Origin: a bacterium
GTDB lineage: Bacteria > Lernaellota > Lernaellaia > Lernaellales > Lernaellaceae
Length of the DNA: 64,000 bases
NCBI GenBank assembly: GCA_036725605.1
Contig: DAIMDW010000021.1
Location: forward strand, 28,044 to 92,043
Direction: 5' to 3'
In this document: piece after piece, positions 1 through 64,000 of the stretch
How positions within the stretch are numbered: the stretch's first letter is position 1
How the letters are laid out: every line of letters starts with the position of its first letter
Made by a program: the position numbers and the translations under genes
The notes under the pieces: generated by a model
Seen by the model: only the letters and a program-made list of their open reading frames with translations
Told to the model about the DNA's origin: nothing
The model's database searches: none

Positions 1-2
1 CG

Positions 3-602
3 ATCAACCACAAAACCTATGACTTTCATACCGTTCAATACCGTTTCAACCTGGTACAAATGCTGCCTAAAGATCTAAACGTGACCGCCATGCTCATGCC
101 GGCAATCGCTTCCGATTTCGAAGGTTTTTCGCGAGGCGACGTTCGCGCCAATTCCGGCGTTCTTTTCGGTTACCGCCCTGTGGAAAACCTGAATATTCAG
201 TTCGGCGTGGTCTATTTGAGCAACTTCGGAGAAGACATGATCCTCCCTATGTTCGGGCTGCAATACAAAACCGAACACTGGCGAATACTGGCGAATCTAC
301 CGGCCATAATGGAATTTTGGTATGTACCCCTCGATTTCCTGGAACTGGGCATAAATGCACGGCTGGAAGGGAACCAATTCCATATGCATCAGGACGATAT
401 GGAAGTGGACTATTTCCGGCAATCGATGTTCAACCTGGGCCCGGCATTACGCGCCTATCCCTTCAAAGGGCTTTTCGTGCAGATATGGGGCGGTACAACA
501 GCCTACCGAAGGTTGGAGACTTTCAAAGACGATCAGCGCACTTTTGACCTGTCACCCGAGCCCAATTGGTTTGTGAGTGCCGGCTTGGGATACGGGCTGT
601 AG
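3..602 (+). CDS. Outer-membrane beta-barrel protein (DUF6268-like), 5' end outside the window
   Basis: Frame is open back to base 3; alternating amphipathic beta-strands; C-terminal WFVSAGLGYGL barrel-type strand. Confidence 0.5.
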   Translation: MNHKTYDFHTVQYRFNLVQMLPKDLNVTAMLMPAIASDFEGFSRGDVRANSGVLFGYRPVENLNIQFGVVYLSNFGEDMILPMFGLQYKTEHWRILANLPAIMEFWYVPLDFLELGINARLEGNQFHMHQDDMEVDYFRQSMFNLGPALRAYPFKGLFVQIWGGTTAYRRLETFKDDQRTFDLSPEPNWFVSAGLGYGL

Positions 603-728
603 CCGTAAAAATTACAGGATAAAAACTTCGAATACGACCCAACGTTGCAGAATCTGATGTATGCTTAAGTTTCGGAATCAATTATGATAGTTTCCGGACC
701 TTCCAAAGCAAATAGTCAAGAGGATCCA

Positions 729-2099
729 ATGAGCCCTTTTCACATAAAAAAACTCTCCATACCGGTTCTCATTTTTCTTTGCGCTGTGGGGCTGATCTTC
801 GTCGCCCTTGCGTTATGGCGATCCCATCTCCACGGGGATCCGGCCTCATGCGGGGCGTGCCACTTGATGGAAGCTCCGGTTCACGGATGGAGCCAAGGCG
901 TTCATCAGGAGGTTGCCTGCCTCAAATGCCATGAGCCGGATCCCGGCCGGGAGATTACGCATCTGCTGAGTACGATAACGGGCAAGACCGAAAAGCCGGA
1001 ATGCTTGCGGGTCTCCCCTGAGCAATGCACAAAATGCCATGCGGTCAATCCGCGGTGGGCGGGGATCGCGGCTGTTGCGGATGCTCCGCGCAACGGCGAC
1101 TCGCCCTTTAGCGACCTGTCCGTTGTCGCAAACGCCCACCTTATACGAAGCGATTGCCAACACTGCCATGATCACACCGCCCACAGGTCCGCCGAGCTTA
1201 CGGCCACTTCGATTCCCGATGGAAAGATCGCCCTCGACGGGCGTTTGGACGAACCGGCCTGGCAAGAAACCCGGCCGCTTATCGTGCCGATCATGGGCGG
1301 AAACGCCATCGGCAGAATCAACGTCGAACTGCGGGCTTTACATACCGGCAAGGAACTTGTCCTGGCGGCTCGATGGCCGGATTCCCGGGACGATGCCGAA
1401 AAGGCGATGTGGAAGATGGGTTCGGACGGCAGGTGGCATACCCTCGGCGTAAAACGCGCCGGGGAGGCTGGGAACGAAGACCGTGTGATGTTTTTCTGGA
1501 ATGTCGATATGCCCGGTTTTGAAAAAGAGGGCTGTCTCGTGGCTTGCCACATGGCGGTAAGCGCCGCGAAATACCTGGAATCTCCCGGGATGGGTGATAC
1601 CTGGCACTGGAAAGCCGCACGGAGCAACCCCGCCGGATATTGCGATGACAAATATATCAACCATATTCGTGAAGGCGGGGACGGCGGCCGTCACGGCGAC
1701 TTTGTAAAATCCGAAAAAGGGACGCAATCTAACGTAAACGCAGCGGGTGACGGCCCCATGTTCATGCCCGACCCGAAGATAGCGCGGCCTGATCCCCGCT
1801 TTTTGTTCAAGGAAAACGCTATTCCGATTCCACCGGGCGCCTCATGGCCGGCCGGAACCCGCATTCCCGGATATGTGCTCTCCCGCCCTGACGGAAGCCG
1901 CGGCGACGTAAGCGCCAAAGGCCGGTGGGAAGACGGATTTTGGACCGTCGAATTTCGCCGCGCCCTCGTTACAGGGCATCGGGACGACGTCGCCTTTGAC
2001 GATCTGAAGAAGACCTATCTTTTTGCCCTGGCCGCATCGGACAATGCTTCCGGAGCGGAGCATTCTTTTTCAGGATTGTTGAGACTGCGTTTTAAGTGA
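729..2099 (+). CDS. Membrane-anchored multiheme c cytochrome (NapC/NirT-like N-terminus) fused to an ethylbenzene-dehydrogenase-gamma-like (DOMON/EB_dh) heme domain
   Basis: N-terminal TM helix; CxxCH x4 (CGACH, CLKCH, CTKCH, CQHCH); EB_dh motifs DG.LDE.AW, EDR...FW, CLVACH, D.WHWKA.R, KGRWEDGFWTVEF.R.L; ATG at 729 follows AGGA (684 is the alternative start). Confidence 0.75.
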   Translation: MSPFHIKKLSIPVLIFLCAVGLIFVALALWRSHLHGDPASCGACHLMEAPVHGWSQGVHQEVACLKCHEPDPGREITHLLSTITGKTEKPECLRVSPEQCTKCHAVNPRWAGIAAVADAPRNGDSPFSDLSVVANAHLIRSDCQHCHDHTAHRSAELTATSIPDGKIALDGRLDEPAWQETRPLIVPIMGGNAIGRINVELRALHTGKELVLAARWPDSRDDAEKAMWKMGSDGRWHTLGVKRAGEAGNEDRVMFFWNVDMPGFEKEGCLVACHMAVSAAKYLESPGMGDTWHWKAARSNPAGYCDDKYINHIREGGDGGRHGDFVKSEKGTQSNVNAAGDGPMFMPDPKIARPDPRFLFKENAIPIPPGASWPAGTRIPGYVLSRPDGSRGDVSAKGRWEDGFWTVEFRRALVTGHRDDVAFDDLKKTYLFALAASDNASGAEHSFSGLLRLRFK

Positions 2100-2222
2100 T
2101 CCGAGAATCCTATCGGTCTAAATGTCCATACGCACCTTGCCCCGAATACTTGGAGAAACCGGGCCGGATCGGGCGTATGACAGCCATATCCTTCTCTCAA
2201 TCAGATCTGCCGTGTTAAGGCA

Positions 2223-2834
2223 TCAAATCTTTTTTCCATAAGCCCAATAAAGATCCTGTTTGTCCGTCACTTTCACCAGGCCGAAACCCTTTGATCCCAA
2301 CATGGACGCCATTTGCGGGCCGGCGGGAAGTCGATCGTGTTTCACCGGTCCGCCGTAACCATGGTGGAATGAATTGATCAGCTCGGAGCCTTCCAGGTGA
2401 AAAACGAACAAGGAACCGCCCGCGGCCAGGACGCGATGCATTTCCCGAAGGGCCCGCTGCTGGTCGTCAAAATGCGGAAAGGCGGAAAAACAAAGGACGG
2501 CGTCGAAATATCCGTCGGCAAAGGGCGCCCTTTCAACGTCGCCTTCCACAAAGCGGGCATTTTCGGCAAATCCCTTTTCCGTGGCTTGCCGTACCATTTT
2601 CGGCGAAACGTCCAAACCGACGACAAGCCCCTTCGGGCCGACCACCCGGAGAATATGGGGCGTTAAGACGCCGGTGCCGCAACCCACATCCAGAACTTTG
2701 GCGCCCGGTTTTAGATTCAAATCCATCACCAGCGGCCCGATCCTTGCCGATTGTTCGCCCCGGTAGTTGGTTTTGTCCCATCGCCCTGCGTGATGATCGA
2801 AAAAGGATTTCTTGTCGTTATCCGAAGGGGGCAT
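2223..2834 (-). CDS. Class I SAM-dependent methyltransferase (UbiE/Methyltransf_11-like)
   Basis: VLDVGCGTG motif I, GLDVS motif II, FDAVLC. Confidence 0.85.
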   Translation of the reverse strand: MPPSDNDKKSFFDHHAGRWDKTNYRGEQSARIGPLVMDLNLKPGAKVLDVGCGTGVLTPHILRVVGPKGLVVGLDVSPKMVRQATEKGFAENARFVEGDVERAPFADGYFDAVLCFSAFPHFDDQQRALREMHRVLAAGGSLFVFHLEGSELINSFHHGYGGPVKHDRLPAGPQMASMLGSKGFGLVKVTDKQDLYWAYGKKI

Positions 2835-2861
2835 TTTTTAATGTTCCCTGTAAGTTGCAGC

Positions 2862-3410
2862 CTATGGCCTGGGTTTTTTCTCTATCTCTTTTTGTATCCG
2901 GTCCATCCAATCCGGAACCGTCGGATTTTCCACCCCGTAATAGCTTTTCACATAGGGCTTCATGTCGATAATGGGACTCCCATCCACGGCTTCCAGGCCC
3001 TTCACCTTAAGCACGTTTCCGTTTCTTTCAAGAAGCCGGACTGCGGTCACCAAAACCGGGTTGGGCCTTGCCGGGCTGCAAGTCCCGAAGATTCCCTGCA
3101 AGGGCAGTTCTTTCCTTCCCATGGGGTGTACTTTTTTCAGTTTTCTCCGTTTCGGATCGATCATATGGGGCCAATACAAAACAAGAATGTGCGAAAAGCC
3201 TTCGATGCCGTCCAGCAGTTCGCCCCATTGATCGAAAATGATCAATTCGGCCACGTTGTTTCTGATGGTTTCCTGGTGTTTTCGTATCCGATCCATACGC
3301 TCGGTCAACTCCAGGTCCGAATCGCCGGCATGGAGAATGGGAGTCTTGATTTCGCTCTTTACGAATCCGATCGGCGTAAGTTCCACTTTAGAAAGACTGT
3401 CGGTTCCCAT
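2862..3410 (-). CDS. trmO: TrmO/TsaA (YaeB)-family SAM-binding protein, tRNA m6t6A37 methyltransferase family
   Basis: PIGFV, LDGIEGFSHILVLYW, GIFGTCSPARPNP, GLEAVDGSPIIDMKPY family motifs. Confidence 0.85.
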   Translation of the reverse strand: MGTDSLSKVELTPIGFVKSEIKTPILHAGDSDLELTERMDRIRKHQETIRNNVAELIIFDQWGELLDGIEGFSHILVLYWPHMIDPKRRKLKKVHPMGRKELPLQGIFGTCSPARPNPVLVTAVRLLERNGNVLKVKGLEAVDGSPIIDMKPYVKSYYGVENPTVPDWMDRIQKEIEKKPRP

Positions 3411-3449
3411 GTCCGGATCTCCTCACAAAGGGTTGCGTTTTACGCGCTT

Positions 3450-4541
3450 TTAAAAAGGAGCCTTCCTGCCGATGACGCCGTAGCTTTTCTTCATTCGCGG
3501 ATAAACGGAAGCTCCTACCAAAAAAGCGTATATTTCATCGGACTTTTTCTCAAGATCCACGTCCGCAAACCGCTCGGGGTATAAAATCTTTCCGACGGCA
3601 TAAGCGTCTGCCAGCGCGGTGCCGATGTTGGTCGTGTAAAAATTAAAAGGAAAAAGCAAAAAGACCTTTTGCCGCGAAAAGGCTTTCAATGCCTTGTAGT
3701 ATTCCGGCTTTTTACGATAGTCCCCGGTCAGCCTGTTCAGGCCGCCGCCGTCGATGAAAATGATATCCGGATTCAGTTTCAGCAGCATTTCCTTGTCCAT
3801 AAAAACGTGGCTGCCGATGCTGGGCTTGACCTGTTGAGCGACGTTCCTTGCGCAGGTCCAGTCAAAGGGAGCGAAATGTTGCTCCGTACTTTCAATGCCT
3901 TGCGAACCCCGGTATCCGACGCCGCCGATATACACCGACGGCTTCGAAGCCGTGGGGATATCCCGGGTCCGTTTTTGCAAGTCGCTACGAAGGGATTCGA
4001 TATAAGACACGACCTCATCGGCCCTTTTTTCCCGATGCAATATTTTCCCGGCAATGCCAAGGGCATCGTAAACCGTCTCGTCGAAGGTGGCAAATTTGCC
4101 GTAGCTTAAAACAACCACGGGAATCCCCAGCGTCCTTTGCACTTCATCGGCCAGTTCGCCGTCCATGTAGGTGATGAATACGACCTGGGGATTGACCGAC
4201 AAAACGGCCTCCAAGTCCGGCTTTTTATTGATGCTTGCAGGGCCGCCGGGACCGCAGCGCGGCAGCTTGCCCAATTCGGGATGGGCGATCCAATAAGGCC
4301 GCCCGCCGGGATTCATCTTTTCCATGTCCTCGACGCCGGCGACCTTCGATGCGGCTTGAAGATAGACGATCAGCCGCAAGGTTCCCGGCCCGATGCAAAT
4401 GATCCTATCGGGATCAAAGGGCGCCGTCACCTGCCGCCCGGCCATGTCCGTCACCGTAACCGTCTTCGTTTCCGAAGCTGCGGCGCACAGGTTTGATGCC
4501 AGTAAAAAAAGCACCGCCCAAAGAAGGATTCTTTTCAACAT
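3450..4541 (-). CDS. Metal-chelate (Fe-siderophore/cobalamin-type) ABC transporter periplasmic binding protein
   Basis: Signal peptide; VTDMAGRQV, DLEAVLSVNPQVVF, EMLLKLNPDIIF class III SBP motifs. Confidence 0.85.
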   Translation of the reverse strand: MLKRILLWAVLFLLASNLCAAASETKTVTVTDMAGRQVTAPFDPDRIICIGPGTLRLIVYLQAASKVAGVEDMEKMNPGGRPYWIAHPELGKLPRCGPGGPASINKKPDLEAVLSVNPQVVFITYMDGELADEVQRTLGIPVVVLSYGKFATFDETVYDALGIAGKILHREKRADEVVSYIESLRSDLQKRTRDIPTASKPSVYIGGVGYRGSQGIESTEQHFAPFDWTCARNVAQQVKPSIGSHVFMDKEMLLKLNPDIIFIDGGGLNRLTGDYRKKPEYYKALKAFSRQKVFLLFPFNFYTTNIGTALADAYAVGKILYPERFADVDLEKKSDEIYAFLVGASVYPRMKKSYGVIGRKAPF

Positions 4542-4554
4542 GCCTCCCCTGCCG

Positions 4555-5307
4555 TCAACGCGGCACGACCACCGTGTGCCCCTCGACTTCCCGCAAGGTC
4601 ACGTCAACGCCGTAAACCGCGCGGATCGTTTCCGTGTCAAGACCTTTTCGCTCGACAACCGAATGGATCTTTTGATCCTTTAAAAACAGAAAGCTGTCGG
4701 CAAACCTCGCCGCCATGTTCAAATCGTGAATGGCGATAACCGCCGACAGCCCCCGGGTTTTAACGATCTCTCGGATGATTCCCATAACTTCCAGTTGATT
4801 TTTCAGATCCAGATTGCTCGTCGGCTCGTCCAGAAGCAGAATTTCCGGCGACTGGGCGAGCGCCCTTGCAATCACCACCTTTTGCAGTTCTCCGCCGCTC
4901 AGATTCGTTACGCGGCGCATGGCCAGATGCCCGAGACCCAGTTGCCGGACGGTATCTTCCGCCGCGTCATAGTCTTTGGTCCCCATGCCCCATCGGATGT
5001 GGGGTTTGCGCCCCATCAGCACCGTTTCGAAAACCGTCAGGCCCGAATCCGGGTGACGCTGCGGAACATACCCCATGCGCCGCGCCACCTTGTTTTGGGA
5101 CAAGCGCATCAGGTTTTCCTCATTCACCAGCACCGATCCTCTTTGGGGCTTGAGGATCCGGTTCAGGCACTTGAGCAAAGTCGATTTACCGGCGCCGTTA
5201 ACGCCCAGAACGCACATGATCCGCCCTTGATCCAAAGTGAAACTCACATCCGACAACACGGGCCGGCTGTGATAGGCAAAGTCGATATTTGCGACCCGGA
5301 GTTTCAT
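4555..5307 (-). CDS. ABC transporter ATP-binding protein (FepC/FecE-like)
   Basis: Walker A GVNGAGKS, LSGGELQ signature, LLLDEPTSNLD Walker B, H-loop. Confidence 0.92.
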   Translation of the reverse strand: MKLRVANIDFAYHSRPVLSDVSFTLDQGRIMCVLGVNGAGKSTLLKCLNRILKPQRGSVLVNEENLMRLSQNKVARRMGYVPQRHPDSGLTVFETVLMGRKPHIRWGMGTKDYDAAEDTVRQLGLGHLAMRRVTNLSGGELQKVVIARALAQSPEILLLDEPTSNLDLKNQLEVMGIIREIVKTRGLSAVIAIHDLNMAARFADSFLFLKDQKIHSVVERKGLDTETIRAVYGVDVTLREVEGHTVVVPR

Positions 5308-6329
5308 TTGTAACCCCGGATCAGCAGATATAGAAACATCGGCGCGCCTAAAAACGAAGTGATCACACCCACCGGCAAGGCGCCGGACCCGATGAGCACG
5401 CGGCCCAGCGTATCCGCCGAAAGCAACAGCAAAGCGCCCAACACCGAAGAAAAAGGAATCAACAGGCTATGATTTTCACCCACCAGGCGGCGTGCCATAT
5501 GGGGAGCGATCAATCCCACAAAAGCGATTACGCCGTGAAAAGCGGTGGCCAAAGCCGCGATGAATGCCGCCGTGATCATGCCGTAAAGCCTGATCCCGTC
5601 AACGTTGACTCCCAGCCCCTTGGCCGTTTCCTCGCCCGAGGACATGGCGTTTAGGTCCCATCGCAAAACCGTCAGATAGAGGTAGGCGAGAAAAGTCGCC
5701 CCCGCCATTGTGATAATTTCCATCCAACCGGAACGGGCCACGTCGCCGAAGGTCCAGAAAACCACCATGGCCAGCTCGGTTTCCGTGGCCAGGTATTGGA
5801 TCAGGATGGTTGCCGAAGCAAAAAGGGAAGCCAGGGCGACGCCGGCCAGGATGATCGCTTCCGACGACAACTTTCTAAGCCGGGCGAGAATAAGAATAAT
5901 AAAGGTCGCTCCCATGGAGCCGCAAAAGGCGAAGGCCGTTACCGTAAAAATCTTTGCGCCGAAAACGACGATGGACAAAGCGGCGCCGAAAGCCGCGCCC
6001 TGGCTGATCCCCAATGTCGAAGGAGAACCGAGGGGATTTTTCAGCAGGGACTGAATGCAAAGGCCGGAAAGAGAAAGCCCCCAACCGCAAACGATGGCGG
6101 CCACGATGCGCGGCAGGCGGATGTTGAGGATCACCACGCCTGAAGCGCCGTCGGCACTGCCGAAAAGAGCATAGAGCACCTTCGTTATCGAGATCTCGTA
6201 GGCTCCCCGGGTAACGGCAAAAATCGCTACGATCAGCACAATGACCCACAGCACGAGGAGCATAACGGCCTTTCGTTTAAAATCCTCGGCGTAGGCCGCT
6301 CGAATTAAATGGCTACCCTTTTTCATCAT
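5304..6329 (-). CDS. FecCD/BtuC-family ABC permease
   Basis: IRLPRIVAA, NPLGSPSTLGISQGA, FVGLIAPHMARRLVG, LPVGVITSFLGAP motifs. Confidence 0.92.
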   Translation of the reverse strand: MMKKGSHLIRAAYAEDFKRKAVMLLVLWVIVLIVAIFAVTRGAYEISITKVLYALFGSADGASGVVILNIRLPRIVAAIVCGWGLSLSGLCIQSLLKNPLGSPSTLGISQGAAFGAALSIVVFGAKIFTVTAFAFCGSMGATFIILILARLRKLSSEAIILAGVALASLFASATILIQYLATETELAMVVFWTFGDVARSGWMEIITMAGATFLAYLYLTVLRWDLNAMSSGEETAKGLGVNVDGIRLYGMITAAFIAALATAFHGVIAFVGLIAPHMARRLVGENHSLLIPFSSVLGALLLLSADTLGRVLIGSGALPVGVITSFLGAPMFLYLLIRGYK

Positions 6330-6345
6330 TTCCGCTGTTTTGCCT

Positions 6346-7014
6346 TTACAAGCCGATCTGTGCCAAACCCGTTATCTCCGTCGCGGTGACGGATAATTCG
6401 TCGGGATAGCGATCGGCATAATAGGCGGTGGCCTGGATCGTTTCCGGAGCGGCTCCCGCCCCGGTCATAAGGACCGTCGAACCTTCGAGATCCAGATCTT
6501 CGATATCGACAGAAAAAATAAAACGGCCGCTTTGCGTCATATCCGCTTGCAAGGATTGGGGAGGGCTCGAAACGTTCCAGTGGCATCCGTCGTGCTTGTC
6601 TTTGGCGCTGGAGCAGTCGCAACTCCACCAATAAACCTCGTGTTCCCTTAACATGACCGTGTGACTGACGACGTTTTTATCGGGATGAAAAAGGTACACC
6701 TCAATATAGGCATTTTCCGCGTCATAGGCCTTCTCGAACTCCAGATCCATTTCAAGAGTTTTTTCGTCCGCCCGATACCAAAGCTGGACAATATCCGTCT
6801 CGTCGCTGCTCGAATCCCCGACAGGATCGCCCGCTTCATCCACCGCGGTCCAATCCCCGGCGTCGTTATTGTCGTCGTCGTCATCGTCGCTTTGGCCGTT
6901 TTCGTCTCCATTATCGGAATCGTCGCTTTGGTCATCGCCGTCATCGCAAGCAGCGACGAAAAAACAGGAAAGGATAAACGCGATAAGCATCAATAAAATC
7001 AGTTTAAATTTCAT
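6346..7014 (-). CDS. Lipoprotein with acidic (Asp-rich) N-terminal linker, unknown function
   Basis: Lipobox FVAAC followed by DDGDDQSDDSD...DDDDDD, then a globular domain; first gene of the minus-strand operon. Confidence 0.75.
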   Translation of the reverse strand: MKFKLILLMLIAFILSCFFVAACDDGDDQSDDSDNGDENGQSDDDDDDNNDAGDWTAVDEAGDPVGDSSSDETDIVQLWYRADEKTLEMDLEFEKAYDAENAYIEVYLFHPDKNVVSHTVMLREHEVYWWSCDCSSAKDKHDGCHWNVSSPPQSLQADMTQSGRFIFSVDIEDLDLEGSTVLMTGAGAAPETIQATAYYADRYPDELSVTATEITGLAQIGL

Positions 7015-7181
7015 GTCGCAACCTCCATAGTCTCACTTGCCCTTCCCTTTGGATTGCCTTTAAAAGGGCCTGTCATTTTAACCATCCGCCGTTTGGGAAA
7101 TAAGACGGGCACGCTTCACCTTTATTTTTCCTGGGATATTTTGCCCGACAAGACCGGAAGCCGGATCTTTGGCCCCAAGCG

Positions 7182-7219
7182 GTATCACGTTTTTAAGATA
7201 TGTGCTACTGCCCTGTCAA
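7182..7219 (-). promoter_or_regulatory. Sigma70-type promoter overlapped by palindromic operator GTATCAC-N13-GTGCTAC (NikR/RHH-like spacing)
   Basis: TTGACA at 7219-7214, TAAAAA 18 nt downstream; 7-13-7 inverted repeat with one mismatch at 7182-7208. Confidence 0.5.
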
Positions 7220-7311
7220 GAACAAAAGGCAATTGAAAAGCAACGATTTAGGGCTACTTAAAAAAGCGGATATTGTTTAATATCCAATTAAATTCTTAGA
7301 AAGGCGGCAAG

Positions 7312-7695
7312 ATGGGACTTATTGTGCATATCGCAGAAAAAAAGAACTGGGAGAAGGCAAAAAAGCAAGGCATCTATGCCGTGGAATCGCTTAAAAGCGA
7401 CGGTTTCATTCATTGTTCGACGATCGGGCAGGTAATGGATACTGCCAATCTTTTTTTTCCCGGCCGACAAGACCTGATCCTGTTATGCATAGACGAAAGC
7501 AAAACAAGTTCGCAGGTGAAGTACGAACCGCCCACCGGCGAAGTACCGAACAATCCTTCCGTCGAAGCGATGTTCCCTCATCTTTACGGGCCGCTCAATC
7601 TCGACGCGGTGGTCAACGTCTTTGATTTTCCGCCTGACCCGGATGGAACCTTCCAATTACCGGGCGAGGTGGCAAAGATCGAAGCCGGGCTGTAA
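7312..7695 (+). CDS. DUF952 family protein
   Basis: IVHIA..W..A...G.Y...SL..DGFIHCST, FPHLYGPLNLDAVV. Confidence 0.88.
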   Translation: MGLIVHIAEKKNWEKAKKQGIYAVESLKSDGFIHCSTIGQVMDTANLFFPGRQDLILLCIDESKTSSQVKYEPPTGEVPNNPSVEAMFPHLYGPLNLDAVVNVFDFPPDPDGTFQLPGEVAKIEAGL

Positions 7696-8102
7696 CACGA
7701 GAGACCATATGGCGCATCGTAATCCTTTGCAATGTTTTTAGCGTGTTCGGCTTTTTGCTGTTTCAATATTCGTGCGACGTCGCGGAAGATCTCTTCCGCC
7801 CGCGTTTCCAGATAGGCTTTTGCCATTAAAAATGCATCATCGGGCACAATGCTTTTAGCAACAAAGGAAAGATTAGGATAATTGGCGAAAACCAGTTCGG
7901 CAAGCGCGGCTTTTTCATCCCTGCCCCGAGTTCGACAAGCAGCCGGTCGATCCGGCGGCGCCCGCATTTGCCCTCCGAGCTTATCGGACACAACCGGGCA
8001 CTAATCTTTCGGCTATTATTTTCTTTTATAAAAACAAGGTGTTGCCTGTCAACGTCCAACCGGGATCCCAATGAATATTCAAGCGTAGGATTCATAACGC
8101 CC

Positions 8103-8132
8103 TTGACATGGGATTCGGGCTCGTTGTAAAGT
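8103..8132 (+). promoter_or_regulatory. Sigma70-type promoter of the B12 operon
   Basis: TTGACA (8103-8108), 18 nt, TAAAGT (8127-8132), immediately before the riboswitch. Confidence 0.55.
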
Positions 8133-8141
8133 TTTTGCGCT

Positions 8142-8302
8142 CGGGCCACCGTCAAGGTGCGAAAGAGGGAAGCCGGTGAAAGACCGGCGCGGTCCCGCCA
8201 CTGTGACGAGGGATGCCTGGCTCCACGATGCCACTGTCGCGCTGCAAGCGCGATGGGAAGGCGGAGCAAGGCGCTTGACCTCCAAGCCAGGAAACCTGCC
8301 CG
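8142..8302 (+). ncRNA. Cobalamin (AdoCbl) riboswitch
   Basis: Hallmark blocks AGGTGC, AGAGGGAAGCCGGTGAAAGACCGGCGCGGTCCCGCCACTGTGA, GCCACTG, GGGAAGGC, AAGCCAGGAAACCTGCC; upstream of btuB/F/D/C. Confidence 0.95.
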
Positions 8303-8412
8303 AAAGTATAACCGGACGCTCTTCGAGGCAAAGAGATCGGTCGGAATTGCTATCGGCCTTTCCCCGCACCTTTGTTTGAAGGGTGTGGGGATTGTTTTTC
8401 CCCACCCCTGAG

Positions 8413-8445
8413 ACCTCCTCGAAGGCGTCCCCAACCCGAGGAGGT
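8413..8445 (+). promoter_or_regulatory. RBS-sequestering hairpin (probable riboswitch expression platform)
   Basis: ACCTCCTCG (8413-8421) is the perfect complement of CGAGGAGGT (8437-8445), which contains the SD 4 nt before ATG 8450. Confidence 0.75.
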
Positions 8446-8449
8446 TGCG

Positions 8450-10048
8450 ATGGTCAAAAGAGTCTTTTCCGGTTTCATGGTTATCCCGCTCTTGTTCATT
8501 TTTTTGTGCGTACGGGCTCCCATTGCATCAGCCGGTTCCTACACCGAAACGGGAATCGACAAAGATGACGCTGCCATAATAGGCTGGGCGACGGGGTATC
8601 AGGACTACTACCGGTCGGATGGTGGGACGGCCTATGCCGATCCGACGCGCGCTTTGGGCGTGGCGGAAGGAGTGTCTACCCTCGTTGTCAGCCTCGGAGA
8701 CGTATCGCCGGCCGACGACAGCGCAACGCCGGGCGAAATCACCCTGACCTTCGATGAAACGATCGGCAACGGCGACGGATACGATATCGCCGTTTTCGAA
8801 AACGGTTTCGGCTCTTACCCCGATTCGGTTTTTCTCGAGCTGGCCTATGTGGAGGTTTCCACCGACGGTGAGACTTTCGCCCGTTTTCCCTCTATTTCCA
8901 CAATTCCATACAACTCCGGCGGTTTCAATTATTTCGACGTATCGGACTGTTACAACCTGGCGGGAAAGCAACTGGCCGGAGTCGGCAGCCCCTTTGATCT
9001 GGAAGAACTGGCCGGCGAACCGGAAGTGCTATCCGGCGAAGTCGATCTGCAGAACATCAATTACGTGAAGATTGTCGATATTCCCGGGTACGGCACGCAG
9101 GAAGGCGCGACCACCGGCTATCTCGACTCATTGGGCAATCCCATCCACGACAACTGGCCCACAGGCGGATCCGGCGGCTTCGACCTGGATGCGGTCGGAT
9201 ATCTGCACGTCGGAAGCTCGTCGGGGCTTTGGGACGATTACGACGTCACCTATTGGGCCGGCACCGGCGCAAACGAGGCCGTGCTCGTCGTGGACTGGGG
9301 TTCGGTCACCATGATGTGGGGATACCGTTGGGACGGCAGCGCCACCGGGCAGGATATGATGGCCGCAATCGATGAAGCAAGCGAGCGCTTTTACGCCGAA
9401 TACCTTTACGGCGGCGCGGCGGTTTACGGCATCGGCTGGGACGCCGACGGAGACGGATTTTCCAAAACCGACGCCGATGATTATTACGAGGAAGGCTGGT
9501 CAAGCGGATACTGGTCCTATTGGCTTAGCACCGACGGCCGGACGTGGTCCTATTCGAGCGTCGGTTTTGCGGGACGCACCCTTAGCAACGGTTGTTGGGA
9601 CGGTTGGAGCTGGCCGACTTCGGCGCCGAACAACATCCCCAATGCGGTAAAATTGTCGGAGTTTAAAGCCGTGCCGGGAATGCAAAGCGTCTCCCTTTAT
9701 TGGTCGACTTCCCTGGAAACCGAAAACGCCGGGTGGAATATCTACCGAACCATGGATGGTGACAGCGCATGGTTGAAAATCAACGATCGCCCGATCGAAC
9801 CTTACGTTTACGACTACGAATACGTCGACGACGGTCTGAAAAAAGACGTTGCCTACTGTTATACCCTTGAAAGCGTTGCAATGGACGGTTCGGTGCAGAG
9901 CTTTGGTCCGGAATGTGCCACGCCCTTCGGCCCGGGAAGCGGCGGCGAAGAGGATTCCGGCATTCCCGACGGAATCGACGATAACACGGACAACGCAAGC
10001 GATTCCCTGGATCACGCCGAAGACCGTTCCCTTGTTTGCGGAAGTTAA
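8450..10048 (+). CDS. Secreted multidomain surface protein, putative cobalamin-binding
   Basis: Signal peptide; domain 1 with SLGD/GEITLTFD/VFENGF/ELAYVEVSTDG/GGFDLDAVG; Trp/Tyr-rich domain 2; FnIII-like domain 3; acidic tail ending VCGS; start taken at SD-preceded ATG 8450, not 8372. Confidence 0.75.
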   Translation: MVKRVFSGFMVIPLLFIFLCVRAPIASAGSYTETGIDKDDAAIIGWATGYQDYYRSDGGTAYADPTRALGVAEGVSTLVVSLGDVSPADDSATPGEITLTFDETIGNGDGYDIAVFENGFGSYPDSVFLELAYVEVSTDGETFARFPSISTIPYNSGGFNYFDVSDCYNLAGKQLAGVGSPFDLEELAGEPEVLSGEVDLQNINYVKIVDIPGYGTQEGATTGYLDSLGNPIHDNWPTGGSGGFDLDAVGYLHVGSSSGLWDDYDVTYWAGTGANEAVLVVDWGSVTMMWGYRWDGSATGQDMMAAIDEASERFYAEYLYGGAAVYGIGWDADGDGFSKTDADDYYEEGWSSGYWSYWLSTDGRTWSYSSVGFAGRTLSNGCWDGWSWPTSAPNNIPNAVKLSEFKAVPGMQSVSLYWSTSLETENAGWNIYRTMDGDSAWLKINDRPIEPYVYDYEYVDDGLKKDVAYCYTLESVAMDGSVQSFGPECATPFGPGSGGEEDSGIPDGIDDNTDNASDSLDHAEDRSLVCGS

Positions 10049-10058
10049 GGAGAAAGCC

Positions 10059-11024
10059 ATGAAATTGAATATAACCTTTTTGTCGATCGTTATTGCCGCT
10101 GTTTTCGCCCTTACCGGGTTTGCGTCCTTGGCTGCGGCGGGATCTTACAACGAAGCGGGAATTCCCTGGGACGACGCCTCCATTCTGGGTTGGGCGACGG
10201 GATACGAAAACTACGTACGCTCCGACGGCGGGACCAGCTATGCCGATCCCAACGAGGCGTTGGGTTCCGCGGGAACGAGCGTCTATAACGTGGTGAGCCT
10301 CGGCGACGTTACTCCGGCCGACGACACCGTTGCGCCGGGTGAAATCACCCTCACCTTCGACGAACCCATCGGCGACGGCACCGGATGGGACATCGTCGTA
10401 TTCGAAAATCCCTTCGGTAATTCCTATCCCGATGCCGTTTTCGCGGAACTGGCTTACGTCGAGGTATCCACCGACGGCGCCACCTTCGTCCGTTTTCCGT
10501 CGATTTCCACAATCCCCTATACGCCCGGCGGCTTCGCATTCCTCGACGTTTCGGACTGCTACAACCTTGCCGGCAAACAACTGGTAGGCGTGGGCAGCCC
10601 CTTCGATCTGTCGGAGCTTTCCGGCACAACGGAAGTGCAATCCGGCGACGTGGATCTGAACAACATCAATTACGTGAAGATCGTCGATATTCCCGGCTAC
10701 GGAACCCAAAGCGGCGCCACCACCGGATACGTCGACTCCCTGGGCAATCCGATTCACGACAACTGGCCGACAACCGGCTCCGGCGGTTTCGACCTCGACG
10801 CCGTGGGATATCTCCATGTGGGCAGCCCCGGCGACGACGATGATGACGACGATAACGACGACGATGATGATGACGACGATGATGACGATGATGACGATGA
10901 TGACGATGATGACGATGATGACGATAACGACAGCAGCGATGACGATGACGACGATAACGACGACAGCGGCGATAACACCGGCGGCGACGATGACGATGAT
11001 GACGACGACGGATGCGGCTGCTGA
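10059..11024 (+). CDS. Secreted paralog of domain 1 above with poly-Asp tail and C-terminal GCGC
   Basis: AAGGAG SD then ATG 10059; domain nearly collinear with the 8450 protein; about 55-residue Asp-rich tail. Confidence 0.8.
   Translation: MKLNITFLSIVIAAVFALTGFASLAAAGSYNEAGIPWDDASILGWATGYENYVRSDGGTSYADPNEALGSAGTSVYNVVSLGDVTPADDTVAPGEITLTFDEPIGDGTGWDIVVFENPFGNSYPDAVFAELAYVEVSTDGATFVRFPSISTIPYTPGGFAFLDVSDCYNLAGKQLVGVGSPFDLSELSGTTEVQSGDVDLNNINYVKIVDIPGYGTQSGATTGYVDSLGNPIHDNWPTTGSGGFDLDAVGYLHVGSPGDDDDDDDNDDDDDDDDDDDDDDDDDDDDDDDNDSSDDDDDDNDDSGDNTGGDDDDDDDDGCGC
10833..11009 (+). repeat. GAC/GAT trinucleotide run encoding a poly-Asp linker
   Basis: Mixed GAC/GAT/AAC codons, in frame. Confidence 0.9.
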
Positions 11025-11051
11025 TTTTTTACATAGAAAAGGAGAATTAAA

Positions 11052-11384
11052 ATGTACAAAAAAATCGCATTGATCATTTCCGACGAGGGAACCAGGCGCG
11101 ACTTTCTTTTTCATCAATTTCGCAGAGCGGGCATGCAGCCGGTCTCATTTTTCAATCAGTGCGCTTATATGATCGACGCCGAAAGCCGTGATCCCGGCGT
11201 TCTGGTTATCGACCTTGCCGCGCCTTTCGAAAAAAAGCTCCGGACGGCGCAATGGATTCTGGACCAATTTCCAAGGATGAAAGTAATCACCATCGGCAAT
11301 CGGCAGTTCCCGGGATCGGAAAAGCTGTTCGAACATATGCCCAATCACATCACCTGCGATGGATTGGTACAGTTGAAATGCTGA
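11052..11384 (+). CDS. Small receiver (CheY)-like fold protein, degenerate
   Basis: ALIISDE, VLVIDL, FPRMKVITIG pattern of REC domains; AGGAG SD. Confidence 0.5.
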   Translation: MYKKIALIISDEGTRRDFLFHQFRRAGMQPVSFFNQCAYMIDAESRDPGVLVIDLAAPFEKKLRTAQWILDQFPRMKVITIGNRQFPGSEKLFEHMPNHITCDGLVQLKC

Positions 11385-11420
11385 AGTGACGATAACCGAT
11401 CAGTAAACCGGAGAATCAAA

Positions 11421-12617
11421 ATGAAGACAGTGATCAATCACGAAAGCGATTGCCGCCTTTTCGGGCTTGCCCTGATTCTATTGCTGGCGTCGATGGTTTT
11501 TTGTTCTTTTGGCTGCGGCGATCTGGAGGAGCAACATGAAGACGTTCCGGATATCCAGGTCGACGATGATGACGACGACGATGACACCGGCGACGGATGG
11601 GATTATCCCTACTACCTGGTCATCGGAGGCGGGCTTTCCGAAACCCTTTCCCTGCTTACCATAAACGGTCCGGACAGTTTCTCTTTGGCCAACGACGTTC
11701 AGGTAACGTCGAGTTCCATCAATCAGACCGTGGTCTACGAAAAAGAGCTTTACGCGGTCTGCTCTTTGTCCCATTCCGTGATGGTTTACGACGTCCACGA
11801 TCTTTCCATCTCCCGCCAGGTTTCCGTGGGCATCGGCAACAATCCGATGATGCTGGCGTTTCACGAAGACAAAAAGGCGTTCATCGCCAATTTCCTTTCC
11901 AACGACGTCACCTATTACGACCTGGCCGACGATGACGGCGACGCCCTTTACACCATCGCAATGCCCTCGGGCGACGAGCTTCCCACGGACGGCGACGGTG
12001 AAACCTGGGCGCGGCCCGGCGGGTTGATCATGGCGGCGGGCAAAGCTTACGCCGCGCTGTCCAACCTGGACGGCGCTTATGTGGCGGGCGGTCCGGGGCT
12101 CGTGGCCGTGATCGATCCGGAATCCAAATCCGTCGACTCCATTATCGAAATGGAAGGCAGGGATACCGTCGGCGTATACGCCCGGGACGATGATTTGGTT
12201 TACGTGATTTCCGCCGGGGATTACGAGGTGGGCGAAGGATTCGTCGGCAACGGCAAAGTCGAGTTGATCGACACGCAAACCGACGAAATCGTCGGCAGCG
12301 TGGAGACCGGCGGCGCGCCTTTCGAAATGGTGATCAACTCCGACAACGTCGCCTACCTCGGAAACGGAGCCGAAGGCGTGGTGCTTTCCTTTGACGCCGA
12401 AACCCATGAGATGCTCGACCCGATAGACATCCGGGATCCCGACGATACCCTCGGCCTTTCCTATGCCTCGGCGCTGGTCGTGGACGGCAACGGTTATCTA
12501 TATGCCGCGGAGTTCAACCACGACCGTCTTTTCGTGATCGACACAATGAATCAAAACAAAATCGTGGCGACCTTTACAGTCAACGACGGGCCCGACACCC
12601 TTTCCTTTATTCGGTGA
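11421..12617 (+). CDS. YncE/BtuG-like beta-propeller lipoprotein
   Basis: Lipobox FGC, poly-Asp linker, repeated blades (GNNPMMLAF, GGAPFEMVI, NDGPDTL); directly upstream of btuB. Confidence 0.75.
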   Translation: MKTVINHESDCRLFGLALILLLASMVFCSFGCGDLEEQHEDVPDIQVDDDDDDDDTGDGWDYPYYLVIGGGLSETLSLLTINGPDSFSLANDVQVTSSSINQTVVYEKELYAVCSLSHSVMVYDVHDLSISRQVSVGIGNNPMMLAFHEDKKAFIANFLSNDVTYYDLADDDGDALYTIAMPSGDELPTDGDGETWARPGGLIMAAGKAYAALSNLDGAYVAGGPGLVAVIDPESKSVDSIIEMEGRDTVGVYARDDDLVYVISAGDYEVGEGFVGNGKVELIDTQTDEIVGSVETGGAPFEMVINSDNVAYLGNGAEGVVLSFDAETHEMLDPIDIRDPDDTLGLSYASALVVDGNGYLYAAEFNHDRLFVIDTMNQNKIVATFTVNDGPDTLSFIR

Positions 12618-12620
12618 ACC

Positions 12621-14570
12621 ATGATCTGCCGCCCTTGCATCCTATGTCTGCTTGTTCTTCTCGCCGCAGCTTTGCCCGCTTTTCTTTCATCGGCGCTCGC
12701 CCAGGACGAAGCCGCCGAAAACGTGGAATACGCCCGGGCCTTCGAAGACGATGAAATCGTCGTCAGCGCCCGGCGGATCAACGAGTCGGTGGACGATCCG
12801 CCCGTGTTCGTGGACATTATCGAAATGGATCAATTCTCGGGCAGGTTCGTGACCACCGAGGAAGCGATTTCACAGGCGGCCGGAGTGAACGTTCGAAGCT
12901 TCGGCGGTCTGGGCAAGCTTTCCACGATCTCGATCCGGGGTTCGAGCGCCAACCAGGTCGTGGTTCTGGTGGACGGCGTGCGCATCAATCCGGCGGTGGG
13001 CGGCGGCGTCGATTTATCGACGATCCCGCCGGAACATATCGAACGGATCGAAGTGATACGCGGCGGGGATTCGGCCTTTTACGGAGAAGGCGCCGTGGGC
13101 GGCGTCGTCAATATCGTGACCAAAAAATGCGCGGGAGAAGACACAAACACCATCGCGGTTACCTACGGTTCCTTTAACACGGGCCGTGTGGCGGCGACCC
13201 GTTCCCAGGGCTTTGAAAAAACCTCGTACTTCGTTTCAGGTACCTATCTGCATTCCGACGGCAACTTTCCCTTTATCAACAACAACGGCACCGAGTACAA
13301 CAAAAAGGACGATTACGACGACATCAGGGAAAACAACGAAACCGATTCCGGCGGGCTTTTGGTCAAGGTCGACCGCAATTTCGGCGCTCATTTGAATCTT
13401 GCAGGGCAGAACGAATTTTTCATTTCCGATATCGGCGTACCGGGAATGGTGACTTTCCCCTCTCCCCACGTCAACCAGCGGGACATGCGAAACACTTCGA
13501 CCTTCTCCTTTGCCGTAACGGATCTTATTACCCGGGGACTTAACTTCAACACCCGCCTTTCCCATCGTTTCGCCTCAACCGATTACGACGATCGCCAAGG
13601 CGAGCAGACCGGCGTGCCGCTTGAAACCTACCAGGAAGAATATGCGCCGGAGGCCGAACAATCGATCCAATATATTTGGGGAACCCACCAGATTTGGACC
13701 CTTTCGGGAATTTATGGGCTTAATTTTCTGAAAGACGAAGAGTTCGACGATCCGCAGCGAACCACCTGGGCCGCCGCTTTGCGTGACCAGATTTTCTTGT
13801 TTAACGAAATTCTCACCATCGTTCCCGCAGTCAGGTACGACGACGTATCCGACATGGGAAACCAGTGGAGCCCCAAGTTCGGCCTTTCGATCAAGCCCCT
13901 TGACTGGCTGGTACTAAAGGGCAATGCGGGTCGTTCCTTTCGCGCGCCCAATTTCAACGAGATGTATTACAATCATGGATTCGTCGAGGGCAATCCCGAT
14001 CTTAAGCCGGAGCGAGCCACGAACGTTGACGCCGGCCTTCAGATTCCCACGCCATGGTTTTTTGTCGAAGGCGCATACTTTCGCAGCGACGTGGAGGATC
14101 TGATCGAGTATGTTCTCATTTCCGGATTTCGATATAAGCCCTATAACATTGGGCAGGCGCGACTGGAAGGGATGGAAAGCCTGTTAAAGCTTTATCCAGT
14201 GCGCTACTTCACCCTGACCGGCTCCTACACCCTGACCTATGCCATCGACACGACGGATTATCCCAATCGCACCGACCGGCAGATCCCCGGCCGCCCGAGG
14301 CACAAAGGCTTCGGCAGGCTGGAAGGGCATCTTTCCAGTTTTCATCCCTTCGTCGAATACCACTACATCGGCGGAAACTTTATCACCCAGGCCAACACCA
14401 AGCTGCTGCCCGAAAGGCAAATCGTAAACGCCGGATTGGTCGTCGAACCTGGTGAGGGATTCAAAACGGGATTCGAAGTGAAGAACGTTGCCGACGAACA
14501 GGCCGTGGACGTACGCGGTTTTCCTTTGCCGGGCAGATCCTTTTTCGTCAACTTTGAGGCTAACTTTTAA
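12621..14570 (+). CDS. btuB: TonB-dependent cobalamin receptor
   Basis: TonB box EIVVSA, plug motifs ISIRGSS/VLVDGV/IERIEVIRGG.SA.YG..AVGGVVNI, C-terminal PGRSFFVNFEANF; riboswitch-controlled. Confidence 0.88.
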   Translation: MICRPCILCLLVLLAAALPAFLSSALAQDEAAENVEYARAFEDDEIVVSARRINESVDDPPVFVDIIEMDQFSGRFVTTEEAISQAAGVNVRSFGGLGKLSTISIRGSSANQVVVLVDGVRINPAVGGGVDLSTIPPEHIERIEVIRGGDSAFYGEGAVGGVVNIVTKKCAGEDTNTIAVTYGSFNTGRVAATRSQGFEKTSYFVSGTYLHSDGNFPFINNNGTEYNKKDDYDDIRENNETDSGGLLVKVDRNFGAHLNLAGQNEFFISDIGVPGMVTFPSPHVNQRDMRNTSTFSFAVTDLITRGLNFNTRLSHRFASTDYDDRQGEQTGVPLETYQEEYAPEAEQSIQYIWGTHQIWTLSGIYGLNFLKDEEFDDPQRTTWAAALRDQIFLFNEILTIVPAVRYDDVSDMGNQWSPKFGLSIKPLDWLVLKGNAGRSFRAPNFNEMYYNHGFVEGNPDLKPERATNVDAGLQIPTPWFFVEGAYFRSDVEDLIEYVLISGFRYKPYNIGQARLEGMESLLKLYPVRYFTLTGSYTLTYAIDTTDYPNRTDRQIPGRPRHKGFGRLEGHLSSFHPFVEYHYIGGNFITQANTKLLPERQIVNAGLVVEPGEGFKTGFEVKNVADEQAVDVRGFPLPGRSFFVNFEANF

Positions 14571-14581
14571 AGACTTTTACC

Positions 14582-15508
14582 ATGAATCGACCAACAAACA
14601 ACCGCGCCTTCCGAATCGCAATCCCAATCCTCGTTCTTGCCTTTTTATGGCTATTCGCCGCCTGCGCTTGCGAAAAACGGCAGGAAGCGCTCCCCGTCGA
14701 AAAGGATCGATTGCGGATCGTATCCACCTTGCCGAGTCTGACGGAAATCTGCTTCGCGTTGGGGCTCGGCGATTCTTTGGTCGGCGTGTCCGATTTCTGC
14801 AACTATCCGCCCGAGGCCAAATCCATCCCCCGAATCGGCGGCGTGGTCAACCCCGACTTCGAACGGGTCACGGCGCTTCGCCCGGACTTTATCCTCATGC
14901 AGGAGTCGGATAAAACACTTCTGAAAAAGTATCGCGAGCTTGGTTTCGATATTTTAATCGTCAAAAACCGGACCGTCGAAGACGTGCTGGTTTCCATCGT
15001 CACCATCGGCAATAAAACCGGCAAGGATAAGCAGGCCCGGGAACTGGTGGAAAAAATGGGGCGGGAGCTAAACGAGATCCGGGCAAAGGCCGCCGATCGA
15101 AAGCCGGTCCGAACCCTGCTTGTAATCGGGCACGAACCCGGCTCGCTCCGTGAAATCTACGTCGCCGGATCCGGTTCCTTTCATAACGAACTTCTTCGGA
15201 TTGCCGGCGGCGTCAACTGCTTTTCCGATTCCGTGATCCCCTATCCGAAAATATCAAAGGAGGAAATCCTCAAACAATCGCCGCAGGCCATTATCGTTTT
15301 ATCCGCCGACGCCGGCATGAAAACCCAGGCAAAGCAAAGCGAACAGCGGCTTTGGAAAGAATTGGATTACATCGAGGCCGTCAAAAAAAATGCCGTAACT
15401 CTGCTTAACGGCAATTATCTGTTTATCCCCGGCCCCCGGATGCCGCAAATCGCAAAAGAAATCCAGCAACTGTTGTTTTCGGACAAGGGCGACAGCGATG
15501 CGCAATGA
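14582..15508 (+). CDS. btuF: Cobalamin ABC transporter substrate-binding lipoprotein
   Basis: RIVSTLPSLTEICFALG, LVGVSDFCNYPPEA, PDFERVTALRPD. Confidence 0.88.
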   Translation: MNRPTNNRAFRIAIPILVLAFLWLFAACACEKRQEALPVEKDRLRIVSTLPSLTEICFALGLGDSLVGVSDFCNYPPEAKSIPRIGGVVNPDFERVTALRPDFILMQESDKTLLKKYRELGFDILIVKNRTVEDVLVSIVTIGNKTGKDKQARELVEKMGRELNEIRAKAADRKPVRTLLVIGHEPGSLREIYVAGSGSFHNELLRIAGGVNCFSDSVIPYPKISKEEILKQSPQAIIVLSADAGMKTQAKQSEQRLWKELDYIEAVKKNAVTLLNGNYLFIPGPRMPQIAKEIQQLLFSDKGDSDAQ

Positions 15509-16292
15509 AGCGGTGACGCTAAAAGATCTTCGCTTCGGTTACGGCAAGCGCGAAATCATCAAGGGGATCAGCCTCTCGATCGGCAAAGGCGAGTTTGTCG
15601 GCATCATCGGCCCAAACGGATCGGGAAAATCGACGCTGATCAAAATGATGACCGGCTTTGTGAATCCCGATCACGGAGAAGTGCTTCTTTGCGATAAGCC
15701 TTTGCATAAAATCGGTCGAAGGAAGGCCGCGCGCCTCGCCGCCGCCGTTCCCCAGGAAATGGTTTTCCATTTTCCGTACAAGGTGGGCGAATTCGTCAAG
15801 ATGGGGCGGCACCCCTACCAGGGATTGACCGAAACGGAAAACGAGACCGATCGCCGCATCGTCAAAGACGCGATGAAGGCCACCAACACCCTTTCGTTGA
15901 AGGGTCGATCGGTTGCGCAATTGTCCGGCGGGGAGAAACAAAGGGTGGTTCTGGCTTCCGCTTTGGCCCAGGATACGCAACTCCTTTTTCTCGATGAGCC
16001 GACTTCCTCCCTGGATATTCATTATCAAATCGAAATTTACGAAATCCTCAAAAAGATGAACGAAGAAAAAGGGCTGACCATTGCCGCCGTCACCCACGAT
16101 CTGAATCTTGGTTCGTTGTATTGCGACCGCCTGGTTTTGCTGGTGGGCGGAAAGATCGTCGCCGATGGCCCGCCGGACCGAATCGTCAATCCGGCGACCA
16201 TCCGAGAACATTTCAACGTGGAGGTCGAAGGCGGAATCCGGGCAATCACGAAGGCCCCCTACGTCGTTGCGACGGGCAGAAAGAAACTATGA
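15498..16292 (+). CDS. btuD: Cobalamin ABC transporter ATPase
   Basis: GPNGSGKS, LSGGEKQR, LFLDEPTSSLD. Confidence 0.85.
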   Translation: MRNEAVTLKDLRFGYGKREIIKGISLSIGKGEFVGIIGPNGSGKSTLIKMMTGFVNPDHGEVLLCDKPLHKIGRRKAARLAAAVPQEMVFHFPYKVGEFVKMGRHPYQGLTETENETDRRIVKDAMKATNTLSLKGRSVAQLSGGEKQRVVLASALAQDTQLLFLDEPTSSLDIHYQIEIYEILKKMNEEKGLTIAAVTHDLNLGSLYCDRLVLLVGGKIVADGPPDRIVNPATIREHFNVEVEGGIRAITKAPYVVATGRKKL

Positions 16293-16293
16293 G

Positions 16294-17319
16294 ATGACCA
16301 CCGAATGGACAAAACATGATTGGTTCAAAGTCGCTCCCTTTGCCCTTTTTTTCCTTTTGACATTGATTTTTTGCCCGGCGATCGGCTCGGTATCCATTAG
16401 TCTAAAAGAAGCCTTTTCGCAAATCGGCGACGTTTCGAAAAGCCTGGACGCGAGCGTTCTTTTCAGAACCCGCCTGCCCAGAATTCTCCTGGCCTCGCTC
16501 ACCGGCGCCGCCCTGGCCGTAGCCGGCGCCGTTTTCCAGGCGCTGTTGCGCAATCCTCTCGCGGATCCCTTTACCCTCGGAGTATCCTCGGGAGGAGCCA
16601 TGGGCGCGGTGATCGCCATCAAGCTCGGCCTGGACATTTCACTGCTGGGATTTTCGACGGTTCCGCTGTTTTCCTTTCTCGGCGCCGCCGGAGCCGTCGC
16701 CCTCGTCTATATTCTGGCTCACTCTCGCGGGCGGCTGCCCACCGCCATTTTGCTTCTCGCCGGCGTTTCGATCAGCTTCTTTTTCTCGGCCATGATCCTT
16801 TTCGCTCATTACCTGGCGGATTTCACCGAAAGCCACCAGATGCTGAGGTGGCTGATGGGCGGCCTGGATATCATCGGATACAAGACCATCATAAAAATTC
16901 TTCCCTTCTGGGTTCTCGGCGTTGTTCTGCTTTTTATAAAAGCGCGGGATTTGGATCAGCTCAGTTTCGGCTCCTACGTGGCCTGGTGCCGCGGCGTCGA
17001 CGTCGCTCGTTCCCAAAAAATCTGTTACCTGGCCGCGTCGCTGATAACCGCTTCGGTGGTTTCCCTGTCCGGCCCCATCGGCTTTGTGGGACTGATCGTT
17101 CCCCACTCGGTCCGATTTCTGATCGGCCCTTCCCACCGGGCGTTGCTTCCCGCTTCCATGTTCGCGGGAGCGGGCTTTCTGATCCTTTGCGATACCGTGG
17201 CGCGCACCGTTCTGGCTCCGACGGAAATACCGGTGGGCGTTTTGACCGCCATGGTGGGCGGCCCGTTTTTCGTGGCACTTTTGTTCAGGGAAAAAAAGAA
17301 ATATGCCTTCGAAGAATAA
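16294..17319 (+). CDS. btuC: Cobalamin ABC transporter permease
   Basis: RLPRILLA, RNPLADPFTLGVSSG, IGFVGLIVPH, EIPVGVLTA; ATG 16294 coupled to the btuD stop. Confidence 0.88.
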   Translation: MTTEWTKHDWFKVAPFALFFLLTLIFCPAIGSVSISLKEAFSQIGDVSKSLDASVLFRTRLPRILLASLTGAALAVAGAVFQALLRNPLADPFTLGVSSGGAMGAVIAIKLGLDISLLGFSTVPLFSFLGAAGAVALVYILAHSRGRLPTAILLLAGVSISFFFSAMILFAHYLADFTESHQMLRWLMGGLDIIGYKTIIKILPFWVLGVVLLFIKARDLDQLSFGSYVAWCRGVDVARSQKICYLAASLITASVVSLSGPIGFVGLIVPHSVRFLIGPSHRALLPASMFAGAGFLILCDTVARTVLAPTEIPVGVLTAMVGGPFFVALLFREKKKYAFEE

Positions 17320-17331
17320 GCGAGGTTTTCG

Positions 17332-18123
17332 ATGAAAAAACACCGGCGGCTGTTTGTGCTTTGTCTGATCCCCGCGATTTTTTGCTTCGCCTGCTCGGCC
17401 GGAGGCGATGACGACGACGACCATTTTATCGACGGCGATGACGACGATAACAATGACGACAACAACGATGACAACGACACCGGCGATATGTGCCGGGAAG
17501 GGATTGCCGTACCGGCCTTTGAATCGGGATGGATCGACGCCGGGCTTCATCTCGCCTACGGCGACACGCTGACGATTGGTTCGACCGGAGAAATTACCCT
17601 GACTCAAAAGGGCGAATCCACAGGTCCGGACGGAATCGACGAGGTGTGCGGCCTCGGTTGCCCGGCCCCGGAATTGAATCGCGGCACATTGCTGGGAAAA
17701 GTATCGCCGGGGGACGGGACAACGGGCGTTCCTTTCCTTGCCGGTTTGAGCTACGAAAAACTAATCACCGAAGCGGGCAATCTTTATTTTATCGTCAACG
17801 ACGATTCCTACGAAGACAATGCCGGTTATTTTTGCGCCACGGCCAAGGCCTCTCAATCCGGCGACGATGACGACGATACCGGCGGCGACGACGATGATGA
17901 CGATGACGACAATCTTCCCGCCCAATGCAGCCCGGAGAACTTTGTAATTCAGGTGATCGACGTCGCCTACGGCACCACCGCCGGATTCGGCCGGCCCTTT
18001 GTGCCGGACAACGTTCTCGGTCCGCCGGTGGGCGGCGGCGACTATGCGCCCCAATCCAGCGCCACGCAGCTTCTCTCCCTGGGCGAAGGCGGGCAGATCA
18101 CCCTGAAGATGGGGCGCAGGTAA
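17332..18123 (+). pseudogene. Lipoprotein (poly-Asp, lectin/PA-IL-like domain, second surface domain) truncated at its 3' end
   Basis: Lipobox FAC; second domain stops at LSLGEGGQITLKMGRR*, where the related domains at 8450/10059 continue after SLGD...GEITLTFD with D..VFEN and EVS.DG. Confidence 0.65.
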
Positions 18124-18521
18124 AGCCCCTCTCGAACGAGGGGCTAAAAATTTGGCGCAAACCCCCATGCGCCAAGGAATTTTGGCCGTTTTTACCGGGA
18201 TTCCGTACGGTATAAGCAGGGAAAGCCGCCCTTGGGCTTAGGGCGGAAACCAGGGCGGAATCCCTTGGGGACCCTTTTTGCTAAAAAGATATTTTGATGG
18301 CTCATTTTTGCGGTGTTTTCCGATGGAAGAAATTTCCCGAAAACTTTTCCCCATTTTTTAAAGATGTTTGACCGGCTTATCGCAAGAAATCCGAAAAAAA
18401 CGCACATGGTCGGGACTACACCCTCTGAAGCGGTTCGATATTTCAGTCAAACGGTTGAGGAAATCATTTGATCGGTCTCGCATTGTTCCAAGGCAAAAAA
18501 CGCTAGATTTTGTTGCCGTCC

Positions 18522-18569
18522 GGGGTGGCAGAAATTTCTGGTAAAAACTTCCACCCACTTTTCTTGCCT
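18522..18569 (+). promoter_or_regulatory. Copy 1 of island operator motif RTGGNN-N18-TTCCAY followed by TTGCC
   Basis: GTGGCA GAAATTTCTGGTAAAAAC TTCCAC; matches copies at 43239 and about 55760. Confidence 0.55.
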
Positions 18570-18626
18570 TTTGCCGTCGAGTCCTTTTTACTATTTGTGT
18601 GAGGTAATTGTCAGGAGTTCGAGGGG

Positions 18627-19217
18627 GTGAATATGAAGGCCAAACAGAAATTGCCCGACGATCAGGATCATATCGTCGTTTTTGGAAAAGAAGTTCTCCG
18701 TTGCAAGGCTCGGATGAAAAACGGCGGCGGGCGATGCACACATCCGGCTGTGCGGGGTTATACCGTCTGTCGAATGCACGGGGCAAATCCAAAAAATCGT
18801 GGAGGCGCCCCACCGGAAAAAATGCGCGGCAACCTCAACGGCCTTAAACACGGAGCCTATGTCAAACGGCTAATCAATGAAGAGGACCATCATCTTTTTA
18901 ACGAGATGCTGGAGTCGATTCGCAAGGACTTCGATTTGAACGATTCGACGGATCAGATGCAGGCCGCGATGGCCAGTTTTTATTACACGCGATGGCATCG
19001 TGCTGCGGAAGGCGGGTCCGACTCGGCAATCGCAATGTTCGACGCCCTGATTCGCAAGCAGCTGGAATCGCTCAAGGTCACGAGGGCGCAGAGGGAACCG
19101 GAAACCAATTCCCACGGATCGCCGGCGGAATGGGCGGTTGCGTTGTTGCAAAGGGTGAAAGATGCGAAAAAGAAAGAGAAAACACCAGAGGAGGACGCCC
19201 TGGCAGAGGAAATTTAG
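18627..19217 (+). CDS. HGGxSTG-domain protein (terminase small subunit-like), copy 1
   Basis: RCKAR....G.RC..PAV.G..VCRMHG, GNLNGLKHGAY; paralog of 27863 and 47429. Confidence 0.75.
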   Translation: MNMKAKQKLPDDQDHIVVFGKEVLRCKARMKNGGGRCTHPAVRGYTVCRMHGANPKNRGGAPPEKMRGNLNGLKHGAYVKRLINEEDHHLFNEMLESIRKDFDLNDSTDQMQAAMASFYYTRWHRAAEGGSDSAIAMFDALIRKQLESLKVTRAQREPETNSHGSPAEWAVALLQRVKDAKKKEKTPEEDALAEEI

Positions 19218-19341
19218 CAGTCCTGCGGAATCGTCCCGTCATTGATCGCCCGTTTGATACACTCACCAGAGTCTCCGTATTATCCCAAGTCAAACCCCTT
19301 TTTCACTTGCCGGACCATAACAGATGTGTTATATTCGCGCC

Positions 19342-19692
19342 ATGAAGTGGAAAGTGGTTCGATACCGCCGCGCAAATGGCGAGATCCCGTTTGACGATTT
19401 TATGGCAAAGCTCCCGGTCAAGGACAAGGCGCGCGTTATCCGGACGGTCGACCTGCTGGAGATGTTCGGTACTGAATTGCGGGAGCCATACGCCAGGAAG
19501 ATCCGGGGTGCCGTCCTTTGGGAATTAAGGATCCGTTGCGGATCTAACGCTTACCGGGTCTTTTACGCGGGGTGGAAGGACCGGTCGTTCTATCTTTTCC
19601 ACGGTTTCTTGAAAAAGGCGCAAAAAACGCCCCGCAAGGAACTCGAACGGGCCAAAGGATACCTGGCCGAAATGAAAGAGAGGTCAAAATGA
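19342..19692 (+). CDS. higB: Type II TA toxin, RelE/HigB (Gp49/DUF891-like)
   Basis: LREPYARKIRGAVLWELRIR...YRVFY...LFHGFLKKAQKTP.KELE.A; toxin precedes antitoxin. Confidence 0.8.
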   Translation: MKWKVVRYRRANGEIPFDDFMAKLPVKDKARVIRTVDLLEMFGTELREPYARKIRGAVLWELRIRCGSNAYRVFYAGWKDRSFYLFHGFLKKAQKTPRKELERAKGYLAEMKERSK

Positions 19693-20048
19693 CCGATACG
19701 AAAGAAAAAAAGCGCTCCGACATGGAGACCTGCTTGGGCGCCGACTTCTCGGAATACAAAAAGCGACTTCTGGAAGATCCCGATGTCCGGAGCGCTTATG
19801 ATGAACTGGAACCGGAGTTCGAGTTGATCGCCTCGCTGATCGCGCTACGCGGACGCCGCGGAATGTCGCAGGACGAACTGGCCGAGGCGGTCGGCACCAA
19901 GCAGCCCGCCATCGCCCGTATAGAGAGCGGCCGCTACCGCGGCATGTCGGTCGCCACGTTGGAGAAGATGGCCAGGGCGCTTGACGCAAGGCTGGTCATT
20001 CGCTTCGAAGAAGCCAAGAAGAAGCGCCACCGGGCCGGCACCCGATAA
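19689..20048 (+). CDS. higA: XRE-HTH antitoxin (HigA-like)
   Basis: GMSQDELAEAVGTKQPAIARIESG HTH; 4-nt overlap with the toxin. Confidence 0.82.
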   Translation: MTDTKEKKRSDMETCLGADFSEYKKRLLEDPDVRSAYDELEPEFELIASLIALRGRRGMSQDELAEAVGTKQPAIARIESGRYRGMSVATLEKMARALDARLVIRFEEAKKKRHRAGTR

Positions 20049-23000
20049 TCCCGTCGCCGTTTCCTCTTGATTTTTCCTCGATCGAGAAGCTGCGGTCGCA
20101 TGACAGACTTTCAGTGACCAAGCGGATCGCCCTTTTAAAATGATCCATCCGCACTTTCAATGATTCCAGTGGAACATGATCGTGCACCGCTTCTTTCACA
20201 CAAGCCATACCTGCCTCGCGGCAGGCCAGTTCTATTTGCGCGCCGGAGAAGTTGAGTGTGAGGCAGGCCAATTCCAGTGGATCGATGTCGGTGTTGACTG
20301 TCATCCCGGCCATGTGTTTTGCAAAGATAGCGGCGCGGCCTTCTAACGATGGCGGACCGATGTGGATCATCCGGTCGAAGCGCCCAGGGCGGCGCAGGGC
20401 CGGATCGATTTCATCTGGGCGGTTGGTCGTGCCGATGACAAAGATACGACCGCGCTCCTCCAGGCCGTCGAGCAGCACGAGCATTTGCGACACGAGGGTT
20501 TTGTGGTGATGCCCTTCCGCCAGGCTTCTGGAAGATGCGACGGCGTCGATCTCATCGAAAAGGATCACCGAGGGTGCGAGCTTGCGGGCCCGGCCGAAGA
20601 TTGAGCGGATTTTCTCTTCGGCCTCACCGACCCATTTTGACAGCACCTCCGGCCCGGAGACGATTTCGATGTGCGCGCTGGATTCTCCGGCCACGGCTTT
20701 GGCCAGCAGGGTTTTTCCATTACCAGGCGCTCCATACAGAAGTACACCCCTGCCGCCTTGTGTGCCGATGCGCTTGAAAAGCTCGGCGTGCTTGATCGGC
20801 ATCTCCACGTAGTCGCGCACGGCCTCCACCGCGGCTTCCTGCCCGCGCACGTCGTCGTAACGGGTGGGAGGGATACGTCGCATCATGGGCGTCGCGGCGG
20901 TCCCGTTTCCGACGTGAAACGACAGTCCGCTTTTTACTTCGTTCTCCCGCATCAGCGTCCAGGGCAGATTGTACAGGCCGGTCGGCGCAATCCAGACTGA
21001 TTCGCCGGTGGAGCGATGATAAAGCATGGTCCATTGCACGTCGTTTTGCGGATCGAGCTTGTCGGGCAGGTCTTTGATTTTCTTTTCTATCTCATCATGA
21101 TCATGCAACGGGCACTGGCGGCACAGATCGTTTCGCTCGCTTTGCACCTGGGCTCGGAGCGAGTCTTTGTCGATGGAGACGGTGCTTCCGTCAAACGTCC
21201 CCACCGCCCACCAGGGCTGGAGGTTGTTGGCGTAGCGCAAAAACTCCGGCAGAGCCTCGATCCGTAGCATCCGGCAGCCGAGACGCGAGCCGGCGCCGTC
21301 GCACCCGGCCTTGCGATGACTGCGCCAGCATCGCCGCACCTCACGCAACCGATGAAGGTATGCGTCAAGCTCTCGCCCTTCCAGGGGATCGCCGCTGATG
21401 ATGATTTCCGCGCTTTTCCACGTACGGACCAGGGCGATGAGGGAAACGATCCGCGACGAATGGCGCACGATGTCCCGATTCATAATCACATCGATGTGGC
21501 GAAGCCGACCACGATCATCGCTTTCCACTAGGATATGACCACACCCGGCCAGCTTCTTCACACGGCGCAGGGCTTCGCCAAAATTGAGCGAGGGGCTGCG
21601 GCCGAAGGATACGACGATGGAAAAACCTGAAATTTGTGGTTTTCCGTTTGAAGCCAGCGCCGCGACTTCCCGTTCCAGCTTCTCCGTAGCCGCCCGGCTT
21701 TGATGGCCGGTTCGCGCCGGAGCGCCGAATTGCGAAACCGCCTTCCACCCTTTCTTTATTTTGGAGGCGATCCAAAGATCGGTTTGTGCTCCGATCTTCT
21801 CGCGAGTCGAAGCAACGCGGATGTCGGTTTTCAAGGGCGTTTCGCGTCCGGGAGAAAAGTCCGTGAAGTAAGCGACCCAGGGCGGATAGGCGGAATCGAC
21901 GGTATCCTTATTGGTCTTCCATATCACCAGCTTGCGCACCGCGAGACCGTGGTCCACCTTTTTCGTAAACACTTCCCGGCGAACCACTTCGGAAACGGGG
22001 AGCAACTGCTGGGGCGCATCGCCCTTTTCAATCTCGACCGGCGCCAGGTCCGTCACCTGGGAAAACCGCACATCCTGATCGTTGACGGATTTGTCATCCC
22101 GCACGCGCACGAATACCGCGTTGATCATGCTGATCGAAGGCGCGGGACGCAGAGGCGTCCAGCCTTCAGATTCCGAGTATTCCATCATCATGCGTCGGAT
22201 TGGTTCGTTGTTGGCGCGATGAGTGAGCAGGTCGTTGCACTTCACTTCCACGACCATGGTGGGTTTCACCCAACGGTGCAGGACGCCATGCTCCCCGGCC
22301 AGGCGGAATGACGATTCACATGCTGATTGGGAAAGTGAATCGAACAGCCCCCTGCGTTCCTTTTTAGAAAAACCGGTCCGAACTCGACCGATCAAGTGGA
22401 AACGATTTTCGTCTATGAGAGTGAGGAGAAGTTCGGATACTCGATGTTCCCCACCTTCGCAATATCCGACCACCGCAGCGTCAATGGCGATTTCCGGCTT
22501 GACCTTGAATATGCGCCCATCCGCCAAGCGGATTACGATCCCTTCCGCGCCGCCCTTCGTGACGACGCGGTCGTATGCCGCGATGATATCAGCACTGTCG
22601 ATTGCCGTTTCGAACCGCGCTGGATGAATACGCTCGCATTTCGCAAAAAGCTCCCGCAGCCGTTCCACCCGTTTCGCAAAAGGCAGTTGTTGCGCATCAT
22701 CGCTTCCATCCCGCAGCAGATCGAAGCTGGCAAAGCGCAACCGTTCGACTTCGGCTTTCGCCCAGCCACCCAATGCCGCGTGAAGATCATGGACGCGGGG
22801 GCGGCCCTGCTCGACTTTCGCGTAAAGCTCGCCCGCTGCCAGAATAGATTTGTCTCCCACCAGCTTTTTCGCTTCATCCAGCAGCGACACGCCGACGATC
22901 ACTTTCCCCGAAGGGGAAAGAAGGGCTGCCTCGCCACTCTCGACACGCAGAAACCATGTTTCGCCGTCCACCTTTTCGGAAAGGATGTGCTCTCCGGTGG

Positions 23001-23166
23001 GGATGCTTTTTGTGATGTCGTCCGGCACGACGCTTCGGTAGTTACCGGCCACGGTGCGTTTGTAGGTTGATAATCGCCTCAACAGTCTGATATCCGTCAG
23101 CGATCCCGCCGGTGCCATCCAGCCGTTGTTTCCAAGCCGCGTCATTCTGGATTCATCGACGATCAT
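19996..23166 (-). CDS. ATP-dependent DNA ligase-like domain + OB/WGR-like region fused to a CDC48-type AAA+ ATPase
   Basis: EKVDGE (KxDG), AEGIV, IFKVKP, GRVRTGFS ligase motifs; C-terminal GAPGNGKT, ILFDEIDA, TNRPDEIDPALRRPGRFD. Confidence 0.8.
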   Translation of the reverse strand: MIVDESRMTRLGNNGWMAPAGSLTDIRLLRRLSTYKRTVAGNYRSVVPDDITKSIPTGEHILSEKVDGETWFLRVESGEAALLSPSGKVIVGVSLLDEAKKLVGDKSILAAGELYAKVEQGRPRVHDLHAALGGWAKAEVERLRFASFDLLRDGSDDAQQLPFAKRVERLRELFAKCERIHPARFETAIDSADIIAAYDRVVTKGGAEGIVIRLADGRIFKVKPEIAIDAAVVGYCEGGEHRVSELLLTLIDENRFHLIGRVRTGFSKKERRGLFDSLSQSACESSFRLAGEHGVLHRWVKPTMVVEVKCNDLLTHRANNEPIRRMMMEYSESEGWTPLRPAPSISMINAVFVRVRDDKSVNDQDVRFSQVTDLAPVEIEKGDAPQQLLPVSEVVRREVFTKKVDHGLAVRKLVIWKTNKDTVDSAYPPWVAYFTDFSPGRETPLKTDIRVASTREKIGAQTDLWIASKIKKGWKAVSQFGAPARTGHQSRAATEKLEREVAALASNGKPQISGFSIVVSFGRSPSLNFGEALRRVKKLAGCGHILVESDDRGRLRHIDVIMNRDIVRHSSRIVSLIALVRTWKSAEIIISGDPLEGRELDAYLHRLREVRRCWRSHRKAGCDGAGSRLGCRMLRIEALPEFLRYANNLQPWWAVGTFDGSTVSIDKDSLRAQVQSERNDLCRQCPLHDHDEIEKKIKDLPDKLDPQNDVQWTMLYHRSTGESVWIAPTGLYNLPWTLMRENEVKSGLSFHVGNGTAATPMMRRIPPTRYDDVRGQEAAVEAVRDYVEMPIKHAELFKRIGTQGGRGVLLYGAPGNGKTLLAKAVAGESSAHIEIVSGPEVLSKWVGEAEEKIRSIFGRARKLAPSVILFDEIDAVASSRSLAEGHHHKTLVSQMLVLLDGLEERGRIFVIGTTNRPDEIDPALRRPGRFDRMIHIGPPSLEGRAAIFAKHMAGMTVNTDIDPLELACLTLNFSGAQIELACREAGMACVKEAVHDHVPLESLKVRMDHFKRAIRLVTESLSCDRSFSIEEKSRGNGDGIIGCRPGGASSWLLRSE

Positions 23167-23879
23167 AAGGCTGGCCTTTTAAGTTCCAGATTTGAAAGGT
23201 GGAGAACGAGAATATATTTTTCACCGTTTGTGCGACCCTCCAAAAAAGCGCGATACGGCGTGCCGTTTCGTTCGAGAATCAATTGATCGCGCCCCTTGGC
23301 TCCCGCGCCTATTGATACGAGAACCTTCTTTTTCTCCAGCGTAGCCGCCATGCGGTGCAGAAAATCGAATGTCAGGCCGTCAGAGTGCAGTACCTGAAAC
23401 TTCCGCGTGATCGCGAACCGGCGAACGATTTCCTCGCGTTGGTAAAATCGCCCCGTCCATCTCAGGGGCATGCCCTCGCCGATGTTCGCCTCCTTGTCGA
23501 CCGGCACCCGCCGCTCTTTTTCCATGCCGTCCGGTTCGTAAACGACTTCCATCATCGTGGCCGCATACAGCGGAATGCCCTCCGGATCGACCCACACCCG
23601 GTCGCAAGGGCCGGTGACGCGCCCCGCAGCTTCCATATCAATCTCCGGATCGCCTTGGGTCAGAGCGCGGGCCAGTGAATCGTCATCTTTGTAGTGGTGC
23701 CGCAGGGCGATTTCACCCCGTTCTATCGGGCTTTTAATGATCCGCTCGAAATGGACGGGACCGCCATCCGGTGTGCGAAACTCCTGTTTGGCCATGTGTG
23801 TGGGCGATGATATCCATACCAATCCGTCCCGCCCTTTTAAGTCTTCAAGTCGGATTTTCCGCATCATGGTTTTCCTCAC
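23163..23879 (-). CDS. Conserved hypothetical partner of the ligase (beta-rich)
   Basis: 4-nt overlaps with both neighbours; protein-like composition. Confidence 0.7.
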   Translation of the reverse strand: MRKTMMRKIRLEDLKGRDGLVWISSPTHMAKQEFRTPDGGPVHFERIIKSPIERGEIALRHHYKDDDSLARALTQGDPEIDMEAAGRVTGPCDRVWVDPEGIPLYAATMMEVVYEPDGMEKERRVPVDKEANIGEGMPLRWTGRFYQREEIVRRFAITRKFQVLHSDGLTFDFLHRMAATLEKKKVLVSIGAGAKGRDQLILERNGTPYRAFLEGRTNGEKYILVLHLSNLELKRPAL

Positions 23880-24448
23880 ATCGTATCAAATCCGAGGTCT
23901 TCATATTCATGGTCGTCATCTTCGAAAACGGCCTGGTGATCGTTTCCAATGAAATCGAACCGCGCCGGTTTCGTCGCCAGCAGAAAAACACCTTGCTCGT
24001 TGGCTAGAAGAAAGCCCCTGTCGGGCTCATGGTAAATGTCGCCCCGCGACAACGACGTTGCCAGGGTTAAAACAAGATCGGATGCGTTCGCCTCGTTAAC
24101 AGCGGTGACAATGCATTCCAGTAATGCTTCGGCCGAGACCGGTCCGGTCAATTCATGGGGGCTGTTCGGAACCGCGATCTCTTCACCGGAAGGCCGCCCC
24201 TGCTCATCCGAAGCTGTCAGGTCTTCCCGCGCTACAACATCGCCTTCCTCGCTCAGATACATCCCCGCGGTCGATCCCGCTCCCAAAACGTATTTCCCGT
24301 CGCGGGTTAGCAGCGCCGACGCACACTCGTTCCCCTGCGCGTCCAGCCCGATCAGGCACGTTGAGCTATAGAGCCGGGAGCGGTCCACACGATGGAGGGC
24401 GATCCGCGAAATGCTCCCCTGAAACATAATGTCAATTTTTCGGCTCAT
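23876..24448 (-). CDS. Conserved hypothetical, first gene of the ligase operon
   Basis: ATG 24448 after GGAG SD; VDRSRLY...LD..G.EC..A.LTRDG motif; acidic C-terminus. Confidence 0.65.
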   Translation of the reverse strand: MSRKIDIMFQGSISRIALHRVDRSRLYSSTCLIGLDAQGNECASALLTRDGKYVLGAGSTAGMYLSEEGDVVAREDLTASDEQGRPSGEEIAVPNSPHELTGPVSAEALLECIVTAVNEANASDLVLTLATSLSRGDIYHEPDRGFLLANEQGVFLLATKPARFDFIGNDHQAVFEDDDHEYEDLGFDTM

Positions 24449-24554
24449 GTACTTCTCCGGCCTCTCGTTTTTCAGGTGTGCATGAAGGCGGGATTTGCGC
24501 AGGAAGTCGAGGAAAAAGTGGCCAAAGAATTCTTTTACCCGGCGCGAGAAATCC

Positions 24555-24584
24555 CTTGATCTTCCCGCCAACCGAAGCGATGTG
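24555..24584 (+). promoter_or_regulatory. CTTGAY-N13-GAAGC promoter motif (unit A, copy 1)
   Basis: CTTGAT CTTCCCGCCAACC GAAGC GATGTG; homologs at 25800, 50059-50089 and 51086-51115. Confidence 0.55.
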
Positions 24585-24621
24585 TTGCTTCGTGAAATGC
24601 CGATTTGAAAGGAGGATATGA

Positions 24622-24831
24622 ATGGCGCGCTACATCCTGACCAACTTGAACACCGGAGCGATCCTCGGCCAAAAGCTCGATTCTGGAGGCATGCGCCTCT
24701 TCGTGAGCATCGCCGAGGCATACGAGACGCTGGCCCGGATGGAGGCAGCGGACGGCGAAAAAGTCGATGAGCCGGGCCGAACTTTCAATTCCTGGACTCT
24801 GTGTGAAGTCAATCCGGTCGAAAGGCCGTAA
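24622..24831 (+). CDS. Small hypothetical protein (homolog of 50839-51048)
   Basis: GGAGG SD; MARYILTNL.TGAILGQ shared with unit B. Confidence 0.8.
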   Translation: MARYILTNLNTGAILGQKLDSGGMRLFVSIAEAYETLARMEAADGEKVDEPGRTFNSWTLCEVNPVERP

Positions 24832-24846
24832 CCGAAGGGAGTGCCC

Positions 24847-25053
24847 ATGAAAAAATGCGATGTCCAAATCGGCAAGACATACACCGCGAAGGTCAGCGGT
24901 TTCGTCGTGCCGGTGCGTATCGTGAGCGAGTACCCCCATGGCGGCTGGATCGGAATCAACATCCTGACCCGCCGCGAGGTGCGCATCAAGACCGCCGCGC
25001 GTCTGCGGCGCGAAATCGACCCCCACATAACCAAACCCCAAACCAAAGCGTAG
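24847..25053 (+). CDS. Small beta-rich (SH3-like) hypothetical protein
   Basis: MKK.DVQIG.TY.AKVSG..VPVRI...GGW.G.N..T.REVRIKTA.RLR; absent from unit B. Confidence 0.7.
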   Translation: MKKCDVQIGKTYTAKVSGFVVPVRIVSEYPHGGWIGINILTRREVRIKTAARLRREIDPHITKPQTKA

Positions 25054-25065
25054 GAGGAGAATACC

Positions 25066-25485
25066 ATGACCACCAAGACCATCACGATCAAAGAGGCCGC
25101 CGAGAAGTACCTGACCCATCTGGGGGAACTCGGCAAGAACGAGCGGACCGTCGAGACATACGGCCGCCACCTGGACCTGGCCATCGCACACTTCGGTGAA
25201 TCCAAAGACATCGCCAAGATCCTGCCAGTCCACGTTTCCGCCTTCTTCAAGAGCGACGCGGTCAACAAGCTGATCCGCGAACCTAGGAAGGAGGGGGAGC
25301 CGCCTCGGGAACGCCCCCGCAGTCCTCACACGGTGGCTCAAACGAAAAGAGTTCTGCGCCAGATGCTTGTGTTCTGTAAGGACCAGGGATGGACGGACAA
25401 GGTGCCGCTGCCCAAGTCCGAGGCCGAGAAGGTCAAAGAAAAGACCGATCCTGATCATCCTGCTGAAGCCGGCCGGGAGGAATGA
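25066..25485 (+). CDS. Stand-alone phage-integrase N-terminal SAM-like (core-binding) domain protein
   Basis: AAEKYL.HL.ELGKNERTV.TYGRHL parallels the Xer N-terminus; no catalytic domain; homolog 50410-50820. Confidence 0.7.
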   Translation: MTTKTITIKEAAEKYLTHLGELGKNERTVETYGRHLDLAIAHFGESKDIAKILPVHVSAFFKSDAVNKLIREPRKEGEPPRERPRSPHTVAQTKRVLRQMLVFCKDQGWTDKVPLPKSEAEKVKEKTDPDHPAEAGREE

Positions 25486-25488
25486 CCA

Positions 25489-25710
25489 ATGGGCGACAAG
25501 GTCAAAATCCCCGCCAACGTCCTCGAAGGCATAAAGGCGGTCCGGATATCCGGTCGTACGAACATGCTGGCGCGTGATGTTGTCGCCGCCATCGCCCTGG
25601 AACTCGGATACGTGGACGCGGCTTTCTGGCTGGATGACAAGGCCAATCACAAAACCTACGCCACCGGCATTTTCAACGGCTTCGCCGAGGAGGATTCTCC
25701 CACTCCGTAA
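25489..25710 (+). CDS. DUF5049-like small protein
   Basis: VLEGI.AVR.SGRTNML; homolog 50179-50406. Confidence 0.7.
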   Translation: MGDKVKIPANVLEGIKAVRISGRTNMLARDVVAAIALELGYVDAAFWLDDKANHKTYATGIFNGFAEEDSPTP

Positions 25711-25739
25711 ACTCCCGCCACAGCACGATCCCGCCTCTT

Positions 25740-25763
25740 GCGCCCTTTGCGGGGCGCTTTTCT
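25740..25763 (+). terminator. Rho-independent terminator
   Basis: GCGCCC-TTTGC-GGGGCGC then TTTTCTT; same hairpin in unit B at about 50131-50149 (-). Confidence 0.65.
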
Positions 25764-25866
25764 TCGGGCGGAAGAATTTCGCATAACTACTTGTTTCGCC
25801 TTGACTTTCACATGCGCCGAAGCCCTCATGCGGTCCATGAAAACGAGGACCACAAACCACAGGGAG

Positions 25867-26061
25867 ATGAACATGACGGAGTTTTACCAGACGCGCATGG
25901 GGCGCACGTTCTATGACCACACCCTGCCGACCATCGCAAAGGAACTGGGTCGGCTCAACGGGCTGCTGGAACGAATCGCCACGGCAATGGAAAAGCAGAA
26001 CCCCGGCCAGAGCGAAGGCCAGGACCAGAGCAACCAGGAGGTCAACGATGGCAAAGCCTAG
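25867..26061 (+). CDS. Small coiled-coil hypothetical protein
   Basis: EFYQT.MGRTFYDHTLPTIA.EL.RLN; homolog 49516-49686. Confidence 0.75.
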   Translation: MNMTEFYQTRMGRTFYDHTLPTIAKELGRLNGLLERIATAMEKQNPGQSEGQDQSNQEVNDGKA

Positions 26062-26263
26062 ATTGCGACGCGGAATGATCATGCGGTACGTGGGCGACGA
26101 CCACGCTTTCATGAAGGGACTCAAAGTCAAACTGATCGCCCCGATTCGCGGGGGCTGGTGGGATGTCGCACCCTGGATCGAAAAGGACGAACGCTTTTCC
26201 TGGGTCACCAGCGACGCCCGCCGCAAGGATCTGGTCCCGCTGGACGAGGAGGGAAAATCATGA
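26048..26263 (+). CDS. Small hypothetical protein
   Basis: GLKVKLIAPI...WWDVAPWIE..RFSWVTSDARR; homolog 49308-49535. Confidence 0.75.
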   Translation: MAKPRLRRGMIMRYVGDDHAFMKGLKVKLIAPIRGGWWDVAPWIEKDERFSWVTSDARRKDLVPLDEEGKS

Positions 26264-26553
26264 AACTCGAAATCGCCATCGACGTGCTCCAGTCCATGAT
26301 CGAACGCGCCCAGGGGAATCTGATCGCCATTCCGGAAGAGGAAGAGGTTGAAGCCCTGCAACGCGCAATCGACTGCCTGACCACCGCCGTCATCAAGCGG
26401 GAGGCTGAAATCAACCGGGCCGTCCACATGATCCGCGAGATCAGCGGGTGGCCTGACAAGGACGTTTCGGAAGTATGGATTTTCCTTCGTGACAAGATTC
26501 GGTTCAGCGAGGACGAGAAACTGGAAATCGAGAGCCGCCTGGGAATCAGGTAG
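26260..26553 (+). CDS. Helical hypothetical protein, distant paralog of the next gene
   Basis: EAL..AI.....A...RE.EI..AV..I....W....D.I.F..D.K.EI..RLG shared with 26563. Confidence 0.7.
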   Translation: MKLEIAIDVLQSMIERAQGNLIAIPEEEEVEALQRAIDCLTTAVIKREAEINRAVHMIREISGWPDKDVSEVWIFLRDKIRFSEDEKLEIESRLGIR

Positions 26554-26562
26554 GGGGTGACC

Positions 26563-26844
26563 ATGAATTTCAAGCAAGCGATCAAGGTGCTTCGCGCCCG
26601 CAAGCGACGCACAACCGGCAACGAGGCCGAGGCCCTGGCCATCGCCATCGAGCAGATGACCAAGGCCGACCGCAACCGGGAGGCCGAGATCGCCAAGGCG
26701 GTGGAGCTTATCCACGACGCGGTGTTCGACTCTGAGGGCAATCTTCACGAAAGCGCCTGGAGCTACATCAAGGATCGGATCGACTTCCCGCCCGACGACA
26801 AGGCCGAAATCATCCGGCGGCTCGGTCTGGACGAAAAGGAGTAG
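26563..26844 (+). CDS. Helical hypothetical protein
   Basis: Homolog of 49009-49305 (HESAWSY.KDRIDFP..DKAEIIRRLGL). Confidence 0.8.
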   Translation: MNFKQAIKVLRARKRRTTGNEAEALAIAIEQMTKADRNREAEIAKAVELIHDAVFDSEGNLHESAWSYIKDRIDFPPDDKAEIIRRLGLDEKE

Positions 26845-26847
26845 CCG

Positions 26848-27732
26848 GTGAATCTGCAAACCGCCATCGACCAATTCCTCACCCGGCTCGAAGCCGAGGG
26901 TAAAAGCTCGCACACCATCAGCTGCTATCAGCGGGACCTGCGATCGCTTGCGGCATTCGCGGGCGACATCGCCGTCGCCGAACTCACCGAGGACCTGCTG
27001 GCCCGGTTTCTTCTGTCCGACTCCGTAACGAAAACGCACACGGGCGCCCGTCGCGGCCAAGCCAGCATCGGGCGCATAAAGGCCTGCCTGAAATCGTTTG
27101 GGCGCTTTGTGGCCAACGTGGGCGCGACGGGGCGCGACCCCGCCGCATGGATCAAAGTGAAACGCCACCAGCGCGAGACGCCCAGCTATCTGACGCCCCA
27201 GGAGGTCAAGGTCCTGGTGAAAGCCGTGGCGTCCCGCAAGGGCGCGGCAGCCGAACGCGATCTGGTCATGCTGAAGATTCTGCTCGGCACCGGCATCCGG
27301 CTTGCGGAATTGGTCGGGCTGGACATCGCCGATATCAGGCTCGACGACAAGAAGCTGAGGCTTCGCCACACCAAGGGCGGGCATGCCCAGGAACGATTCA
27401 TCGCCACCGACCTGCGCCGCGCCCTGCGAAAATACATCCGCGAACGCAAGAAGGTCGCCGCCGACTCCGAAGCCCTGTTCCTTTCCAACCGCAACACCCG
27501 CATCAGCACCCGCCAGGTGCAGGCCCGCATGAAGCTCTGGCTCGCCTGGGCCGGGCTCGACGGAAAGATCACCGTCCACGGTTTGCGCCACACCTTCGCC
27601 ACGACCCTTTATGGCCGCACCCGCAACCTGCTGCTGGTATCCAAAGCCCTCGGCCACGCCCAGGTCGCCACCACGCAAATCTACGCCCACATCGCCGACG
27701 ACGAACTCGAACAGGCACTCGAAGCCCTTTAG
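26848..27732 (+). CDS. Tyrosine recombinase (XerC/D-like integrase), unit A
   Basis: Catalytic R (GIRLAEL), K (TKGG), HGLRH, LGH, Y (TQIYAH). Confidence 0.93.
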   Translation: MNLQTAIDQFLTRLEAEGKSSHTISCYQRDLRSLAAFAGDIAVAELTEDLLARFLLSDSVTKTHTGARRGQASIGRIKACLKSFGRFVANVGATGRDPAAWIKVKRHQRETPSYLTPQEVKVLVKAVASRKGAAAERDLVMLKILLGTGIRLAELVGLDIADIRLDDKKLRLRHTKGGHAQERFIATDLRRALRKYIRERKKVAADSEALFLSNRNTRISTRQVQARMKLWLAWAGLDGKITVHGLRHTFATTLYGRTRNLLLVSKALGHAQVATTQIYAHIADDELEQALEAL

Positions 27733-27862
27733 AACGACCAGCAGCGCCGCGATTCTTTTATGCGCATAAGGCGTCTTATGAGACGTTCCGTGGAAAATCG
27801 AGACGCGCAACGTCGCGGAACTTCGAGACCCGCCGACCGGACCGCCAACGACTTCTGCGAAC

Positions 27863-28498
27863 TTATTTTTGCGTTTTGCCGTCATCCGTCTCTTTTTCCT
27901 TGGCATCTTTCACGCGGGCCAGCAGAGCCACCGCCCATTCAGCGGGCGTGGTGGTCGGCCCGGAACCGCTGTCGCGCTGGGCGCGGGTGGTTTTCAGGCA
28001 CTCCAGCTGCTTGCGAAAGAGCACGTCGTAATTGCCGACTGCGGCATCGGCATTGCCGAGAACCGCGCAGTGCCACTTGGCGTAATAAAAAGCCGCCATC
28101 GATGCCTGGGCGAGGTCGGTTGATTCGTTGAGATCGAAGTCCCGGTGGATCGCGGCGAGCAGTTCCTCGAAGATCGCCTTCTCCTCGTCGGTCAGCATCT
28201 TTTTCACGTAAGCGCCGTGCTTGAGACCGTTGAGGTTGCCGCGCATCTTTTCCGGCGGCGCACCACCGTGGTTTTTCGGATTGGCACCATGGAAGCGGCA
28301 GACCTTGTAGCCTTCCACGACCGGGCTCTTGCACCGCTGGCCGGTGCTTTTCGATTTCGCCTTGCAGCGAAGGACGCGCCGTCCCAGCACAACAACGAAA
28401 TCATCGTCGTCGCCAACCGGAAGTGAGGCGGCGTTTTGTTCGGCGACATTACCGGGGTTGGATTTCGCTTTTTCGTCGGTTAATTCAGCCATTTTCAC
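27863..28498 (-). CDS. HGGxSTG-domain protein (TerS-like), copy 2
   Basis: RCKAKSKSTGQRCK.P...G..VCRFHG, GNLNGLKHGAY. Confidence 0.78.
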   Translation of the reverse strand: MKMAELTDEKAKSNPGNVAEQNAASLPVGDDDDFVVVLGRRVLRCKAKSKSTGQRCKSPVVEGYKVCRFHGANPKNHGGAPPEKMRGNLNGLKHGAYVKKMLTDEEKAIFEELLAAIHRDFDLNESTDLAQASMAAFYYAKWHCAVLGNADAAVGNYDVLFRKQLECLKTTRAQRDSGSGPTTTPAEWAVALLARVKDAKEKETDDGKTQK

Positions 28499-28619
28499 TC
28501 CGAGTCACGAGGGATTGACCCTCCGATATCGGCCATCTCGCGCCAGGCACTTTCCCCATCAGTAGAAACGATGAACGCGAACCGGCCAATATCAGTGGGT
28601 GGCAAAAACACGTAGACAC

Positions 28620-28865
28620 TTATTTCTTCCCCGCTTTTTGCAAGATGAAACGCACCGCGCCTCTGGTGAGCAGATAGGTGTCCGCGATCTCGGCGATGGA
28701 CTTGCCGTCGTTGAACATCCGAACGACTTCCAGGTTGCGCTTGATCCGTGCGGCGTACTTCCGGGAAGGGATGTAGAGATACCCACCGGAAAAATGGTTC
28801 TGGATTTGCTCGACCAGTTCCGGGGGAAGGATCCCCTCGGCATTGATGTACCGATTGAAGGGCAT
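28620..28865 (-). CDS. Mor/CD3324-like transcription activator
   Basis: Y.NA..ILP.EL...IQ..F.GGYLYIP, RN......G.S..EIA..Y.L....VR.I. Confidence 0.8.
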   Translation of the reverse strand: MPFNRYINAEGILPPELVEQIQNHFSGGYLYIPSRKYAARIKRNLEVVRMFNDGKSIAEIADTYLLTRGAVRFILQKAGKK

Positions 28866-29185
28866 CAGATCCTCACCTCACGCCGGGGGATGGGTTGGGA
28901 CGGCGGCACGATTATTCGCTCGGCGGGCAGATTCTCCTCGAGGTCCTTGATGAATTCCCGGAGGTCGGATTCACCCATCGAATCGTAGTGGGCGCACCGG
29001 ACCTTGCGGCGCGACAGGACGGTATGGAGGGAGTAGGTTTTTTCATTGCCCGCTGAGGTGACCCATTGTCCGGCGGCGCATCGAACCCGACGTTCGCGGG
29101 TTCCATTGCGGGGGCAGGTATGGGTTGAAACCTTGCAGTGGAGACAATTGGCGCAATAGATGTGTGTGGATTTGGTTCTGCTCAT
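28865..29185 (-). CDS. Cys-rich (putative Zn-binding) hypothetical protein
   Basis: YCANCLHCK...VRCAAGQW...C.HYDSMG. Confidence 0.7.
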   Translation of the reverse strand: MSRTKSTHIYCANCLHCKVSTHTCPRNGTRERRVRCAAGQWVTSAGNEKTYSLHTVLSRRKVRCAHYDSMGESDLREFIKDLEENLPAERIIVPPSQPIPRREVRI

Positions 29186-29388
29186 GATTTTCTTTCCTTG
29201 GTTTGGGGTTTGCGAACCGGGGATGACCCGGACGTTTTTCTGTTGAGGGCATAGGGAACCCGGTCGTGAAATTCAGCGCGTTTTCCGGGATTCCAGTGTT
29301 GGACGGGCCTGTAGTATCCGCAGATGCGGGAATAAACTTCAGTGCGAGCCTTGCATTTACCCATTGGCACAGGCCTCCGGGTGAGCAT
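29182..29388 (-). CDS. Stand-alone NrdD C-terminal-like mini protein
   Basis: TEVYSRICGYYRPVQHWNPGKRAEFHDR matches the class III RNR C-terminal peptide. Confidence 0.75.
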   Translation of the reverse strand: MLTRRPVPMGKCKARTEVYSRICGYYRPVQHWNPGKRAEFHDRVPYALNRKTSGSSPVRKPQTKERKS

Positions 29389-29725
29389 CGGCGGGCGGCA
29401 CGAATTCGATGTCGCTGAAAACGGGGATGCCGAGTGAGCGTGCTACTTCGATTTCGCGGGCCGTGCCTTGAGAACCGGCCCAGCCATCGATGAGAACAAC
29501 AAGATCGGAACGGCGCACCATTTCGAGACCGCCGTTGAGAAAGACTTCCTCGGAGGCTGCGCCTGACATGAACGCGGAATTGAGATGCGGGCAGATCACG
29601 GCGTATCCCAGGGACCAGAGGCGTGCGGCCACTTCACGGGCAGCAGCGATGTTTTGGGCGACGTCGTTGTGGGTGCGGCCACGGTACGGACCGGCGGTAT
29701 ATGCTACTTTCATTTTCTCCTCCAT
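29357..29725 (-). CDS. DUF4406/DUF1937 (nucleoside 2-deoxyribosyltransferase-like fold) protein
   Basis: YTAGPYRG, G..VICPHLN, W..SQG...E...A. Confidence 0.78.
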   Translation of the reverse strand: MEEKMKVAYTAGPYRGRTHNDVAQNIAAAREVAARLWSLGYAVICPHLNSAFMSGAASEEVFLNGGLEMVRRSDLVVLIDGWAGSQGTAREIEVARSLGIPVFSDIEFVPPADAHPEACANG

Positions 29726-30492
29726 CAGAACAGCCGGGCCTGTTGCGGCGGCTGCGTGGGTTTGGGTTGAGGGGGTTGGGTTTCGGGTTTCGGTGGTGAC
29801 GTGGGAGCCGGACTTGGGGTGTAAAAATCCTCCGGAATATCCCGCTGCGGTCCCACGTATGTGATTTCGCTCCCGGGAAATGCGTGCATCACCATCGAAA
29901 GTTTGCGCAGGTCCTCGGCGGAAATTTCGATGCGATCCTGGCCAGCCCTGTCGGTGTAATCGGGAACGAGCGTGAAATCCCCGGGCTTGGATTTGACGTG
30001 GACCTCGACGCCCAGGGCCTTGAACGACTCGACGTCCTTGGGCGTGAGTTCGCGGGAGACGAGGGTCGCGGCGCAGTCTTCAGCGGATTCATGGTCGAAC
30101 CCGCCGTCAAATTCCATGATCGCCGCGCGTTCGTCCCAAGACTCGACGATACCGATGGCATGGTCATGGGTGGGCGCGACATATAATTTCTCGTCCAGGG
30201 TGTCCAGCGCCGTGAGCAGAGCCTTGTCGCCGAGGTGCTCCAGTGCCCAGGTGTTTATCGCGTTGAACCGCTGGCGCAGAGTTTTCCAGGTTTGGGCTGC
30301 CAGCTTACCGGCTTCGTGCGCTTTTTTGGCTCGCTCCATCCGGCGACGAAGCCAGGCGTAGTACGGGGCATCGAGGCGGCGATAAACGGTATTGCCGATC
30401 ATCACGTCCTGGGGATGGTCGGGGGCATTTTCCAGTGTGATGTGCCTCAGGTCCGTGGCGACGCGCAGGGCGACCTTGTTTTTTTCACTCAT
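29725..30492 (-). CDS. Hypothetical protein
   Basis: Coupled to neighbours; contains WDERAAIMEFDGG, a motif often seen next to primases in such elements. Confidence 0.65.
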   Translation of the reverse strand: MSEKNKVALRVATDLRHITLENAPDHPQDVMIGNTVYRRLDAPYYAWLRRRMERAKKAHEAGKLAAQTWKTLRQRFNAINTWALEHLGDKALLTALDTLDEKLYVAPTHDHAIGIVESWDERAAIMEFDGGFDHESAEDCAATLVSRELTPKDVESFKALGVEVHVKSKPGDFTLVPDYTDRAGQDRIEISAEDLRKLSMVMHAFPGSEITYVGPQRDIPEDFYTPSPAPTSPPKPETQPPQPKPTQPPQQARLF

Positions 30493-33400
30493 GGTCTTCC
30501 TCCTGGGGATCGAAGTCGGCCAAATCGCCGGAAAGCGTTTTGCGGTGGGTTGGGTGGGTTGCGGTGTGTTCTCCAGCAGATTCTTCCTGCGCGCCCGCGT
30601 ACGCGGACCGGGAATTATTCACCGCACTCACCGCATTCACCGTGGAGCATTGATTTTGTTGAGGATTTTCCTGCGGTGAGTCTGCGGTGGGTTGATTTGA
30701 CTCACCGCGCGGTTTTTCGGCCTTTTTGGAAAAGAGATCGACTATTTCACCGGGTGTTCTGCCTTCGCCGTCGCTGACATTGACGAGGCCGTAGGTCTGG
30801 TTTTTGGTTCTGGGATTTCGCTGGATCGATATCCGGTAAATATCAAACTGCCGATCGCGCATGGCGCTGAGGGCTCGTCCGAGCCGAATCTTCTGGGACT
30901 GGGGGCCCTTGTCGCCGATGGTTGCGGAGAGCAGTCCCCGCTCAGTGGCAAGACCCAGGAGTTCGGCAGCGGCCACATATCGCGGCCCGAACCGATCCCA
31001 CCATTCGGCGGTGAACTCCCGCCATTCGTTGCCCTCGTGGTCGGCGGCTTCATATAGTTCTTCGAGATCACCGAGAAAACCGGGGATATCAGCGAACTTC
31101 AGGATGCCGCCGATGGTGCGTGCCCAGGAATCGAAGGACCCGAACGATACTTTTTCCGTCTTTTGGCCCGCGACAACCCAGCCGCGAATGATGGTAAGAA
31201 GCGCGGTGATCAGTGCGGATCTGTTGCGCTCTACCCAGTCATCAAGGGGAGAGTGTTTAAACCCCGAGAGCAACCACGGCCGATCATGATGGGAGTCGAT
31301 TCGGATGCGAACGCAGCGCCGGGCGATCTCCAGGGTAAGCGTGGGATTGTTGGCGGTGGCAAGCCAGAGCGCATTGTTGGGTAAGGTGACGATATGGCTG
31401 GAACCCAGGATGCGGTCGCTCCACTCGGTGTCCGTAAGCACGCTGGCCAAGAATGCCGACCTGATGCCCCCGGAAATATTGTCGAGGAGGATGATTTGGG
31501 GTGCGCGGCTCAGTATCGATGTGAATTTCTTGGCGTTTTCTCCCTCGTCCCTGACGAGCGGCAAACTGGCGGCTTCCTTTTTGGCGAGGGCGATTTTCGA
31601 TATCGCTTTTGCAAGCAGCGACTTTCCGGTGCCCGGTGATGGTGATTCGATCAGGTGCAAGGGCGTCGGCCCCTGGATCATGCGGCGCACAAAGGGATGC
31701 AACAGCGCGGCGATGGCATGGGCGCGATCCGATGGGGCCGTGAACGGAAAATCGACGAGCAGGTCGTTGATCAGCAGGGAGCGTGCCTCGGCCACCTGGG
31801 AATCGGTGGGGTGCTCGGGAACATTCACCGGTTCGAAGCCGCGTGGACGATGAAGCCAGAGTCGAGCATCACGGTGATATCCCGGCGCTTGGACGAGGCT
31901 GCCGTTTCGATCAAAAGTGGGGGTGGTTGCAACGCTTTCCAACGGAGGAAGCGAGTGATGCGGCCGCTTCACCATAACCATCGGAAGTTCCTTGGGCGGA
32001 TTGGCGGGCAACTCCATGTCGGGAGTTCGCCGAACCCAAGAGGCGATGCTGCATAAGTGATCGAACATGATGGTGGCGTCCACGGGAATGATTTCCGGGG
32101 TGTCTTTGAAAAAGGTCAGGCACACCGGGGAGCCGGTTCTCATGAACAGCTTCGGCGGATAATTGGAGGACTGAACCGCCGCCCAAGCCTCATCGCGGAT
32201 GTAGCGAAAATGGCGGTTGTTCACGATGATGGTGGGAAGGCGGGGGCCATCACCACCATTACTTTTCGGGCCATCACCCATTACTTTTTGGGCCTTCGGA
32301 CCATTACTTTTTGGCTGAATGTAATGGTCGGGCATTACTTTCGGGGTTGCTGAACCATTACTTTCCGCCTCGATGTAATGGTCTCCATTACTTTTGGCAT
32401 TACTTTCGGTTTCGGATGTAATGGTCGCGGTGGGTTCCGCCATTACTTTTTGCGGTAAAATGTAATGGTCTTGCTCGTTGCGGAGGATCTGTTCGTCTTT
32501 CGCCATACGGTGGAGCAGGACGCGAGTCGAGTTTTGATCGCGTCCCAGGCGCTCGGCGACGTCTTTGGGAGCAAGAGGCTCCTCGGCCTCAATAAGGCAT
32601 TCCAGAATCTCCCGGCGCTTTTTCGATTTGACCCCGTCGACCAATTCCGCCGGATCGATGTCCATGAACTCGGCGATCTCCTCGTCCGTGGGCAACGGCG
32701 GGTGATCATGTCTCGGCGGCTCCCATCCGGCCTTTTTCGCCATATCGAACAGGGTGCCGAGGGTGACGCCGCCGCCGGACGAGAAGCTCCCCCACTTGTC
32801 CTCGGGTTCACAGGCCACGTATTTGTCGCCGCGAGCGCTCCACGAATCCCAGATGGAAAGTCCGGCCTGCGGTTCCCATTCGTGGAGAGCCATGCCGATC
32901 CGGACCCAGTCGTCGTAGGAACAGTCGGGGGATATGGAGTCCAGGGCAGAGATGACGAGATCGGAGTCGGTTGCCGGATAATCGGAGGGGCCAGATGATG
33001 GGCTGCGGGGCCCGGTACTTTTCTCCTGCCTCTTGGGCCTCTTCTTTAAAACCACATTGCACAAATCATCCGGCACCTGGTCAACGATGGCGGCGAGATC
33101 GGCAACTGAAAACCGTTCGAATTCCTGGGGATCGCTGGGCGCGGGTTCGCCATCGTCGCCGACCACGTAAAACCTGTTGCCGCCGTCCTTCGCATCGAAC
33201 CAGAACGGCAACCAGACTAGGTTGCCCGCCGAGTGCTTGGTGCTGCTCACCTTGTTCTGTTTCGGGAAGCATTCGATGCCCCTGTTGGTGCGTACATCTG
33301 CGATCTCGCCGGTAACCAGGGGTTGATCGACCGGTGCAATGAAATGGCCGAGCAGTCTGGCATCAACAGCCGGAACCGGCTCTTCGAAAAACACCCAGAG

Positions 33401-33871
33401 ATGCCATCCGGCGCCGCTGCCCGATTTTTCGATGTGGACGGGGATGCCGAGTTCGCAACACCGTTGGTAGCACACCATCATCGTTGCCAGCGGATCAGCC
33501 AGCGTCGTGCCCTTGGAGTGATCGGCGCCCGGGCCGTCGAAATCGAGACAAAGCCAGGAGGCGGTATCATCGGGGGCGACCGAATAGCTTCCCAGACGAT
33601 CAAAACCCCGCCCATCGGCAACTTGGCCGGATGTTCTGCGATTGATGTAATTGAGCGGCGGGGCCTTGCCGCCGGACGGTCCGACCACATGGAAAGCGAT
33701 GAGATCGCCAAGGGCCTTCTCTTCCCGAACAGGACGCGGCCGGGATTTCGTTTCTCCGGATTTGCGATCCACCCACGATTGGCAGGCCGCGACGATGTCG
33801 ATCCGGGCAAAAAAGTATTCGCGCAACAGGCGACAGGCTTTTTCTTGCTCCGAGGTCAACCGCCTACCCAT
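30485..33871 (-). CDS. Replication protein: AEP (TOTE-type) primase + PriCT-2 + wHTH + NTPase/helicase, unit A
   Basis: WLCLDFDG, HIEKSGSG.GWHLWVFF, SYDDWVRIGMALH...WD.WS..G.KY, SPSPGTGKS, ILLDNI; start at GGAGG-preceded ATG 33871. Confidence 0.85.
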   Translation of the reverse strand: MGRRLTSEQEKACRLLREYFFARIDIVAACQSWVDRKSGETKSRPRPVREEKALGDLIAFHVVGPSGGKAPPLNYINRRTSGQVADGRGFDRLGSYSVAPDDTASWLCLDFDGPGADHSKGTTLADPLATMMVCYQRCCELGIPVHIEKSGSGAGWHLWVFFEEPVPAVDARLLGHFIAPVDQPLVTGEIADVRTNRGIECFPKQNKVSSTKHSAGNLVWLPFWFDAKDGGNRFYVVGDDGEPAPSDPQEFERFSVADLAAIVDQVPDDLCNVVLKKRPKRQEKSTGPRSPSSGPSDYPATDSDLVISALDSISPDCSYDDWVRIGMALHEWEPQAGLSIWDSWSARGDKYVACEPEDKWGSFSSGGGVTLGTLFDMAKKAGWEPPRHDHPPLPTDEEIAEFMDIDPAELVDGVKSKKRREILECLIEAEEPLAPKDVAERLGRDQNSTRVLLHRMAKDEQILRNEQDHYILPQKVMAEPTATITSETESNAKSNGDHYIEAESNGSATPKVMPDHYIQPKSNGPKAQKVMGDGPKSNGGDGPRLPTIIVNNRHFRYIRDEAWAAVQSSNYPPKLFMRTGSPVCLTFFKDTPEIIPVDATIMFDHLCSIASWVRRTPDMELPANPPKELPMVMVKRPHHSLPPLESVATTPTFDRNGSLVQAPGYHRDARLWLHRPRGFEPVNVPEHPTDSQVAEARSLLINDLLVDFPFTAPSDRAHAIAALLHPFVRRMIQGPTPLHLIESPSPGTGKSLLAKAISKIALAKKEAASLPLVRDEGENAKKFTSILSRAPQIILLDNISGGIRSAFLASVLTDTEWSDRILGSSHIVTLPNNALWLATANNPTLTLEIARRCVRIRIDSHHDRPWLLSGFKHSPLDDWVERNRSALITALLTIIRGWVVAGQKTEKVSFGSFDSWARTIGGILKFADIPGFLGDLEELYEAADHEGNEWREFTAEWWDRFGPRYVAAAELLGLATERGLLSATIGDKGPQSQKIRLGRALSAMRDRQFDIYRISIQRNPRTKNQTYGLVNVSDGEGRTPGEIVDLFSKKAEKPRGESNQPTADSPQENPQQNQCSTVNAVSAVNNSRSAYAGAQEESAGEHTATHPTHRKTLSGDLADFDPQEEDHE
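30542..30708. repeat. CACCGC/GCGGTG iteron-like repeats in the 3' end of primase A
   Basis: About 8 direct and inverted copies within 170 bp. Confidence 0.5.
32257..32470. repeat. Intragenic iteron cluster: 8x CATTACTTT and 4x TGTAATGGTC
   Basis: Counted directly; encodes the KSNG/KVM/DHYI repeats between the wHTH and helicase parts of primase A. Confidence 0.8.
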
Positions 33872-36095
33872 GGATCGCCTCCTGGGTAAGCCCGTCCTTT
33901 CGCCAAAGACCAAGGAAGGTGCTGCGATTGTCGTTGGCCTGTTTCTGGGCGCAGTTTCGGATGCCCCAACGATCGCCGATGATGATCGTCGTTTCCTGGG
34001 CGCGGGATACGCCGGTGTAAAAGAGGTTCTGGCTGTGCATGAACGAATGGCTCTTGTGGATCACCACGACCGCACAGGGAAATTCGCTGCCCTGGGTCTG
34101 GTGGATCGTGAGGGCATAGGCCAGCTGCAGGTCGCTGAGATTGCCGTCGGATCGTTTGAGAAGGACCTCGGCGTTTTCGAATCGGACGCGCAGGTCGCCA
34201 TTGGCGAAAACCTGGGTCACGCGCCCGATGGAGCCGTTCATAATGCCGAGGTCATAGTTGTTGCGGCGCTGGATGACCTTGTCGTGAAGCAGGAACCGGG
34301 GGCGGCGATTGGCTTTTACGGGCTCGACATCGACGCCGTACAGCTTTTTCTGAATGAGCCGCTGGAGTTCGAGATTCAATTCCTCGACGCCGAGCGGATC
34401 CTTTCGCTTGGGCGTGAGCAACTGGACGTCCTCGATGAGATCGAAACCCAACTTGTCGGCCAGGATGGAATCATAGAGATCGCAAACGAGCCGCCGCACA
34501 TCCCAGGCGTCAGTAAAATTGTCGATCCGGTACCAGGGGCGACGACCGCTGGGCAACACCGATTCCGAAGTCTTGGCGACCTTACCGGACAGCACATCAA
34601 TGGAGTTTTGCCGAAGCTCACCGGCCTGCCGAACGATATCAGTGAGCACCACGCCGGGCACGATGCCGGTATGGATCAGGTCGCGCAGCAGATCACCGGG
34701 GCCAACCGGCGGCAGCTGGTTATGGTCGCCGACGAAGACTACGGCGGTTTTGTCGTGATCAATGGAGCGCAGCAGACGCCACGCCAGCGGGATATCCACC
34801 ATTGATGATTCGTCGATGACAATAATGTCGCAGTCGATGGGATCATCCGGACCTTTGCCCCACTCATGACCGTTGTATTCCAGTAACCGATGGATGGTGG
34901 ATGCGCGTATGCCGACCACCTCCTCAAGTCTGCGGGCGGCTTTGCCGGTGGGCGCACAGAGAACCACCCGGAAACCGAGGGATTCATAGAGCCGAGCCAA
35001 TTCACCGACTGTGAAAGTCTTGCCGCTTCCACCACCGCCGGAAATCGTGACAATCTGGTTGGTGAGCGCAACGACAACCGCTTCGCGCTGTTTGGGATTG
35101 AGGTCGGGACAGAGTTTACCATCACGCACCTGTTGCCAGATGCCGAGCAGGTCCATCACCAGGGGGTGGTCACGGTCGCCGTTGCGAAGCCAACCCTCGA
35201 CCTCCCGCTCCATCATGTGGATGGACTTTCGAGCCACAAGCCAACGCCCGTCATGGGAATCGCACGCGAGCTTGCCCGCTTTGATCAAACCATCCAATTC
35301 GTGTTCGATAATGTCACGGGAGTTCAGGGCGTCCATTATTAGGAGCCTGTTGGCCTGTTCGATGAGGTCTGATTCCTCGATCCAGGTGTGCCCTTTGTCG
35401 AGGGCGGTATCGACGCAATCGATTATTCCGGCACGAACACGCGGTGGAAAGTCCTTGGCGATGCCGATCTTCCGGGCAATGGCATCAACTCGCTTGAAGC
35501 CGAAGCCGCGTACGTCCCGCACGATGAGATACGGGTTGTTCTTGATGATAGATACCGCGTCGTTCTCATATTTTTCGATGAGCGTTCGGATCTGATGATG
35601 AGTAAGACCAAAGGCGGAAAGCTCCGATGCGGCCACGTTGCTGGCCTGGCGCTGCATCCATTCGGTCCGAATGTTGCGGGCCGCTTCGATTGTGATGGGA
35701 CCGGCTTTGGCGATCGCCTCGGGGTTTTCCACGATGATCTTGCCGAAATCCCGACCGAACTTTTCCGCAATGCGCCGAGCTTTAACAGGGCCAAGGCCGA
35801 CAAAAACAGGATTGTCCGCAAGATATCGTGCAAGCCCTTCCTCGGATAGATTGAGATCGTGCGTGAGCGTCTCGGTTTTGAACTGTCGCTGATATTTGGA
35901 ATGCATTTCCCAGTCGCCGTGGAGCACAACTTGCTCGCCGACCGCCGCGACAACGGTTCCGGCAAAGTTGATCAGCTTGCCGTTGTCGTCCCGTTTCAGG
36001 CGTCCAGCCGTATAGGTCGGCGATGAAAAAAAGAGGTGCTCCACCCGTCCGGAAATGGATTTTGATTCATGTTCGATGTGGGATGCCGTTTTCAA
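33864..36095 (-). CDS. recD2: RecD2-like SF1B ATP-dependent helicase
   Basis: NPY.....V.GFGFKRVD.IA, Walker A variant GGGGSGKT, IDESSMVD, GDHNQLPPVGPG, LAYALTIHQTQGSEF, LFYTGVSRA. Confidence 0.9.
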   Translation of the reverse strand: MKTASHIEHESKSISGRVEHLFFSSPTYTAGRLKRDDNGKLINFAGTVVAAVGEQVVLHGDWEMHSKYQRQFKTETLTHDLNLSEEGLARYLADNPVFVGLGPVKARRIAEKFGRDFGKIIVENPEAIAKAGPITIEAARNIRTEWMQRQASNVAASELSAFGLTHHQIRTLIEKYENDAVSIIKNNPYLIVRDVRGFGFKRVDAIARKIGIAKDFPPRVRAGIIDCVDTALDKGHTWIEESDLIEQANRLLIMDALNSRDIIEHELDGLIKAGKLACDSHDGRWLVARKSIHMMEREVEGWLRNGDRDHPLVMDLLGIWQQVRDGKLCPDLNPKQREAVVVALTNQIVTISGGGGSGKTFTVGELARLYESLGFRVVLCAPTGKAARRLEEVVGIRASTIHRLLEYNGHEWGKGPDDPIDCDIIVIDESSMVDIPLAWRLLRSIDHDKTAVVFVGDHNQLPPVGPGDLLRDLIHTGIVPGVVLTDIVRQAGELRQNSIDVLSGKVAKTSESVLPSGRRPWYRIDNFTDAWDVRRLVCDLYDSILADKLGFDLIEDVQLLTPKRKDPLGVEELNLELQRLIQKKLYGVDVEPVKANRRPRFLLHDKVIQRRNNYDLGIMNGSIGRVTQVFANGDLRVRFENAEVLLKRSDGNLSDLQLAYALTIHQTQGSEFPCAVVVIHKSHSFMHSQNLFYTGVSRAQETTIIIGDRWGIRNCAQKQANDNRSTFLGLWRKDGLTQEAIHG

Positions 36096-36102
36096 CTGTC
36101 AT

Positions 36103-36207
36103 GCCTTTCCTTTATGCTTCGATTCGTTCGGTTCCATTCCGTTTTGATCCGATCCACTCATCTTCATTCGTTTTTCAATTCCACCGGCCGAGGCCGACTC
36201 GATTCGA
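36103..36207 (-). repeat. Pentamer array 3 (21 in-phase 5-mers, NN+GRA, more degenerate)
   Basis: ...gtGGA tcGGA tcAAA acGGA atGGA acCGA acGAA tcGAA gcATA aaGGA. Confidence 0.7.
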
Positions 36208-36225
36208 CCACGGACGCTGAAATCG

Positions 36226-36310
36226 ACCTTTTCAATCCTTTCCATTCCGCTTCATTGCCTTCCGGTCTGATTTCCTCCTATCCCCTTCCGTCCGATTTCT
36301 TCCGTTACTG
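36226..36310 (-). repeat. Pentamer array 2 (17 units, 13 ending G-N-A)
   Basis: caGTA acGGA agAAA tcGGA cgGAA ggGGA taGGA ggAAA tcAGA ccGGA agGCA atGAA gcGGA atGGA aaGGA ttGAA aaGGT. Confidence 0.85.
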
Positions 36311-36320
36311 ATCACTGCGG

Positions 36321-36480
36321 TTGAATGGTCAGCGAAACCCCCGATTAAGGAGGCTCCGCTGGGCGTTCAAATAAATTCCAAACCATCCTTTTCTTTTCAC
36401 TCCATTCCGCCCGGCTGCTTTTCTATCCTTTCCACTCCGCCGCTATCCGTTTGCCTTCTCTCCGGTACACTGCTCGTCTC
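36321..36480 (-). ncRNA. Putative guide RNA: pentamer array 1 (22 units, 17 ending G-N-A) plus 3' hairpin
   Basis: gaGCA gtGTA ccGGA gaGAA ggCAA acGGA taGCG gcGGA gtGGA aaGGA taGAA aaGCA gcCGG gcGGA atGGA gtGAA aaGAA aaGGA tgGTT tgGAA ttTAT ttGAA, then a 13-bp stem CAGCGGAGCCTCC-TTAATC-GGGGGTTTCGCTG. Confidence 0.7.
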
Positions 36481-36483
36481 TAG

Positions 36484-37002
36484 TCATTTTTCTTTTTCCG
36501 CCGCCATGTTCAGGAAGGCTTTGATGTTCGGTGCTTTGCCGCTGATGTTGGCGGGGATCAGTTTCTTGGTGTCCACGGTGGCGACGCGGTAGATCGCGCC
36601 GGTGCGAAGACGCTCCATTTCCAGGTGCCTTTTCGCGTCATCGTCCAGCTGGTCGGCGTTGATCTTGACCAGGACGCCCATGGTTTTTTTCGTGTGGCGC
36701 GTGGCCAATTCCCGACGGCCCTGAGCGAAATCCACCGCCTCTGCCTCGGTAAGGCGGCGGAATCCCACTTTGGTCACGGTGTCGATGAAGATTTCCTCGT
36801 TCCACAGATTCTTTTGAGCGGTGTAGAAACAGCCGCGCTTTTTCTCCTGGTAATCAACGCCACGCCGGGCATGTAATTCCTCGTATGTGATGACCTCGCC
36901 CGGCTCCAAAGCGCGAAGATCGTTCATGAGGGCGGTGGTTTCCGGGCTCATACGAAAAGGCGGGAACCGATTGACGACCTGGGCCTGGGATGATGTGTCC
37001 AT
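36484..37002 (-). CDS. Hypothetical protein with probable winged-HTH, between the RAMP gene and the arrays
   Basis: GGAGG SD then ATG 37002; EVITYEELH...G.DY...RG.FY.A.K.L; the longer 36484-37578 call is an upstream extension overlapping the RAMP gene. Confidence 0.7.
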   Translation of the reverse strand: MDTSSQAQVVNRFPPFRMSPETTALMNDLRALEPGEVITYEELHARRGVDYQEKKRGCFYTAQKNLWNEEIFIDTVTKVGFRRLTEAEAVDFAQGRRELATRHTKKTMGVLVKINADQLDDDAKRHLEMERLRTGAIYRVATVDTKKLIPANISGKAPNIKAFLNMAAEKEK

Positions 37003-37012
37003 GACGACCTCC

Positions 37013-37591
37013 TTATTTCTGCTTCCAGACCAGGTCCTCAACAACGAACCGCCCGTAATAACCGTTGTTCTGGGGGCGGAATCTGCCGAGCCCGTTGAAA
37101 AAGCCGGTGGCGACGATGTGCTCCTCGAAAATGTCCTTGGTGATTTCCGGCGCGGCGATGTGAACGGTCGCCTCGGTGCGCCATTCATCGATGGTGGGAA
37201 ATACGCGGGCGACTCGTTTCGCTCCACCCCGTTTGCCGTCGGAGGGCACGTGGATTTTTTCGGGATAGATGCGCGGGTCTTCGATGTGAACGCCGAGGTA
37301 AAGACGCTGATCGATGGCGATGCCCTTGGTGAACTGGGCGGTAAAACCCCGCTGCGATCCCTTGACCTTTTTGCCGAGAAACTTCGCCGTTTCAGAGAGG
37401 GCGTAATGCAGGGCCATCGGCGGGATGAAAACCTGGCCGTCACGGTCGTAGTGCAGCTTTTCCCGCCAGTGCTCGTCCTCCCACTCGTCGTAGGACTGGT
37501 TTTGGCCCTTTTCGATGTTGAGATACCGGCTGTTGCTGTAGGGCGACTGCCCGATAATCGAGAATTTCGCTTCAACAAATTGGATGCTCAT
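37013..37591 (-). CDS. Stand-alone RAMP/Cas7-like protein (candidate RNA-guided effector)
   Basis: RAMP-like motifs IIGQSPY, FIPPMALHYAL, RVARVFP..DEW, and Gly-rich loop GFFNGLGRFRPQNNGYYGRF.V; GGAG SD; no cas genes or CRISPR array nearby. Confidence 0.75.
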   Translation of the reverse strand: MSIQFVEAKFSIIGQSPYSNSRYLNIEKGQNQSYDEWEDEHWREKLHYDRDGQVFIPPMALHYALSETAKFLGKKVKGSQRGFTAQFTKGIAIDQRLYLGVHIEDPRIYPEKIHVPSDGKRGGAKRVARVFPTIDEWRTEATVHIAAPEITKDIFEEHIVATGFFNGLGRFRPQNNGYYGRFVVEDLVWKQK

Positions 37592-37603
37592 GATATGCTC
37601 CTG

Positions 37604-38164
37604 TCAGTGTGAATGTTCTGTTTCGCCGCCCGCGCCATGGGCGGCTTTTGTTTGCCGTTCCTTTGCTTTGCAGCCCGTTTCTGCCGTTTCCGGTTCTGTC
37701 CGATCCTTTCGTCTTCTTTCCGGTCCAATCGTTTTCCGAAGACATTCGGCCGCCGCGATCAAAAAATGTTCGGTGAAAGCCCGGGCGATCTGCCTGTTGG
37801 AACAGGGGATAACCGGAATGCCTTTGTTAACGACGATGCTGATCAGTGCTCCGAAGACGCTTGCGGGGTGAGCGCCGGATCGGTAGCTGCCGGAGAGGAT
37901 GTCGGAGAGATTTCCCTCGACGACCACGCAGGAATGGGCATATTCGGCGAGCTTTGTAAGTTCCAACCCGAACCTGCGACGATCCGAGATGACGGATTTC
38001 ACAAAATCGTCCAGCGACTTTCGTTCGACAGCGATGGAGGTTTCCATCCCCTCGACCGAATAATCCCCGGCGGGCAATGCGCGGCGTTCCGTCATCACCC
38101 CCTGAAACTCGTAGGGGATCTGTTCCCTGGTATCGATGATGATGGTCGGCGTATTCATGTTCAA
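37604..38164 (-). CDS. ERCC4/XPF-domain nuclease
   Basis: IIIDTREQ.P, LPAGDYS, IAVERKSLDDF, F..EL..L; the last about 45 aa are low-complexity read-through of array 0. Confidence 0.88.
   Translation of the reverse strand: MNMNTPTIIIDTREQIPYEFQGVMTERRALPAGDYSVEGMETSIAVERKSLDDFVKSVISDRRRFGLELTKLAEYAHSCVVVEGNLSDILSGSYRSGAHPASVFGALISIVVNKGIPVIPCSNRQIARAFTEHFLIAAAECLRKTIGPERRRKDRTEPETAETGCKAKERQTKAAHGAGGETEHSH
37625..37738 (-). ncRNA. Putative guide RNA: pentamer array 0 (17 units, 12 ending G-N-A) plus 7-bp GC hairpin, overlapping the ERCC4 tail
   Basis: cgGAA aaCGA ttGGA ccGGA aaGAA gaCGA aaGGA tcGGA caGAA ccGGA aaCGG caGAA acGGG ctGCA aaGCA aaGGA acGGC, then GCCGCCC-ATGGCGC-GGGCGGC. Confidence 0.65.
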
Positions 38165-38628
38165 AACGCCGACAACGCGCTTTTGGCGGCGTCCTGATAA
38201 TCGCCGTCCGGATTCTCAAGCACGATGCGTTTGTTGAAATAAATGTTGGAATACTCGCCGCGCGTGCGCTTCGTGACCTCGAGTCCCACGTCCAGAAGTT
38301 CGTTCAGGCGATTCGGAAGATCGGACAGTTTGGCCAGTTCCAGTCCGCAGAGGAGCAAATCGGCCTTCAAATATTTCAGGTTATCCCGGCTGGCCATTAC
38401 GCTGTTGCGAAAGAGCATGCGGCCGCGATGCTGGGGACCGAGCACCCGCAACTGCCACTTGAGCATGGGGGCGCCGTTCTGCGTGTTCCCCATTTCGACC
38501 TTTTCCACCTTGGCTTGATATTTTCCATCGGGAAGGTCGTCGAACTGGTTGGGTTCCACTTCCGCTGCCGCGTAATCATCATCCAGCGCGGCGAGATCGA
38601 AGTTCTGGTTGTCGTATTGGTCTGTCAT
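38161..38628 (-). CDS. DUF669 family (phage SSB-like) protein
   Basis: FDDLPDGKYQA.V, G.PMLKWQLRV, GRMLF; ATG 38628 after GGAGG. Confidence 0.8.
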   Translation of the reverse strand: MTDQYDNQNFDLAALDDDYAAAEVEPNQFDDLPDGKYQAKVEKVEMGNTQNGAPMLKWQLRVLGPQHRGRMLFRNSVMASRDNLKYLKADLLLCGLELAKLSDLPNRLNELLDVGLEVTKRTRGEYSNIYFNKRIVLENPDGDYQDAAKSALSAF

Positions 38629-38644
38629 TATCGTATCCTCCGTG

Positions 38645-39388
38645 TTATTGGGTTTTCTTGGTCGTGGATTGGGATTTGGGTTCGCTTGCGGGTTTGCCGT
38701 TGAAAGCCCGCACAAAGGCGTCGTAATTGAGGTCGATCACTTCGGGCAGTCGCCCCGTGCGATCACCGGCCTCGTAACCGGGATGAGGCTGCGTGCGCAT
38801 GACCCGGCGAATGGACTGCTTGCCATCCGGCCCGGAAACGGTTTCCAAATCGCAGTACAAGATCATGTCCGCGAGGCCCAGAATGAGTTTGCGGGGTTTT
38901 TCGGGCAGCGACGGTACCGTCTTGTGTTTGGGGCCGGTGCGGGTCTGGATTTCCTGGACCGTCGCGTGGGAAATCAAGATCAGACCGAAGTCCAGCATGC
39001 TCATTTTGTTGATGACCCGCGTGAATTCGTTGAGGACGAGGCTGTGACCTTTGCCGTAAGAAAGATCTCCTTCGAAATCGACTTTGTGTTTTTCGCAGAT
39101 GTAGCGTCGGCAGTAGAACCAGGCGTTATCGACGGTGTCCACGATGATGTTTTTGAAATCGTGATTGCCGGACGCCAGTTCGTTGCAGGCCTCCAGAAGC
39201 TTCTCCCAGCAATCAATATTCACTTGATAGGTGGAAAGGGCATTGAGGCCGGCCTCGGTCGCCAAAAATATGGCGTTCGGAAAACCGCTGGCCCACGTCG
39301 ATTTTCCACCCTTCGGGTGTCCGTAACAGAAGATGTTGAAGTCACTGAGTTCCGTCAGGGGTTCGGTTTTTTGCTTTGGTAAAAGCAT
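38645..39388 (-). CDS. AAA_24 / Sak4-like recombination ATPase
   Basis: YGHPKGGKST, FLATEAG, IIVDTVD, LILISH. Confidence 0.82.
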   Translation of the reverse strand: MLLPKQKTEPLTELSDFNIFCYGHPKGGKSTWASGFPNAIFLATEAGLNALSTYQVNIDCWEKLLEACNELASGNHDFKNIIVDTVDNAWFYCRRYICEKHKVDFEGDLSYGKGHSLVLNEFTRVINKMSMLDFGLILISHATVQEIQTRTGPKHKTVPSLPEKPRKLILGLADMILYCDLETVSGPDGKQSIRRVMRTQPHPGYEAGDRTGRLPEVIDLNYDAFVRAFNGKPASEPKSQSTTKKTQ

Positions 39389-39402
39389 GGCTGTCTCCTT
39401 CG

Positions 39403-40422
39403 TCAAAAAATGGGCTGGTTGTTTGTGTTGTCATCGTCGATAAGCTCGGAATGCGGCGGCTCGATGCGGTACAGGTTGTCGCGGACCAGGGGCGACATGC
39501 CGCTGCTGCAAAGCGGGTAATACGCGCAGGGGCGATTCCACTTGAAGCAGAAATCGGTGTTCTGATACCAGGAGTCCCGCCTGCGAGCGTCGAGGAAGCT
39601 CTGAGTCAGTTCCCAAAGTTCCGCCTGGAGCATGGCAAAGCGGTCGCGGGAGATATACAGCACCTCCCGATGGAACATCCCCGGTTCGGAATACTTTTCT
39701 GCGAGGCGAGCCTGATAATCATCGTCGCTTTCCGGCAACCGCCGTTTTGCCGATGATTTGCCGGTCTTCGATTTGGCAATGAGTGCGGCGCGGCGAACTT
39801 CGAACTCGGTCTCGGTCTCGCCTTTGGATTGCTGGAGCCTGGCCTTACAGAGGATGTTATAGATCACCCCGGAAATGCGAATGCTCAGGGCTTTTTCGAT
39901 GTACCAGCTGTAAAGGATGATCTGAAAATCGGTCCAGAGCCGTTCCAGGTAACCCGAATCGATGTTCGACGCGGTTTTGTGTTCGAGTAGGAAATACTCA
40001 CCCCCGTCTTTGACGATTCCGTCGACTTTCCCAGCCAAAATGAAACTGCGCGACGCCGCCCCGGTAGCGGGGTTGATAATCTCCCCCTGGAACGTTTTTT
40101 CCAGGGCGATAACATCGAAATCCTCTTCCGGGTAAAGAGCGGCATAAGCCCTCATCATTGCGATCGCCAGATGCCAGTCCCGATTCTGGTCGTCATCGGA
40201 GGCGCGATCCGGATATGCGCGATCGATAAGATCGAGCACCTTGTCGAGATTGCGGGTCCGGTGCCAGCATTCGAGGAACCGGTGGATGGCCGAGCCGAAG
40301 AGAAGATTATGATCTTCCGACAACGTGACGAGATGCTCGATGTATCGCTTCATGCATGCCATGCGGCAATTTCTGAAAAGGCTCCACATGGAATAGGTTG
40401 AAATCATTCGTTCGGCGGTCAT
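39403..40422 (-). CDS. PD-(D/E)XK nuclease (RecB/Cas4-like exonuclease)
   Basis: FRNCR, GSAIH, LAGKVDGI, LLEHKT, Q...Y, CFKWNRPCAYYPLC (four-Cys Fe-S-type arrangement). Confidence 0.82.
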   Translation of the reverse strand: MTAERMISTYSMWSLFRNCRMACMKRYIEHLVTLSEDHNLLFGSAIHRFLECWHRTRNLDKVLDLIDRAYPDRASDDDQNRDWHLAIAMMRAYAALYPEEDFDVIALEKTFQGEIINPATGAASRSFILAGKVDGIVKDGGEYFLLEHKTASNIDSGYLERLWTDFQIILYSWYIEKALSIRISGVIYNILCKARLQQSKGETETEFEVRRAALIAKSKTGKSSAKRRLPESDDDYQARLAEKYSEPGMFHREVLYISRDRFAMLQAELWELTQSFLDARRRDSWYQNTDFCFKWNRPCAYYPLCSSGMSPLVRDNLYRIEPPHSELIDDDNTNNQPIF

Positions 40423-40864
40423 ACGGATTTCTCCTTTTTGAGGTGCAGCATATCGAAAGCGAGGGTCCGAAATTTTGGCCCGACCCTCATGCAAGGGGAC
40501 TTTTCACTTTGTTTCCCATGGGAAGACAGAGACAAAGGCGCTTTGTGTGGCCCCTTGAAATGCCATATGGAATCCCTTGGAAGATCCGGGCAAAAAGCAA
40601 CGAAAAACGGCGCAAAATCGTGGATGAGTTTTCGGTACTTTTTATTAAAAACTCTTCCAGCGGGGAGGCGGGGAAGCTCTCTCGGCGTTTGCAAAGGCCC
40701 TCCTCGTTCAAGTATCCTGGACCTACGGCAGGTAATAAGGTTTGATTCGTTGATCGAACCGGCAGGTGTCCACCACTTCCAACGGGCTCCCGGGAACTAC
40801 AAGGTCATCGTCCGGGGCGTAGAGAATTTGCGGAGGAAGTTTATCAATCCGAAGGCATCGGAAG

Positions 40865-41149
40865 ATGAAACGCGATATCCTTATACCAACCCTTCGCAAG
40901 TTGGCCAAGCAGGCAGCCAACCTTCAGACGGAAGCCAAGCGTCTGGGGCTGTTCACAGACGACCGCGAGCTTCTGACCTGTCCGAAATGCGGCTTGATGG
41001 AAGACGTTCGAATCGATGGAAGATTGTTCACCTGCTGTTTGGACGATCCCAATTCGGATACCGGCCTGCGGTTCGTTGAATACGATGGTTCGGAAGGACT
41101 CTTTCGGTGCCCGGCGTGCGGTACGGAAATCATTTCGAGGCGTGAATAA
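40865..41149 (+). CDS. Small Zn-ribbon hypothetical protein
   Basis: LLTCPKCGLMED, FRCPACG. Confidence 0.65.
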   Translation: MKRDILIPTLRKLAKQAANLQTEAKRLGLFTDDRELLTCPKCGLMEDVRIDGRLFTCCLDDPNSDTGLRFVEYDGSEGLFRCPACGTEIISRRE

Positions 41150-41229
41150 GAATAAGCGCAGGACCGGCCTCAGACACTACCACCGACTCTGCCTGGACTC
41201 GGTTCCGAGCAGCGGTCGGGGGACAAGGT

Positions 41230-41991
41230 TCAAGAATCCAAACGATAAATCCGTCGGATTTCCTCCAATATGGAATCGCGATTCTCGCCGCGCAGGCCAA
41301 GCGCCTTAAGGTCAATCTTCTCGTCACGCATGCGCTCGACAAACTCCCGCAGGTCGCTCCGAACCTTTTCCGGCACTTCCCCGGCGAACTCGGGGTCCAC
41401 AATCTGATACAGGCGGAACACATCGTTCTTGTGCTTTTTGACGGCCGTGCTGTCGATGGACTGCCCTTCGGCTTTGCGTGCGGCCATGTCGAGCCAGGCA
41501 TGCGCTTTGAGCGGCAGCAGGTGCTCCGGACCGAGATAGGACAGTCCATCGGCGTTCTTCCGTCCGGCCTGGATGAACTGATAGTAGTCGTCGTCCATGA
41601 GGATTGCGGACAGGCTCGATACCTCCTCCTCCATCGGAATCGGCGTCAAGTGCGCGCCGTCGGCAAGGTCGAGTACGTCCGGTCGCCGTGTGAACAACTC
41701 CAGCATGAATGGGTAATCGGCAATCGTTGGCTTCTGAAACCGATAGAACTGTCGACCGCCCATCGCCTTCTGCTGCAGCTGATATCCGCCAGCGTGGACG
41801 AAGTCCCAGAACGCCTTCACGAACGCCGCGTCGAGCGCTTCAAGGCATAGGACTATGTCGAGGTCCTTGGTCGCGCGGAACGCGATGCCTGCCACGTCCA
41901 TTGCCAAGTCACACGCCGTGCCGCCGATCAACACGTACTGGTCCGCAAAGGATCGAAAGTGCTCTTTGAAGATTTCCAGGCCTTTTACCAT
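41230..41991 (-). CDS. Nucleotidyltransferase toxin (AbiEii/type IV TA-like)
   Basis: YVLIGGTAC...RATKDLDIV polymerase-beta-type motif, KHKNDVFRL. Confidence 0.75.
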   Translation of the reverse strand: MVKGLEIFKEHFRSFADQYVLIGGTACDLAMDVAGIAFRATKDLDIVLCLEALDAAFVKAFWDFVHAGGYQLQQKAMGGRQFYRFQKPTIADYPFMLELFTRRPDVLDLADGAHLTPIPMEEEVSSLSAILMDDDYYQFIQAGRKNADGLSYLGPEHLLPLKAHAWLDMAARKAEGQSIDSTAVKKHKNDVFRLYQIVDPEFAGEVPEKVRSDLREFVERMRDEKIDLKALGLRGENRDSILEEIRRIYRLDS

Positions 41992-42971
41992 TGAACGGTT
42001 CGCATCATTTGTTCGAGAGCGGCCTCGACGCGTTCATCTTGAACATCCTTAAGCGATAGGTACAGCGACCACGGATCGATGATGCCGTCTAAGGTGAAAA
42101 GCTCCGGGTCGTATCCCCAAATCTCGATCTCTGCCGCATCAGACTCCGGGACCGGCAGTTCGACGACTTTGGATTTCGCCTTCAGAGCATTCCACGTGTC
42201 CCGGCTCAAGGCGTACACGTCGTGGTCTGGTTCCGCAAGATCGGTTTGACGTGCAAGGGCCGTCAATCCCGCGACAGGACCTGGATGAAGATTCTTCGGC
42301 AGCCGGACATGGATGCGCTTCTTCACCGGGCTGCGAAGGAACGGTAGGGCTTTTTCCCAGAGCGCTCTGCGCGGTATGGAAGGGGTCAGGACGCGCTGCC
42401 GTCCCTCCTGGACGATCTTGTCCAGGTTCGCGGCCTCCAATTCATCGAAAGCCCGCGTCATCGACATGGTCGTGTAACCCAGGTCGTGCGCGGCCGCCGC
42501 TGGTGTAATCCTAGTTTCCCGATCCTGACGGCGTAGCAAATGGATGAACAGGGCTTGCGTCGCCGGGGCGAACCTTGGCGTTTCAACCTGGAGCTTACGG
42601 AAGTGCTCGCGCAGGTCGATACCCAACATCGGGAGATACATCTGGTTGCCGGGAACGACGAACGGTACCTTCTGCGCAATCAACCGCTTACGGTTGTACG
42701 AGGTGACCCGGTCGCGCACGTAGACGATGTCCGCATTCCATTTTTCCCGGATCAACGCCATGTGCTTGCGGATCGTGGCGGGGGAGATTTCCTCTCTCGC
42801 CAGGTCCCGCATAATCAGGCAAGGCGCGTCGTTGATCCGCGTCTCGAAGAACGCATAAAGGTTCCTCAGAACGGCGGGCAGACGATTGCCACCGGTCCAC
42901 GGCTTGGTGGTGACCTGAACGTCGAGTGCCTCCTTCAGGTATCGCTCGAAGTCGATTAGCTCGTTCTTCAT
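41985..42971 (-). CDS. HTH regulator / cognate antitoxin (AbiEi-like)
   Basis: QKVPFVVPGNQMYLP, HTH ITPAAAAHDLGYTTMSMTRAFDEL, D.RVEAALEQM; overlaps the toxin start. Confidence 0.7.
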   Translation of the reverse strand: MKNELIDFERYLKEALDVQVTTKPWTGGNRLPAVLRNLYAFFETRINDAPCLIMRDLAREEISPATIRKHMALIREKWNADIVYVRDRVTSYNRKRLIAQKVPFVVPGNQMYLPMLGIDLREHFRKLQVETPRFAPATQALFIHLLRRQDRETRITPAAAAHDLGYTTMSMTRAFDELEAANLDKIVQEGRQRVLTPSIPRRALWEKALPFLRSPVKKRIHVRLPKNLHPGPVAGLTALARQTDLAEPDHDVYALSRDTWNALKAKSKVVELPVPESDAAEIEIWGYDPELFTLDGIIDPWSLYLSLKDVQDERVEAALEQMMRTVQW

Positions 42972-43238
42972 CGCATCTCCGCACATATATTCTGCACAGT
43001 AACCTATATAAAGTTATCGTGCGTGTCAAGAGTTAGTTTCAGGGGAAAGCCATGTATTTCATCATGAAGGCGAGCATGAGCAAGCCAGGGAAAAACCACT
43101 AAACGATTTTACCATGCATCGATGTTTCTAAACGCATTTCCGATTGCGTACCCTTGGGATAGGGCTGTCGCAGAAAAGTACCATAGTTTCGCACACCCTG
43201 GAACTTGCAAATTTCAGTCGTCGCCAATTACCTTACCG

Positions 43239-43306
43239 ATGGAACAGTTGCGGGGTGGAAACTTCCATTATTTACCCTTGCCCTCCTCATGGGGGAGCAA
43301 TATTCT
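43239..43306 (+). promoter_or_regulatory. Operator motif copy 2 plus promoter TTGCCC-N17-TATTCT
   Basis: ATGGAA CAGTTGCGGGGTGGAAAC TTCCAT; the -35/-10 pair is identical to the one near 55799. Confidence 0.65.
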
Positions 43307-43332
43307 GGATCAAGCTGGAGAAAGGCGAGATC

Positions 43333-43467
43333 ATGAGAAAAGTGATTGCACTGATTCATCGGATGGCAGCGGAACGATTTTTCGGAAGCGTTACGCTCCG
43401 TTTCGAGAACGGCCGAATCCGGCACATAAAGATCGAGCAGTCTTTACAGACAAGCGACTTTTCATGA
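43333..43467 (+). CDS. YezD/DUF2292-like small protein, copy 1
   Basis: FFGSVTLRFENGRIRHIKIEQS. Confidence 0.65.
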   Translation: MRKVIALIHRMAAERFFGSVTLRFENGRIRHIKIEQSLQTSDFS

Positions 43468-43521
43468 CGGCAGACAAACGACAACAAGAAAAAAGGAACC
43501 ACAGTTAACCCGTAATTTCGG

Positions 43522-43676
43522 GTGACAATTCGTTTTCTTTTGGGGTTGTCGAAAAAATCGAGCCCCGGCGAAGCGGAAGGCAAAGCCTTCACATGGCCCT
43601 ACGAGGTAATCGGAAGAACCGATCCCGCGTTGGACCGAAGGCGAGGTCCTTCCGTTTCGGCGGGGCTTTTCTTTTT
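43522..43676 (+). promoter_or_regulatory. Terminator/antiterminator leader ahead of primase B
   Basis: GGGG-TTG-TCGA-AAAAA-TCGA-G-CCCC hairpin overlaps the 5' arm of a 20-bp stem ending CGGGGCT-TTTCTTTT. Confidence 0.6.
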
Positions 43677-43688
43677 GAGGGGGTCGCA

Positions 43689-46600
43689 GTGCACGAAAAG
43701 GAAAAATGCGTTCAACTTCTGCTTAAGGATTTTCTCACAAGGCGGGACGTTGTCGCGGCGCGGCAGCAGTGGCAGGACCGCCGGAGTAGAGAGTGGATTT
43801 CCAGGCCTCGCCCGGTTAAAGCCGGCCCACAATTGGAGAGTTTGGTCGCCTTCCATGTCTATGGACCGGAGGGACGCAAGGCACCCCCATTAAATTACAT
43901 CAATAACAAAACCGGGGCTCTCGTTGCCGATGGCCGTGGCTTTGACCGCTTGGGTGCTTATGCCGTCACACCGGACAATAAATGCGGGTGGCTTTGTCTT
44001 GATTTTGATGGTCCGGGCCATCCGCTGCCTTTAGCTGACCCGACGGCCACGATGCTTGCGTGCGTGGAACGCTGCCGCGCTTTGGGCGTCCCCAGCCACA
44101 TCGAGATGTCCGGCAGCGGCCATGGTTGGCATCTCTGGGTGTTTTTCGAAAACCCGGTGCCGGCCTCTGATGCGCGGTTGCTCGGGCATCGTGTCGCACC
44201 CACGGATCATCTGCTCGTCACCGGCGAGCCCGCCGATATCCGAACAGGGCGTGGGATCGAATGCTTCCCGAAGCAGAACACGGTCAGCGACAAGAAAATC
44301 GGCGCGGGCAACATGGTCTGGCTGCCGCATTGGTTTGGAGCAATAGGCGGGGGAAATCAATTCCATCGGTTCACGGACGAAAGGATTCTCGCCCCGTATT
44401 TACCTGACGAGTTCGAACGACTACCGGTCGAGCGGCTCCAGGACATCCTCACCCAGGTGCCCGACGATATTAGGCACTTCGTGCTAAAAACGAAGGATGG
44501 ACTAAAGGCCCCGTCGGCTCCGAAAAGTAGTCCACACGCTGCGTCCACCAACTATGCGCCAAGCGACACTCAGATGATCCAGGCGGCACTCGATCACATC
44601 TCGCCCGACGTTTCCTATGACGACTGGCTTCGTATCGGCATGGCACTTCACCACTGGGACGCGCAGGCGGGGCTTTCCCTTTGGGACGCCTGGAGCGCAC
44701 TCGGCGAGAAGTATGTGGATGGCGAGCCTCCGCTCAAGTGGGACGGATTCACATCCGGCGGCGGCGTCACACTCGGCACCCTGTTCGATATGGCAAAAAA
44801 AGCGGGTTGGACCTCACCCGTTCATAAACGGGTTCCGCTGCCAAGTGACGAAGAGATCAACGATTTTATTGACGTTGACCCATCCGCATTGCTCGATGGA
44901 GCGGCTTTTAAACGAACGATCAACGCTGAAACCGCTCTTTCTGGTTCGGACGGGATCACAGTTTCAGATAGAAAGCGATTGCCGGTCATTATCGTCAATA
45001 ATCGAACCGGTCCTGCACTGATCGAGGAAGCTTGGGCGGCGATTCGTGCTTCCAATTATCCACCGCGAATATTCCAACGGAATGGCGCATTGGTCCGACT
45101 CACGATGAATACGGACCCTCCGAAAATCATCCCCATGAATTTCGTCTCCATGTATGGCCTTTTATGGCGGGTTGCCAATTGCGTCGTCGATGCCAACGAC
45201 ATGCAGAAGTCGGTCAACCCGCCCAAAGATCTGGCTAGCGACATGCTGGAGTATCCCGACCCAACGTTACCCCACCTCGATGCCGTCGTCTCCACGCCGG
45301 TCTATGATCGCGAGGGCAATCTTGTTCAAGCGCCCGGGTATCACCGAACCGCTCGGCTCTGGATGCATATCGCGCCCGGAACATTGCCATATGATGTTCC
45401 GACCAAACCATCAGACGCACAGATCGCCGAAGCCGTTGCTCTTCTCAACAACGAACTATTTGTCGATTTTCCGTTCACCTCGCAGTCCGGCCGTGCTCAT
45501 GCCGTGGCCGCTCTGTTGCAGCCTTTCATCCGGCGGATGGTCGATGGGCCGACCCCCATGTATTTGCTGGAGTCGCCGAGCCCGGGCACCGGAAAAACCC
45601 TTCTCGCGAAAGTCATCTCCAGAATTGTGCTCGGCAAGTCTGTCAACGCGGCAAGCCTCGATCTGGATGAGCAAGCTATCGCGAAAAAGATCACGGCCAT
45701 TCTTCTGGGCGCACCGCAGGTCGTCCTAATCGACAACATCAATGTTCGCACTGGTCTCAAGTCGGCCGCTCTGGCCGCCGCAATGACCGCCGAACCTTAT
45801 TCCGAACGCGTTTTATACCAACCCGGCATGACGGAGCTTCCCAACCATGCGTTGTGGCTTATCACGGCCAACAATCCGAGCATGTCCCTGGAGATTGCCC
45901 GCCGCTGTGTCAGCATACGCATCGACGCGCGACACGACCGACCTTGGCGTCTGCATGGATTCAAGCACGAGCCGCTGGATGATTGGGTGGTAGAAAACCG
46001 TGCGGCCTTGATCACGGCCATTCTCACCATCGTGCGTGGCTGGATCGTCGCGGGGCGGCCGTCGGGAAAATTGACCTTCGGTTCCTTTGATTCATGGGCC
46101 CGCATTACCGGTGGCATTCTTCAGTTCTCAGGCATTCCCGGATTTCTTTCCAACCTCGAAGACCTGTACGAAGCAGCGGACACCGAAGGTGGGGAATGGC
46201 GCGAATTCGTCGCCGCGTGGTGGAGCAAATTCGGCGGGCGGGTTGTACCTTTTGCGGAACTGTTGGACCTCGCCAATGAAAAGGGCTTGCTCCCATCCGT
46301 CGTCGGCGATCAGGGATCGCGCGCGCAAAAGACACGGCTCGGCCGCGCCCTCAGCGCCATGAGGAATAGGCAGTTTGATTCCTATCGAATTGTGCAGCGA
46401 AGAAACAGCCATACGAAGCAATCCGAATACACGCTGGAAGAGGTAAACGCCGACGACCAACGCATACCGCATGGAATGGCTCCGGTCCTGCCGCTTTTTG
46501 CGGGTGATCGTCAGCCATCGAGCGCATCATCCGCAATATCGTCCGCGAAAAATAATTCTAAAAATCAGCCAGTTGCGGATGATGCGGAAGATGCGGAAGA

Positions 46601-46802
46601 CATTTCCAATTTGCTGGATAACGAGGGCGATAAAAAAGGGATGGAGGGGGTATATGAGAACAATAGAGGGCTATCATCCGCATCAACCGCAAACGTAGAA
46701 ATTCATCAGCACAATCAGCAAGTTAGCCATGCGGAGGATGATTCGAGATTATCTCCGGCATCATCAGCGGATCTCGCCGACTTCGAACCTGAGGAGGATT
46801 AA
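43689..46802 (+). CDS. Replication protein: AEP (TOTE-type) primase + PriCT-2 + NTPase/helicase, unit B
   Basis: WLCLDFDG, GWHLWVFF, SYDDWLRIGMALH, SPSPGTGKT; collinear with primase A but lacking the wHTH/iteron insert; GTG start after GAGGGG. Confidence 0.85.
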   Translation: MHEKEKCVQLLLKDFLTRRDVVAARQQWQDRRSREWISRPRPVKAGPQLESLVAFHVYGPEGRKAPPLNYINNKTGALVADGRGFDRLGAYAVTPDNKCGWLCLDFDGPGHPLPLADPTATMLACVERCRALGVPSHIEMSGSGHGWHLWVFFENPVPASDARLLGHRVAPTDHLLVTGEPADIRTGRGIECFPKQNTVSDKKIGAGNMVWLPHWFGAIGGGNQFHRFTDERILAPYLPDEFERLPVERLQDILTQVPDDIRHFVLKTKDGLKAPSAPKSSPHAASTNYAPSDTQMIQAALDHISPDVSYDDWLRIGMALHHWDAQAGLSLWDAWSALGEKYVDGEPPLKWDGFTSGGGVTLGTLFDMAKKAGWTSPVHKRVPLPSDEEINDFIDVDPSALLDGAAFKRTINAETALSGSDGITVSDRKRLPVIIVNNRTGPALIEEAWAAIRASNYPPRIFQRNGALVRLTMNTDPPKIIPMNFVSMYGLLWRVANCVVDANDMQKSVNPPKDLASDMLEYPDPTLPHLDAVVSTPVYDREGNLVQAPGYHRTARLWMHIAPGTLPYDVPTKPSDAQIAEAVALLNNELFVDFPFTSQSGRAHAVAALLQPFIRRMVDGPTPMYLLESPSPGTGKTLLAKVISRIVLGKSVNAASLDLDEQAIAKKITAILLGAPQVVLIDNINVRTGLKSAALAAAMTAEPYSERVLYQPGMTELPNHALWLITANNPSMSLEIARRCVSIRIDARHDRPWRLHGFKHEPLDDWVVENRAALITAILTIVRGWIVAGRPSGKLTFGSFDSWARITGGILQFSGIPGFLSNLEDLYEAADTEGGEWREFVAAWWSKFGGRVVPFAELLDLANEKGLLPSVVGDQGSRAQKTRLGRALSAMRNRQFDSYRIVQRRNSHTKQSEYTLEEVNADDQRIPHGMAPVLPLFAGDRQPSSASSAISSAKNNSKNQPVADDAEDAEDISNLLDNEGDKKGMEGVYENNRGLSSASTANVEIHQHNQQVSHAEDDSRLSPASSADLADFEPEED
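46527..46781. repeat. TCCGC/GCGGA iteron-like repeats in the 3' end of primase B
   Basis: About 8 copies, e.g. GCGGATGATGCGGAAGATGCGGAAG. Confidence 0.5.
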
Positions 46803-46806
46803 AGCC

Positions 46807-47133
46807 ATGAGACAAATCAGTCTTGCCCGAGCCCTGAACATCCCGCAGCGATTTGCGGAGGAAATCTACCAGGATCTGGTCAAGGACAACAGCGGCGTCG
46901 AGCGTGAAATCTGGCGGAGCTTCTCCCGGATGAAACTTCAGCGGGAGATTTACCTGCGTCAATACTCCGGCCCACGCGGCGGATATGACAAGTGGATCGG
47001 TTTAATGCTGGAAGAAACCGTCAGGGACCTTATCGAAAAATTCATCACAGGCGAAGCGGTCCCCCGGGGTAACTGGGATCCCGACGAGTGGGAACGTCGC
47101 CTGCGGCAGGAAGCCGAATGGAGGCATTCGTGA
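46807..47133 (+). CDS. Hypothetical protein
   Basis: GAGGAGG SD; coupled to the next gene by GTGA overlap. Confidence 0.65.
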   Translation: MRQISLARALNIPQRFAEEIYQDLVKDNSGVEREIWRSFSRMKLQREIYLRQYSGPRGGYDKWIGLMLEETVRDLIEKFITGEAVPRGNWDPDEWERRLRQEAEWRHS

Positions 47134-47432
47134 TTTTGCCCTATCGCAAAGCGTCGGAAGTCTTACCGGAGGAATTGGTCGCGGAAATCCACAAATACTT
47201 TCGCGGCGGATGTCTCTATGTTGCACACCGGAAAAACGTGAACCGGATCAAGCGTGATTTGACGATCATCGCCATGCGTCGAGAAGGCCGAACCGTCACC
47301 GAAATCGCCGAATGGTTCCTGCTTTCAAGGCGTGCTGTACGTTACATCTTGCAAAAAGCCGCAGCGCGAAGCGCGGCTTCTCCGGAAAACATTGAAACCT
47401 CATCCTCCAATACCATAAGGAGTCACTCATGA
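47130..47432 (+). CDS. Mor/CD3324-like transcription activator
   Basis: Y.KASEVLPEELVAEIHKYFRGGCLYV; homolog of 28620. Confidence 0.75.
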   Translation: MILPYRKASEVLPEELVAEIHKYFRGGCLYVAHRKNVNRIKRDLTIIAMRREGRTVTEIAEWFLLSRRAVRYILQKAAARSAASPENIETSSSNTIRSHS

Positions 47433-47989
47433 ACACCAATCAGAATTTGCCCGATGATCAGGACTACGTGAATAGTTTCGGTCGCCATGTCCCGCGATGT
47501 ACCGCCCGTATGAAGAAAAACGGGCGGCGCTGCACGCTCCCGGCTGTGACGGGATATGAGGTCTGCCGGATGCACGGGGCCAATTTGAAAAACAAAGGCG
47601 GAGGGCAGCCGGGCAACCTCAACGGGATGAAGCACGGCGCCTATGTGAAGCGTCTGCTCGATGACAGAGATCGGCAATTGTTCGACGAAATGCTCGAGGC
47701 AATCCGCCGCGACTTCGAACTCAACAACTCGACAGACCAGCTTCAAGCTTCAATGGCATCGTTTTATTTCACGCGATGGATACGCGCCGTGGAGGGCAAT
47801 GCCGATGCGGCCATCGCGCATTTCGACCTTTTGATGCGCAAGCAATTCGAGTCGCTGAAAGTCATGCGGGTCCAGCGCGATTCAACCAGTGGTCCGCAGA
47901 CAACGCCAGCGGAATGGGCGGTCGCGCTTCTGGAAAGCGTGTGTGGCGGCGCGTCCGGCAAGCCGTCCAAGGACAAGCCGAGGGACTGA
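47429..47989 (+). CDS. HGGxSTG-domain protein (TerS-like), copy 3
   Basis: RCTAR..K.GRRC..PAV.G..VCRMHG, GNLNGMKHGAY. Confidence 0.78.
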   Translation: MNTNQNLPDDQDYVNSFGRHVPRCTARMKKNGRRCTLPAVTGYEVCRMHGANLKNKGGGQPGNLNGMKHGAYVKRLLDDRDRQLFDEMLEAIRRDFELNNSTDQLQASMASFYFTRWIRAVEGNADAAIAHFDLLMRKQFESLKVMRVQRDSTSGPQTTPAEWAVALLESVCGGASGKPSKDKPRD

Positions 47990-48120
47990 TGCGCCGAAAA
48001 CGCGAAAACAATCGCGTGGAAGTCGTCAGCAGCGGTCGCCGTAAGTCGGCGAAGTTGCGCGAGTCGGCCTTCGGCCAAATCGCAGATAAGACGTGTTCTG
48101 TGAGGCGCAAGCCGGGCGGC

Positions 48121-49005
48121 TCAGATGCTTTCGAGTGCGTCCTCGAGGTCATCGTCGGTGATGTGGGCATAGACCTGGGTGGTGGTGACGCGGGAGTGGC
48201 CGAGTGCTTTGGCGACCAGCAGCAGATTCTTTGTGCGGCCATAGAGCAGCGTGGCGAAGGTGTGGCGCAGTCCGTGGACGGTGATCTTGCCGTCGAGCTC
48301 GGCCCACGTGAGCCAGAGCCCCATTCGCTCCTGGACCTGGCGGGTGCTGATGCGCCGGTTGCGATTCGAGAGAAAGAGTGCGTCGGTCTCGGCCAGTATC
48401 TTACGGCGGCGCTGGATGTACTTGCGCAGGACGCCGCGAAGCTCGGTGTTCAAGAATCGCACCTGGGGCTTGCCGCCCTTGGTGCGCCTGATGCGCAGCT
48501 GCTTCTGGTCGAGGTGAACATCGCCAATGTCCAGACCGACCAGTTCCGCCAGGCGAATGCCGGTGCCGAGCAGGACGCGCAGCATGACCAAGTCACGGTC
48601 GGCGGTCTCGCCTTTGCGCGCGGCGACCGCCTTGAGGAGTGCCTTCACTTCGGCGGGCGAGAGAAAAGACGGCGCTTCCCGGTCATAGCGCTTGATCTTG
48701 ATCCATGCTGCGGGATTGCGCCCGGCTATGCCCACGTTGGCCACGTAGCACCCGAAGCTGCGCAGGCAGGCTTTGATACGTCCCAGGCTCGCTTCGCCAC
48801 GGGGGGCGCCCGTGTGCGTCGTGGTCACCGGCGTGGACAAAAGGAAACGCGCCAGCAGATCCGCGTTCAAGGTCGACGCCTCGATGTCGCCCGCGAAGGC
48901 GAGCAGCAGGCTGAGGTCGCGGCCGTAGCAGCTGAGGGTGTGCGGGCTTTTTCCCTCAGCCTCTAACTGCGTGAGAAACTGGGAAATGGCAGTGGAAAGG
49001 TTCAT
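48121..49005 (-). CDS. Tyrosine recombinase (XerC/D-like integrase), unit B
   Basis: GIRLAEL, TKGG, HGLRH, LGH, TQVYAH; collinear with 26848. Confidence 0.93.
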   Translation of the reverse strand: MNLSTAISQFLTQLEAEGKSPHTLSCYGRDLSLLLAFAGDIEASTLNADLLARFLLSTPVTTTHTGAPRGEASLGRIKACLRSFGCYVANVGIAGRNPAAWIKIKRYDREAPSFLSPAEVKALLKAVAARKGETADRDLVMLRVLLGTGIRLAELVGLDIGDVHLDQKQLRIRRTKGGKPQVRFLNTELRGVLRKYIQRRRKILAETDALFLSNRNRRISTRQVQERMGLWLTWAELDGKITVHGLRHTFATLLYGRTKNLLLVAKALGHSRVTTTQVYAHITDDDLEDALESI

Positions 49006-49008
49006 GGG

Positions 49009-49305
49009 CTACTCCTTCCCGGCCAGACCGAGCCGCCGGATGATTTCGGCCTTGTCCTCGGCGGGGAAGTCGATCCGGTCCTTGAGGTAGCTCCAGGCGC
49101 TTTCGTGAAGATTGCCGTCGGAGTCGAAGATCGCCTCGCGGATAAGCTCAACCGCCTTTTCAATCTCAGTCTCCCGGTTACAGTCGGCCCGTTCCAATTG
49201 CTCGATGGCGATGCTCAGTGCCTCGGCCTCGTCTTGGGCAAAGACGGTCTCGGCCGCCCGTTTTTGTTTCGCCTGCAGCACCTTGATGGCTTGCTTGAAG
49301 TTCAT
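49009..49305 (-). CDS. Helical hypothetical protein (homolog of 26563)
   Basis: MNFKQAIKVL...HESAWSYLKDRIDFP. Confidence 0.8.
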   Translation of the reverse strand: MNFKQAIKVLQAKQKRAAETVFAQDEAEALSIAIEQLERADCNRETEIEKAVELIREAIFDSDGNLHESAWSYLKDRIDFPAEDKAEIIRRLGLAGKE

Positions 49306-49307
49306 GG

Positions 49308-49535
49308 TCAGTCCTCCTTCTTCAATGGCACCAGGTCCTCGCGGCGGGCGTCGCTGGTGACCCAGGAGAACCGCTGGTCCTGCTCGATCCAGGGCGCGAC
49401 GTCCCACCAGCCCGTGGGGCGCTCGTTGTCGTCGAGGATCGGGGCGATCAGCTTCACTTTGAGTCCGGTCATGAAGGCGTGGTCGGTGCCCGTGTACCGG
49501 GCGATCATGCCGCGTTTAAGCCTGGGTTTCGTCAT
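49308..49535 (-). CDS. Small hypothetical protein (homolog of 26048)
   Basis: WWDVAPWIE...FSWVTSDARR. Confidence 0.75.
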   Translation of the reverse strand: MTKPRLKRGMIARYTGTDHAFMTGLKVKLIAPILDDNERPTGWWDVAPWIEQDQRFSWVTSDARREDLVPLKKED

Positions 49536-49686
49536 TGTCTTTCTCCTTGGCTTGAGTGTTCTGTTTTTCGAGAGCCGCCGCGATCCGCTCCAGCGCCGCG
49601 TTGAGCCGGGCCAGTTCTCGGGCGATGGTCGGCAAAGTGTGGTCGTAGAAGGTTCGCCCCATGGCCGTCTGAAAAAATTCAGGCAT
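49516..49686 (-). CDS. Small coiled-coil protein (homolog of 25867), not in the ORF track
   Basis: MPEFFQTAMGRTFYDHTLPTIARELARLN..., 56 aa, GGAGG SD. Confidence 0.75.
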   Translation of the reverse strand: MPEFFQTAMGRTFYDHTLPTIARELARLNAALERIAAALEKQNTQAKEKDNDETQA

Positions 49687-49701
49687 TCCGTCCTCCTTGG
49701 G

Positions 49702-50016
49702 TTACGCGGGTTTGCGGATAACCATGCCCTGGTCGTCGCACTCGACGACGCGGTAAGCCAGGCGGGTGCGGCCGCTGGCGGCGTGCTGCCACATGATGAG
49801 CCCCAGTTCATGGTCCACGATGGCTGTGCCGGGATGCCGCTCGTATTCGATGGAGTCTTCGACCTCAGCCTGGTAGTCGGCGGCGATGCCGAAAATTTCG
49901 AATTCGGCGAAGTGTCCGCACCCGATGACGTTGACATCACCCAGCGAGCGCAGCGCCTCTCCGAGCGTATTGAAGGTTTGCCTGCGGGCGGTTTGTGCGT
50001 TGTTGCTGCCTTCCAT
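49702..50016 (-). CDS. Hypothetical protein unique to unit B
   Basis: GGAGG SD then ATG 50016. Confidence 0.6.
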   Translation of the reverse strand: MEGSNNAQTARRQTFNTLGEALRSLGDVNVIGCGHFAEFEIFGIAADYQAEVEDSIEYERHPGTAIVDHELGLIMWQHAASGRTRLAYRVVECDDQGMVIRKPA

Positions 50017-50178
50017 CGTGGCCTCCTTTCGGTTTTGGTTCTTCGTGCTCATGCGACGTACAGGGGCTTCGAAGCACATTAAAGTCAAGGTAAAACAACC
50101 ACTTATGCGAAGTTTTCCGGCCCGAAGAGAAGCGCCCCGCAAAGGGCGCTGGAGGTGGGAATTGGTCTGGGGCGGGCG

Positions 50179-50406
50179 TCAGGTGGTGGGCGTTTCCTCT
50201 CGAAAGCCTCGGAAGATTCCCTCGGCGTAGGTCTTGTGGTTGGCCTTGTCGGTCAGCCAGTAGGCGGCGTCGATGTGGCCAAGCTCCAGGGCGATGGCGG
50301 CGACGACCGGGCGATCCAGCATGTTGGTCCTTCCGCTTCGGCGCACGGCCTCGATGCCCTTGAGCACCTCGGGCGGGATGGCGACTTTGGCGCTTTGGTC
50401 CGTCAT
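50179..50406 (-). CDS. DUF5049-like small protein
   Basis: VLKGIEAVRRSGRTNML. Confidence 0.72.
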   Translation of the reverse strand: MTDQSAKVAIPPEVLKGIEAVRRSGRTNMLDRPVVAAIALELGHIDAAYWLTDKANHKTYAEGIFRGFREETPTT

Positions 50407-50409
50407 GGC

Positions 50410-50820
50410 TTACTCGGCGCTTTCGGCGGGTTCGGCCTCGGCGGTTTCCTTGACCCTGGCCAGTTCCTCCTTGGGCAGCGGCACCTTGTCCGTCCATCCC
50501 TGGTCCTTGCAGTACACCAGCATTTGGCGGAACACGCGCTTGGTCTGAGCAATGGTGTGCGGGCTGCGCGGGCGCTCGGTGCGCGTTTCACCCTCTTTCT
50601 TGGGTTCGCGGATCAGCTTGTTGACCGCGTCGCTCTTGAAAAAGGCAGAGACGTGGACGGGCAGAATCTTGGCGATATCCTTGCCCTCGCCGAAGTGGGC
50701 GACGGCCAGGTCCAGGTGCCGTCCGTAGGTGATGACGGTGCGCTCGTTCTTGCCGAGTTCGGTCAGATGGGCGACGTACTTTTCGGCGGCTTCCTTGATC
50801 GTGGTGGTCTTTGTGGTCAT
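50410..50820 (-). CDS. Stand-alone integrase N-terminal SAM-like domain protein
   Basis: Close homolog of 25066. Confidence 0.72.
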   Translation of the reverse strand: MTTKTTTIKEAAEKYVAHLTELGKNERTVITYGRHLDLAVAHFGEGKDIAKILPVHVSAFFKSDAVNKLIREPKKEGETRTERPRSPHTIAQTKRVFRQMLVYCKDQGWTDKVPLPKEELARVKETAEAEPAESAE

Positions 50821-50838
50821 GAGTGGCTCCTTGTGGGT

Positions 50839-51048
50839 TTATGGTCTTTCGACCGGGTTGACTTCGCACAGGGTCCAGCCGTTGAACGACTGGCCGATCT
50901 CTTCGGGCTTCCAGTTGGCTCTCGCCTCGATCCGCGCCAGCGTTTCGTAGGCTTCGGCGATGCTGACGAAGGGGCGCATGCTCCGTTCGTTCAGCGTCTG
51001 GCCGAGGATCGCGCCGGTGTCGAGGTTGGTCAGGATGTAACGCGCCAT
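50839..51048 (-). CDS. Small hypothetical protein (homolog of 24622)
   Basis: MARYILTNL...WTLCEVNPVERP. Confidence 0.8.
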   Translation of the reverse strand: MARYILTNLDTGAILGQTLNERSMRPFVSIAEAYETLARIEARANWKPEEIGQSFNGWTLCEVNPVERP

Positions 51049-51371
51049 GTCTTTTCTCCTTTCGATTCAGCAGCTTACGACGTGTCACATCGCTTCGTGT
51101 GGCGGGCAAGTCAAGGGCTTTTTTCACCGGAAATCGAGACTCTACAGCCCGGCGGCCGGGGGCGCGGTCAAAGTAAACGGTGGAGTGGTGTAATGGTGAT
51201 GATAGTGCAGAAGGAGCCATATCATTTCCTTCGTCAGAATTGCAGCCTTCAGAATGCTGAAAAACCAGATGGAACGTATCGGCCATTTATGCAAAATGAT
51301 CCGACAAGTTAAAAATATCGCTGAAAGCTGTGTTGCAAGTATCAACAACTTGAAATTCGGAGAAGCTGACA

Positions 51372-52643
51372 ATGGGGGTTACCCGAGAAAAGCTCTACAA
51401 GGAAGTCTGGGCCGAACCGATGATCACGGTCGCGGCCCGATACGAGGTTTCTTCCAGTTTTCTCGCCCGGGTTTGCACTCGGCTGAGAGTGCCACGACCC
51501 GAACGAGGATACTGGGCCAAGCTCAAAGTCGGGAAGGCACCGCCGCAACCAGCCCTACCGCCTGCCCAACCAGGTGACGAATTGGAATGGTCACGGGACG
51601 GTAATCCACAGAGATTGCCCCCGGCGCTGCCCCGTCCGCCTGCGTCCACTCGCCGAAAACGTCCATCACCCGCACCTGCCGAACGATCTTCACATCACGC
51701 TCTCTGCACGGGTGTCCGTGAATTTTTTGAAGTCGACCGCGTTTCGGATGCTGGGCATCTCCGTCCGACCAAGCAACTCCTGGTCGATCTTTTCGTGACC
51801 AAGGAACTGCTCGCGCATGCGCTGGACACTGCGAGCCGCCTATTCTTTTTTCTGGAGGATCATCGGCATCGGGTTGTCATCGCTCCTCATGCCGAAGGCC
51901 TCCATCGTCCGAGACTTGACCCAAAGGAACCAATTGAAAAGGAGGAATCTTATTGGAAGACCTGGAGTCCATGCCGTCCGACCGTGACGTACATCGGCTC
52001 CGTCGCCATCGGGCTCACAGTCTATGAATTGAGCGAGAAGGTGGAGGCTCGATACCACAACGGGAACTATATCCGGCTGGATCAGTTGCCTCCCACGCGC
52101 CGAACATATCGTGCTCCCTCATACGAATGGACAACCAAGCATGAGTTCGCCACGGGCCGCCTCGCGGTGCGAGCCTTCTCACCATATCCTGGAACATCAT
52201 GGGAACAGTATTGGTGCGAGAAAACGCCAGGGACTTTGCCGGACCTCTTTGGAAAAATCGAACGGGGGCTCAGGCACGCGGCGCCTATCATTGCCAAAAT
52301 GGTGGAAGTACAGCGCCGGAAGGAAGAGGAAGCTCAACAACGGTGGGAGGAACAGCATCGGGAATGGGAGCGCCAGGAAGCGGTACGGCGGCAGCAAGCG
52401 GAAGAAAGGCGCCGCCAGGAGGCGTACAGAACAAGCCAAGATCAACTCCTGAAACTGGCCGAGACCTGGGCGCGGGCCTGCCGTCTTGAAAGTTTCTTTG
52501 AGAGATTGACCGTCGAGGCGGCGAATCTCGACGAAAATGAACGGGAGATCATCACGATCCGCCTGGAACGCGCACGCAATATGCTCGGTGGAACATCAGC
52601 GCTTTCTCACTTCCGCACATGGAAGTTGCCGGAGGAAAGCTAA
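51372..52643 (+). CDS. Hypothetical protein of integrative elements (N-terminal HTH-like)
   Basis: TREKLY.EVWAEP...VA.RY.VS...LA..C..L.VP.P.RGYWAK. Confidence 0.7.
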   Translation: MGVTREKLYKEVWAEPMITVAARYEVSSSFLARVCTRLRVPRPERGYWAKLKVGKAPPQPALPPAQPGDELEWSRDGNPQRLPPALPRPPASTRRKRPSPAPAERSSHHALCTGVREFFEVDRVSDAGHLRPTKQLLVDLFVTKELLAHALDTASRLFFFLEDHRHRVVIAPHAEGLHRPRLDPKEPIEKEESYWKTWSPCRPTVTYIGSVAIGLTVYELSEKVEARYHNGNYIRLDQLPPTRRTYRAPSYEWTTKHEFATGRLAVRAFSPYPGTSWEQYWCEKTPGTLPDLFGKIERGLRHAAPIIAKMVEVQRRKEEEAQQRWEEQHREWERQEAVRRQQAEERRRQEAYRTSQDQLLKLAETWARACRLESFFERLTVEAANLDENEREIITIRLERARNMLGGTSALSHFRTWKLPEES

Positions 52644-52845
52644 AATACGATAAATTGTGACTTGGCCGCAGCGTCTTCGGTTGCAAACAGGGTTTCGATA
52701 TTATCCTGCGAAACACAGAGGAATCCGGTGATCGCCTGGACTCGTCGTAGCAATCGACGGTCACCTCCTCGATCATCTCCTCAAACCGCTTCGTCGAAAT
52801 CTTTGGGTTTTTTCTCTTAGTCTGTTTAATGGTCGTTTTCGGCAT
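52630..52845 (-). pseudogene. Frameshifted remnant of a CcbP-like (calcium-binding family) small protein
   Basis: MIEEVTVDCYDES continues as (E)AITGFLCVSQDNIETLF only after a one-base frameshift. Confidence 0.45.
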
Positions 52846-55415
52846 TAGTCCTTCTCTGATTCAATCCCGCCTGAATATCCTTGCTCGTCATCGAAAATCA
52901 GTTCCGTTTCAAATGGGTTCGAGTCGGCCGGCGCGTCTTCGCAGGTGTAGCCGATCGCGCGGTAACCGCGCAGCCTCCGTTCGAACATCTTGAGCGCCAC
53001 AGGAACATCCCGGTCCACATAATCGTAAATCCGCACCTCGACCTTGCCGGGATGAAGGCGGTGGAGACGACCGGCATACTGTACGAGAGTTCCTTTCCAT
53101 GAAACCGGCAGTGCGAGAAAAAGCGTGTCCAGACGCGCGTCGTCGAACCCCTCGCCGATATATCTTCCCGTGGCCAAAAGGAGCCGTTCTTCTCCATCGG
53201 GAATGGCGGCGAGTTGTTCCAGCGATTGCCGACGCTCCCGCGTCTTCATTCCGCCGTGAAGGACGACGAGGTTGCGCGTGAATTTCCGCAAGCGCTCCGC
53301 GAACCACTCGAGGTGGTCGCGCCGCTCTGTGAGGAGGATCGGGGAACGCTTGTCCTCCAGCGCCCGGATCACGTCGTCAAAAATCATGCCGTTGCGACGC
53401 GAATCAGCGGCCAACGCCGCATACAGATTTTGAATTCCAGCGTCTTCGGCCAGAGCAACTGGCTTAAAATTTGTTTCCCGTACGAGGAGTTTATAATCGA
53501 ACGGGCACCTTGTTGATGGACATCTCGAATCGACGGTGAAACGAACCGGCCCGATCTGCATGCCGATGATGGGGTGCAACCCGTCGCGTCGATAGGGAGT
53601 CGCTGTCAGCCCTGCGATAAAGCGGGCTTTCACCTCCGACAGCACGCGCTCAAATGAGACGGCAGGGGCATGATGGCATTCATCGATTATGACCTGTCCA
53701 TATCCTGCAACGATATCCTCCACCTCTCCCTTGCGTACCAAGCTCTGCAGCATCGCCACGTCCAGATGCCCGTTCGGTTTTTTTACTCCTGTTCCGATGC
53801 GACCGATTGCTTTCGTGTCCTTACCGAGAAATAAGGCCAATTGAGCAATCCACTGTTCGAGCAGCGGCTTGCGATGAACGAGGATCAGCGTGCTACAGCA
53901 TCGAGCAGCAACGAGATACGTCCCGACCACCGTCTTCCCAATGCCCGGCGGCGCCACAAATACACCCGTGTCATGAGCAAGGAGATTCTTTACAGCCTCT
54001 TCCTGGATCGGCGTGAGTGTTCCCTGAAAACTCGATTCGAACGGCGTTCCACTTTGGCGCAAATCCTCGATGTTCAATGACGCACCGTGCTCGTTAAGCA
54101 GGGCTTCGATGTTGGATAAACATCCACGCGGCAGCGAGATGTGCTCCGGCAGTTCTTTGAAGCAAGCGATGACGCGGGGAGTAAGCGCGGTCGAGAACCG
54201 CAAACTTTGCCTTTTATAAAACTCCGGATTCTGGAACGCGGCCGCACGCTTGATCCGGTTGATCAATGCGGACGGCAGCCCTTTCTTTTCGATGAACAAT
54301 CGTTGCGCGATGACCGCATTGATATTGGAGGGAATCGGTTCCTCAATGGCAATTTTCTTTGGTTTCTTCGAAGGAGTGCGGTTCCACGGAGACCGCTCCT
54401 CGTCACTCAATGGATCGCTCAGGCGAACCCCAATCACCTGCCCGCGCCGGACCGCTTCTTCCGCCAGGGTCTGCACGGATGACGGGTCAAGACGCCGCAG
54501 GTTCGCCAGGAACGACCATTGATCCGGGAATTCGATGAAGTTGTCATCGACGAAAACGGAGTTGCCGCTATCTCTGGCCTGACGTTGCAGGGGCATAGCG
54601 ATCAGGTTACCGAATCCGCCCTTCGGCATGGTGTCCTGATTCGGAAAAAGACGGTCGTAGGATTCCATCGAAAGCTGGTGACGCCGAGCCATCGTCTCCG
54701 TAATGAGAAAGCAGGCCATTTTACGCGCTGCGGCCGCGAGAATCGGAGCGGAAAAGAAAATCCAGGCGTGGGCCCCGTTTCCAGATCGCGACCGCTCAAT
54801 GGCGACGGGAACATCGCGCGTCTTGCAGGTCTCAGCAAACGCATGGACATCTTCCTGCCAGGACTTTTTGTCGAAATCCGCTGCGAGAAAGCGGCAGGTT
54901 TCGTCCGGCAGAAGCGGATAGACCCCCATGATTTGCTCGCCGCGAAGATGATTGGCAATCTCCTCATCGGTTACGGGCAGGAATGCCTGATTTGCGCATT
55001 CGCTACATGTCGCTCTTGGTTTTCTACCGCCAGTTGCGCCTTTCTTCTTCTCGCACAAATCCAAATCCCACTCGTTGGCGCAAGCTGGAGAATAACCGGA
55101 CCTGCCGGTTTTCGGGTTGTCCCATCGACGAGGAAACACATCCTCCCGCCCGCGAAACAATGAACGGAATAAAATGACTTTTTCCGCGTTCGTCGCCGGC
55201 ACGGGCAATGTCTGGGGAAATGCCGACGACAGTGGAATGGCCAATTGCCCCGGCGCCAAGGTGCTCAGTTCTTGTCTGAGGGCGGCAAGTCGCTCGGTCT
55301 GCTCGGTGATCTCCGAGCGCAATTCCGCAATCCTCTTTTCGGATGCCTCGATTTCTGATTGCAGTTCTTCGTAGCGGGATTTCGACTCTTTCATCTTTTC
55401 ATCATAGACGAGCAT
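52845..55415 (-). CDS. TOTE-type AEP primase domain fused to a DEAD/DEAH (SF2) helicase
   Basis: LFRGREDVF..RW, GVYPLL.D..C.FLAADFD, ERSRSGNGAHAWIFF, APPGIGKT, IDECHH, GLTATP, GEGFDDARLDTL, QYAGRLHR. Confidence 0.88.
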   Translation of the reverse strand: MLVYDEKMKESKSRYEELQSEIEASEKRIAELRSEITEQTERLAALRQELSTLAPGQLAIPLSSAFPQTLPVPATNAEKVILFRSLFRGREDVFPRRWDNPKTGRSGYSPACANEWDLDLCEKKKGATGGRKPRATCSECANQAFLPVTDEEIANHLRGEQIMGVYPLLPDETCRFLAADFDKKSWQEDVHAFAETCKTRDVPVAIERSRSGNGAHAWIFFSAPILAAAARKMACFLITETMARRHQLSMESYDRLFPNQDTMPKGGFGNLIAMPLQRQARDSGNSVFVDDNFIEFPDQWSFLANLRRLDPSSVQTLAEEAVRRGQVIGVRLSDPLSDEERSPWNRTPSKKPKKIAIEEPIPSNINAVIAQRLFIEKKGLPSALINRIKRAAAFQNPEFYKRQSLRFSTALTPRVIACFKELPEHISLPRGCLSNIEALLNEHGASLNIEDLRQSGTPFESSFQGTLTPIQEEAVKNLLAHDTGVFVAPPGIGKTVVGTYLVAARCCSTLILVHRKPLLEQWIAQLALFLGKDTKAIGRIGTGVKKPNGHLDVAMLQSLVRKGEVEDIVAGYGQVIIDECHHAPAVSFERVLSEVKARFIAGLTATPYRRDGLHPIIGMQIGPVRFTVDSRCPSTRCPFDYKLLVRETNFKPVALAEDAGIQNLYAALAADSRRNGMIFDDVIRALEDKRSPILLTERRDHLEWFAERLRKFTRNLVVLHGGMKTRERRQSLEQLAAIPDGEERLLLATGRYIGEGFDDARLDTLFLALPVSWKGTLVQYAGRLHRLHPGKVEVRIYDYVDRDVPVALKMFERRLRGYRAIGYTCEDAPADSNPFETELIFDDEQGYSGGIESEKD

Positions 55416-55758
55416 CTGACCGAGGGGAAATCAATCTTCAGTTGTATTTGATCTCCTGACGATTGATGACGATCTAGTTCGTGGCAGTTTTGAATTCCTC
55501 AGCGAACGAATAGAACGTCAAACAGCGTAAACGCAGTTTCTGCAATAAATCTTCCATCGTTTCACCCAACAATATTTCGAAACTGTGTGGCCCGGTTCCA
55601 TGCAAACCAGGATCGCTGTCGCATCTTTTTCCCAAAAATTTGCACACCTCTGAACTTGCCCTTTAAGAAACGTCCCCATATTCTGCCCATATGAGTTGGA
55701 CGGCGAGCGCGACTCACACTCGTTGAACGAAGCAAGGAGGAATGGACCGGATTCCGGG

Positions 55759-55827
55759 GGTGGAGGAAATGCAGGGTGAAAACTTCCACCAAATGAACTT
55801 GCCCTATCAGAATCTGGCCCATATTCT
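55759..55827 (+). promoter_or_regulatory. Operator motif copy 3 plus promoter TTGCCC-N17-TATTCT
   Basis: GTGGAG GAAATGCAGGGTGAAAAC TTCCAC ... TTGCCC TATCAGAATCTGGCCCA TATTCT. Confidence 0.65.
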
Positions 55828-55833
55828 GCTCTC

Positions 55834-55974
55834 ATGAAAAAGCTGTTCGTATACATCGAAATGCTCATGGCGCAAGGATTCTTCGGAACCCTGAAGCTGA
55901 GTTTCCAGAACGGCAAACTGTGCAACATCAAGGTCGAACGGAGCATCAAGCCCGGGGATCTGCCTTCGCCGTAG
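55834..55974 (+). CDS. YezD/DUF2292-like small protein, copy 2 (not in the ORF track)
   Basis: MKKLFVYIEMLMAQGFFGTLKLSFQNGKLCNIKVERSIKPGDLPSP, homologous to 43333. Confidence 0.7.
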   Translation: MKKLFVYIEMLMAQGFFGTLKLSFQNGKLCNIKVERSIKPGDLPSP

Positions 55975-55993
55975 GCTACGGCAAGACAGGCCT

Positions 55994-56083
55994 GTGACAA
56001 TCGCGTAAATCTTCGGGGTCGTCGAAAACATCGAGCCCCGGTGAAGTTGGGATGAAACACACCCGCTTCGCCGGGGCTTTTTT
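55994..56083 (+). terminator. Intrinsic terminator with overlapping antiterminator hairpin
   Basis: AGCCCCGGTGAAG...CTTCGCCGGGGCT-TTTTT 13-bp stem; competing GGGG-TCG-TCGA-AAACA-TCGA-G-CCCC. Confidence 0.7.
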
Positions 56084-56211
56084 AGTTGAGAAATGAGACA
56101 GGAGTCCGAGCCACATCCAAAGCAAACCTCATATAGGAGAAATTGATTGTTAATCCAATTTAACATTTTCCGACGTTGTCACTTGAGGCAGCGGTTCCAT
56201 ATTCCGGCATC

Positions 56212-56391
56212 ATGAAGCGCAAAGACACCATCTCCGAAGTCGCCGAAATTCTGGCCACGGCCATCGTTCGAAAGCGTCTGCGCGATGTGCATAACATACT
56301 GAAAACGAACGGCAAAACAGAGATTGGCCTTGAGGTTTCGTCTGGACAGAGCCTTCATCCTGTCGAACCGAAGAGAAGGAGAAAGAAATGA
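56212..56391 (+). CDS. Small hypothetical protein preceding DUF2924
   Basis: EVAEILATAIVR.R.R; 4-nt overlap with DUF2924. Confidence 0.6.
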   Translation: MKRKDTISEVAEILATAIVRKRLRDVHNILKTNGKTEIGLEVSSGQSLHPVEPKRRRKK

Positions 56392-56843
56392 CGGATACGG
56401 CTCTGAAGCAGATCGCGCAGATCCAAAAGCTGCCGGTCGAAGCTCTGCGCGAAAAGTGGGAGGTGTTGTTCGGAACGGAGGCCCCGGCGTACAGCCGCCC
56501 GTTTCTGGTTAAGCGCCTGGCATACCGAATCCAGGAATTGGCCCACGGCGGCCTGTCGCAGCAGACGCGGGAGCGCGTCCAGAAAATCGCGGAAGACAAT
56601 GGCCTCGACGAGATGGCTGCGTTACCGCAGGGACAACCTAAGAAAAAGGGAATGCCTGTCGTCGGAACGCGCCTGATCCGCGAATGGAACGGTGGCCGCT
56701 ATGAGGTCATCGTGGTTCGTGACGGGTTTGAATTCGAAGGAAAGAAATACCGCTCGCTGACCGCAATTACCAAGGTCATCACCGGCACACATTGGAACGG
56801 CCCGGCCTTTTTTGGATTGCGTCAAAACGGAAAAGCTAAATGA
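56388..56843 (+). CDS. DUF2924 family protein
   Basis: L.KRLAYRIQELAHGGL, GTRLIREWNG...EV.V...GFEFEG..YRSLTAI...ITGT.WNGP.FFGL. Confidence 0.9.
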   Translation: MTDTALKQIAQIQKLPVEALREKWEVLFGTEAPAYSRPFLVKRLAYRIQELAHGGLSQQTRERVQKIAEDNGLDEMAALPQGQPKKKGMPVVGTRLIREWNGGRYEVIVVRDGFEFEGKKYRSLTAITKVITGTHWNGPAFFGLRQNGKAK

Positions 56844-58348
56844 AAAATGGAAAGGAAACACCTCCGAACACTCTGACTCCAAAAGTCCGCTGTGCGATCT
56901 ACACAAGAAAATCGACCGAAGAGGGATTGGACCAGGAATTCAACAGCTTGGACGCGCAGCGCGAGGCCTGCGAATCCTACATCGCCAGTCAGCGCAGTGA
57001 GGGGTGGGTGGTATTGCCCGACCACTACGATGACGGGGGTTTCTCAGGGGGCACGCTGGAGCGCCCGGCGTTGCGGCGACTGCTCCAGGACATCGAGGAT
57101 CGCTGCGTCGATTGCGTGATCGTGTACAAGCTCGACAGACTCTCTCGCTCGCTTCTCGATTTCACAAAGATCATTGAAATTTTCGAGCGCCAAGGCGTGA
57201 CCTTCGTTTCGGTCACACAGCAGTTCAATACGACCACATCGATGGGGCGCCTCACGCTGAACATCCTTCTTTCGTTCGCACAGTTCGAGCGTGAAATCAT
57301 CGGCGAGCGGATCCGCGACAAAGTCGCCGCCTCGAAGCGCAAGGGTAAGTACATGGGCGGCATGCCGGTGCTGGGCTATGATGTGGACCGCCTGGCCAAG
57401 AAGCTGGTGGTCAACCCGATCGAGGCGAAACTCGTGCGCCATATTTTCAAGCGCTTCACGCAGATCGGCTCGGCGACCTTGCTGGCAAAGGAATTGAACC
57501 AGCAGGGGCATCGGACCAAGGAATGGGTCACAAAAAAGGGAACGACTCACGCAGGTGTCGCCTGGAACAAGATGCACCTCTACCGGATGTTCAACAACCG
57601 GCTATACATCGGCGAGATCGTCCACCACGATCAGCACTATCCCGGTGAGCACGACGCTATCGTCCCGAGCGCCTTGTTCGACCAGGTCCAGTCCATCCTC
57701 GAACAGAATTGCCGCGTCCGTGGAAACAAAACCCGAGCCAAGACACCCGCGCTGCTCAAGGGCATCCTCAAATGCGGTCACTGTGGCGGATCGATGGGGC
57801 CGACCTTCGCCAAGAAAAACGGCAAGACGTACCGCTACTACCTTTGCGTCGCGGCTTCCAAGAACGGGTATGACTCCTGCCCGGTGCGGACAGTAGCGGC
57901 AGGGGAGATCGAAAGTGCGGTCATGGAGCAACTCCGCGCCGTGTTCCGTTCGCCGGAAATGATCGCGGAAACATACCGTGCCGCGCGCTTCCAGGAAAGG
58001 GAGCAAGTTTCGGCCCTCGAGAGCGAGCGCATGGAACTGGAGGTCAAGCTCGCCGGTAACCTCGTTCAGACTGAAAAACAGGAATTCCAAAGCCGCGTCC
58101 ACGAGATCAACCGCATGATTCGCGGACTCGACAAACACGCCCTCGATGAACTTCAGGTCGCCGAAGCTCTGAACCAACTCGATCCGATCTGGGACGAGCT
58201 TTTTCCCGCCGAACAAGCGCGGATCGTGCAGCTGCTCATCGAGCGCGTGGTGGTCAACCCGGACGGCATCACCGTGCGATTCCGGTTGGACGGTTTGAGC
58301 ACCATCGCGGCGGAATTTGAAGCAGACGAGGAGGCTGCCAATGAATAA
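56840..58348 (+). CDS. Large serine recombinase (resolvase + recombinase + Zn-ribbon domains)
   Basis: AIYTRKSTEEG (catalytic Ser), YKLDRLSRS, LSFAQFEREIIGERIRD, CGHCG...YYLC. Confidence 0.95.
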   Translation: MKNGKETPPNTLTPKVRCAIYTRKSTEEGLDQEFNSLDAQREACESYIASQRSEGWVVLPDHYDDGGFSGGTLERPALRRLLQDIEDRCVDCVIVYKLDRLSRSLLDFTKIIEIFERQGVTFVSVTQQFNTTTSMGRLTLNILLSFAQFEREIIGERIRDKVAASKRKGKYMGGMPVLGYDVDRLAKKLVVNPIEAKLVRHIFKRFTQIGSATLLAKELNQQGHRTKEWVTKKGTTHAGVAWNKMHLYRMFNNRLYIGEIVHHDQHYPGEHDAIVPSALFDQVQSILEQNCRVRGNKTRAKTPALLKGILKCGHCGGSMGPTFAKKNGKTYRYYLCVAASKNGYDSCPVRTVAAGEIESAVMEQLRAVFRSPEMIAETYRAARFQEREQVSALESERMELEVKLAGNLVQTEKQEFQSRVHEINRMIRGLDKHALDELQVAEALNQLDPIWDELFPAEQARIVQLLIERVVVNPDGITVRFRLDGLSTIAAEFEADEEAANE

Positions 58349-58760
58349 AAAGCCAACCATCACCCGCGACGGCGACTGCATCGTCGTCCACATTCCGATG
58401 ACCTTGAAGCGACGTGGTGGCCGCAATGAAATCATCGTGCCGCAGGGTCTGGACGGAAAAACGTCGTCGAAGCAAGCCGCCCAGAACGCGATCCTGGTCG
58501 CCATCGCCCGGGCTTTCCGGTGGAAGGAACTCATCGAATCCGGGCGCGTGAAGAACCTGGCCGAGATCGCCCGGGCCAACCGGGTGGACGGCTCCTACGT
58601 GAGCCGAATTCTCGATCTTACGCTGCTCGCACCTGATATCATCGACGCCATTCTCGACGGTAGGGAGCCGTCGGGTTTATCGCTCGCCATGCTTACGAAG
58701 AAGCAGATCCCGCTGGTGTGGGCGGAACAACGGCAGTATCTGGGGTTTGATGCGTCTTGA
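58341..58760 (+). CDS. Recombinase-associated HTH protein
   Basis: IPMTLKRRGGR, AIARAFRW..LIESG......EIA.....SYVSRIL.LTLLAPDII.AILDG. Confidence 0.85.
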   Translation: MNKKPTITRDGDCIVVHIPMTLKRRGGRNEIIVPQGLDGKTSSKQAAQNAILVAIARAFRWKELIESGRVKNLAEIARANRVDGSYVSRILDLTLLAPDIIDAILDGREPSGLSLAMLTKKQIPLVWAEQRQYLGFDAS

Positions 58761-59109
58761 TTTCCTTGATTACCTCACCGCCTTTAAAAACAAAGTCGCG
58801 TGGTGTTCTGCGGCCGCTCTTTTCCCAAAATTTCCATCGACCATCCTGTTGGCCAGCTTTATATCGGCCTTCACTTCTTTTCTGCCCATTCTCCCAATAG
58901 AAGGTCCATTTTCCATTCTGTTGTCCGGCCGTAAAATTGCCTTCGCCTCGTTGCAGCCCGTTATCGTACCAAGTTTTCCATGGGCCATGCTTCACACCGT
59001 TCTTGAATTCGCCTTCGCTTTTTTTCTGGCCATTGCCGAACCACTGAGTCCAGAGACCATTACCAGGCTTGGACATATCGATTTTCTTCGGTTTGATTTT
59101 CATGGTCAC
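58693..59109 (-). CDS. MORN-variant / YwqK-like repeat protein
   Basis: Repeats W..NGQKKSEG.FKNG...G.W. Confidence 0.78.
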   Translation of the reverse strand: MTMKIKPKKIDMSKPGNGLWTQWFGNGQKKSEGEFKNGVKHGPWKTWYDNGLQRGEGNFTAGQQNGKWTFYWENGQKRSEGRYKAGQQDGRWKFWEKSGRRTPRDFVFKGGEVIKEIKTHQTPDTAVVPPTPAGSASS

Positions 59110-60062
59110 GACTCCTGACCATTTTGCTGAGATTCCCCTTCAATCACTCCTCCACTCCAATTGTCCGCATATTGAAGCAGACGCGTTAGGGGCGTTTCCC
59201 TGTGAGCAACACTCTGGTTTTCAGGTATGTACTGCCCATCGTGGTAGCGAATCGCTTGCGCTTCCTCGTCAGACAGCGAAATGTGTTGTGAAACAAGAAA
59301 TAGGCTCCTGGTTGCGATATCGAGATGGACAACTTCCTTGTTTACAACGTAGCGAATGCCTCGATTCCGCACATGCCAATCGCTCGGATTCGGCAAGTAG
59401 TATGGCTTTCCAAATGCGCCCACTTTTCCGATGTCGTGGTACAAACCGATGATCACACAGCTTTCCTCGGAAAGTTCGGGGGCAAGGCTGCCACGTAGCT
59501 TCAATAGCGTTCGGGCGACATTGGTCGAGTGCTCGACAAGACCACCTTCTTTCGCCAGGTGGAACCGCGTTGACGCCGGGGCGGTCGCCCAGTTCGTCTC
59601 AGCGCGCAGCAACGCCTCGAAACGCTCGACCTGGTCGCGGCGCATCGTGACAAGAGCGAGCAAGTCCGAATAATCGGATGGCGTTGTATGCGATACGGTG
59701 AATCCGAGAAATCGCTTCGCATCCGTCAGCGTCTTATTCCAGTTTCCCTCAAAGCGGCAGGCGCGGTCATCGATGTAAAGATCGGCGAGCGGCTTGGTTG
59801 CGGGCCACTCGCAATCAGAATTGCCGTTGATTTCGTCGAACTCGATACCCTCGCGACGCAGATATGCTGCAAGCCGGTCAAGATGTTCGGGGATGCTCGG
59901 TCGCGCTGTGTGGATAATGATTTTAAGTCCGAGAGCGCGCAGTTCGCGGAGTGCTTCGACGGCCCCTGGGAGCGGCGGGCCAAATTCATCGATGCTTGGG
60001 GCGAATTCGGCAATCACTCCGTCGAAATCGACGCATATCGCTTTGGTGATGTGTTCTTTCAC
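59106..60062 (-). CDS. HAD-like phosphatase domain fused to an HD-domain hydrolase
   Basis: CVDFDGVI and ADLYIDDRA (HAD); APASTRFH...GGLVEHS, YHDIGK, IRYHDG, YAD (HD). Confidence 0.8.
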   Translation of the reverse strand: MKEHITKAICVDFDGVIAEFAPSIDEFGPPLPGAVEALRELRALGLKIIIHTARPSIPEHLDRLAAYLRREGIEFDEINGNSDCEWPATKPLADLYIDDRACRFEGNWNKTLTDAKRFLGFTVSHTTPSDYSDLLALVTMRRDQVERFEALLRAETNWATAPASTRFHLAKEGGLVEHSTNVARTLLKLRGSLAPELSEESCVIIGLYHDIGKVGAFGKPYYLPNPSDWHVRNRGIRYVVNKEVVHLDIATRSLFLVSQHISLSDEEAQAIRYHDGQYIPENQSVAHRETPLTRLLQYADNWSGGVIEGESQQNGQES

Positions 60063-60077
60063 AGACTTTCTCCAAGT

Positions 60078-61280
60078 CTAATTCGTGTTGAGGAAAACAA
60101 AATCATCAAGTTGACCATCTGGCGCTTTCCTGGTGAGTACAGCGATATGCTCGTCGTTTAACTCCTGCGGAAACATGCTCGGCGTGTCCCAGGAAATGGC
60201 GTCCGTCAGCGCACTGCGACGACCGATGGTGACTCGCTTGGCTCCCTGATTTTCGAGACGTCTTATGAATTCTGGAAGGGACTCAAATGGAACGGGAGAC
60301 TGCATCTGCGTATAAGAATCCCGAACAGTAATATTCGGAAGGGATCGCAAGAGAACCAATCGCTCGTCCCAAAATTGAGTCATTGCTTTTTTGAGATTCA
60401 AAGGCATCAGGGAAATGTCAAAGGAGATTTGCCTGATGTCTTCCCATGTTGCGTGTCCGAGCCGTAAAGAAATCTCTCTCCAATCTTCCGATCTCACCAA
60501 CCCCTGGTGCTCAAGATGCACCAGGTCCTGCCGTAGCGACTGTGGATCAAATCGGTAGCGACGCAACAGATGAGAATAAAGTCGACTATCGGGGTAGTCG
60601 ATTTTGTGGATACGGGGAGAAAGGAGCAAGAACCAGAAGTTCTCGACTTTGAAATTGACGTTTTGCAGCCCTGCTTCAATCGTTCGCGCAACCTGATTTC
60701 GTAACGTGGAGTAGCTGACCGTGGTTGAAACGTCTGATACAAATTTCGACTCGACAAAGATTTTCTCATCCCCAAAGGACACCACCGCGTCGGACTGCGT
60801 CGGCCCTTCATAGCGGCCCATCTCTTTGCGTTGAATCGCCTTGTCCCTTTCGTATTTCACAGGATGCTGGATGTGACGGTTCGGATGATCTGACTTCGAA
60901 TAAAGGTCGCTCAAGTATTTTCGAAACCCGATACATTCCGGTAAGTCCTTTTCGTATTCGATTGAAATCTTACTGCTCCGTTTTTTCCAGTTTCCCGTAA
61001 GCCATTTTCCGGCAAAGGCCTGCTGGAATAAAACGTGGAAACCAGCAGGTTGTTTCCCGGCAATTTTTCTATGCGGGTAGAGCAATGACTCCAAACCGAA
61101 TAGGGTCAGAAACCGCTCATCTTTGAAGTACTGCAAGGAGCGCTTGTCCTGTTTACCGGAATCTGCCATTTCAATTTGTTGTTGAAATGTGTGGAGCCAA
61201 GAGCCAAGAATGCTTGAAAAATCTATTTCCGAATTCAGAGAGTCCCATAATTCCTTGGGAGTTAATTGGCTTTTCATCAC
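60078..61280 (-). CDS. Hypothetical protein with a PD-(D/E)XK-like nuclease motif
   Basis: TQSDAVV...IFVESKF...RNQ.AR. Confidence 0.55.
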   Translation of the reverse strand: MMKSQLTPKELWDSLNSEIDFSSILGSWLHTFQQQIEMADSGKQDKRSLQYFKDERFLTLFGLESLLYPHRKIAGKQPAGFHVLFQQAFAGKWLTGNWKKRSSKISIEYEKDLPECIGFRKYLSDLYSKSDHPNRHIQHPVKYERDKAIQRKEMGRYEGPTQSDAVVSFGDEKIFVESKFVSDVSTTVSYSTLRNQVARTIEAGLQNVNFKVENFWFLLLSPRIHKIDYPDSRLYSHLLRRYRFDPQSLRQDLVHLEHQGLVRSEDWREISLRLGHATWEDIRQISFDISLMPLNLKKAMTQFWDERLVLLRSLPNITVRDSYTQMQSPVPFESLPEFIRRLENQGAKRVTIGRRSALTDAISWDTPSMFPQELNDEHIAVLTRKAPDGQLDDFVFLNTN

Positions 61281-61286
61281 GCCTCC

Positions 61287-61955
61287 TTAATCTTCATAAA
61301 AAAGGTCATAGGATTTGAATCCATCGGGGAATTTGTAGTTTCCTGGCTGATCGGCAAAATCGACGGGATACCCCGCTGCCAGGAGCGTTTCCAAATCTCT
61401 CTGGACGGTCCTTGGTGTAACTTCTAAGACTTTTGCCACGTCTCGAACCTTGAGAACTTTCCCTCGGTCCAAAATGGATAGCATAAACATCAGCCGAGTA
61501 ATCTGGCGCAGTTTTTTATCTGATTGGTTTTTACGTCTTTCAAGAAGAGAGCGCTGGTGAACCAGAAGAACCCGCAAAAATGTTTTGTCAATTTTTCTTG
61601 GAGGCTTTATCAGGTTCCTTGATGGAAGCGAAGTCAGGTGTTTTGACGGTGTGACGAGAAGGACTTTCATCTCCGGATCGTCCATTTCCTTGTACCAACC
61701 ACAAAGCTCTTCCCAATCGTTTTTCTTTATCAGATCGGGATCGATAATCGCCAACAGGCAGCCGACCGCAACAAGATCGGTGGTTCGCTGTACCTTCCAG
61801 GTTTTGAGCTTCTGATCCCGAATGGCTGAATCTACAAGATCAGCCACAGGTCCCGGCCGCAAGAGCACCAGAACCGTTTGGAGTCTTTCAAACATTTCCA
61901 TTGCCGCGTTTCTCCTTTGGCAAATTATTTCAAACCACGGGATGCAGAATAGCAC
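61287..61955 (-). CDS. Transcription regulator with C-terminal HTH_11 (WYL-family-type wHTH) and degenerate receiver-like N-terminus
   Basis: RL..ML.IL..G..LKV.DVA..LEVTPRTVQRDLETL..AGYP; no WYL domain follows. Confidence 0.7.
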   Translation of the reverse strand: MLFCIPWFEIICQRRNAAMEMFERLQTVLVLLRPGPVADLVDSAIRDQKLKTWKVQRTTDLVAVGCLLAIIDPDLIKKNDWEELCGWYKEMDDPEMKVLLVTPSKHLTSLPSRNLIKPPRKIDKTFLRVLLVHQRSLLERRKNQSDKKLRQITRLMFMLSILDRGKVLKVRDVAKVLEVTPRTVQRDLETLLAAGYPVDFADQPGNYKFPDGFKSYDLFYED

Positions 61956-62489
61956 CGAGGTGCGACAACGTCATGTCGCATCTTTTTCTTTTTTTTCTTT
62001 TTTTGATACCGGTTGCGCTTGCTACTCCAAAAAACGGAAAAACAGAAAACGGAGGCCAGTTTTATAACTGCTTGTTTTTAGGTAGTTTTACGAGGTCTTG
62101 ACCTCGGGCGCAAGGTCAAGAGCATTCAGAGAAAGAGACGAGAAAAAGGGCTTTTTAAGGGTCGGATGTGCGTTTTTAAGGCTCTTCGGGTCCGATTGAA
62201 AAATGGTTCGTTGGCTGAATTGGAAAGCGGAAAAGCTCTTTATTTCTTGCACTTATACGCCACAAACGCGAGCGGCCCTGAGTGGGGCCGTGAAGCGGAG
62301 AGATAATCCTTTTTACAAGGTGTTGGTGGAGGAAACGTTACTGGTATCGAACTTGACGGGGATTTTTCGGACCAAGGGCGATGTAGCTAACCTATTGATA
62401 AAAAAGAGAATATTGCCAACAAGGTCCATCTTGATTTTTCTGAATGACGAACCTATCGTCTCCAATGATCTTGAGCTTTACGCTCTGAC

Positions 62490-63878
62490 TCAAAATTCCG
62501 GCTCCCAGGCGCAATCTACCCAGCGCTCATCATAGCGTTTCGCAAAGTCATTCATCTCGCGGATGTTGGCTGCAGGTTCGCGGCAAGCCCGGGCGCAGGT
62601 GGAAGCGACATCCCGATAGAACTCCGGATCGACAGGCTTGATGCCATCATAATTCATAAGCAGGTCTGGGACACGCTCTGTGATTTTTACTCCGCGAGGG
62701 GCCATCAAAATGCTTGGTTGTTCTCCGTACGTATTGATAATTATGTATCGCCAGCTTGGATCTGCTGTCCCCTGACTAGGGATGATCTCAAACGGGTTTG
62801 CATCTCCGCCGTGCGAAAGGTGTTCATAGGATTCCTCAAGGGCTTTGGGGGTGCGGGCAATCAGGACACAAGGCCCGGCCGCTATATAGCTGCACCTTCT
62901 TTCGTCGTATTCGATGCCCAGCAACGCTTCAAGATCAAAACGTACAGACCTGTCCAGAGGAGCCTTTCCAGAGGTGAACCATTGGATATCCCGCAAGGTG
63001 ATTCCTAAGCATTTGGAAATCTCAACAGGCGGATTGGGCCAGCACGCAATGAGGCTTTTGGCGATCTCGGCTACGTTATCATAGCAACCATCGCCCCAGA
63101 TATCCTCATCGTCGTCAGTCTCCTCCGGTACATTTTCTCCTGTTAGCAACCAACTATTGTCGGAGTTGAAATGGCGGGGTGGATTAGGAGGGAGGGATGA
63201 TTCCCAGGATGACAGCCACGGCCCCGGCTCCCAGTCCAGTCCATCAATCAACGTTGGCACCGGCTTCCGTATCGGTAAATTCATCCAATGTTGGATTCTT
63301 TCTTCGATCTCGCGCCTATTTCCGCATCCGTGACCAATTTTAATACGAATATCATGGTCATTCTGAGCGTCCCGGCAAAGAGTCTGGATAGACTCGGATA
63401 AGGACAGGTCTTTTTTATCCTGTTTTTCCAGAAAATTACCAAGAAAACACTTAGTGGAATCCTGTGCCGATCGAAGGGAAGCGGGAAGAGATTTCTCATT
63501 GGCATCAGCCACCTCAACCTGGACTTTCAATTTTTCCATGTGCTTAGTCAGGTCTGGACTGGCCAAAGCTAGGTGGCGGTTGATTTGCAAGACGTCCGGC
63601 AGACCACGCAAGGCCTCGCCATGATGCCAGGCTTCTAGAAGTACATCTCGGAAGGCTCTAGGCCGGTCGACTGGAGTAAATGTCATCCACCGAATGGGCA
63701 GACCGGCAACGGTCAACCCATAAAGAATTAGGGGGCTGAGCCCATACCGCTTTGCGTCATTAATCTTTATCGGGTCTTGCACTGTTACAATGCCACGCTC
63801 TGGATGGTGGAAAAGGAACTTGGCAATCGCAACGTAAAAATGATGCACTCTTATTAATGGCAACGTTGGTTTATTCAT
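62490..63878 (-). CDS. Hypothetical protein (ICE-associated type), lower GC
   Basis: 462-aa ORF with protein-like composition; function not recognised. Confidence 0.65.
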   Translation of the reverse strand: MNKPTLPLIRVHHFYVAIAKFLFHHPERGIVTVQDPIKINDAKRYGLSPLILYGLTVAGLPIRWMTFTPVDRPRAFRDVLLEAWHHGEALRGLPDVLQINRHLALASPDLTKHMEKLKVQVEVADANEKSLPASLRSAQDSTKCFLGNFLEKQDKKDLSLSESIQTLCRDAQNDHDIRIKIGHGCGNRREIEERIQHWMNLPIRKPVPTLIDGLDWEPGPWLSSWESSLPPNPPRHFNSDNSWLLTGENVPEETDDDEDIWGDGCYDNVAEIAKSLIACWPNPPVEISKCLGITLRDIQWFTSGKAPLDRSVRFDLEALLGIEYDERRCSYIAAGPCVLIARTPKALEESYEHLSHGGDANPFEIIPSQGTADPSWRYIIINTYGEQPSILMAPRGVKITERVPDLLMNYDGIKPVDPEFYRDVASTCARACREPAANIREMNDFAKRYDERWVDCAWEPEF

Positions 63879-64000
63879 GATCTACCCAATAAAACGAATC
63901 ATCCATCCGAACCTTTGACCTCCGGTTCAGGCAAGCGTACCTCGCGTGAAGTCTCGGTGAGCGACCACTGGATTGGGCAAATCCGGCGGTCCAAAGCATA

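Follow-up and report, generated by a model that had tools for sequence, protein, structure and literature searches.

VIPR (Viral Interference Programmable Repeat) systems, first described in 2026, consist of Vipr, a vrRNA and vap, and their types run from I to VII (bioRxiv 10.64898/2026.04.26.720920; 10.64898/2026.04.26.720927). The vrRNAs are built from GGY/NN pentamers, encoded as intergenic tracts of 9–16 units beside vipr and on the gene strand; their targets are read as NNx, with the skipped base usually falling on the codon wobble position (10.64898/2026.04.26.720920). These RNAs, about 100 nt in length, are expressed and co-purify with Vipr; they silence DNA that matches them, and silencing is lost when NN pairing is disturbed (10.64898/2026.04.26.720920). 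The reported targets are satellite genes and prophage regulators, at a match level of 80%, and self-targeting is absent on VIPR-carrying contigs (10.64898/2026.04.26.720920). Repeats of the forms YNNGG, NNNGG, YNNNG and NNNNG have been published, and the pocket of the solved SUSP1 Vipr is described as purine-excluding (10.64898/2026.04.26.720920; 10.64898/2026.04.26.720927).

The locus analysed here lies in a 64-kb stretch of bacterial DNA (the window) and, with a probability of about 0.7, is a VIPR system carried by an integrated mobile element (the island), inside its replication and recombination module. As in described VIPR systems, a gene for a Cas7-like RAMP of about 20 kDa is accompanied by a small partner gene and by pentamers in which three positions are fixed and two vary, a CRISPR array is absent, and the locus is carried on a mobile element. 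The layout of one array upstream and three downstream is that of phage SUSP1. Candidate targets are likewise read as NNx on either strand with the gap at the codon wobble position, and a self-target is absent. The locus differs from the published systems in its fixed triplet, GGA/GAA instead of any of the forms listed above, and in its four arrays, which have no common 3' tail or pseudoknot. Furthermore, its guides appear to address conserved motifs of gene families that the element itself carries; exact matches fall in chromosomal recD2, whereas the targets of the preprint are satellite genes and prophage regulators. Both the NNx code and the argument from wobble were known from the preprints; new in this locus are the GGA repeat and targets at the level of protein motifs.

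The Cas7-like protein and its gene neighbourhood

The genes of the module and the motifs discussed below are as follows.

38161–38715, minus strand: island DUF669 gene
38497–38538, minus strand: DUF669 motif DLPDGKYQAKVEKV (DLPDGKYQAKV)
37604–38164, minus strand: gene for an ERCC4-type nuclease; its family profile reaches to about residue 143, and the remaining ORF crosses array 0
37013–37591, minus strand: vipr, encoding a 192-aa Cas7-like RAMP with the C-terminal glycine-rich loop GLGRFRPQNNGYYGRF
36484–37002, minus strand: vap-like accessory gene, 172 aa, directly downstream of vipr
33864–36095, minus strand: island copy of a RecD2-family SF1B helicase, 743 aa, beginning directly after array 3
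34800–34832, minus strand: island RecD2 motif II, CDIIVIDESSM

The AF2 model of Vipr has a pLDDT of 92, and its top PDB matches in Foldseek are type VII Cas7, Csm3 and Cmr4 (best E 7e-9, TM about 0.55–0.6; E up to 1e-5 and TM 0.5–0.6 over the Cas7-family matches). Judged by this model, Vipr is a small stand-alone Cas7-type RAMP located outside a CRISPR locus. It shares the RRM core, glycine-rich loop and thumb of the class 1 CRISPR backbone proteins (Cas7/Csm3/Cmr4; type VII Cas7), whereas its identity to Cas7, Csm3 and Cmr4 is only 10–18% and its guide is non-contiguous. In further contrast to class 1 CRISPR, the locus has no CRISPR repeats, spacers or other nearby cas genes: no array was detected by TRF or Rfam, and no cas genes by Pfam among the neighbours tested. 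The Rfam search also returned no hammerhead or other family in the locus, and a Vipr sequence search of a PDB copy without VIPR entries gave only weak, repeat-driven matches to designed Kelch-like proteins. TIGR-Tas systems also have phage-associated, non-CRISPR tandem guide arrays, but they rely on a Nop-domain protein and on split spacers that are contiguous, and this locus has neither.

The 199 homologues of Vipr are all unnamed and without Pfam domains. Period-5 arrays stand beside the gene and on its strand in nearly all relatives (31 genome and 7 metagenome loci), and about 35 relatives with such adjacent arrays have a lineage-specific triplet (GGC, GAC, CGC, CAC, CTC, GTC, GTT or GGT). 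The third fixed base is a pyrimidine in all sampled relatives, whereas it is A in this locus. The window Vipr also deviates at 20 positions from residues that are 80–100% conserved in 34 relatives. The same Vipr protein is on record in 11 metagenome contigs; the locus, compared for variation in its NN, is identical or essentially identical across the nine of these that were fetched, which come from several samples, and its ORFs are intact. Metagenomes with the island include JGI 3300009713, 3300009772 and 3300025611, ENA ERZ795057, ERZ795048, ERZ27257410 and ERZ27257475, and SRR5007222 and SRR5007228.

The vap-like protein had no match in Pfam, NCBIfam or PHROG, its single-sequence structure prediction (pLDDT 41) was too poor for use, and homologues adjoin vipr in six relatives. 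The helicase scores 538 bits against TIGR01448, above the RecD2 equivalog cut-off. A RecD-family helicase beside an RNA-guided RAMP module recalls the type IV-D CRISPR RecD (PADLOC typeIV_RecD, E 2e-61); however, the island protein scores far higher as an ordinary RecD2, sits in a phage-type replication module and is not kept beside vipr in relatives.

Four pentamer arrays and their guide strings

When GGA/GAA was counted at 5-base spacing over 12 units along both strands of the window, only four places reached 7–9 of 12 (minus strand: 37751–37657, 36478–36349, 36308–36219 and 36175–36096), against a background of at most 5–6 of 12 on either strand. The four period-5 arrays, all on the minus strand and unique within the window, have the fixed triplet GGA/GAA/CGA, with A as the third base and not the published GGY; degenerate triplets (GCG, CGG, GTT, ATA) are frequent inside them.

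37657–37741, minus strand: array 0, upstream vrRNA candidate, 17 units; units 1–9 CTT.cg GAA.aa CGA.tt GGA.cc GGA.aa GAA.ga CGA.aa GGA.tc GGA.ca; units 10–17 GAA.cc GGA.aa CGG.ca GAA.ac GGG.ct GCA.aa GCA.aa GGA.ac
37625–37645, minus strand: GC-rich hairpin of 7–8 bp that directly follows array 0 on its 3' side and precedes the vipr start codon
36379–36478, minus strand: array 1, 20 units, beginning directly after the vap stop codon
36409–36478, minus strand: guide part of array 1, GA GT CC GA GG AC TA GC GT AA TA AA GC GC
36330–36361, minus strand: hairpin of 13 bp in the spacer that follows array 1 (86-nt stretch, MFE -30.7 kcal/mol, z -2.75)
36229–36313, minus strand: array 2, 17 units
36101–36180, minus strand: array 3, 16 units, NN string TG AA AT GA GT TC TC AC AT AC AC TC GC AA AA AT
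36116–36170, minus strand: guide part of array 3, AT GA GT TC TC AC AT AC AC TC GC

The ERCC4 ORF, as called, contains array 0 within its 3' end (roughly its last 45 codons). Minus-strand parsing reproduced exactly the NN strings that the original prediction had listed for arrays 0, 1 and 2; array 3, which lies in the same region, had been omitted. In each string the final two to four dinucleotides (AA AA and the like) probably form a constant 3' end that does not belong to the guide, because the arrays of relatives end in the same way ("..aa GAC.aa GAC.aa GGA") and because both DNA-level matches found stop just short of them. The guide portion would then span about 11–14 dinucleotides, followed by the constant "aa aa".

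An invariant structured 3' tail, which is a type II trait and not VIPR-wide, is absent: the four tails differ, clear hairpins follow only arrays 0 and 1, and the arrays share the "aa aa" end in place of a common tail. The hairpin at 37625–37645 may be the tail of vrRNA0; it also fits a terminator pattern on the plus strand. No sigma-70-like promoter was found at the locus. Given a purine as the third fixed base, this Vipr must bind its RNA differently from described proteins, or the system could be inactive.

Matches to conserved protein motifs and wider target searches

The guide of array 3 is the reverse complement, with the wobble skipped, of RecD2 motif II, ADVVIVDETSM. A pattern scan of about 185,000 species genomes with its 10-NN core returned exact NNx matches in 44 species, against about one expected, while two other 10-NN patterns gave none in the same collection. 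In 43 of the 44 the match lies in a full-length RecD2 gene, at ADVVIVDETSM and with the gap on the wobble position, and it extends to 11 NN in most of these genomes. Because the 44 matches are mutually homologous, together they amount to a single independent event; what makes the result significant is instead that RecD2 is also the family of the neighbouring gene, together with an unbiased six-frame scan of the window, in which the best match to the array 3 reading was the island's own RecD2 motif II (score 39 versus 28.1 ± 2.3 for shuffles; 0 of 200 shuffles as good). We estimate the probability of the RecD2 match arising by chance at about 1e-3. The island motif, CDIIVIDESSM, agrees with array 3 at 15 of 22 read bases. 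The exact matches fall in chromosomal housekeeping recD2 of 44 diverse species, not in phage, among genes such as comF-like, flgN and sigma-factor genes, PdxJ, or APS kinase and epimerases, and the 10-NN pattern had no match in IMG/VR.

Array 1, read in the sense direction, gives [DE]VP[DE]GTYAV[KN]Y[KN]AA, which corresponds to the N-terminal motif [DE]VPDG[TK]Y.V of DUF669, a family of DNA-binding proteins (z about 13). Its mean fit across 150 DUF669 representatives was 6.36 of 14, compared with 4.41 ± 0.15 after shuffling; it was always one and the same motif that matched, and the other seven readings remained at chance level. The peptide [DE]VP[DE]GTYAV[KN]Y that had originally been spelled out from this array coincides with this N-terminal motif conserved in DUF669, with 0 of 100 shuffles fitting as well. 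The island's own motif matches array 1 at 17 of 28 NN bases. A protein search with padded degenerate peptides, able to detect full-length matches with up to ~2 mismatches, found none; this is a weak negative, since an 11-residue match like that of RecD2 would have escaped it.

For array 2, units 2–13 (AC AG TC CG GG TA GG TC CC AG AT GC) match perfectly with a 1-nt skip in L086 and L087, a phage-like contig context in which the skipped base is codon position 1. The match covers 25 of 28 bases with 12 consecutive NN, compared with a maximum of 19–20 for shuffles, and may be due to chance, with a probability of roughly 0.01–0.05 by our estimate. The target may be a Holliday-junction-resolvase-like gene of a phage-like element. 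No relatives of the L087 element were found in the viral collection, the genome collection or phage records. Two members make up its protein cluster, and the contigs that carry them reach about 2.2 kb at most.

Arrays 0 and 1 had no perfect DNA target, and for array 0 no target was found in the window, the fetched loci or IMG/VR. Across both strands of the window, with gaps of 0–3, the best self-targets matched 0.55–0.68 of NN bases, equal to shuffles. Only chance-level matches occurred among about 90 fetched loci (62 at first), including all relatives, and the guides matched Vipr genes at chance level as well. Eight exact-seed scans of IMG/VR with the four arrays, of which two seeds held the "AA AA TG TG" or "AT GT" ends afterwards judged to be non-guide, gave no matches in six cases and 31 and 1 in the others, all failing on extension. 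The scans of large collections used the 1-nt skip (NNx) only, and the full range of gap models (0–3) was applied to the window.

The NNx rule that the original prediction gave for VIPR equals the published one, and the proposed skipping of wobble positions agrees with the codon register of arrays 1 and 3. Resistance to synonymous escape, argued from that skipping, is not a new idea, as it already stands in the preprint's Discussion (10.64898/2026.04.26.720920). The expectation that the targets are helper phages or rival satellites fared less well: the exact array 3 matches are chromosomal, neither the window nor IMG/VR held a match above chance for any array, and the only phage-like candidate, that of array 2, places the skip on codon position 1.

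Competing explanations and biological meaning

By analogy with the VIPR preprints, from which filament formation, DNA binding and silencing are carried over to this locus, the 192-aa Vipr would polymerise along RNA transcribed from the four minus-strand arrays, with one fixed triplet (GGA/GAA) gripped by each protomer and the two bases that follow it left exposed. These dinucleotides would pair with double-stranded DNA reading NNxNNx..., and binding would block transcription. The sense guide of array 1 would be directed to the DUF669 motif and the antisense guide of array 3 to RecD2 motif II. With the skip on the wobble position, one guide would cover every homologue that keeps the motif, whichever synonymous codons it uses; the island's own DUF669 and RecD2 differ at 32–39% of read bases, fall under the 80% match level and would thus be spared. 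Most likely the guides silence these replication genes in rival elements with the same module, or host recD2. A more far-reaching reading, which we hold with somewhat less than even confidence, is a purine-accepting VIPR variant whose guides are directed against invariant motifs (the RecD2 Walker B box and the DUF669 N-terminal motif), combining family-wide silencing with self-immunity through recoded motifs (CDIIVIDESSM, DLPDGKYQAKV) and possibly with replacement of the host RecD2.

Host takeover is a sub-case of the main VIPR explanation with another target. It holds that array 3 is aimed at the host's chromosomal recD2, which Vipr would silence while the island RecD2, with its recoded motif II CDIIVIDESSM, serves as an immune substitute. 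The housekeeping context of every exact array 3 match fits this proposal, as do the empty IMG/VR scan and an island RecD2 gene that begins directly after array 3 and passes the equivalog cut-off. However, we consider it unlikely, although the best placed of the alternatives: the exact site occurs in just 44 species out of about 185,000, so it may well be absent from the host, and VIPR-carrying contigs show no self-targeting (10.64898/2026.04.26.720920).

Less probable still is that the arrays are real VIPR arrays whose target matches are chance or historical residue, the GGA-type system being in decay or its true targets lying outside public data. The purine at the third fixed position, the many degenerate triplets (GCG, CGG, GTT, ATA) and the 20 off-consensus Vipr positions would suit a decaying system, as would arrays 0 and 1 without targets and IMG/VR without a significant match. 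Nevertheless, two independent guides read, in codon register, the conserved motifs of two gene families that occur in the same module, the estimated chance probability of the RecD2 match is low, the ORFs are intact, and the nine fetched loci (of 11 contigs with the same protein) are identical across several samples.

Autoregulation, in which the guides would pair imperfectly with the DUF669 and RecD2 genes of the island and tune the replication module, is very improbable. Although within the window arrays 1 and 3 have their best protein-level matches in genes of the island itself, these sites reach only 61–68% at the DNA level, no better than the best random window site, and disturbed NN pairing abolishes silencing (10.64898/2026.04.26.720920). 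That the repeats are not guide RNAs but iterons, protein-binding sites of an origin or low-complexity coding sequence can practically be dismissed: the arrays do lie within a replication module, and array 0 inside an ORF, but period 5 is incompatible with coding, the RAMP gene is accompanied by arrays with lineage-specific triplets in about 35 unrelated genomes with differing neighbours, and the variable dinucleotides hold codon-register information.

Few natural VIPR targets have been decoded so far outside two clades. From sequence alone, the locus backs the 1-nt skip rule in a distant branch of the family. The wide variation of the fixed triplet across the family, with a purine in third place here, matters for understanding how Vipr recognises its RNA and for engineering the system. 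The matches suggest that natural guides can aim at conserved catalytic motifs of replication proteins, and the wobble-skip idea becomes concrete in one 33-bp site found in 44 sequenced species, set against a mismatched island copy. If the locus is indeed a purine-accepting variant, one guide would silence a gene family across hosts and rival elements.

Identity and setting of the vipr locus

VIPR systems, the name being short for Viral Interference Programmable Repeat, were described in two 2026 bioRxiv preprints (10.64898/2026.04.26.720920 and 10.64898/2026.04.26.720927). There, Vipr is a small RAMP protein that binds vrRNAs, guide RNAs of 9–16 pentamers each composed of GGY and a variable dinucleotide (NN), and recognizes dsDNA by pairing at NN only, with one target base skipped between; its effect is transcription repression, and a typical locus comprises vipr and a single vap gene, flanked by arrays. 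The window locus resembles published VIPR in its RAMP fold, flanking arrays and vap-like gene, Vipr being likened by description rather than by sequence. Every gene around the arrays lies on the minus strand.

Genes and arrays of the vipr locus (window coordinates)
39403-40494, minus, PD-(D/E)XK nuclease, 363 aa
38645-39406, minus, AAA_24 ATPase, 253 aa
38161-38715, minus, DUF669, 184 aa as listed
37604-38164, minus, ERCC4 nuclease, 186 aa
37657-37741, minus, array 0, within the 3' end of the ERCC4 ORF
37013-37591, minus, vipr (unnamed ORF), 192 aa
36484-37002, minus, vap-like (unnamed ORF), 172 aa
36101-36478, minus, arrays 1, 2 and 3
33864-36095, minus, RecD2 helicase, 743 aa
30485-33913, minus, AEP primase, 1142 aa

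The structure predicted for the 192-aa protein is confident (pLDDT 92), and its closest solved folds are type VII Cas7, Csm3 and Cmr4 (E 7e-9, TM ~0.55-0.6). The protein matches phrog_4652, whose function is unassigned in PHROG, and all 199 of its homologues are unnamed. Among relatives (31 species-genome and 7 metagenome loci), period-5 arrays directly adjoin vipr on the gene strand in nearly every case, and a gene of 162-172 aa usually lies downstream; the 172-aa vap-like protein is homologous to vipr neighbours in six relatives. No known RNA family was identified in the locus by Rfam.

Bases 1-19,000 of the window hold a cobalamin riboswitch (8126-8317, plus strand; Rfam RF00174, 113 bits) with B12/iron uptake genes, which marks ordinary chromosomal DNA left of the island, and a large serine recombinase is encoded at 56840-58348. 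The vipr locus is therefore on an element integrated in the bacterial chromosome. No tRNA gene was found in the 64-kb window. Downstream of the riboswitch sits a 558-aa ORF lacking a Pfam match, with genes for a TonB-dependent receptor at 12621-14570 and for a FecCD permease at 16108-17319 farther on. Triplet repeats of CGATGACGA / CGA, with long runs at 10832-11010 and 17858-17910 in which a 9-mer recurs as many as 19 times, probably code for acidic low-complexity stretches. Three primase genes of the AEP type lie in the island (19996-58348), at 30485-33913, 43593-46802 and 52845-55415; in the third, a strong TOTE-type AEP is fused to a helicase, and the first contains a 22-23-nt tandem repeat in triplicate (GGGCCATCACACCATTACTTTTC, 32244-32311). 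The island also encodes a DNA ligase / IetA-like AAA ATPase fusion (19996-23166) and a 1123-aa ORF without any match (24535-27906). The island RecD2 also fits the PADLOC model for type IV-D CRISPR RecD helicases (E 2e-61); as an ordinary RecD2 (TIGR01448) it scores 538 bits, far above its type IV-D score. The vipr locus and its arrays recur, essentially identical and with at most isolated single-base differences, on contigs from nine or more metagenome samples (JGI, ENA, Logan); the element is thus widespread, and its spread is recent.

Four arrays and the motifs matched by arrays 3 and 1

Read on the minus strand, the array region is built of tandem pentamers in which a fixed triplet, mainly GGA/GAA with some CGA and GCA, precedes a variable dinucleotide. 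A 12-unit count of GGA/GAA at 5-base spacing reached 7-9/12 at just four sites in the window (37751-37657, 36478-36349, 36308-36219 and 36175-36096, all minus strand), against a background of at most 5-6/12 on either strand. The NN strings listed in the original prediction for arrays 0, 1 and 2 were reproduced letter for letter by minus-strand parsing; absent from that list was a fourth array, array 3 (36180-36101, minus strand), which reads TG AA AT GA GT TC TC AC AT AC AC TC GC AA AA AT. At least two 'aa' units close the window arrays and those of relatives alike, and we take them as a constant end outside the guide; relatives' arrays often finish 'aa GAC.aa GAC.aa GGA'. The 3' tails of arrays 0-3 are unlike one another, and a clear hairpin follows arrays 0 and 1 only. 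The ERCC4 profile stops near residue 143, and over its last ~45 codons that ORF continues through array 0 and the adjoining hairpin, which gives it a low-complexity tail; this tail (37604-37745, minus strand) reads RKTIGPERRRKDRTEPETAETGCKAKERQTKAAHGAGGETEHSH, and gene callers produce the same long ORF on other contigs. The final units of array 3 (AAAGGAAAGG) occupy the expected ribosome-binding-site position of the RecD2 gene.

The 10-NN core of array 3 (GAnGTnTCnTCnACnATnACnACnTCnGC) matched 44 stretches in the species-genome collection, where ~1 was expected by chance and two other 10-NN patterns gave none; IMG/VR contained no match to this core. Full-length RecD2 helicases, ~30% identical to the island RecD2 and in ordinary chromosomal surroundings, account for 43 of the 44. 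In these genes the core falls on motif II (ADVVIVDETSM), coding strand, with the skipped base at the wobble position, and most matches span all 11 well-formed units (22/22 bases), ending at 'aa aa'. As the 44 matches are homologous and count statistically as one event, the weight of the evidence lies in the RecD2 gene directly adjoining array 3 and in an unbiased six-frame scan of the window. The top match of the array 3 reading in that scan was motif II of the island RecD2 (CDIIVIDESSM, 34800-34832), scoring 39 vs 28.1 +/- 2.3 for shuffles (max 36; 0/200 as good). The chance of a random 10-NN pattern matching any RecD2 gene in the collection was estimated at ~5e-4 per pattern. At the DNA level, only 15/22 core bases match the island site.

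Array 1 in forward reading, [DE]VP[DE]GTYAV[KN]Y[KN]AA, has its best window match in the island DUF669 (DLPDGKYQAKVEKV, 38497-38538; 17/28 bases), which alone is not significant (21/200 shuffles as good). The peptide, already spelled out as far as its second Y in the original prediction, nevertheless fits the DUF669 family: across 150 representatives its mean was 6.36/14 vs 4.41 +/- 0.15 for shuffles (0/100 as good), always at the [DE]VPDG[TK]Y.V motif, and the other seven readings stayed at chance level. The top single representatives fit at 9/14, and none of the 150 held an exact target.

Searches with arrays 2 and 0

A single metagenome scan with the 9-NN seed of array 2 returned 13 matches. 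Two near-identical short contigs (L086 and L087) share 12 consecutive perfect NN and 25/28 bases with the guide, compared with a maximum of 19-20 for its shuffles. The site falls in a 134-aa gene (129 aa as catalogued) that resembles phage Holliday-junction resolvases (phrog_843) and adjoins a SNF2-type helicase; here the skip coincides with codon position 1 instead of wobble. Since the chance probability is estimated at ~0.01-0.05, this site is only a candidate target. Extension of the L087 element was attempted and none was achieved. Array 0 gave no target lead.

Gapped NN matching as proposed in the original prediction was negative in the window and in IMG/VR: with gaps of 0, 1, 2 and 3, no site in the window beat shuffled guides, and exact gapped seeds taken from each of the four arrays yielded no more than chance matches in IMG/VR. 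Target sites in all fetched loci likewise failed to rise above shuffled guides. Guides were also expressed as degenerate peptides (NNx, two bases read and one skipped, as codons in both orientations) and searched as profiles against 5.8 billion protein clusters, with nothing at E <= 10. This is a weak negative because the search, sensitive to full-length matches with at most ~2 mismatches, is blind to 11-residue matches.

Triplet divergence and probable use of the guides

The fixed triplet is lineage-specific among relatives (GGC, GAC, CGC, CAC, CTC, GTC, GTT and GGT); its first two bases vary freely, while outside the window its third is always a pyrimidine. Whereas published VIPR uses GGY, the window uses GGA/GAA, with a purine at position 3, and the structural 2026 preprint reports that the third-base pocket of Vipr sterically excludes purines. 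At 20 positions where 34 relatives show 80-100% conservation, the window Vipr carries a different residue, including E32Q, R40E, T41H, K62H, N63Y, K85A, H86Q and D147A; these positions are candidates for the cause of the altered triplet preference.

Half of the guides, those of arrays 3 and 1, line up in codon register with conserved motifs of protein families that are also encoded by the island, both within 2 kb, and the island's own copy is mismatched in both cases (RecD2 and DUF669). Most likely, the guides would silence the same replication/recombination genes in rivals equipped with the shared module and leave the island itself untouched. A serious alternative is silencing of host recD2, since the sole exact matches, those of array 3, are chromosomal. 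The original prediction that skipped bases coincide with wobble positions agrees with arrays 1 and 3; it is correct but not a discovery, as the 2026 bioRxiv VIPR preprints already set out the target code, the reasoning about wobble and the model of inter-element conflict. New here are the repeat with a purine in its triplet, the wide range of triplets found across the vipr family and the putative motif-level targets with diverged self copies. The codon register of these two guides arises under the 1-nt gap only; the published 1-nt skip rule is therefore supported internally by a remote member of the family whose triplet is not the published one.

Follow-up and report, generated by a model that had tools for sequence, protein, structure and literature searches.

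The closest described relative of the locus analysed here is VIPR (Viral Interference Programmable Repeat), a CRISPR-like system for RNA-guided binding of DNA with Escherichia phage SUSP1 as its exemplar (bioRxiv 10.64898/2026.04.26.720920, 10.64898/2026.04.26.720927). It combines a phage-encoded minimal RAMP protein (Vipr), an accessory vap gene and guide RNAs of ~100 nt (vrRNAs), in which 9-16 YNNGG pentamers, with conserved GGY and hypervariable NN positions, precede a constant structured tail (10.64898/2026.04.26.720920). In SUSP1 one vrRNA lies upstream and three lie downstream of the vipr and vap genes, and the NN bases pair with double-stranded DNA while every third target base is skipped (the 1-nt-skip or xNN rule; 10.64898/2026.04.26.720920). 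One Vipr protomer is bound per repeat with the GGY bases sequestered, and the third-base pocket of the SUSP1 protein, where C173 is a named residue of the pyrimidine pocket, excludes purines (10.64898/2026.04.26.720927). For SUSP1 it is established that a competing phage or element is bound in a sequence-specific manner and repressed, GGY>GGA is listed among the substitutions that abolish silencing, and a role in conflict between mobile elements has been proposed (bioRxiv 10.64898/2026.04.26.720920, 10.64898/2026.04.26.720927). Published vrRNAs are expressed and protein-bound, including the upstream RNA of SUSP1, which is a bona fide expressed vrRNA, and turnover of NN with retention of the triplets is the signature reported for vrRNAs of close relatives (both preprints, 10.64898/2026.04.26.720920 and 10.64898/2026.04.26.720927). 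As published, a VIPR array has at least four units of YNNGG or a related consensus, with NNNGG, YNNNG and NNNNG allowed (bioRxiv 10.64898/2026.04.26.720920, 10.64898/2026.04.26.720927).

The 64,000-nt stretch of DNA analysed here (the window) most likely holds a further VIPR locus, and the kind of system is therefore one already described in these two preprints; the locus itself was not seen in the text of either. We conclude with high confidence that array A, a run of pentamers at 37738-37625 on the minus strand, is the gene for a putative VIPR guide RNA in a four-guide locus of an integrated mobile element. A first reading of the letters alone (the sequence-only reading) had picked out the signature of a system not described until 2026, claiming that array A is a guide unit and that the RAMP gene is bracketed by guides. 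The comparisons below uphold this.

Like SUSP1 VIPR, the locus has a minimal single-RRM RAMP with a G-loop, is carried by a mobile element, and contains guide units of ~75-95 nt made of tandem pentamers (a triplet plus a variable NN) with a constant 3' part, one array lying upstream and three downstream of vipr and a putative vap. It differs from SUSP1 in its triplet, which is G-R-A rather than GGY and so lacks the third-base pyrimidine, yet a related consensus is allowed in the published definition. The four tails of the window differ among themselves with no evident pseudoknot, whereas the SUSP1 tail is invariant, and the 3' end of a protein-coding frame extends over its upstream guide, the upstream guide of SUSP1 being intergenic. 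Three traits of this VIPR are unusual: the G-R-A repeat, with a pocket residue that co-varies with it, the heterogeneity of the tails, and the position of the upstream guide, hidden where a coding frame has its 3' end.

Class 1 CRISPR-Cas complexes (Cas7, Csm3 and type VII Cas7, with their crRNA) resemble the locus in protein fold (Foldseek E 3e-9) and in the use of one RAMP protomer per short RNA segment with periodically flipped bases. Unlike them, the locus holds neither a repeat-spacer array nor other cas genes, and its guide would be non-contiguous, with a period of 5 nt and three bases sequestered as opposed to 6 nt and one flipped base in CRISPR.

Gene content of the locus

All genes around array A lie on the minus strand. 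In the order of transcription, the neighbourhood reads as follows:

40494-39403, minus strand: PD-(D/E)XK exonuclease
39406-38645, minus strand: Sak4-like AAA_24 ATPase
38715-38161, minus strand: DUF669 single-strand-binding protein
38164-37604, minus strand: ERCC4-type nuclease ORF of 186 aa (Pfam PF02732, E 3e-19); its conserved part, aa 1-142, is 37739-38164
37592-37624, minus strand: vipr leader, read from the sequence, with the ERCC4 stop TGA at 37606-37604 and a ribosome-binding site AGGAG at 37602-37598
37013-37591, minus strand: vipr, a minimal Cas7-like RAMP of 192 aa by prediction; no Pfam match and, as sole PHROG match, PHROG 4652 (function not known)
36484-37002, minus strand: vap-like accessory ORF of 172 aa, no Pfam or PHROG match
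Gap of 388 nt between the 172-aa ORF and the RecD2-like gene, holding arrays B1, B2 and B3
36095-33864, minus strand: RecD2-like helicase
33913-30485, minus strand: AEP primase

Chromosomal sequence makes up the first 18 kb of the window, where a cobalamin riboswitch and genes for a TonB-dependent receptor and FecCD-type permeases are found, and a large serine recombinase is encoded at 56840-58348, from which we infer that the VIPR locus sits in an integrated mobile element. Phage structural genes were not recognised in the window. Around array A (35500-38500) no CRISPR repeat-spacer array was found, the sole tandem repeat being array A itself, seen as a 20-nt unit. Searches of the locus proteins with PADLOC and Rfam returned only generic RecD and PrimPol models and no CRISPR-Cas gene set, and the VIPR locus has neither Rfam matches nor a hammerhead ribozyme between its arrays. 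A promoter scan of 35900-38300 with a sigma-70-like model, which may not be that of the host, gave no hit, so that a promoter of the upstream guide's own, another point of difference from SUSP1, was not detected under this model. The ERCC4 gene is a neighbour from the recombination module and not a VIPR partner. ERCC4 and RecD2 had also been considered as nuclease and helicase vap genes, and this was rejected, as neither adjoins vipr in 160 related loci.

The RAMP protein and the putative vap gene

That the neighbouring 192-aa protein is a RAMP, as the sequence-only reading had it, is borne out by its predicted structure and by profile comparison. The AF2 model built from 37 sequences is of high quality (pLDDT 94, pTM 0.87), and its best Foldseek matches in the PDB are type VII Cas7 (8yhe, E 2.8e-9) and type III-A Csm3, at TM ~0.55-0.6. 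Compared with SUSP1 Vipr, the family profile aligned over 143 columns that include the G-loop (hhalign probability 96.7%, E 4e-10); the G-loop of the window protein is GLGRFRPQNNGYYGRF, with Asn166 aligned to SUSP1 C173. By model and profile, then, the protein is a minimal Cas7-like RAMP and a homologue of the characterised SUSP1 Vipr. The two are distant relatives, SUSP1 being reachable by profile comparison alone, and tblastn against GenBank phages retrieved only Pseudomonas phage LESphi2 at 24% identity. The family comprises 199 word-indexed matches; IMG/VR contributes at least 263 relatives and the JGI metagenomes at least 524, and a single-protein scan of GTDB genomes gave none.

Homologues of the 172-aa ORF were found in 40 of 160 related loci, with 39 matches on the strand of vipr and 34 directly downstream of it, and this recurrent position beside vipr makes the ORF a likely vap. 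It matches an ORF of related locus L124 (pairwise E 3e-6); to SUSP1 vap1, in contrast, it has no detectable sequence similarity. The AF2 model is poor (pLDDT 54) and has an H-b-H-H-b-b topology with only weak Foldseek matches to winged-helix proteins, so that the core may possibly be a winged helix.

A pentamer array inside the ERCC4 reading frame

Array A consists of 19 in-phase pentamers with the consensus NN-G-R-A on the minus strand from 37738 to 37644 (CGGAA AACGA TTGGA CCGGA AAGAA GACGA AAGGA TCGGA CAGAA CCGGA AACGG CAGAA ACGGG CTGCA AAGCA AAGGA ACGGC AAACA AAAGC), followed by a hairpin. As counted from this list, the strict consensus occurs in 10 of the 19 units and at least two of the three conserved positions in 16. 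The in-phase array had been noticed before and was then put at 17 units, close to the 19 listed here. Three parts can be distinguished:

37669-37738, minus strand: variable (guide) part of 14 NN-GRA pentamers, overlapping ERCC4 codons 143-166
37644-37668, minus strand: conserved 3' handle, the last five units (AAGCA AAGGA ACGGC AAACA AAAGC), with NN = AA in four
37625-37645, minus strand: tail hairpin (perfect 7-bp GC stem, 7-nt loop), which would probably cap the putative guide RNA at its 3' end

In the variable part the NN order is CG AA TT CC AA GA AA TC CA CC AA CA AC CT, which is A-rich (AA in 4 of 14 units), and the target sequence derived from array A under the xNN rule is nCGnAAnTTnCCnAAnGAnAAnTCnCAnCCnAAnCAnACnCT. 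The hairpin (GCCGCCC at 37645-37639, loop ATGGCGC, GGGCGGC at 37631-37625) is the centroid structure of the region, in agreement with the perfect 7-bp GC stem proposed earlier. It does lie just before the RAMP start as claimed, at a distance of 33 nt from the vipr ATG (37591) instead of 34.

The repeat is far from random. Its period-5 Fourier power of 6.24 was reached by none of 5000 dinucleotide shuffles (mean 0.72, sd 0.48, max 3.80) and was equalled by only 2 of the 12781 sliding 95-nt windows along the 64 kb, both of them in array B2 at ~36230. Period-3 power is 0.80, which is background, and array A therefore carries no codon signal, as the earlier remark that codon structure does not predict a 5-nt period had implied. 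With 4 T in 95 nt, the tract is so T-poor that none of the three forward frames has a stop codon between 37745 and 37607, and only for this reason does the ERCC4 frame cross array A.

Codon 143 of ERCC4 marks the exact start of array A, beyond the Pfam ERCC4 domain at aa 10-125. This raises the question whether the region could be a functional basic/acidic C-terminal extension of ERCC4, for instance a DNA-binding tail, with the 5-nt period incidental. The frame is open to 37604 and the tail is probably translated, and short variable tails are frequent in ERCC4 homologues, which would fit such an extension. An alignment of ERCC4 homologues had been named as one check, with conservation of the tail at the protein level in homologues lacking the RAMP gene as the outcome that would speak against a guide. 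No such conservation was seen: in 22 aligned sequences (including 21 homologues) the conserved core ends at ~aa 145, and beyond it the tails vary in length and sequence and do not align. Among the best 120 of 1562 homologues most are 145-177 aa long with ~70-78% query coverage. In two close relatives the ERCC4 stop falls at different points inside the array, giving proteins of 165 and 166 aa compared to 186 aa in the window, and a long open frame enters the upstream array in 12 of 72 related loci as well. Against an extension stand also the background period-3 power with all three frames open, and the presence of the same repeat in three non-coding arrays and beside vipr genes that have no ERCC4 neighbour. 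We regard a functional extension as very improbable. The K/R/E-rich tail of 44 residues is most likely a translated read-through by-product without a function of its own, in line with the sequence-only reading, by which the ORF merely reads through a guide unit. VIPR guides can accordingly hide in annotated reading frames, and searches restricted to intergenic regions or to YNNGG will miss some.

Sister arrays downstream of the vap-like gene

Three further arrays occupy the gap between the 172-aa ORF and the RecD2-like gene:

36381-36465, minus strand: array B1, 17 NN-GRA units with a 13-bp hairpin behind them (36361-36330)
36231-36305, minus strand: array B2, 15 units, followed by a hairpin-bearing tail GTCGATTTCAGCG...
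36103-36177, minus strand: array B3, 15 units, no hairpin, ending 7 nt before the RecD2 start at 36095

All four arrays, of 15-19 units, lie on the strand of vipr and end with AA units. Taken together, their 66 units have G at position 3 in 76% of cases, a purine at position 4 in 88% and A at position 5 in 88% (58 of 66), positions 1 and 2 being mixed, and the sister arrays are as degenerate in their triplets as array A. The earlier statement that the same array-plus-hairpin design occurs on both sides of the RAMP gene stands for the arrays. For the hairpins it holds only in part, since those of B1 and B2 differ in sequence and B3 has none. In the related locus L176, which has four downstream arrays compared to three in the window, the same two tail types recur: the B1 tail occurs twice, behind different NN, and the B2 tail is kept, with the same pattern of NN and triplets as in array A.

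Arrays accompany vipr in related loci

Among the 81 loci first fetched, which comprise 80 viral Vipr loci and one contig found through its ERCC4 homologue (L081), 73 showed period-5 power above 4 in a 90-nt window, usually abutting vipr, and most of the ~160 loci in the whole set have such arrays next to the gene. Across ~150 related loci an array was present within 300 nt upstream of vipr in 89 of 147 and within 1.5 kb downstream in 119 of 137. The same period-5 scan re-found the arrays of SUSP1 (KT454805) on both sides of ALH47069 and ALH47068. The triplet varies by clade, GGC being dominant and GAC, GTC, GGT, CGC and GTT occurring also, while GGA is found in the lineage of the window and in loci L113 and L124. 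L124 has seven clean NNGGA guides, each with an invariant 50-nt tail. In 231 GGY-type arrays NN is AA in 50% of last units and 42% of penultimate ones, as opposed to <10% in the interior, a pattern that the handle of array A resembles.

In 160 loci the arrays travelled with vipr and not with replication genes. They are strand-asymmetric and were always seen on the strand of vipr. This bears on the idea of a DNA-level element of the replication module, such as origin iterons or structured DNA, or of a plus-strand terminator after a pyrimidine tract. The surroundings are indeed rich in helicase, primase and recombination genes, and on the plus strand a terminator search scores the hairpin with its T-run as an intrinsic terminator. 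That score arises only because the A-rich handle gives a T-run there, and no plus-strand gene ends at the hairpin. Iterons do not typically have a 5-bp phase, which amounts to half a turn of the helix. Together with the constant strand and the association with vipr, and with published vrRNAs being expressed and protein-bound, this leaves a DNA-level element or terminator scarcely credible next to a guide RNA gene.

RNAs bound by TRAP (trp RNA-binding attenuation protein) carry a (G/U)AG-NN triplet every ~5 nt, and the sponges of CsrA/RsmA (CsrB, RsmZ) contain many GGA motifs. The partner in the present locus is instead a RAMP, the 5-nt spacing is strict over 15-19 units, and the variable bases turn over as in guides; the likeness is one of pattern only, and the annotated ORFs include no evident TRAP or CsrA gene. 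Early ideas of phased A-tract curvature, origin iterons, TRAP-like or CsrA-sponge RNA, two-tier G-quadruplexes and a chance likeness to (GGAAT)n satellites were dropped because the arrays travel with the RAMP gene in ~160 loci and in view of the VIPR preprints.

Guide-like turnover of array A

Seven further contigs with an identical Vipr are 100% identical across the arrays, save one mismatch in L087, and hence give no information on variability. Two diverged versions of the locus, whose Vipr is 94% identical to that of the window, were reached through the 90% Vipr cluster and two vap relatives. Anchored at the hairpin, the three versions of array A have the same pentamer register and contain 19, 23 and 21 units. 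In units 6-19 only 8-9 of 28 NN positions are identical among them (29-32%, approximately chance), compared to 28-31 of 42 triplet positions (67-74%). The last five units, by contrast, agree between the window and variant v3 in all 10 NN positions and in 12 of 15 triplet positions. The hairpin stem is identical in the three variants, with ATGGCGC or AGGGCAC as the loop, and these three show no covariation. At the level of sequence, this turnover is the signature reported for vrRNAs.

Taken with what is known of SUSP1, these features suggest the following mode of action. Array A would be transcribed on its sense strand together with the exo-sak4-ssb-ercc4 operon, and copies of Vipr would coat the RNA with one protomer per pentamer, as expected from homology to SUSP1 Vipr. 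By the same homology, each protomer would hold a G-R-A triplet and present the two variable bases. The NN bases would then pair with double-stranded DNA, skipping every third base, so that the DNA of a competitor is bound and silenced, a step established in SUSP1 and supported here for B3 (see below). The 3' handle units, mostly with NN = AA, and the GC hairpin would serve as a constant handle and cap. One point counts against this explanation: the ERCC4 mRNA would lose its stop codon if the guide were cut out of the operon RNA.

Candidate targets

Searching for the 20 specified bases of B3 units 3-12 under the 1-nt-skip rule gave 20/20 matches in 25 viral contigs of IMG/VR. All 25 matches are antisense to the codons for DVVIVDETSM, motif II of RecD-like helicase genes, and the skipped bases fall on wobble positions; for B3 such a candidate 1-nt-skip target in coding sequence, with the skip at the wobble, resembles described VIPR, as does the hypervariability of NN between close relatives. 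Extended to all 12 variable units of B3, the match covers as many as 23 of 24 NN bases, compared to 16-17 in shuffled-order controls. The matched helicase ORFs share 25-32% identity with the RecD2 of the element itself, whose gene (encoding DIIVIDESSM) matches B3 at only 18 of 30 positions. This class of matches supports a function of the locus under the published rule, and the helicase genes of rival elements are a plausible target class of B3. Motif II of such genes would be a candidate natural target class, in keeping with the part that VIPR has been proposed to play in conflicts among mobile elements.

For the other guides no target emerged. A 16-base seed of array A had only two chance matches, as opposed to the 25 contigs matched by the 20-base B3 seed, and exact xNN seeds of array A (units 2-11, 5-14, 3-10 and 8-14 in IMG/VR, units 2-11 in GTDB genomes) gave either none or matches that extended at chance level. 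A 14-base seed of array A reached at best 23 of 28 among at least 120 matches listed, which is also chance level. Exact seeds of B1 and B2 found no target in IMG/VR. Under the 1-nt-skip rule, none of the four guides had a site in the window or in ~1.1 Mb of related loci that scored above shuffled-order controls. Mismatch-tolerant local scans of these sequences and of the 25 contigs matched by B3 likewise yielded no site for arrays A, B1 and B2, nor for the two variant guides of array A.

Alternatively, array A could be a Vipr-binding site on the mRNA, where a filament close upstream of the vipr ribosome-binding site would feed back on translation of vipr and ERCC4, or it could be a former guide in decay. 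The array is part of the operon transcript, at 33 nt from the start of vipr, its own promoter was not detected, and its triplets are degenerate and its NN A-rich; the searches that found no target for it would also be consistent with such a site. A pure binding site, however, needs no variable part, and here the variable part turns over wholly at 94% Vipr identity while register and handle are kept. Upstream guides are moreover normal in the family (the 89 of 147 loci above), and the upstream RNA of SUSP1 is an expressed vrRNA. The sister arrays are equally degenerate, and B3 nonetheless has target matches. A binding site or decayed guide is thus unlikely, and a functional upstream guide remains the preferred reading of array A.

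An adenine-ending repeat and residue Asn166

Given that GGY>GGA is reported to abolish silencing in SUSP1, function of the G-R-A arrays would depend on a change in the specificity of the protein. The column of SUSP1 C173 was examined in an alignment of 151 Viprs, each labelled by the consensus of its array. Among the Viprs that are neither A-type nor SUSP1, 142 of 145 have Ile or Val in this column, while Asn occurs only in the five whose arrays end in A (the window, L179, L113, L124 and L125). These A-type Viprs form two non-sister lineages that are 42% identical, and in a neighbour-joining tree their common ancestor spans 149 of the 151 sequences. The nearest relatives of L124 are of GTC, GTT and GGC types at ~60%. 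This distribution suggests that Asn166 may help to read adenine.

Perhaps the locus belongs to an adenine-reading branch of VIPR. In this tentative proposal, which we hold to be possible and somewhat doubtful as a whole, an Ile-to-Asn change in the G-loop pocket (N166) would have re-specified the third base from pyrimidine to adenine at least twice independently, and the upstream guide would lie within the ERCC4 message, its maturation removing the stop codon and so coupling expression of the nuclease to production of the guide. If true, the independent Ile-to-Asn changes would mean that the 'constant' part of the code is evolvable and possibly orthogonal between co-resident systems. In any case the locus offers a natural G-R-A variant together with a candidate specificity residue, Asn166. 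Three further columns of the alignment, those of window residues T68, R81 and A141, follow the same A-type pattern.

Reading frames and turnover in the guide arrays

In 12 of the 72 related loci, a long open frame enters the upstream guide array, made up of 5-nt units of two variable bases (NN) and a triplet, by at least 30 nt (for example L110 3216-3992 and L157 1626-2495), which indicates that ORF read-through into guides is a recurrent feature of the Vipr family. Guide number also varies between relatives. L176, whose accessory gene vap is 86% identical to that of the window, carries four downstream arrays (790-1244) where the window has three (36096-36483), and the two sets share their tail types while differing in NN. 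This pattern argues that guides are gained or lost as whole units.

Judged by their sequence, two further loci are textbook GGA-type VIPR. L124 (5097-5800) contains seven guides and L113 (1140-1400) three, each of about 10 NNGGA units and each closing with the invariant tail AAGTAAACGAGCATAGGTTTGGTGCACCGTATAA.GCACCACC. Arrays of the same period were also present in a phage:

L173 2071-2402, period-5 arrays of Pseudomonas phage LESphi2 (OQ594955)

These lie immediately upstream of the sole Vipr homologue found by tblastn in a GenBank phage, a gene annotated as a hypothetical protein, and are neighbors of the cI and cro genes.

Pocket residue and A-ending repeats

The G-loop position aligned to C173 of the Escherichia phage SUSP1 Vipr, a residue of the pyrimidine pocket, is an asparagine in the 192-aa protein:

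37094-37096, Asn166 codon

Asn occupies this column solely in the five Viprs with arrays whose triplet ends in A (those of the window, L113, L124, L125 and L179), and Ile or Val is found in 142 of the 145 remaining Viprs, SUSP1 set apart. As the two Asn-bearing lineages are not sisters, the change looks convergent.

Array B3 and the neighboring helicase

36103-36177, downstream array B3, its NN code compared with loci L181-L205
33864-36095, RecD2-like helicase

When its NN bases are read with a one-base skip, B3 is identical to the antisense of helicase motif II, DVVIVDETSM, as found in 25 contigs of IMG/VR. RecD2 of the element itself begins 7 nt past B3; its gene encodes DIIVIDESSM and matches B3 at just 18 of 30 positions. 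In PADLOC this helicase scored best against the CRISPR-associated RecD model of type IV-D (E 2e-61). No such helicase was found next to vipr in other loci, and the likeness to type IV-D RecD is therefore probably mere family resemblance.

Other genes of the window

8126-8317 (+), cobalamin riboswitch (113 bits)
19996-23166 (-), ATP-dependent DNA ligase domain fused to a C-terminal AAA+ ATPase, IetA-like in PADLOC
30485-33913 (-), 43593-46802 (+) and 52845-55415 (-), AEP primase genes
56840-58348 (+), large serine recombinase

The riboswitch neighborhood holds genes for a TonB-dependent receptor, a periplasmic binding protein and a FecCD permease; this region is chromosomal and serves ordinary B12 uptake. 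Large ORFs adjoining the ligase-AAA+ fusion, including one of 1123 aa (24535-27906), were without matches. Three archaeo-eukaryotic primase (AEP-TOTE/PrimPol-like) genes occur on one element, the third of them fused to a ResIII/DEAD helicase. The large serine recombinase is probably the integrase of the mobile element, whose right side it would mark.

Follow-up and report, generated by a model that had tools for sequence, protein, structure and literature searches.

A tiny protein gene, a hairpin and an overlapping terminator form a widespread and so far undescribed cassette found in uncultured phages and twice in a 64-kb bacterial sequence

Introduction

The 64,000-nt stretch of bacterial DNA analysed here (the window) contains two repeats in which a small open reading frame (ORF) is followed by a hairpin that runs into a terminator, one of them ahead of a primase gene and the other on the side of a serine recombinase gene. 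Do such repeats constitute a genetic switch and, if so, what reads it? The original prediction considered them an RNA switch reminiscent of satellite P4, perhaps read by the small protein encoded upstream. Both repeats turn out to belong to a cassette that is widespread among uncultured phages and has not been described before. It is composed of a tiny protein gene, a hairpin (H1) and an overlapping terminator (T), and most likely decides whether the downstream genes get transcribed.

Results

Two copies in the window

Both repeat copies were found at the predicted positions. The 64 kb contain the 27-nt core GGGGTYGTCGAAAAMATCGAGCCCCGG at two places only (43542-43568 and 56015-56041), with 0 occurrences expected from 100 shuffles of the window, and a covariance-model search of the window returned only copy 2 (68.6 bits) and copy 1 (26.3 bits). 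The copies share the motif GGGG-UYG-UCGA-N5-UCGA-G-CCCC, which is H1. Copy 1 and its surroundings comprise:

43256..43267, unstranded: palindrome TGGAAACTTCCA 5' of small ORF 1, candidate operator or promoter element
43278..43306, + strand: promoter-like TTGCCC-N17-TATTCT ahead of small ORF 1, a consensus match only
43333..43467, + strand: small ORF 1, 44 aa, FFG-x-V-x-L-x-F-x-N-G-K family, divergent DUF2292-like
43509..43522, + strand: P0-like small hairpin CCCG-UAAUUU-CGGG 5' of H1 (MFE fold)
43522..43529, + strand: GTGACAAT box, able to pair with GGUUGUC of H1
43542..43566, + strand: H1, GGGG-UUG-UCGA-AAAAA-UCGA-G-CCCC, -10.4 kcal/mol, family-conserved
43562..43676, + strand: long terminator T, stem 43562-43666, T-run 43667-43676, -64.8 kcal/mol
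43605..43626, + strand: H1'-like hairpin GG-UAA-UCGG-AAGAA-CCGA-U-CCC at the apex of terminator 1
43690..46802, + strand: primase-helicase gene (AEP, PriCT-2, AAA; Pfam), GTG start, RBS GAGGGGG

The palindrome recurs as TGGAAGTTCCA in phage copies of the element that have no ORF, there within the promoter spacer, and the promoter-like box recurs at 55656 and 55799 (repeat D5). P0 hairpins adjoin H1 directly in most relatives, and a T of the long type, the first 5 nt of which are common to H1 in copy 1, is kept in five of them (L120, L134, L290, L264 and L258). The second H1-like hairpin proposed inside terminator 1 is real and is kept in relatives as GG-NNR-UCGG-N5-CCGA-G-CC; its stem differs from that of H1 (UCGA/UCGA to UCGG/CCGA) with pairing preserved. 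For the primase, the most likely start is GTG 43690, the context of which is conserved in L120, and not ATG 43593, which is located in the terminator.

The corresponding features of copy 2 are:

55777..55788, unstranded: degenerate palindrome TGAAAACTTCCA 5' of small ORF 2 (repeat D6)
55799..55827, + strand: promoter-like TTGCCC-N17-TATTCT ahead of small ORF 2, a consensus match only
55834..55974, + strand: small ORF 2, 46 aa, with identical proteins in metagenome loci L177 and L178
55994..56001, + strand: GTGACAAT box, in the ancestral stop-codon context
56015..56039, + strand: H1, GGGG-UCG-UCGA-AAACA-UCGA-G-CCCC, -10.4 kcal/mol as in copy 1
56035..56083, + strand: terminator T, stem 56035-56077, T-run 56078-56083, -30.9 kcal/mol
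56176..58348, + strand: downstream unit, composed of the following four features
56176-56203, + strand: promoter-like TTGTCA-16-CATATT between T and the 59-aa ORF
56212-56391, + strand: 59-aa ORF
56388-56843, + strand: DUF2924 gene
56840-58348, + strand: large serine recombinase gene

As the promoter-like box ends 6 nt before the ATG, small ORF 2 may be leaderless. The GTGACAAT box of this copy has been displaced by a palindrome inserted at 55968-55982 (offset 44 versus 21 in relatives). Of the two genes thought to be gated, the primase indeed follows copy 1, its GTG lying 14 nt past the T-run; the recombinase does not adjoin copy 2, with the promoter-like site, the 59-aa ORF and the DUF2924 gene intervening, and its gating is uncertain because a separate promoter-like site comes after T.

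A hairpin and a terminator that share a strand

Folding bears out that in both copies the CCCC of H1 is also the 5' base of the strong U-tailed hairpin T (z = -5.0 for copy 1 and -3.1 for copy 2). In either copy, the gap in favour of the full T over H1 plus a shortened T is only about 5 kcal/mol. The covariation looked for among homologues is strong in T, where 91.5% of cells are paired, double changes occur in 7 of 12 pairs and the covariation score is matched by 0 of 500 shuffles. The upper stem of H1 shows compensated change: a scan permitting transitions yielded 52 UCGA/UCGA and 10 UUGA/UCAA stems (C-G to U-A) with no uncompensated intermediate (UUGA/UCGA or UCGA/UCAA), and UCGG/CCGA is seen in the H1' copies. 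The lower stem GGG/CCC, on the other hand, is invariant, its outer pair being unpaired in 9 of 49 sequences; as this is the part that is mutually exclusive with T, covariation does not speak for the switch itself, which is a structurally plausible proposal. H1, about 25 nt long, is nearly invariant in sequence with a freely varying loop, and the base of T is also conserved in sequence, unlike in generic terminators, which fits a double constraint on the CCCC strand.

T carries all features of an intrinsic terminator, a promoter-like site lies 3' of it in copy 2, and switching is something we infer; T could hence be the ordinary, possibly partial, terminator of the small gene, with H1 contributing to 3'-end stability, processing or autoregulation and the downstream genes living on constitutive leak-through. 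The sequence conservation of the T base and an energy gap that is about the same in the two window copies, although their T hairpins differ greatly in size, speak against this quite unlikely reading, as do the ORF-less copies, which have no upstream gene to end and are placed between a strong promoter and essential structural operons.

The GTGACAAT box

The box had been regarded as part of the element, which does not hold: it lies outside the family core and is missing from Myxococcota-type copies. In relatives, the small ORF ends at the TGA of the box (at TAA in L120); the box is mostly an ancestral stop codon. In many relatives of the window clade this stop, the TGA of a TGACAA box, is located 17-21 nt before H1, and in copy 1 GACAAUU can pair with GGUUGUC (z = -3.4); a ribosome at the stop could therefore cover a GACAA box otherwise paired with the 5' half of H1, so that H1 forms and T does not. 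Such translation-coupled attenuation, in which the act of translation and not its product would matter, could account for the order of riboswitch, small ORF and T described below. We nevertheless consider it very unlikely, since the pairing is not general across the family (mean z 0.16, with -3.4 reached by copy 1 alone), the stop-to-H1 distance ranges from 17 to 101 nt, the real stop is 23-57 nt 5' of the box in both window copies, the ORF-less copies do without any ORF and the protein sequence is kept like that of a folded domain.

Spread of the cassette and linkage to the small ORF

Among 107 loci found via the protein alone, 96 carry the H1-T RNA 17-101 nt 3' of the small-ORF stop, and three of the others carry it 1-2 kb away; a few members of the protein family are without the RNA nearby, which speaks against a strict link. 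No gene other than the small ORF accompanies H1-T in all its settings, namely the late and early regions of phages and the riboswitch loci of chromosomes. ORF-less copies are situated directly 3' of TTGACA-N17-TAnnnT promoters, predicted to be strong, and ahead of prohead-protease-like, tail and baseplate genes of phage head, tail and baseplate operons. An ORF-linked copy is also present on all three multi-copy phage contigs examined, one of which (64.7 kb) has three copies. In six Myxococcota loci the order is cobalamin riboswitch, small ORF, H1-T and lipoprotein gene, which makes regulatory sense only if read-through is promoted either by translation of the small ORF or by the resulting product. 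The U-tract is followed after 10-25 nt by the start of the downstream gene, with only an RBS in between, so that read-through is required. The genes controlled have no function in common (primase, DNA methyltransferase, portal, prohead protease, baseplate and B12-related lipoprotein). The RNA had no match in Rfam and the cassette none in the cultured phages searched, in agreement with an undescribed conserved cis-regulatory RNA, as originally proposed, in which a small-ORF-linked hairpin and an intrinsic terminator share a strand.

A two-state architecture with little difference in energy, and an internal loop surrounded by invariant nucleotides, would also suit a small-molecule or ion riboswitch. 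A candidate aptamer of only about 25 nt with a loop free to vary, the diversity of the controlled genes, the six copies already 3' of a cobalamin riboswitch and the Rfam result make this highly improbable. Only slightly better are the prospects of trans-acting small RNAs, either stand-alone (the promoter-P0-H1-T units) or derived from the 3' ends of small-ORF mRNAs, with H1 as the conserved seed: the ORF-less units do resemble small RNA genes of about 100 nt with promoter, structured body and terminator, and several sibling copies exist per phage, but the conserved part is base-paired and not single-stranded, no complementary targets were seen, and the next gene, close by and without a promoter of its own, makes read-through obligatory.

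The small protein

For the small-ORF protein, 474 relatives were found. The family members (about 45-60 aa) are net basic, as judged from sequence, and conserved in the manner of a folded domain; the AF2 model of the ORF 2 protein, of which ORF 1 encodes a paralogue, consists of a helix and a beta-hairpin (pLDDT 94). The label 'YezD-like' given to the proteins is justified in part: searches of Pfam and NCBIfam with the window ORFs return no direct match, but relatives match PF10055 (DUF2292/YezD) at or near the Pfam threshold of 22 bits (P0045 with 24.6 and P0011 with 21.9 bits). With the similarity in size and in the helix plus beta-hairpin pattern, this marks the protein as a divergent relative of DUF2292/YezD, if a borderline one. 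To our knowledge, this family has neither a function nor an associated RNA described. Further YezD-like phage relatives (L172-L176) are without the H1-T motif.

Discussion

How the cassette may work

By default, the RNA would fold into the intrinsic terminator T and halt transcription just ahead of the next gene. If H1 is held closed, T would be deprived of five G-C pairs beside the U-tract and RNA polymerase would read through. We propose, with a probability of roughly 45%, that the antiterminator is the small protein, which would bind H1 both in cis and at the H1-T sites without an ORF that lie elsewhere in its phage, so that downstream modules would be expressed only after translation of the small ORF. 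The modules licensed in this way would in the window be the primase operon and, in a less direct manner, the unit of DUF2924 gene and recombinase; elsewhere, they would be head, tail and baseplate operons of related phages and the B12-riboswitch-controlled lipoprotein gene of Myxococcota. The analysis establishes the elements with their conservation, how T and the upper stem of H1 are built, the linkage between protein and RNA and the arrangement of the genes; transcription ending at T, competition of H1 with T and the small protein in the role of reader are what we infer from sequence and folding. The protein fits best as reader because of the co-occurrence with the RNA in 96 of 107 loci and because ORF-less sites share contigs with the ORF.

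The constancy of the H1 sequence could just as well mean that another factor recognises it, and an invariant hairpin with a free loop is expected for a specific partner of any kind. The same switch might thus be read by RNA polymerase itself, as with HK022 put, by a Nus-type factor of the host or by an antiterminator that the phage encodes at another locus, with the small protein unrelated or accessory. The ORF-less copies just 3' of promoters that share the spacer palindrome TGGAAGTTCCA recall promoter-proximal loading of the Q type, and the small protein lacks a recognised RNA-binding fold, a fold search having offered no RNA-binding analogue, so that its binding to H1 is presumed. Still, we regard a different reader as unlikely, since the small ORF alone accompanies H1-T through phage late, phage early and riboswitch loci, and the palindrome is missing at the riboswitch loci.

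Comparison with known systems

The comparison with P4 is not borne out. Premature termination ahead of a mobile-element primase operon, here presumed, is indeed common to the cassette and P4 immunity (CI RNA, seqA/seqC). The latter, however, works by RNA-RNA pairing of a processed leader RNA with the nascent transcript, while the repeats here have identical instead of complementary sequences and come with a protein gene; nothing, sequence similarity included, links the element to a P4-like satellite or mechanism, and the flanks of the window copies look like prophage, not like a P4-type satellite.

With lambda N-nut (boxB) and Q-pR'-tR' the cassette shares a small basic protein, an RNA hairpin and terminators that head gene blocks and time their expression, and with Q in particular the short terminated leader behind a strong late promoter (6S RNA at tR'). 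In contrast to N, it has no boxA, GNRA-like boxB or arginine-rich motif, and its loop is not conserved; in contrast to both, each site has its own adjacent terminator, as in a local attenuator, and processivity is not claimed. Promoter-proximal stem-loops of a phage transcript (here P0 and H1) that affect termination (here putatively) are also known from HK022 put, which is protein-free, processive and acts on downstream terminators, whereas the cassette is defined by a co-inherited protein gene and a built-in terminator.

The BglG/SacY/LicT-RAT and ANTAR systems, too, have a short and conserved antiterminator hairpin that contains an internal loop and shares sequence with the 5' arm of an intrinsic terminator; in them the hairpin is stabilised by a bound protein, and one regulator serves several sites, as proposed here. 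The cassette differs in having neither a CAT/PRD or ANTAR domain nor an Rfam match to the RNAs of these systems, in its candidate reader of about 45-60 aa with helix and beta-hairpin, in an overlap of only 4-5 nt and in its phage setting. In the hut operon of Bacillus subtilis, the regulator gene comes first and is followed by an intrinsic terminator that its product must overcome for expression of the remaining genes, an operon order like that of the cassette. HutP, to which the small protein is not related, is a hexamer, depends on histidine and recognises UAG repeats; in the cassette, which is portable and present in multiple copies, the RNA is a specific hairpin and no cofactor is indicated.

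Results

Two copies of a compact element, in which a 25-nt hairpin (H1, GGGG-UYG-UCGA-N5-UCGA-G-CCCC) overlaps a U-tailed terminator hairpin (T) and is preceded by a small ORF, are present at the positions where the original prediction had placed them. Within the 64-kb window there are exactly two occurrences of the 27-nt core GGGGTYGTCGAAAAMATCGAGCCCCGG, where none is expected by chance, and the covariance-model search that the original prediction had proposed recovered in the window the two copies only, with minus-strand matches reflecting nothing but palindromic stems. The features concerned are:

33864-40494, minus strand: phage-type recombination/replication module (RecD2-like helicase, ERCC4 nuclease, DUF669, Sak4-like AAA_24, PD-(D/E)XK nuclease)
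41230-41991: AbiEii-like gene, after the recombination module
43333-43467: small ORF 1 (44 aa), precedes RNA copy 1
43542-43568: 27-nt core, copy 1
43690-46802, plus strand: primase of AEP type with PriCT-2 and AAA helicase
52845-55415, minus strand: AEP-TOTE primase (strong match) fused to an SF2 (ResIII/DEAD) helicase
55834-55974: small ORF 2 (46 aa), precedes RNA copy 2
56015-56041: 27-nt core, copy 2

H1 can fold in both copies (-10.4 kcal/mol), while in T the GCCCC of H1 opens and GGGGC closes a long stem followed by a T-run, with -64.8 kcal/mol in copy 1 and -30.9 kcal/mol in copy 2; folding z-scores of the two copies are -5.0 and -3.1. The strand common to both hairpins, CCCC at 43563-43566 and 56036-56039, has two alternative partners, the GGGG upstream of it and the 3' GGGG of the terminator. 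The T state is favoured over H1 plus a truncated T by only ~5 kcal/mol in both copies, a gap that is similar despite the two-fold size difference between the terminators. The predicted second H1-like hairpin (H1') was confirmed at the apex of T in copy 1 (43605-43626).

Covariation among homologs, on which the original prediction had staked the switch, was found for T and, as compensated changes, for the upper stem of H1, but not for the competing lower stem. In a covariation alignment of 49 unique sequences, 91.5% of the cells of T are paired, double changes occur in seven of 12 pairs and none of 500 shuffles reaches the observed covariation; a matching 3' arm and a T-rich tail accompany all 68 unique members of the family. 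By its stem, U-tract and compensatory changes, T is a predicted intrinsic (Rho-independent) terminator. H1 is 97.7% paired yet nearly invariant in the same alignment, which is thus uninformative either way for this hairpin. A further scan, in which transitions were permitted in the H1 upper stem while the T base was kept fixed, provided 65 unique instances in which T is extended and followed by a U tail.

Table. Upper stem of H1 (5' strand/3' strand) in the 65 unique instances
UCGA/UCGA: 52
UUGA/UCAA (compensated): 10
UUGA/CCAA: 2
UCGA/CCGA: 1
UUGA/UCGA or UCGA/UCAA (single changes): 0

T stems vary and downstream genes differ among the compensated copies, and the apical H1' copies carry UCGG/CCGA. 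Compensated changes, the lack of single intermediates and the H1' variant together indicate, on comparative grounds, that the upper stem is real. The lower stem GGG:CCC, which competes with T, is invariant without double changes, and its outer pair is unpaired in nine of the 49 sequences. The base of T is unusually conserved in sequence (GCCCCGG/CCGGGGC), which fits a strand obliged to pair with two partners. If T were instead a plain terminator and H1 had another role, the marks of T would be accommodated, but the linkage to the small protein described below is less well explained.

The loop of H1 varies freely (AAAAA, AAACA, GGAAC, GUCAC and others), in contrast to the fixed GGG/CCC runs and the fixed G residues on either side of the UCGA stem, as is usual for sites that a specific partner recognises. 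This partner could also be another host or phage factor, or the polymerase itself, although the protein-RNA linkage again is less well explained by such a reader than by the small protein. A CsrA-type GGA loop was rejected since the loop is not conserved, as was a K-turn, for which tandem G-A pairs are missing.

The small upstream ORFs form one clear protein family (consensus ...LEKLAxxGFFGKVxVSFQNGKVCDIKIEQTKKLDEL) with 474 relatives at E <= 1e-3. An AlphaFold2 model shows a helix followed by a beta-hairpin (pLDDT 94), for which neither a PDB sequence profile nor Foldseek with this model revealed a significant analogue among solved structures. The window ORFs have no match in Pfam, NCBIfam or PHROGs. 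Relatives score around the PF10055 (DUF2292/YezD) cut-off of 22, with 24.6 bits for P0045, 21.9 for P0011 and 14.4 for P0001, which is 87% identical to ORF 2; the designation 'YezD-like' therefore holds only for a divergent branch. A profile built from the phage relatives closer to YezD failed to retrieve canonical YezD proteins, and literature searches on DUF2292/YezD and phage antitermination found nothing relevant.

The linkage between protein and RNA was assessed with the protein alone as query against genomes, viral contigs and metagenomes, so that the RNA played no part in ascertainment. H1-T follows the small-ORF stop codon by 17-101 nt in 96 of 107 loci. Among the exceptions, three carry the RNA 1-2 kb away, and the loci without the motif include five more distant relatives (L172-L176). 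At L172 (IMGVR_UViG_3300038954_000444), which encodes the distant protein relative FYGKLVLSFENGKIV, a hairpin CGGG-AACAA-CCCG directly abuts a second hairpin GCUCCUG...CAGGAGC ~20-70 nt past the small ORF; this pair has a layout like H1-T with a different sequence and no U-tract, and may be a diverged version of it.

When one genome per species was scanned with a sequence pattern, the RNA turned up in MAGs of Myxococcota and in an unclassified 'bacterium' lineage; almost all matches of a first, loose scan were chance matches in high-GC genomes, and tighter patterns were used instead. Rfam 15 gave no match at the sites at the gathering threshold and none at E <= 10 over 43000-44000, the cobalamin riboswitch being the sole Rfam family that scores elsewhere. 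Cultured-phage GenBank records were matched neither by protein nor by DNA. The claim of an undescribed RNA thus stands as far as Rfam 15, PHROGs, these records and the searched literature reach, and a structured RNA family absent from Rfam would be added.

Copy 1 and most relatives are followed by a co-directional gene without a promoter of its own, 10-25 nt from the U-tract to the start codon with a ribosome-binding site alone in the gap, which implies that in nearly all cases this gene can be transcribed solely by read-through. The predicted gating would apply to the primase, which probably starts from GTG 43690, 14 nt past the T-run of copy 1. Gating of the serine recombinase by copy 2 is less certain, as a promoter-like site (56176-56203, downstream of T), a 59-aa ORF and the DUF2924 gene intervene.

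The cassette of small ORF and H1-T is found in several settings. Phage late regions show the order large terminase, small ORF overlapping the terminase stop, H1-T, two small genes and portal, with an AEP-TOTE primase nearby. In early or regulatory regions of phages of the window clade, a divergent 78-aa gene, a promoter, the small ORF and H1-T precede a DNA methyltransferase or primase. At six loci on Myxococcota chromosomes (L001, L121, L130, L141, L151, L152) a cobalamin riboswitch, the small ORF and H1-T precede the gene of a YVTN-type beta-propeller lipoprotein, which may be BtuG-like; a cassette in this position would act as a relay from the riboswitch to the operon. The possibility that H1-T is itself a metabolite riboswitch meets with an incoherent set of controlled genes (primase, DNA methyltransferase, portal, prohead protease, baseplate, lipoprotein) and explains the protein linkage less well. 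A pac or att DNA site was rejected because it leaves the covarying terminator and the riboswitch loci unexplained. The window has a full-length cobalamin riboswitch of its own (8126-8317, plus strand, 113 bits) ahead of genes 8372-10048 and 9849-11024, which encode two secreted paralogues of unknown function, with a long poly-Asp tract at the end of the second; unlike at the Myxococcota loci, no small ORF or H1-T follows.

Upstream sequence is long enough for a judgement in 75 unique instances, of which 22 lack the small ORF. These copies directly precede prohead-protease-like, tail or baseplate-J-like genes, and 12 of them lie within 90 nt of a TTGAC-N16-19-TAnnnT promoter, usually past a variable small hairpin (P0). 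One ORF-linked copy is also present on each of the three phage contigs with several copies that were examined; three sites lie on IMGVR_UViG_3300035113_000078 (L269, L293, L427). Such promoter-proximal copies could be taken for trans-acting sRNAs, a reading that accounts less well for the protein-RNA linkage.

The GTGACAAT box upstream of H1 (43522-43529 and 55994-56001), which the original prediction had listed with the repeat, is not part of the family core: relatives of the window clade use its TGA as stop codon of the small ORF (TAA at this position in L120), and the Myxococcota type has no box. Both window copies have an insertion between the stop now in use and this box; that of copy 2 is the palindrome GCCGTAGGCTACGGC (55968-55982), also found in L160 and L177-L180, which holds the present stop codon, lengthens the ORF 2 protein by PSP compared with relatives and has moved the ancestral TGA-CAAT downstream by 23 nt. 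In copy 1 the upstream region shows notable pairing with the 5' half of H1 (z = -3.4), but the family mean is 0.16, and an anti-antiterminator role of the box was rejected as not general. Attenuation coupled to translation through this GACAA box explains the protein-RNA linkage less well; the box may be a clade-specific third element rather than a core one. A stimulator of stop-codon read-through or frameshifting was rejected, as the downstream frame is not joined to the next gene and Myxococcota copies have other stop codons and spacers.

A palindrome TGGAA(N)TTCCA lies in or beside cassette promoters (window 43256-43267 and 55777-55788; L124, L271, L293, L422, L427). In Myxococcota phages it fills the spacer and reaches the -10 of TTGACA-N17-TAnnnT promoters; it was not found at the riboswitch loci and probably serves these phages as an operator or for the loading of a factor. 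Promoter-like boxes TGAACTTGCCC-N17-CATATTCTG form a tandem duplicate 143 nt apart (55651-55694 and 55794-55837), the first with only an 11-codon ORF downstream, and related boxes lie at 43278-43306 and 56198-56206. An ATG 6-7 nt past the CATATTCYG of these boxes suggests leaderless transcripts.

The surroundings, including the DUF2924 gene and serine recombinase, are prophage-like, and this region extends beyond the cassettes as judged from the recombination module and the AbiEii-like gene. Two different archaeo-eukaryotic-type primases in one element are convergent around ~6 kb of ORFs without family matches. In the operon downstream of copy 1, weak matches to the Mor transcription activator family (E = 0.004) and to small terminase PHROGs (E ~1e-5) lie at 47088-47432 and 47429-47989.

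Discussion

We infer that a protein-dependent attenuator is the best-supported model. T would fold by default, and the small protein, encoded just upstream or elsewhere in the phage, would bind and lock H1, which would strip the G-C base of T beside the U-tract and permit read-through. In Myxococcota, B12 would shut off the ORF, and the uptake gene would remain silent for want of the antiterminator; regulation of the reverse polarity would make no sense at these loci. This model accounts for the co-inheritance of protein and RNA, for the promoter-proximal sites that lack the ORF, for the nearly equal energies of the two states and for the order of riboswitch, ORF and T.

On a wider, tentative reading, to which we assign a probability of roughly 0.3, divergent DUF2292-like mini-proteins would be antiterminators of a new, RNA-binding class, and each would travel together with a 25-nt target hairpin and a terminator as a portable, self-contained 'translation-to-transcription relay'. 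In phages, one gene copy and several ORF-less sites would license replication, head, tail and baseplate operons, while in Myxococcota the cassette would have been co-opted so that a translational cobalamin riboswitch comes to control the transcription of the operon behind it. If true, this would provide the first function for one branch of a widespread orphan mini-protein family, would show how gene modules are timed in uncultured phages of Myxococcota and the unclassified lineage, which form a large group, and would place a ~45-aa protein, a 25-nt hairpin and a built-in terminator among the smallest protein-RNA transcription switches known. The position behind a riboswitch suggests a general route from translational signals to operon-wide transcriptional control, and the cassette is small enough for direct tests and may be of use as a genetic part.

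The cassette would work much as RAT/BglG, ANTAR, HutP and N-boxB systems do. It is a member of none, as tests for the protein domains and RNA features by which these systems are defined were negative. Pfam scans of the window genes detected no protein with CAT/PRD or ANTAR domains in the locus, as BglG/SacY or ANTAR systems have. Lambda N/nut relies on a conserved GNRA-like boxB pentaloop and boxA, whereas the H1 loop varies and no boxA is present family-wide; an rrn or lambda boxA was rejected with only a 6-mer in common, in one clade only. The analogy to satellite P4 drawn in the original prediction fails, as P4-type RNA immunity depends on a leader RNA complementary to sites in the nascent transcript, while the repeats here are direct and identical. 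We classify the cassette as an attenuator with a factor-stabilised antiterminator, in which the RNA motif and the candidate reader family are new and the modular multi-copy deployment is unusual.
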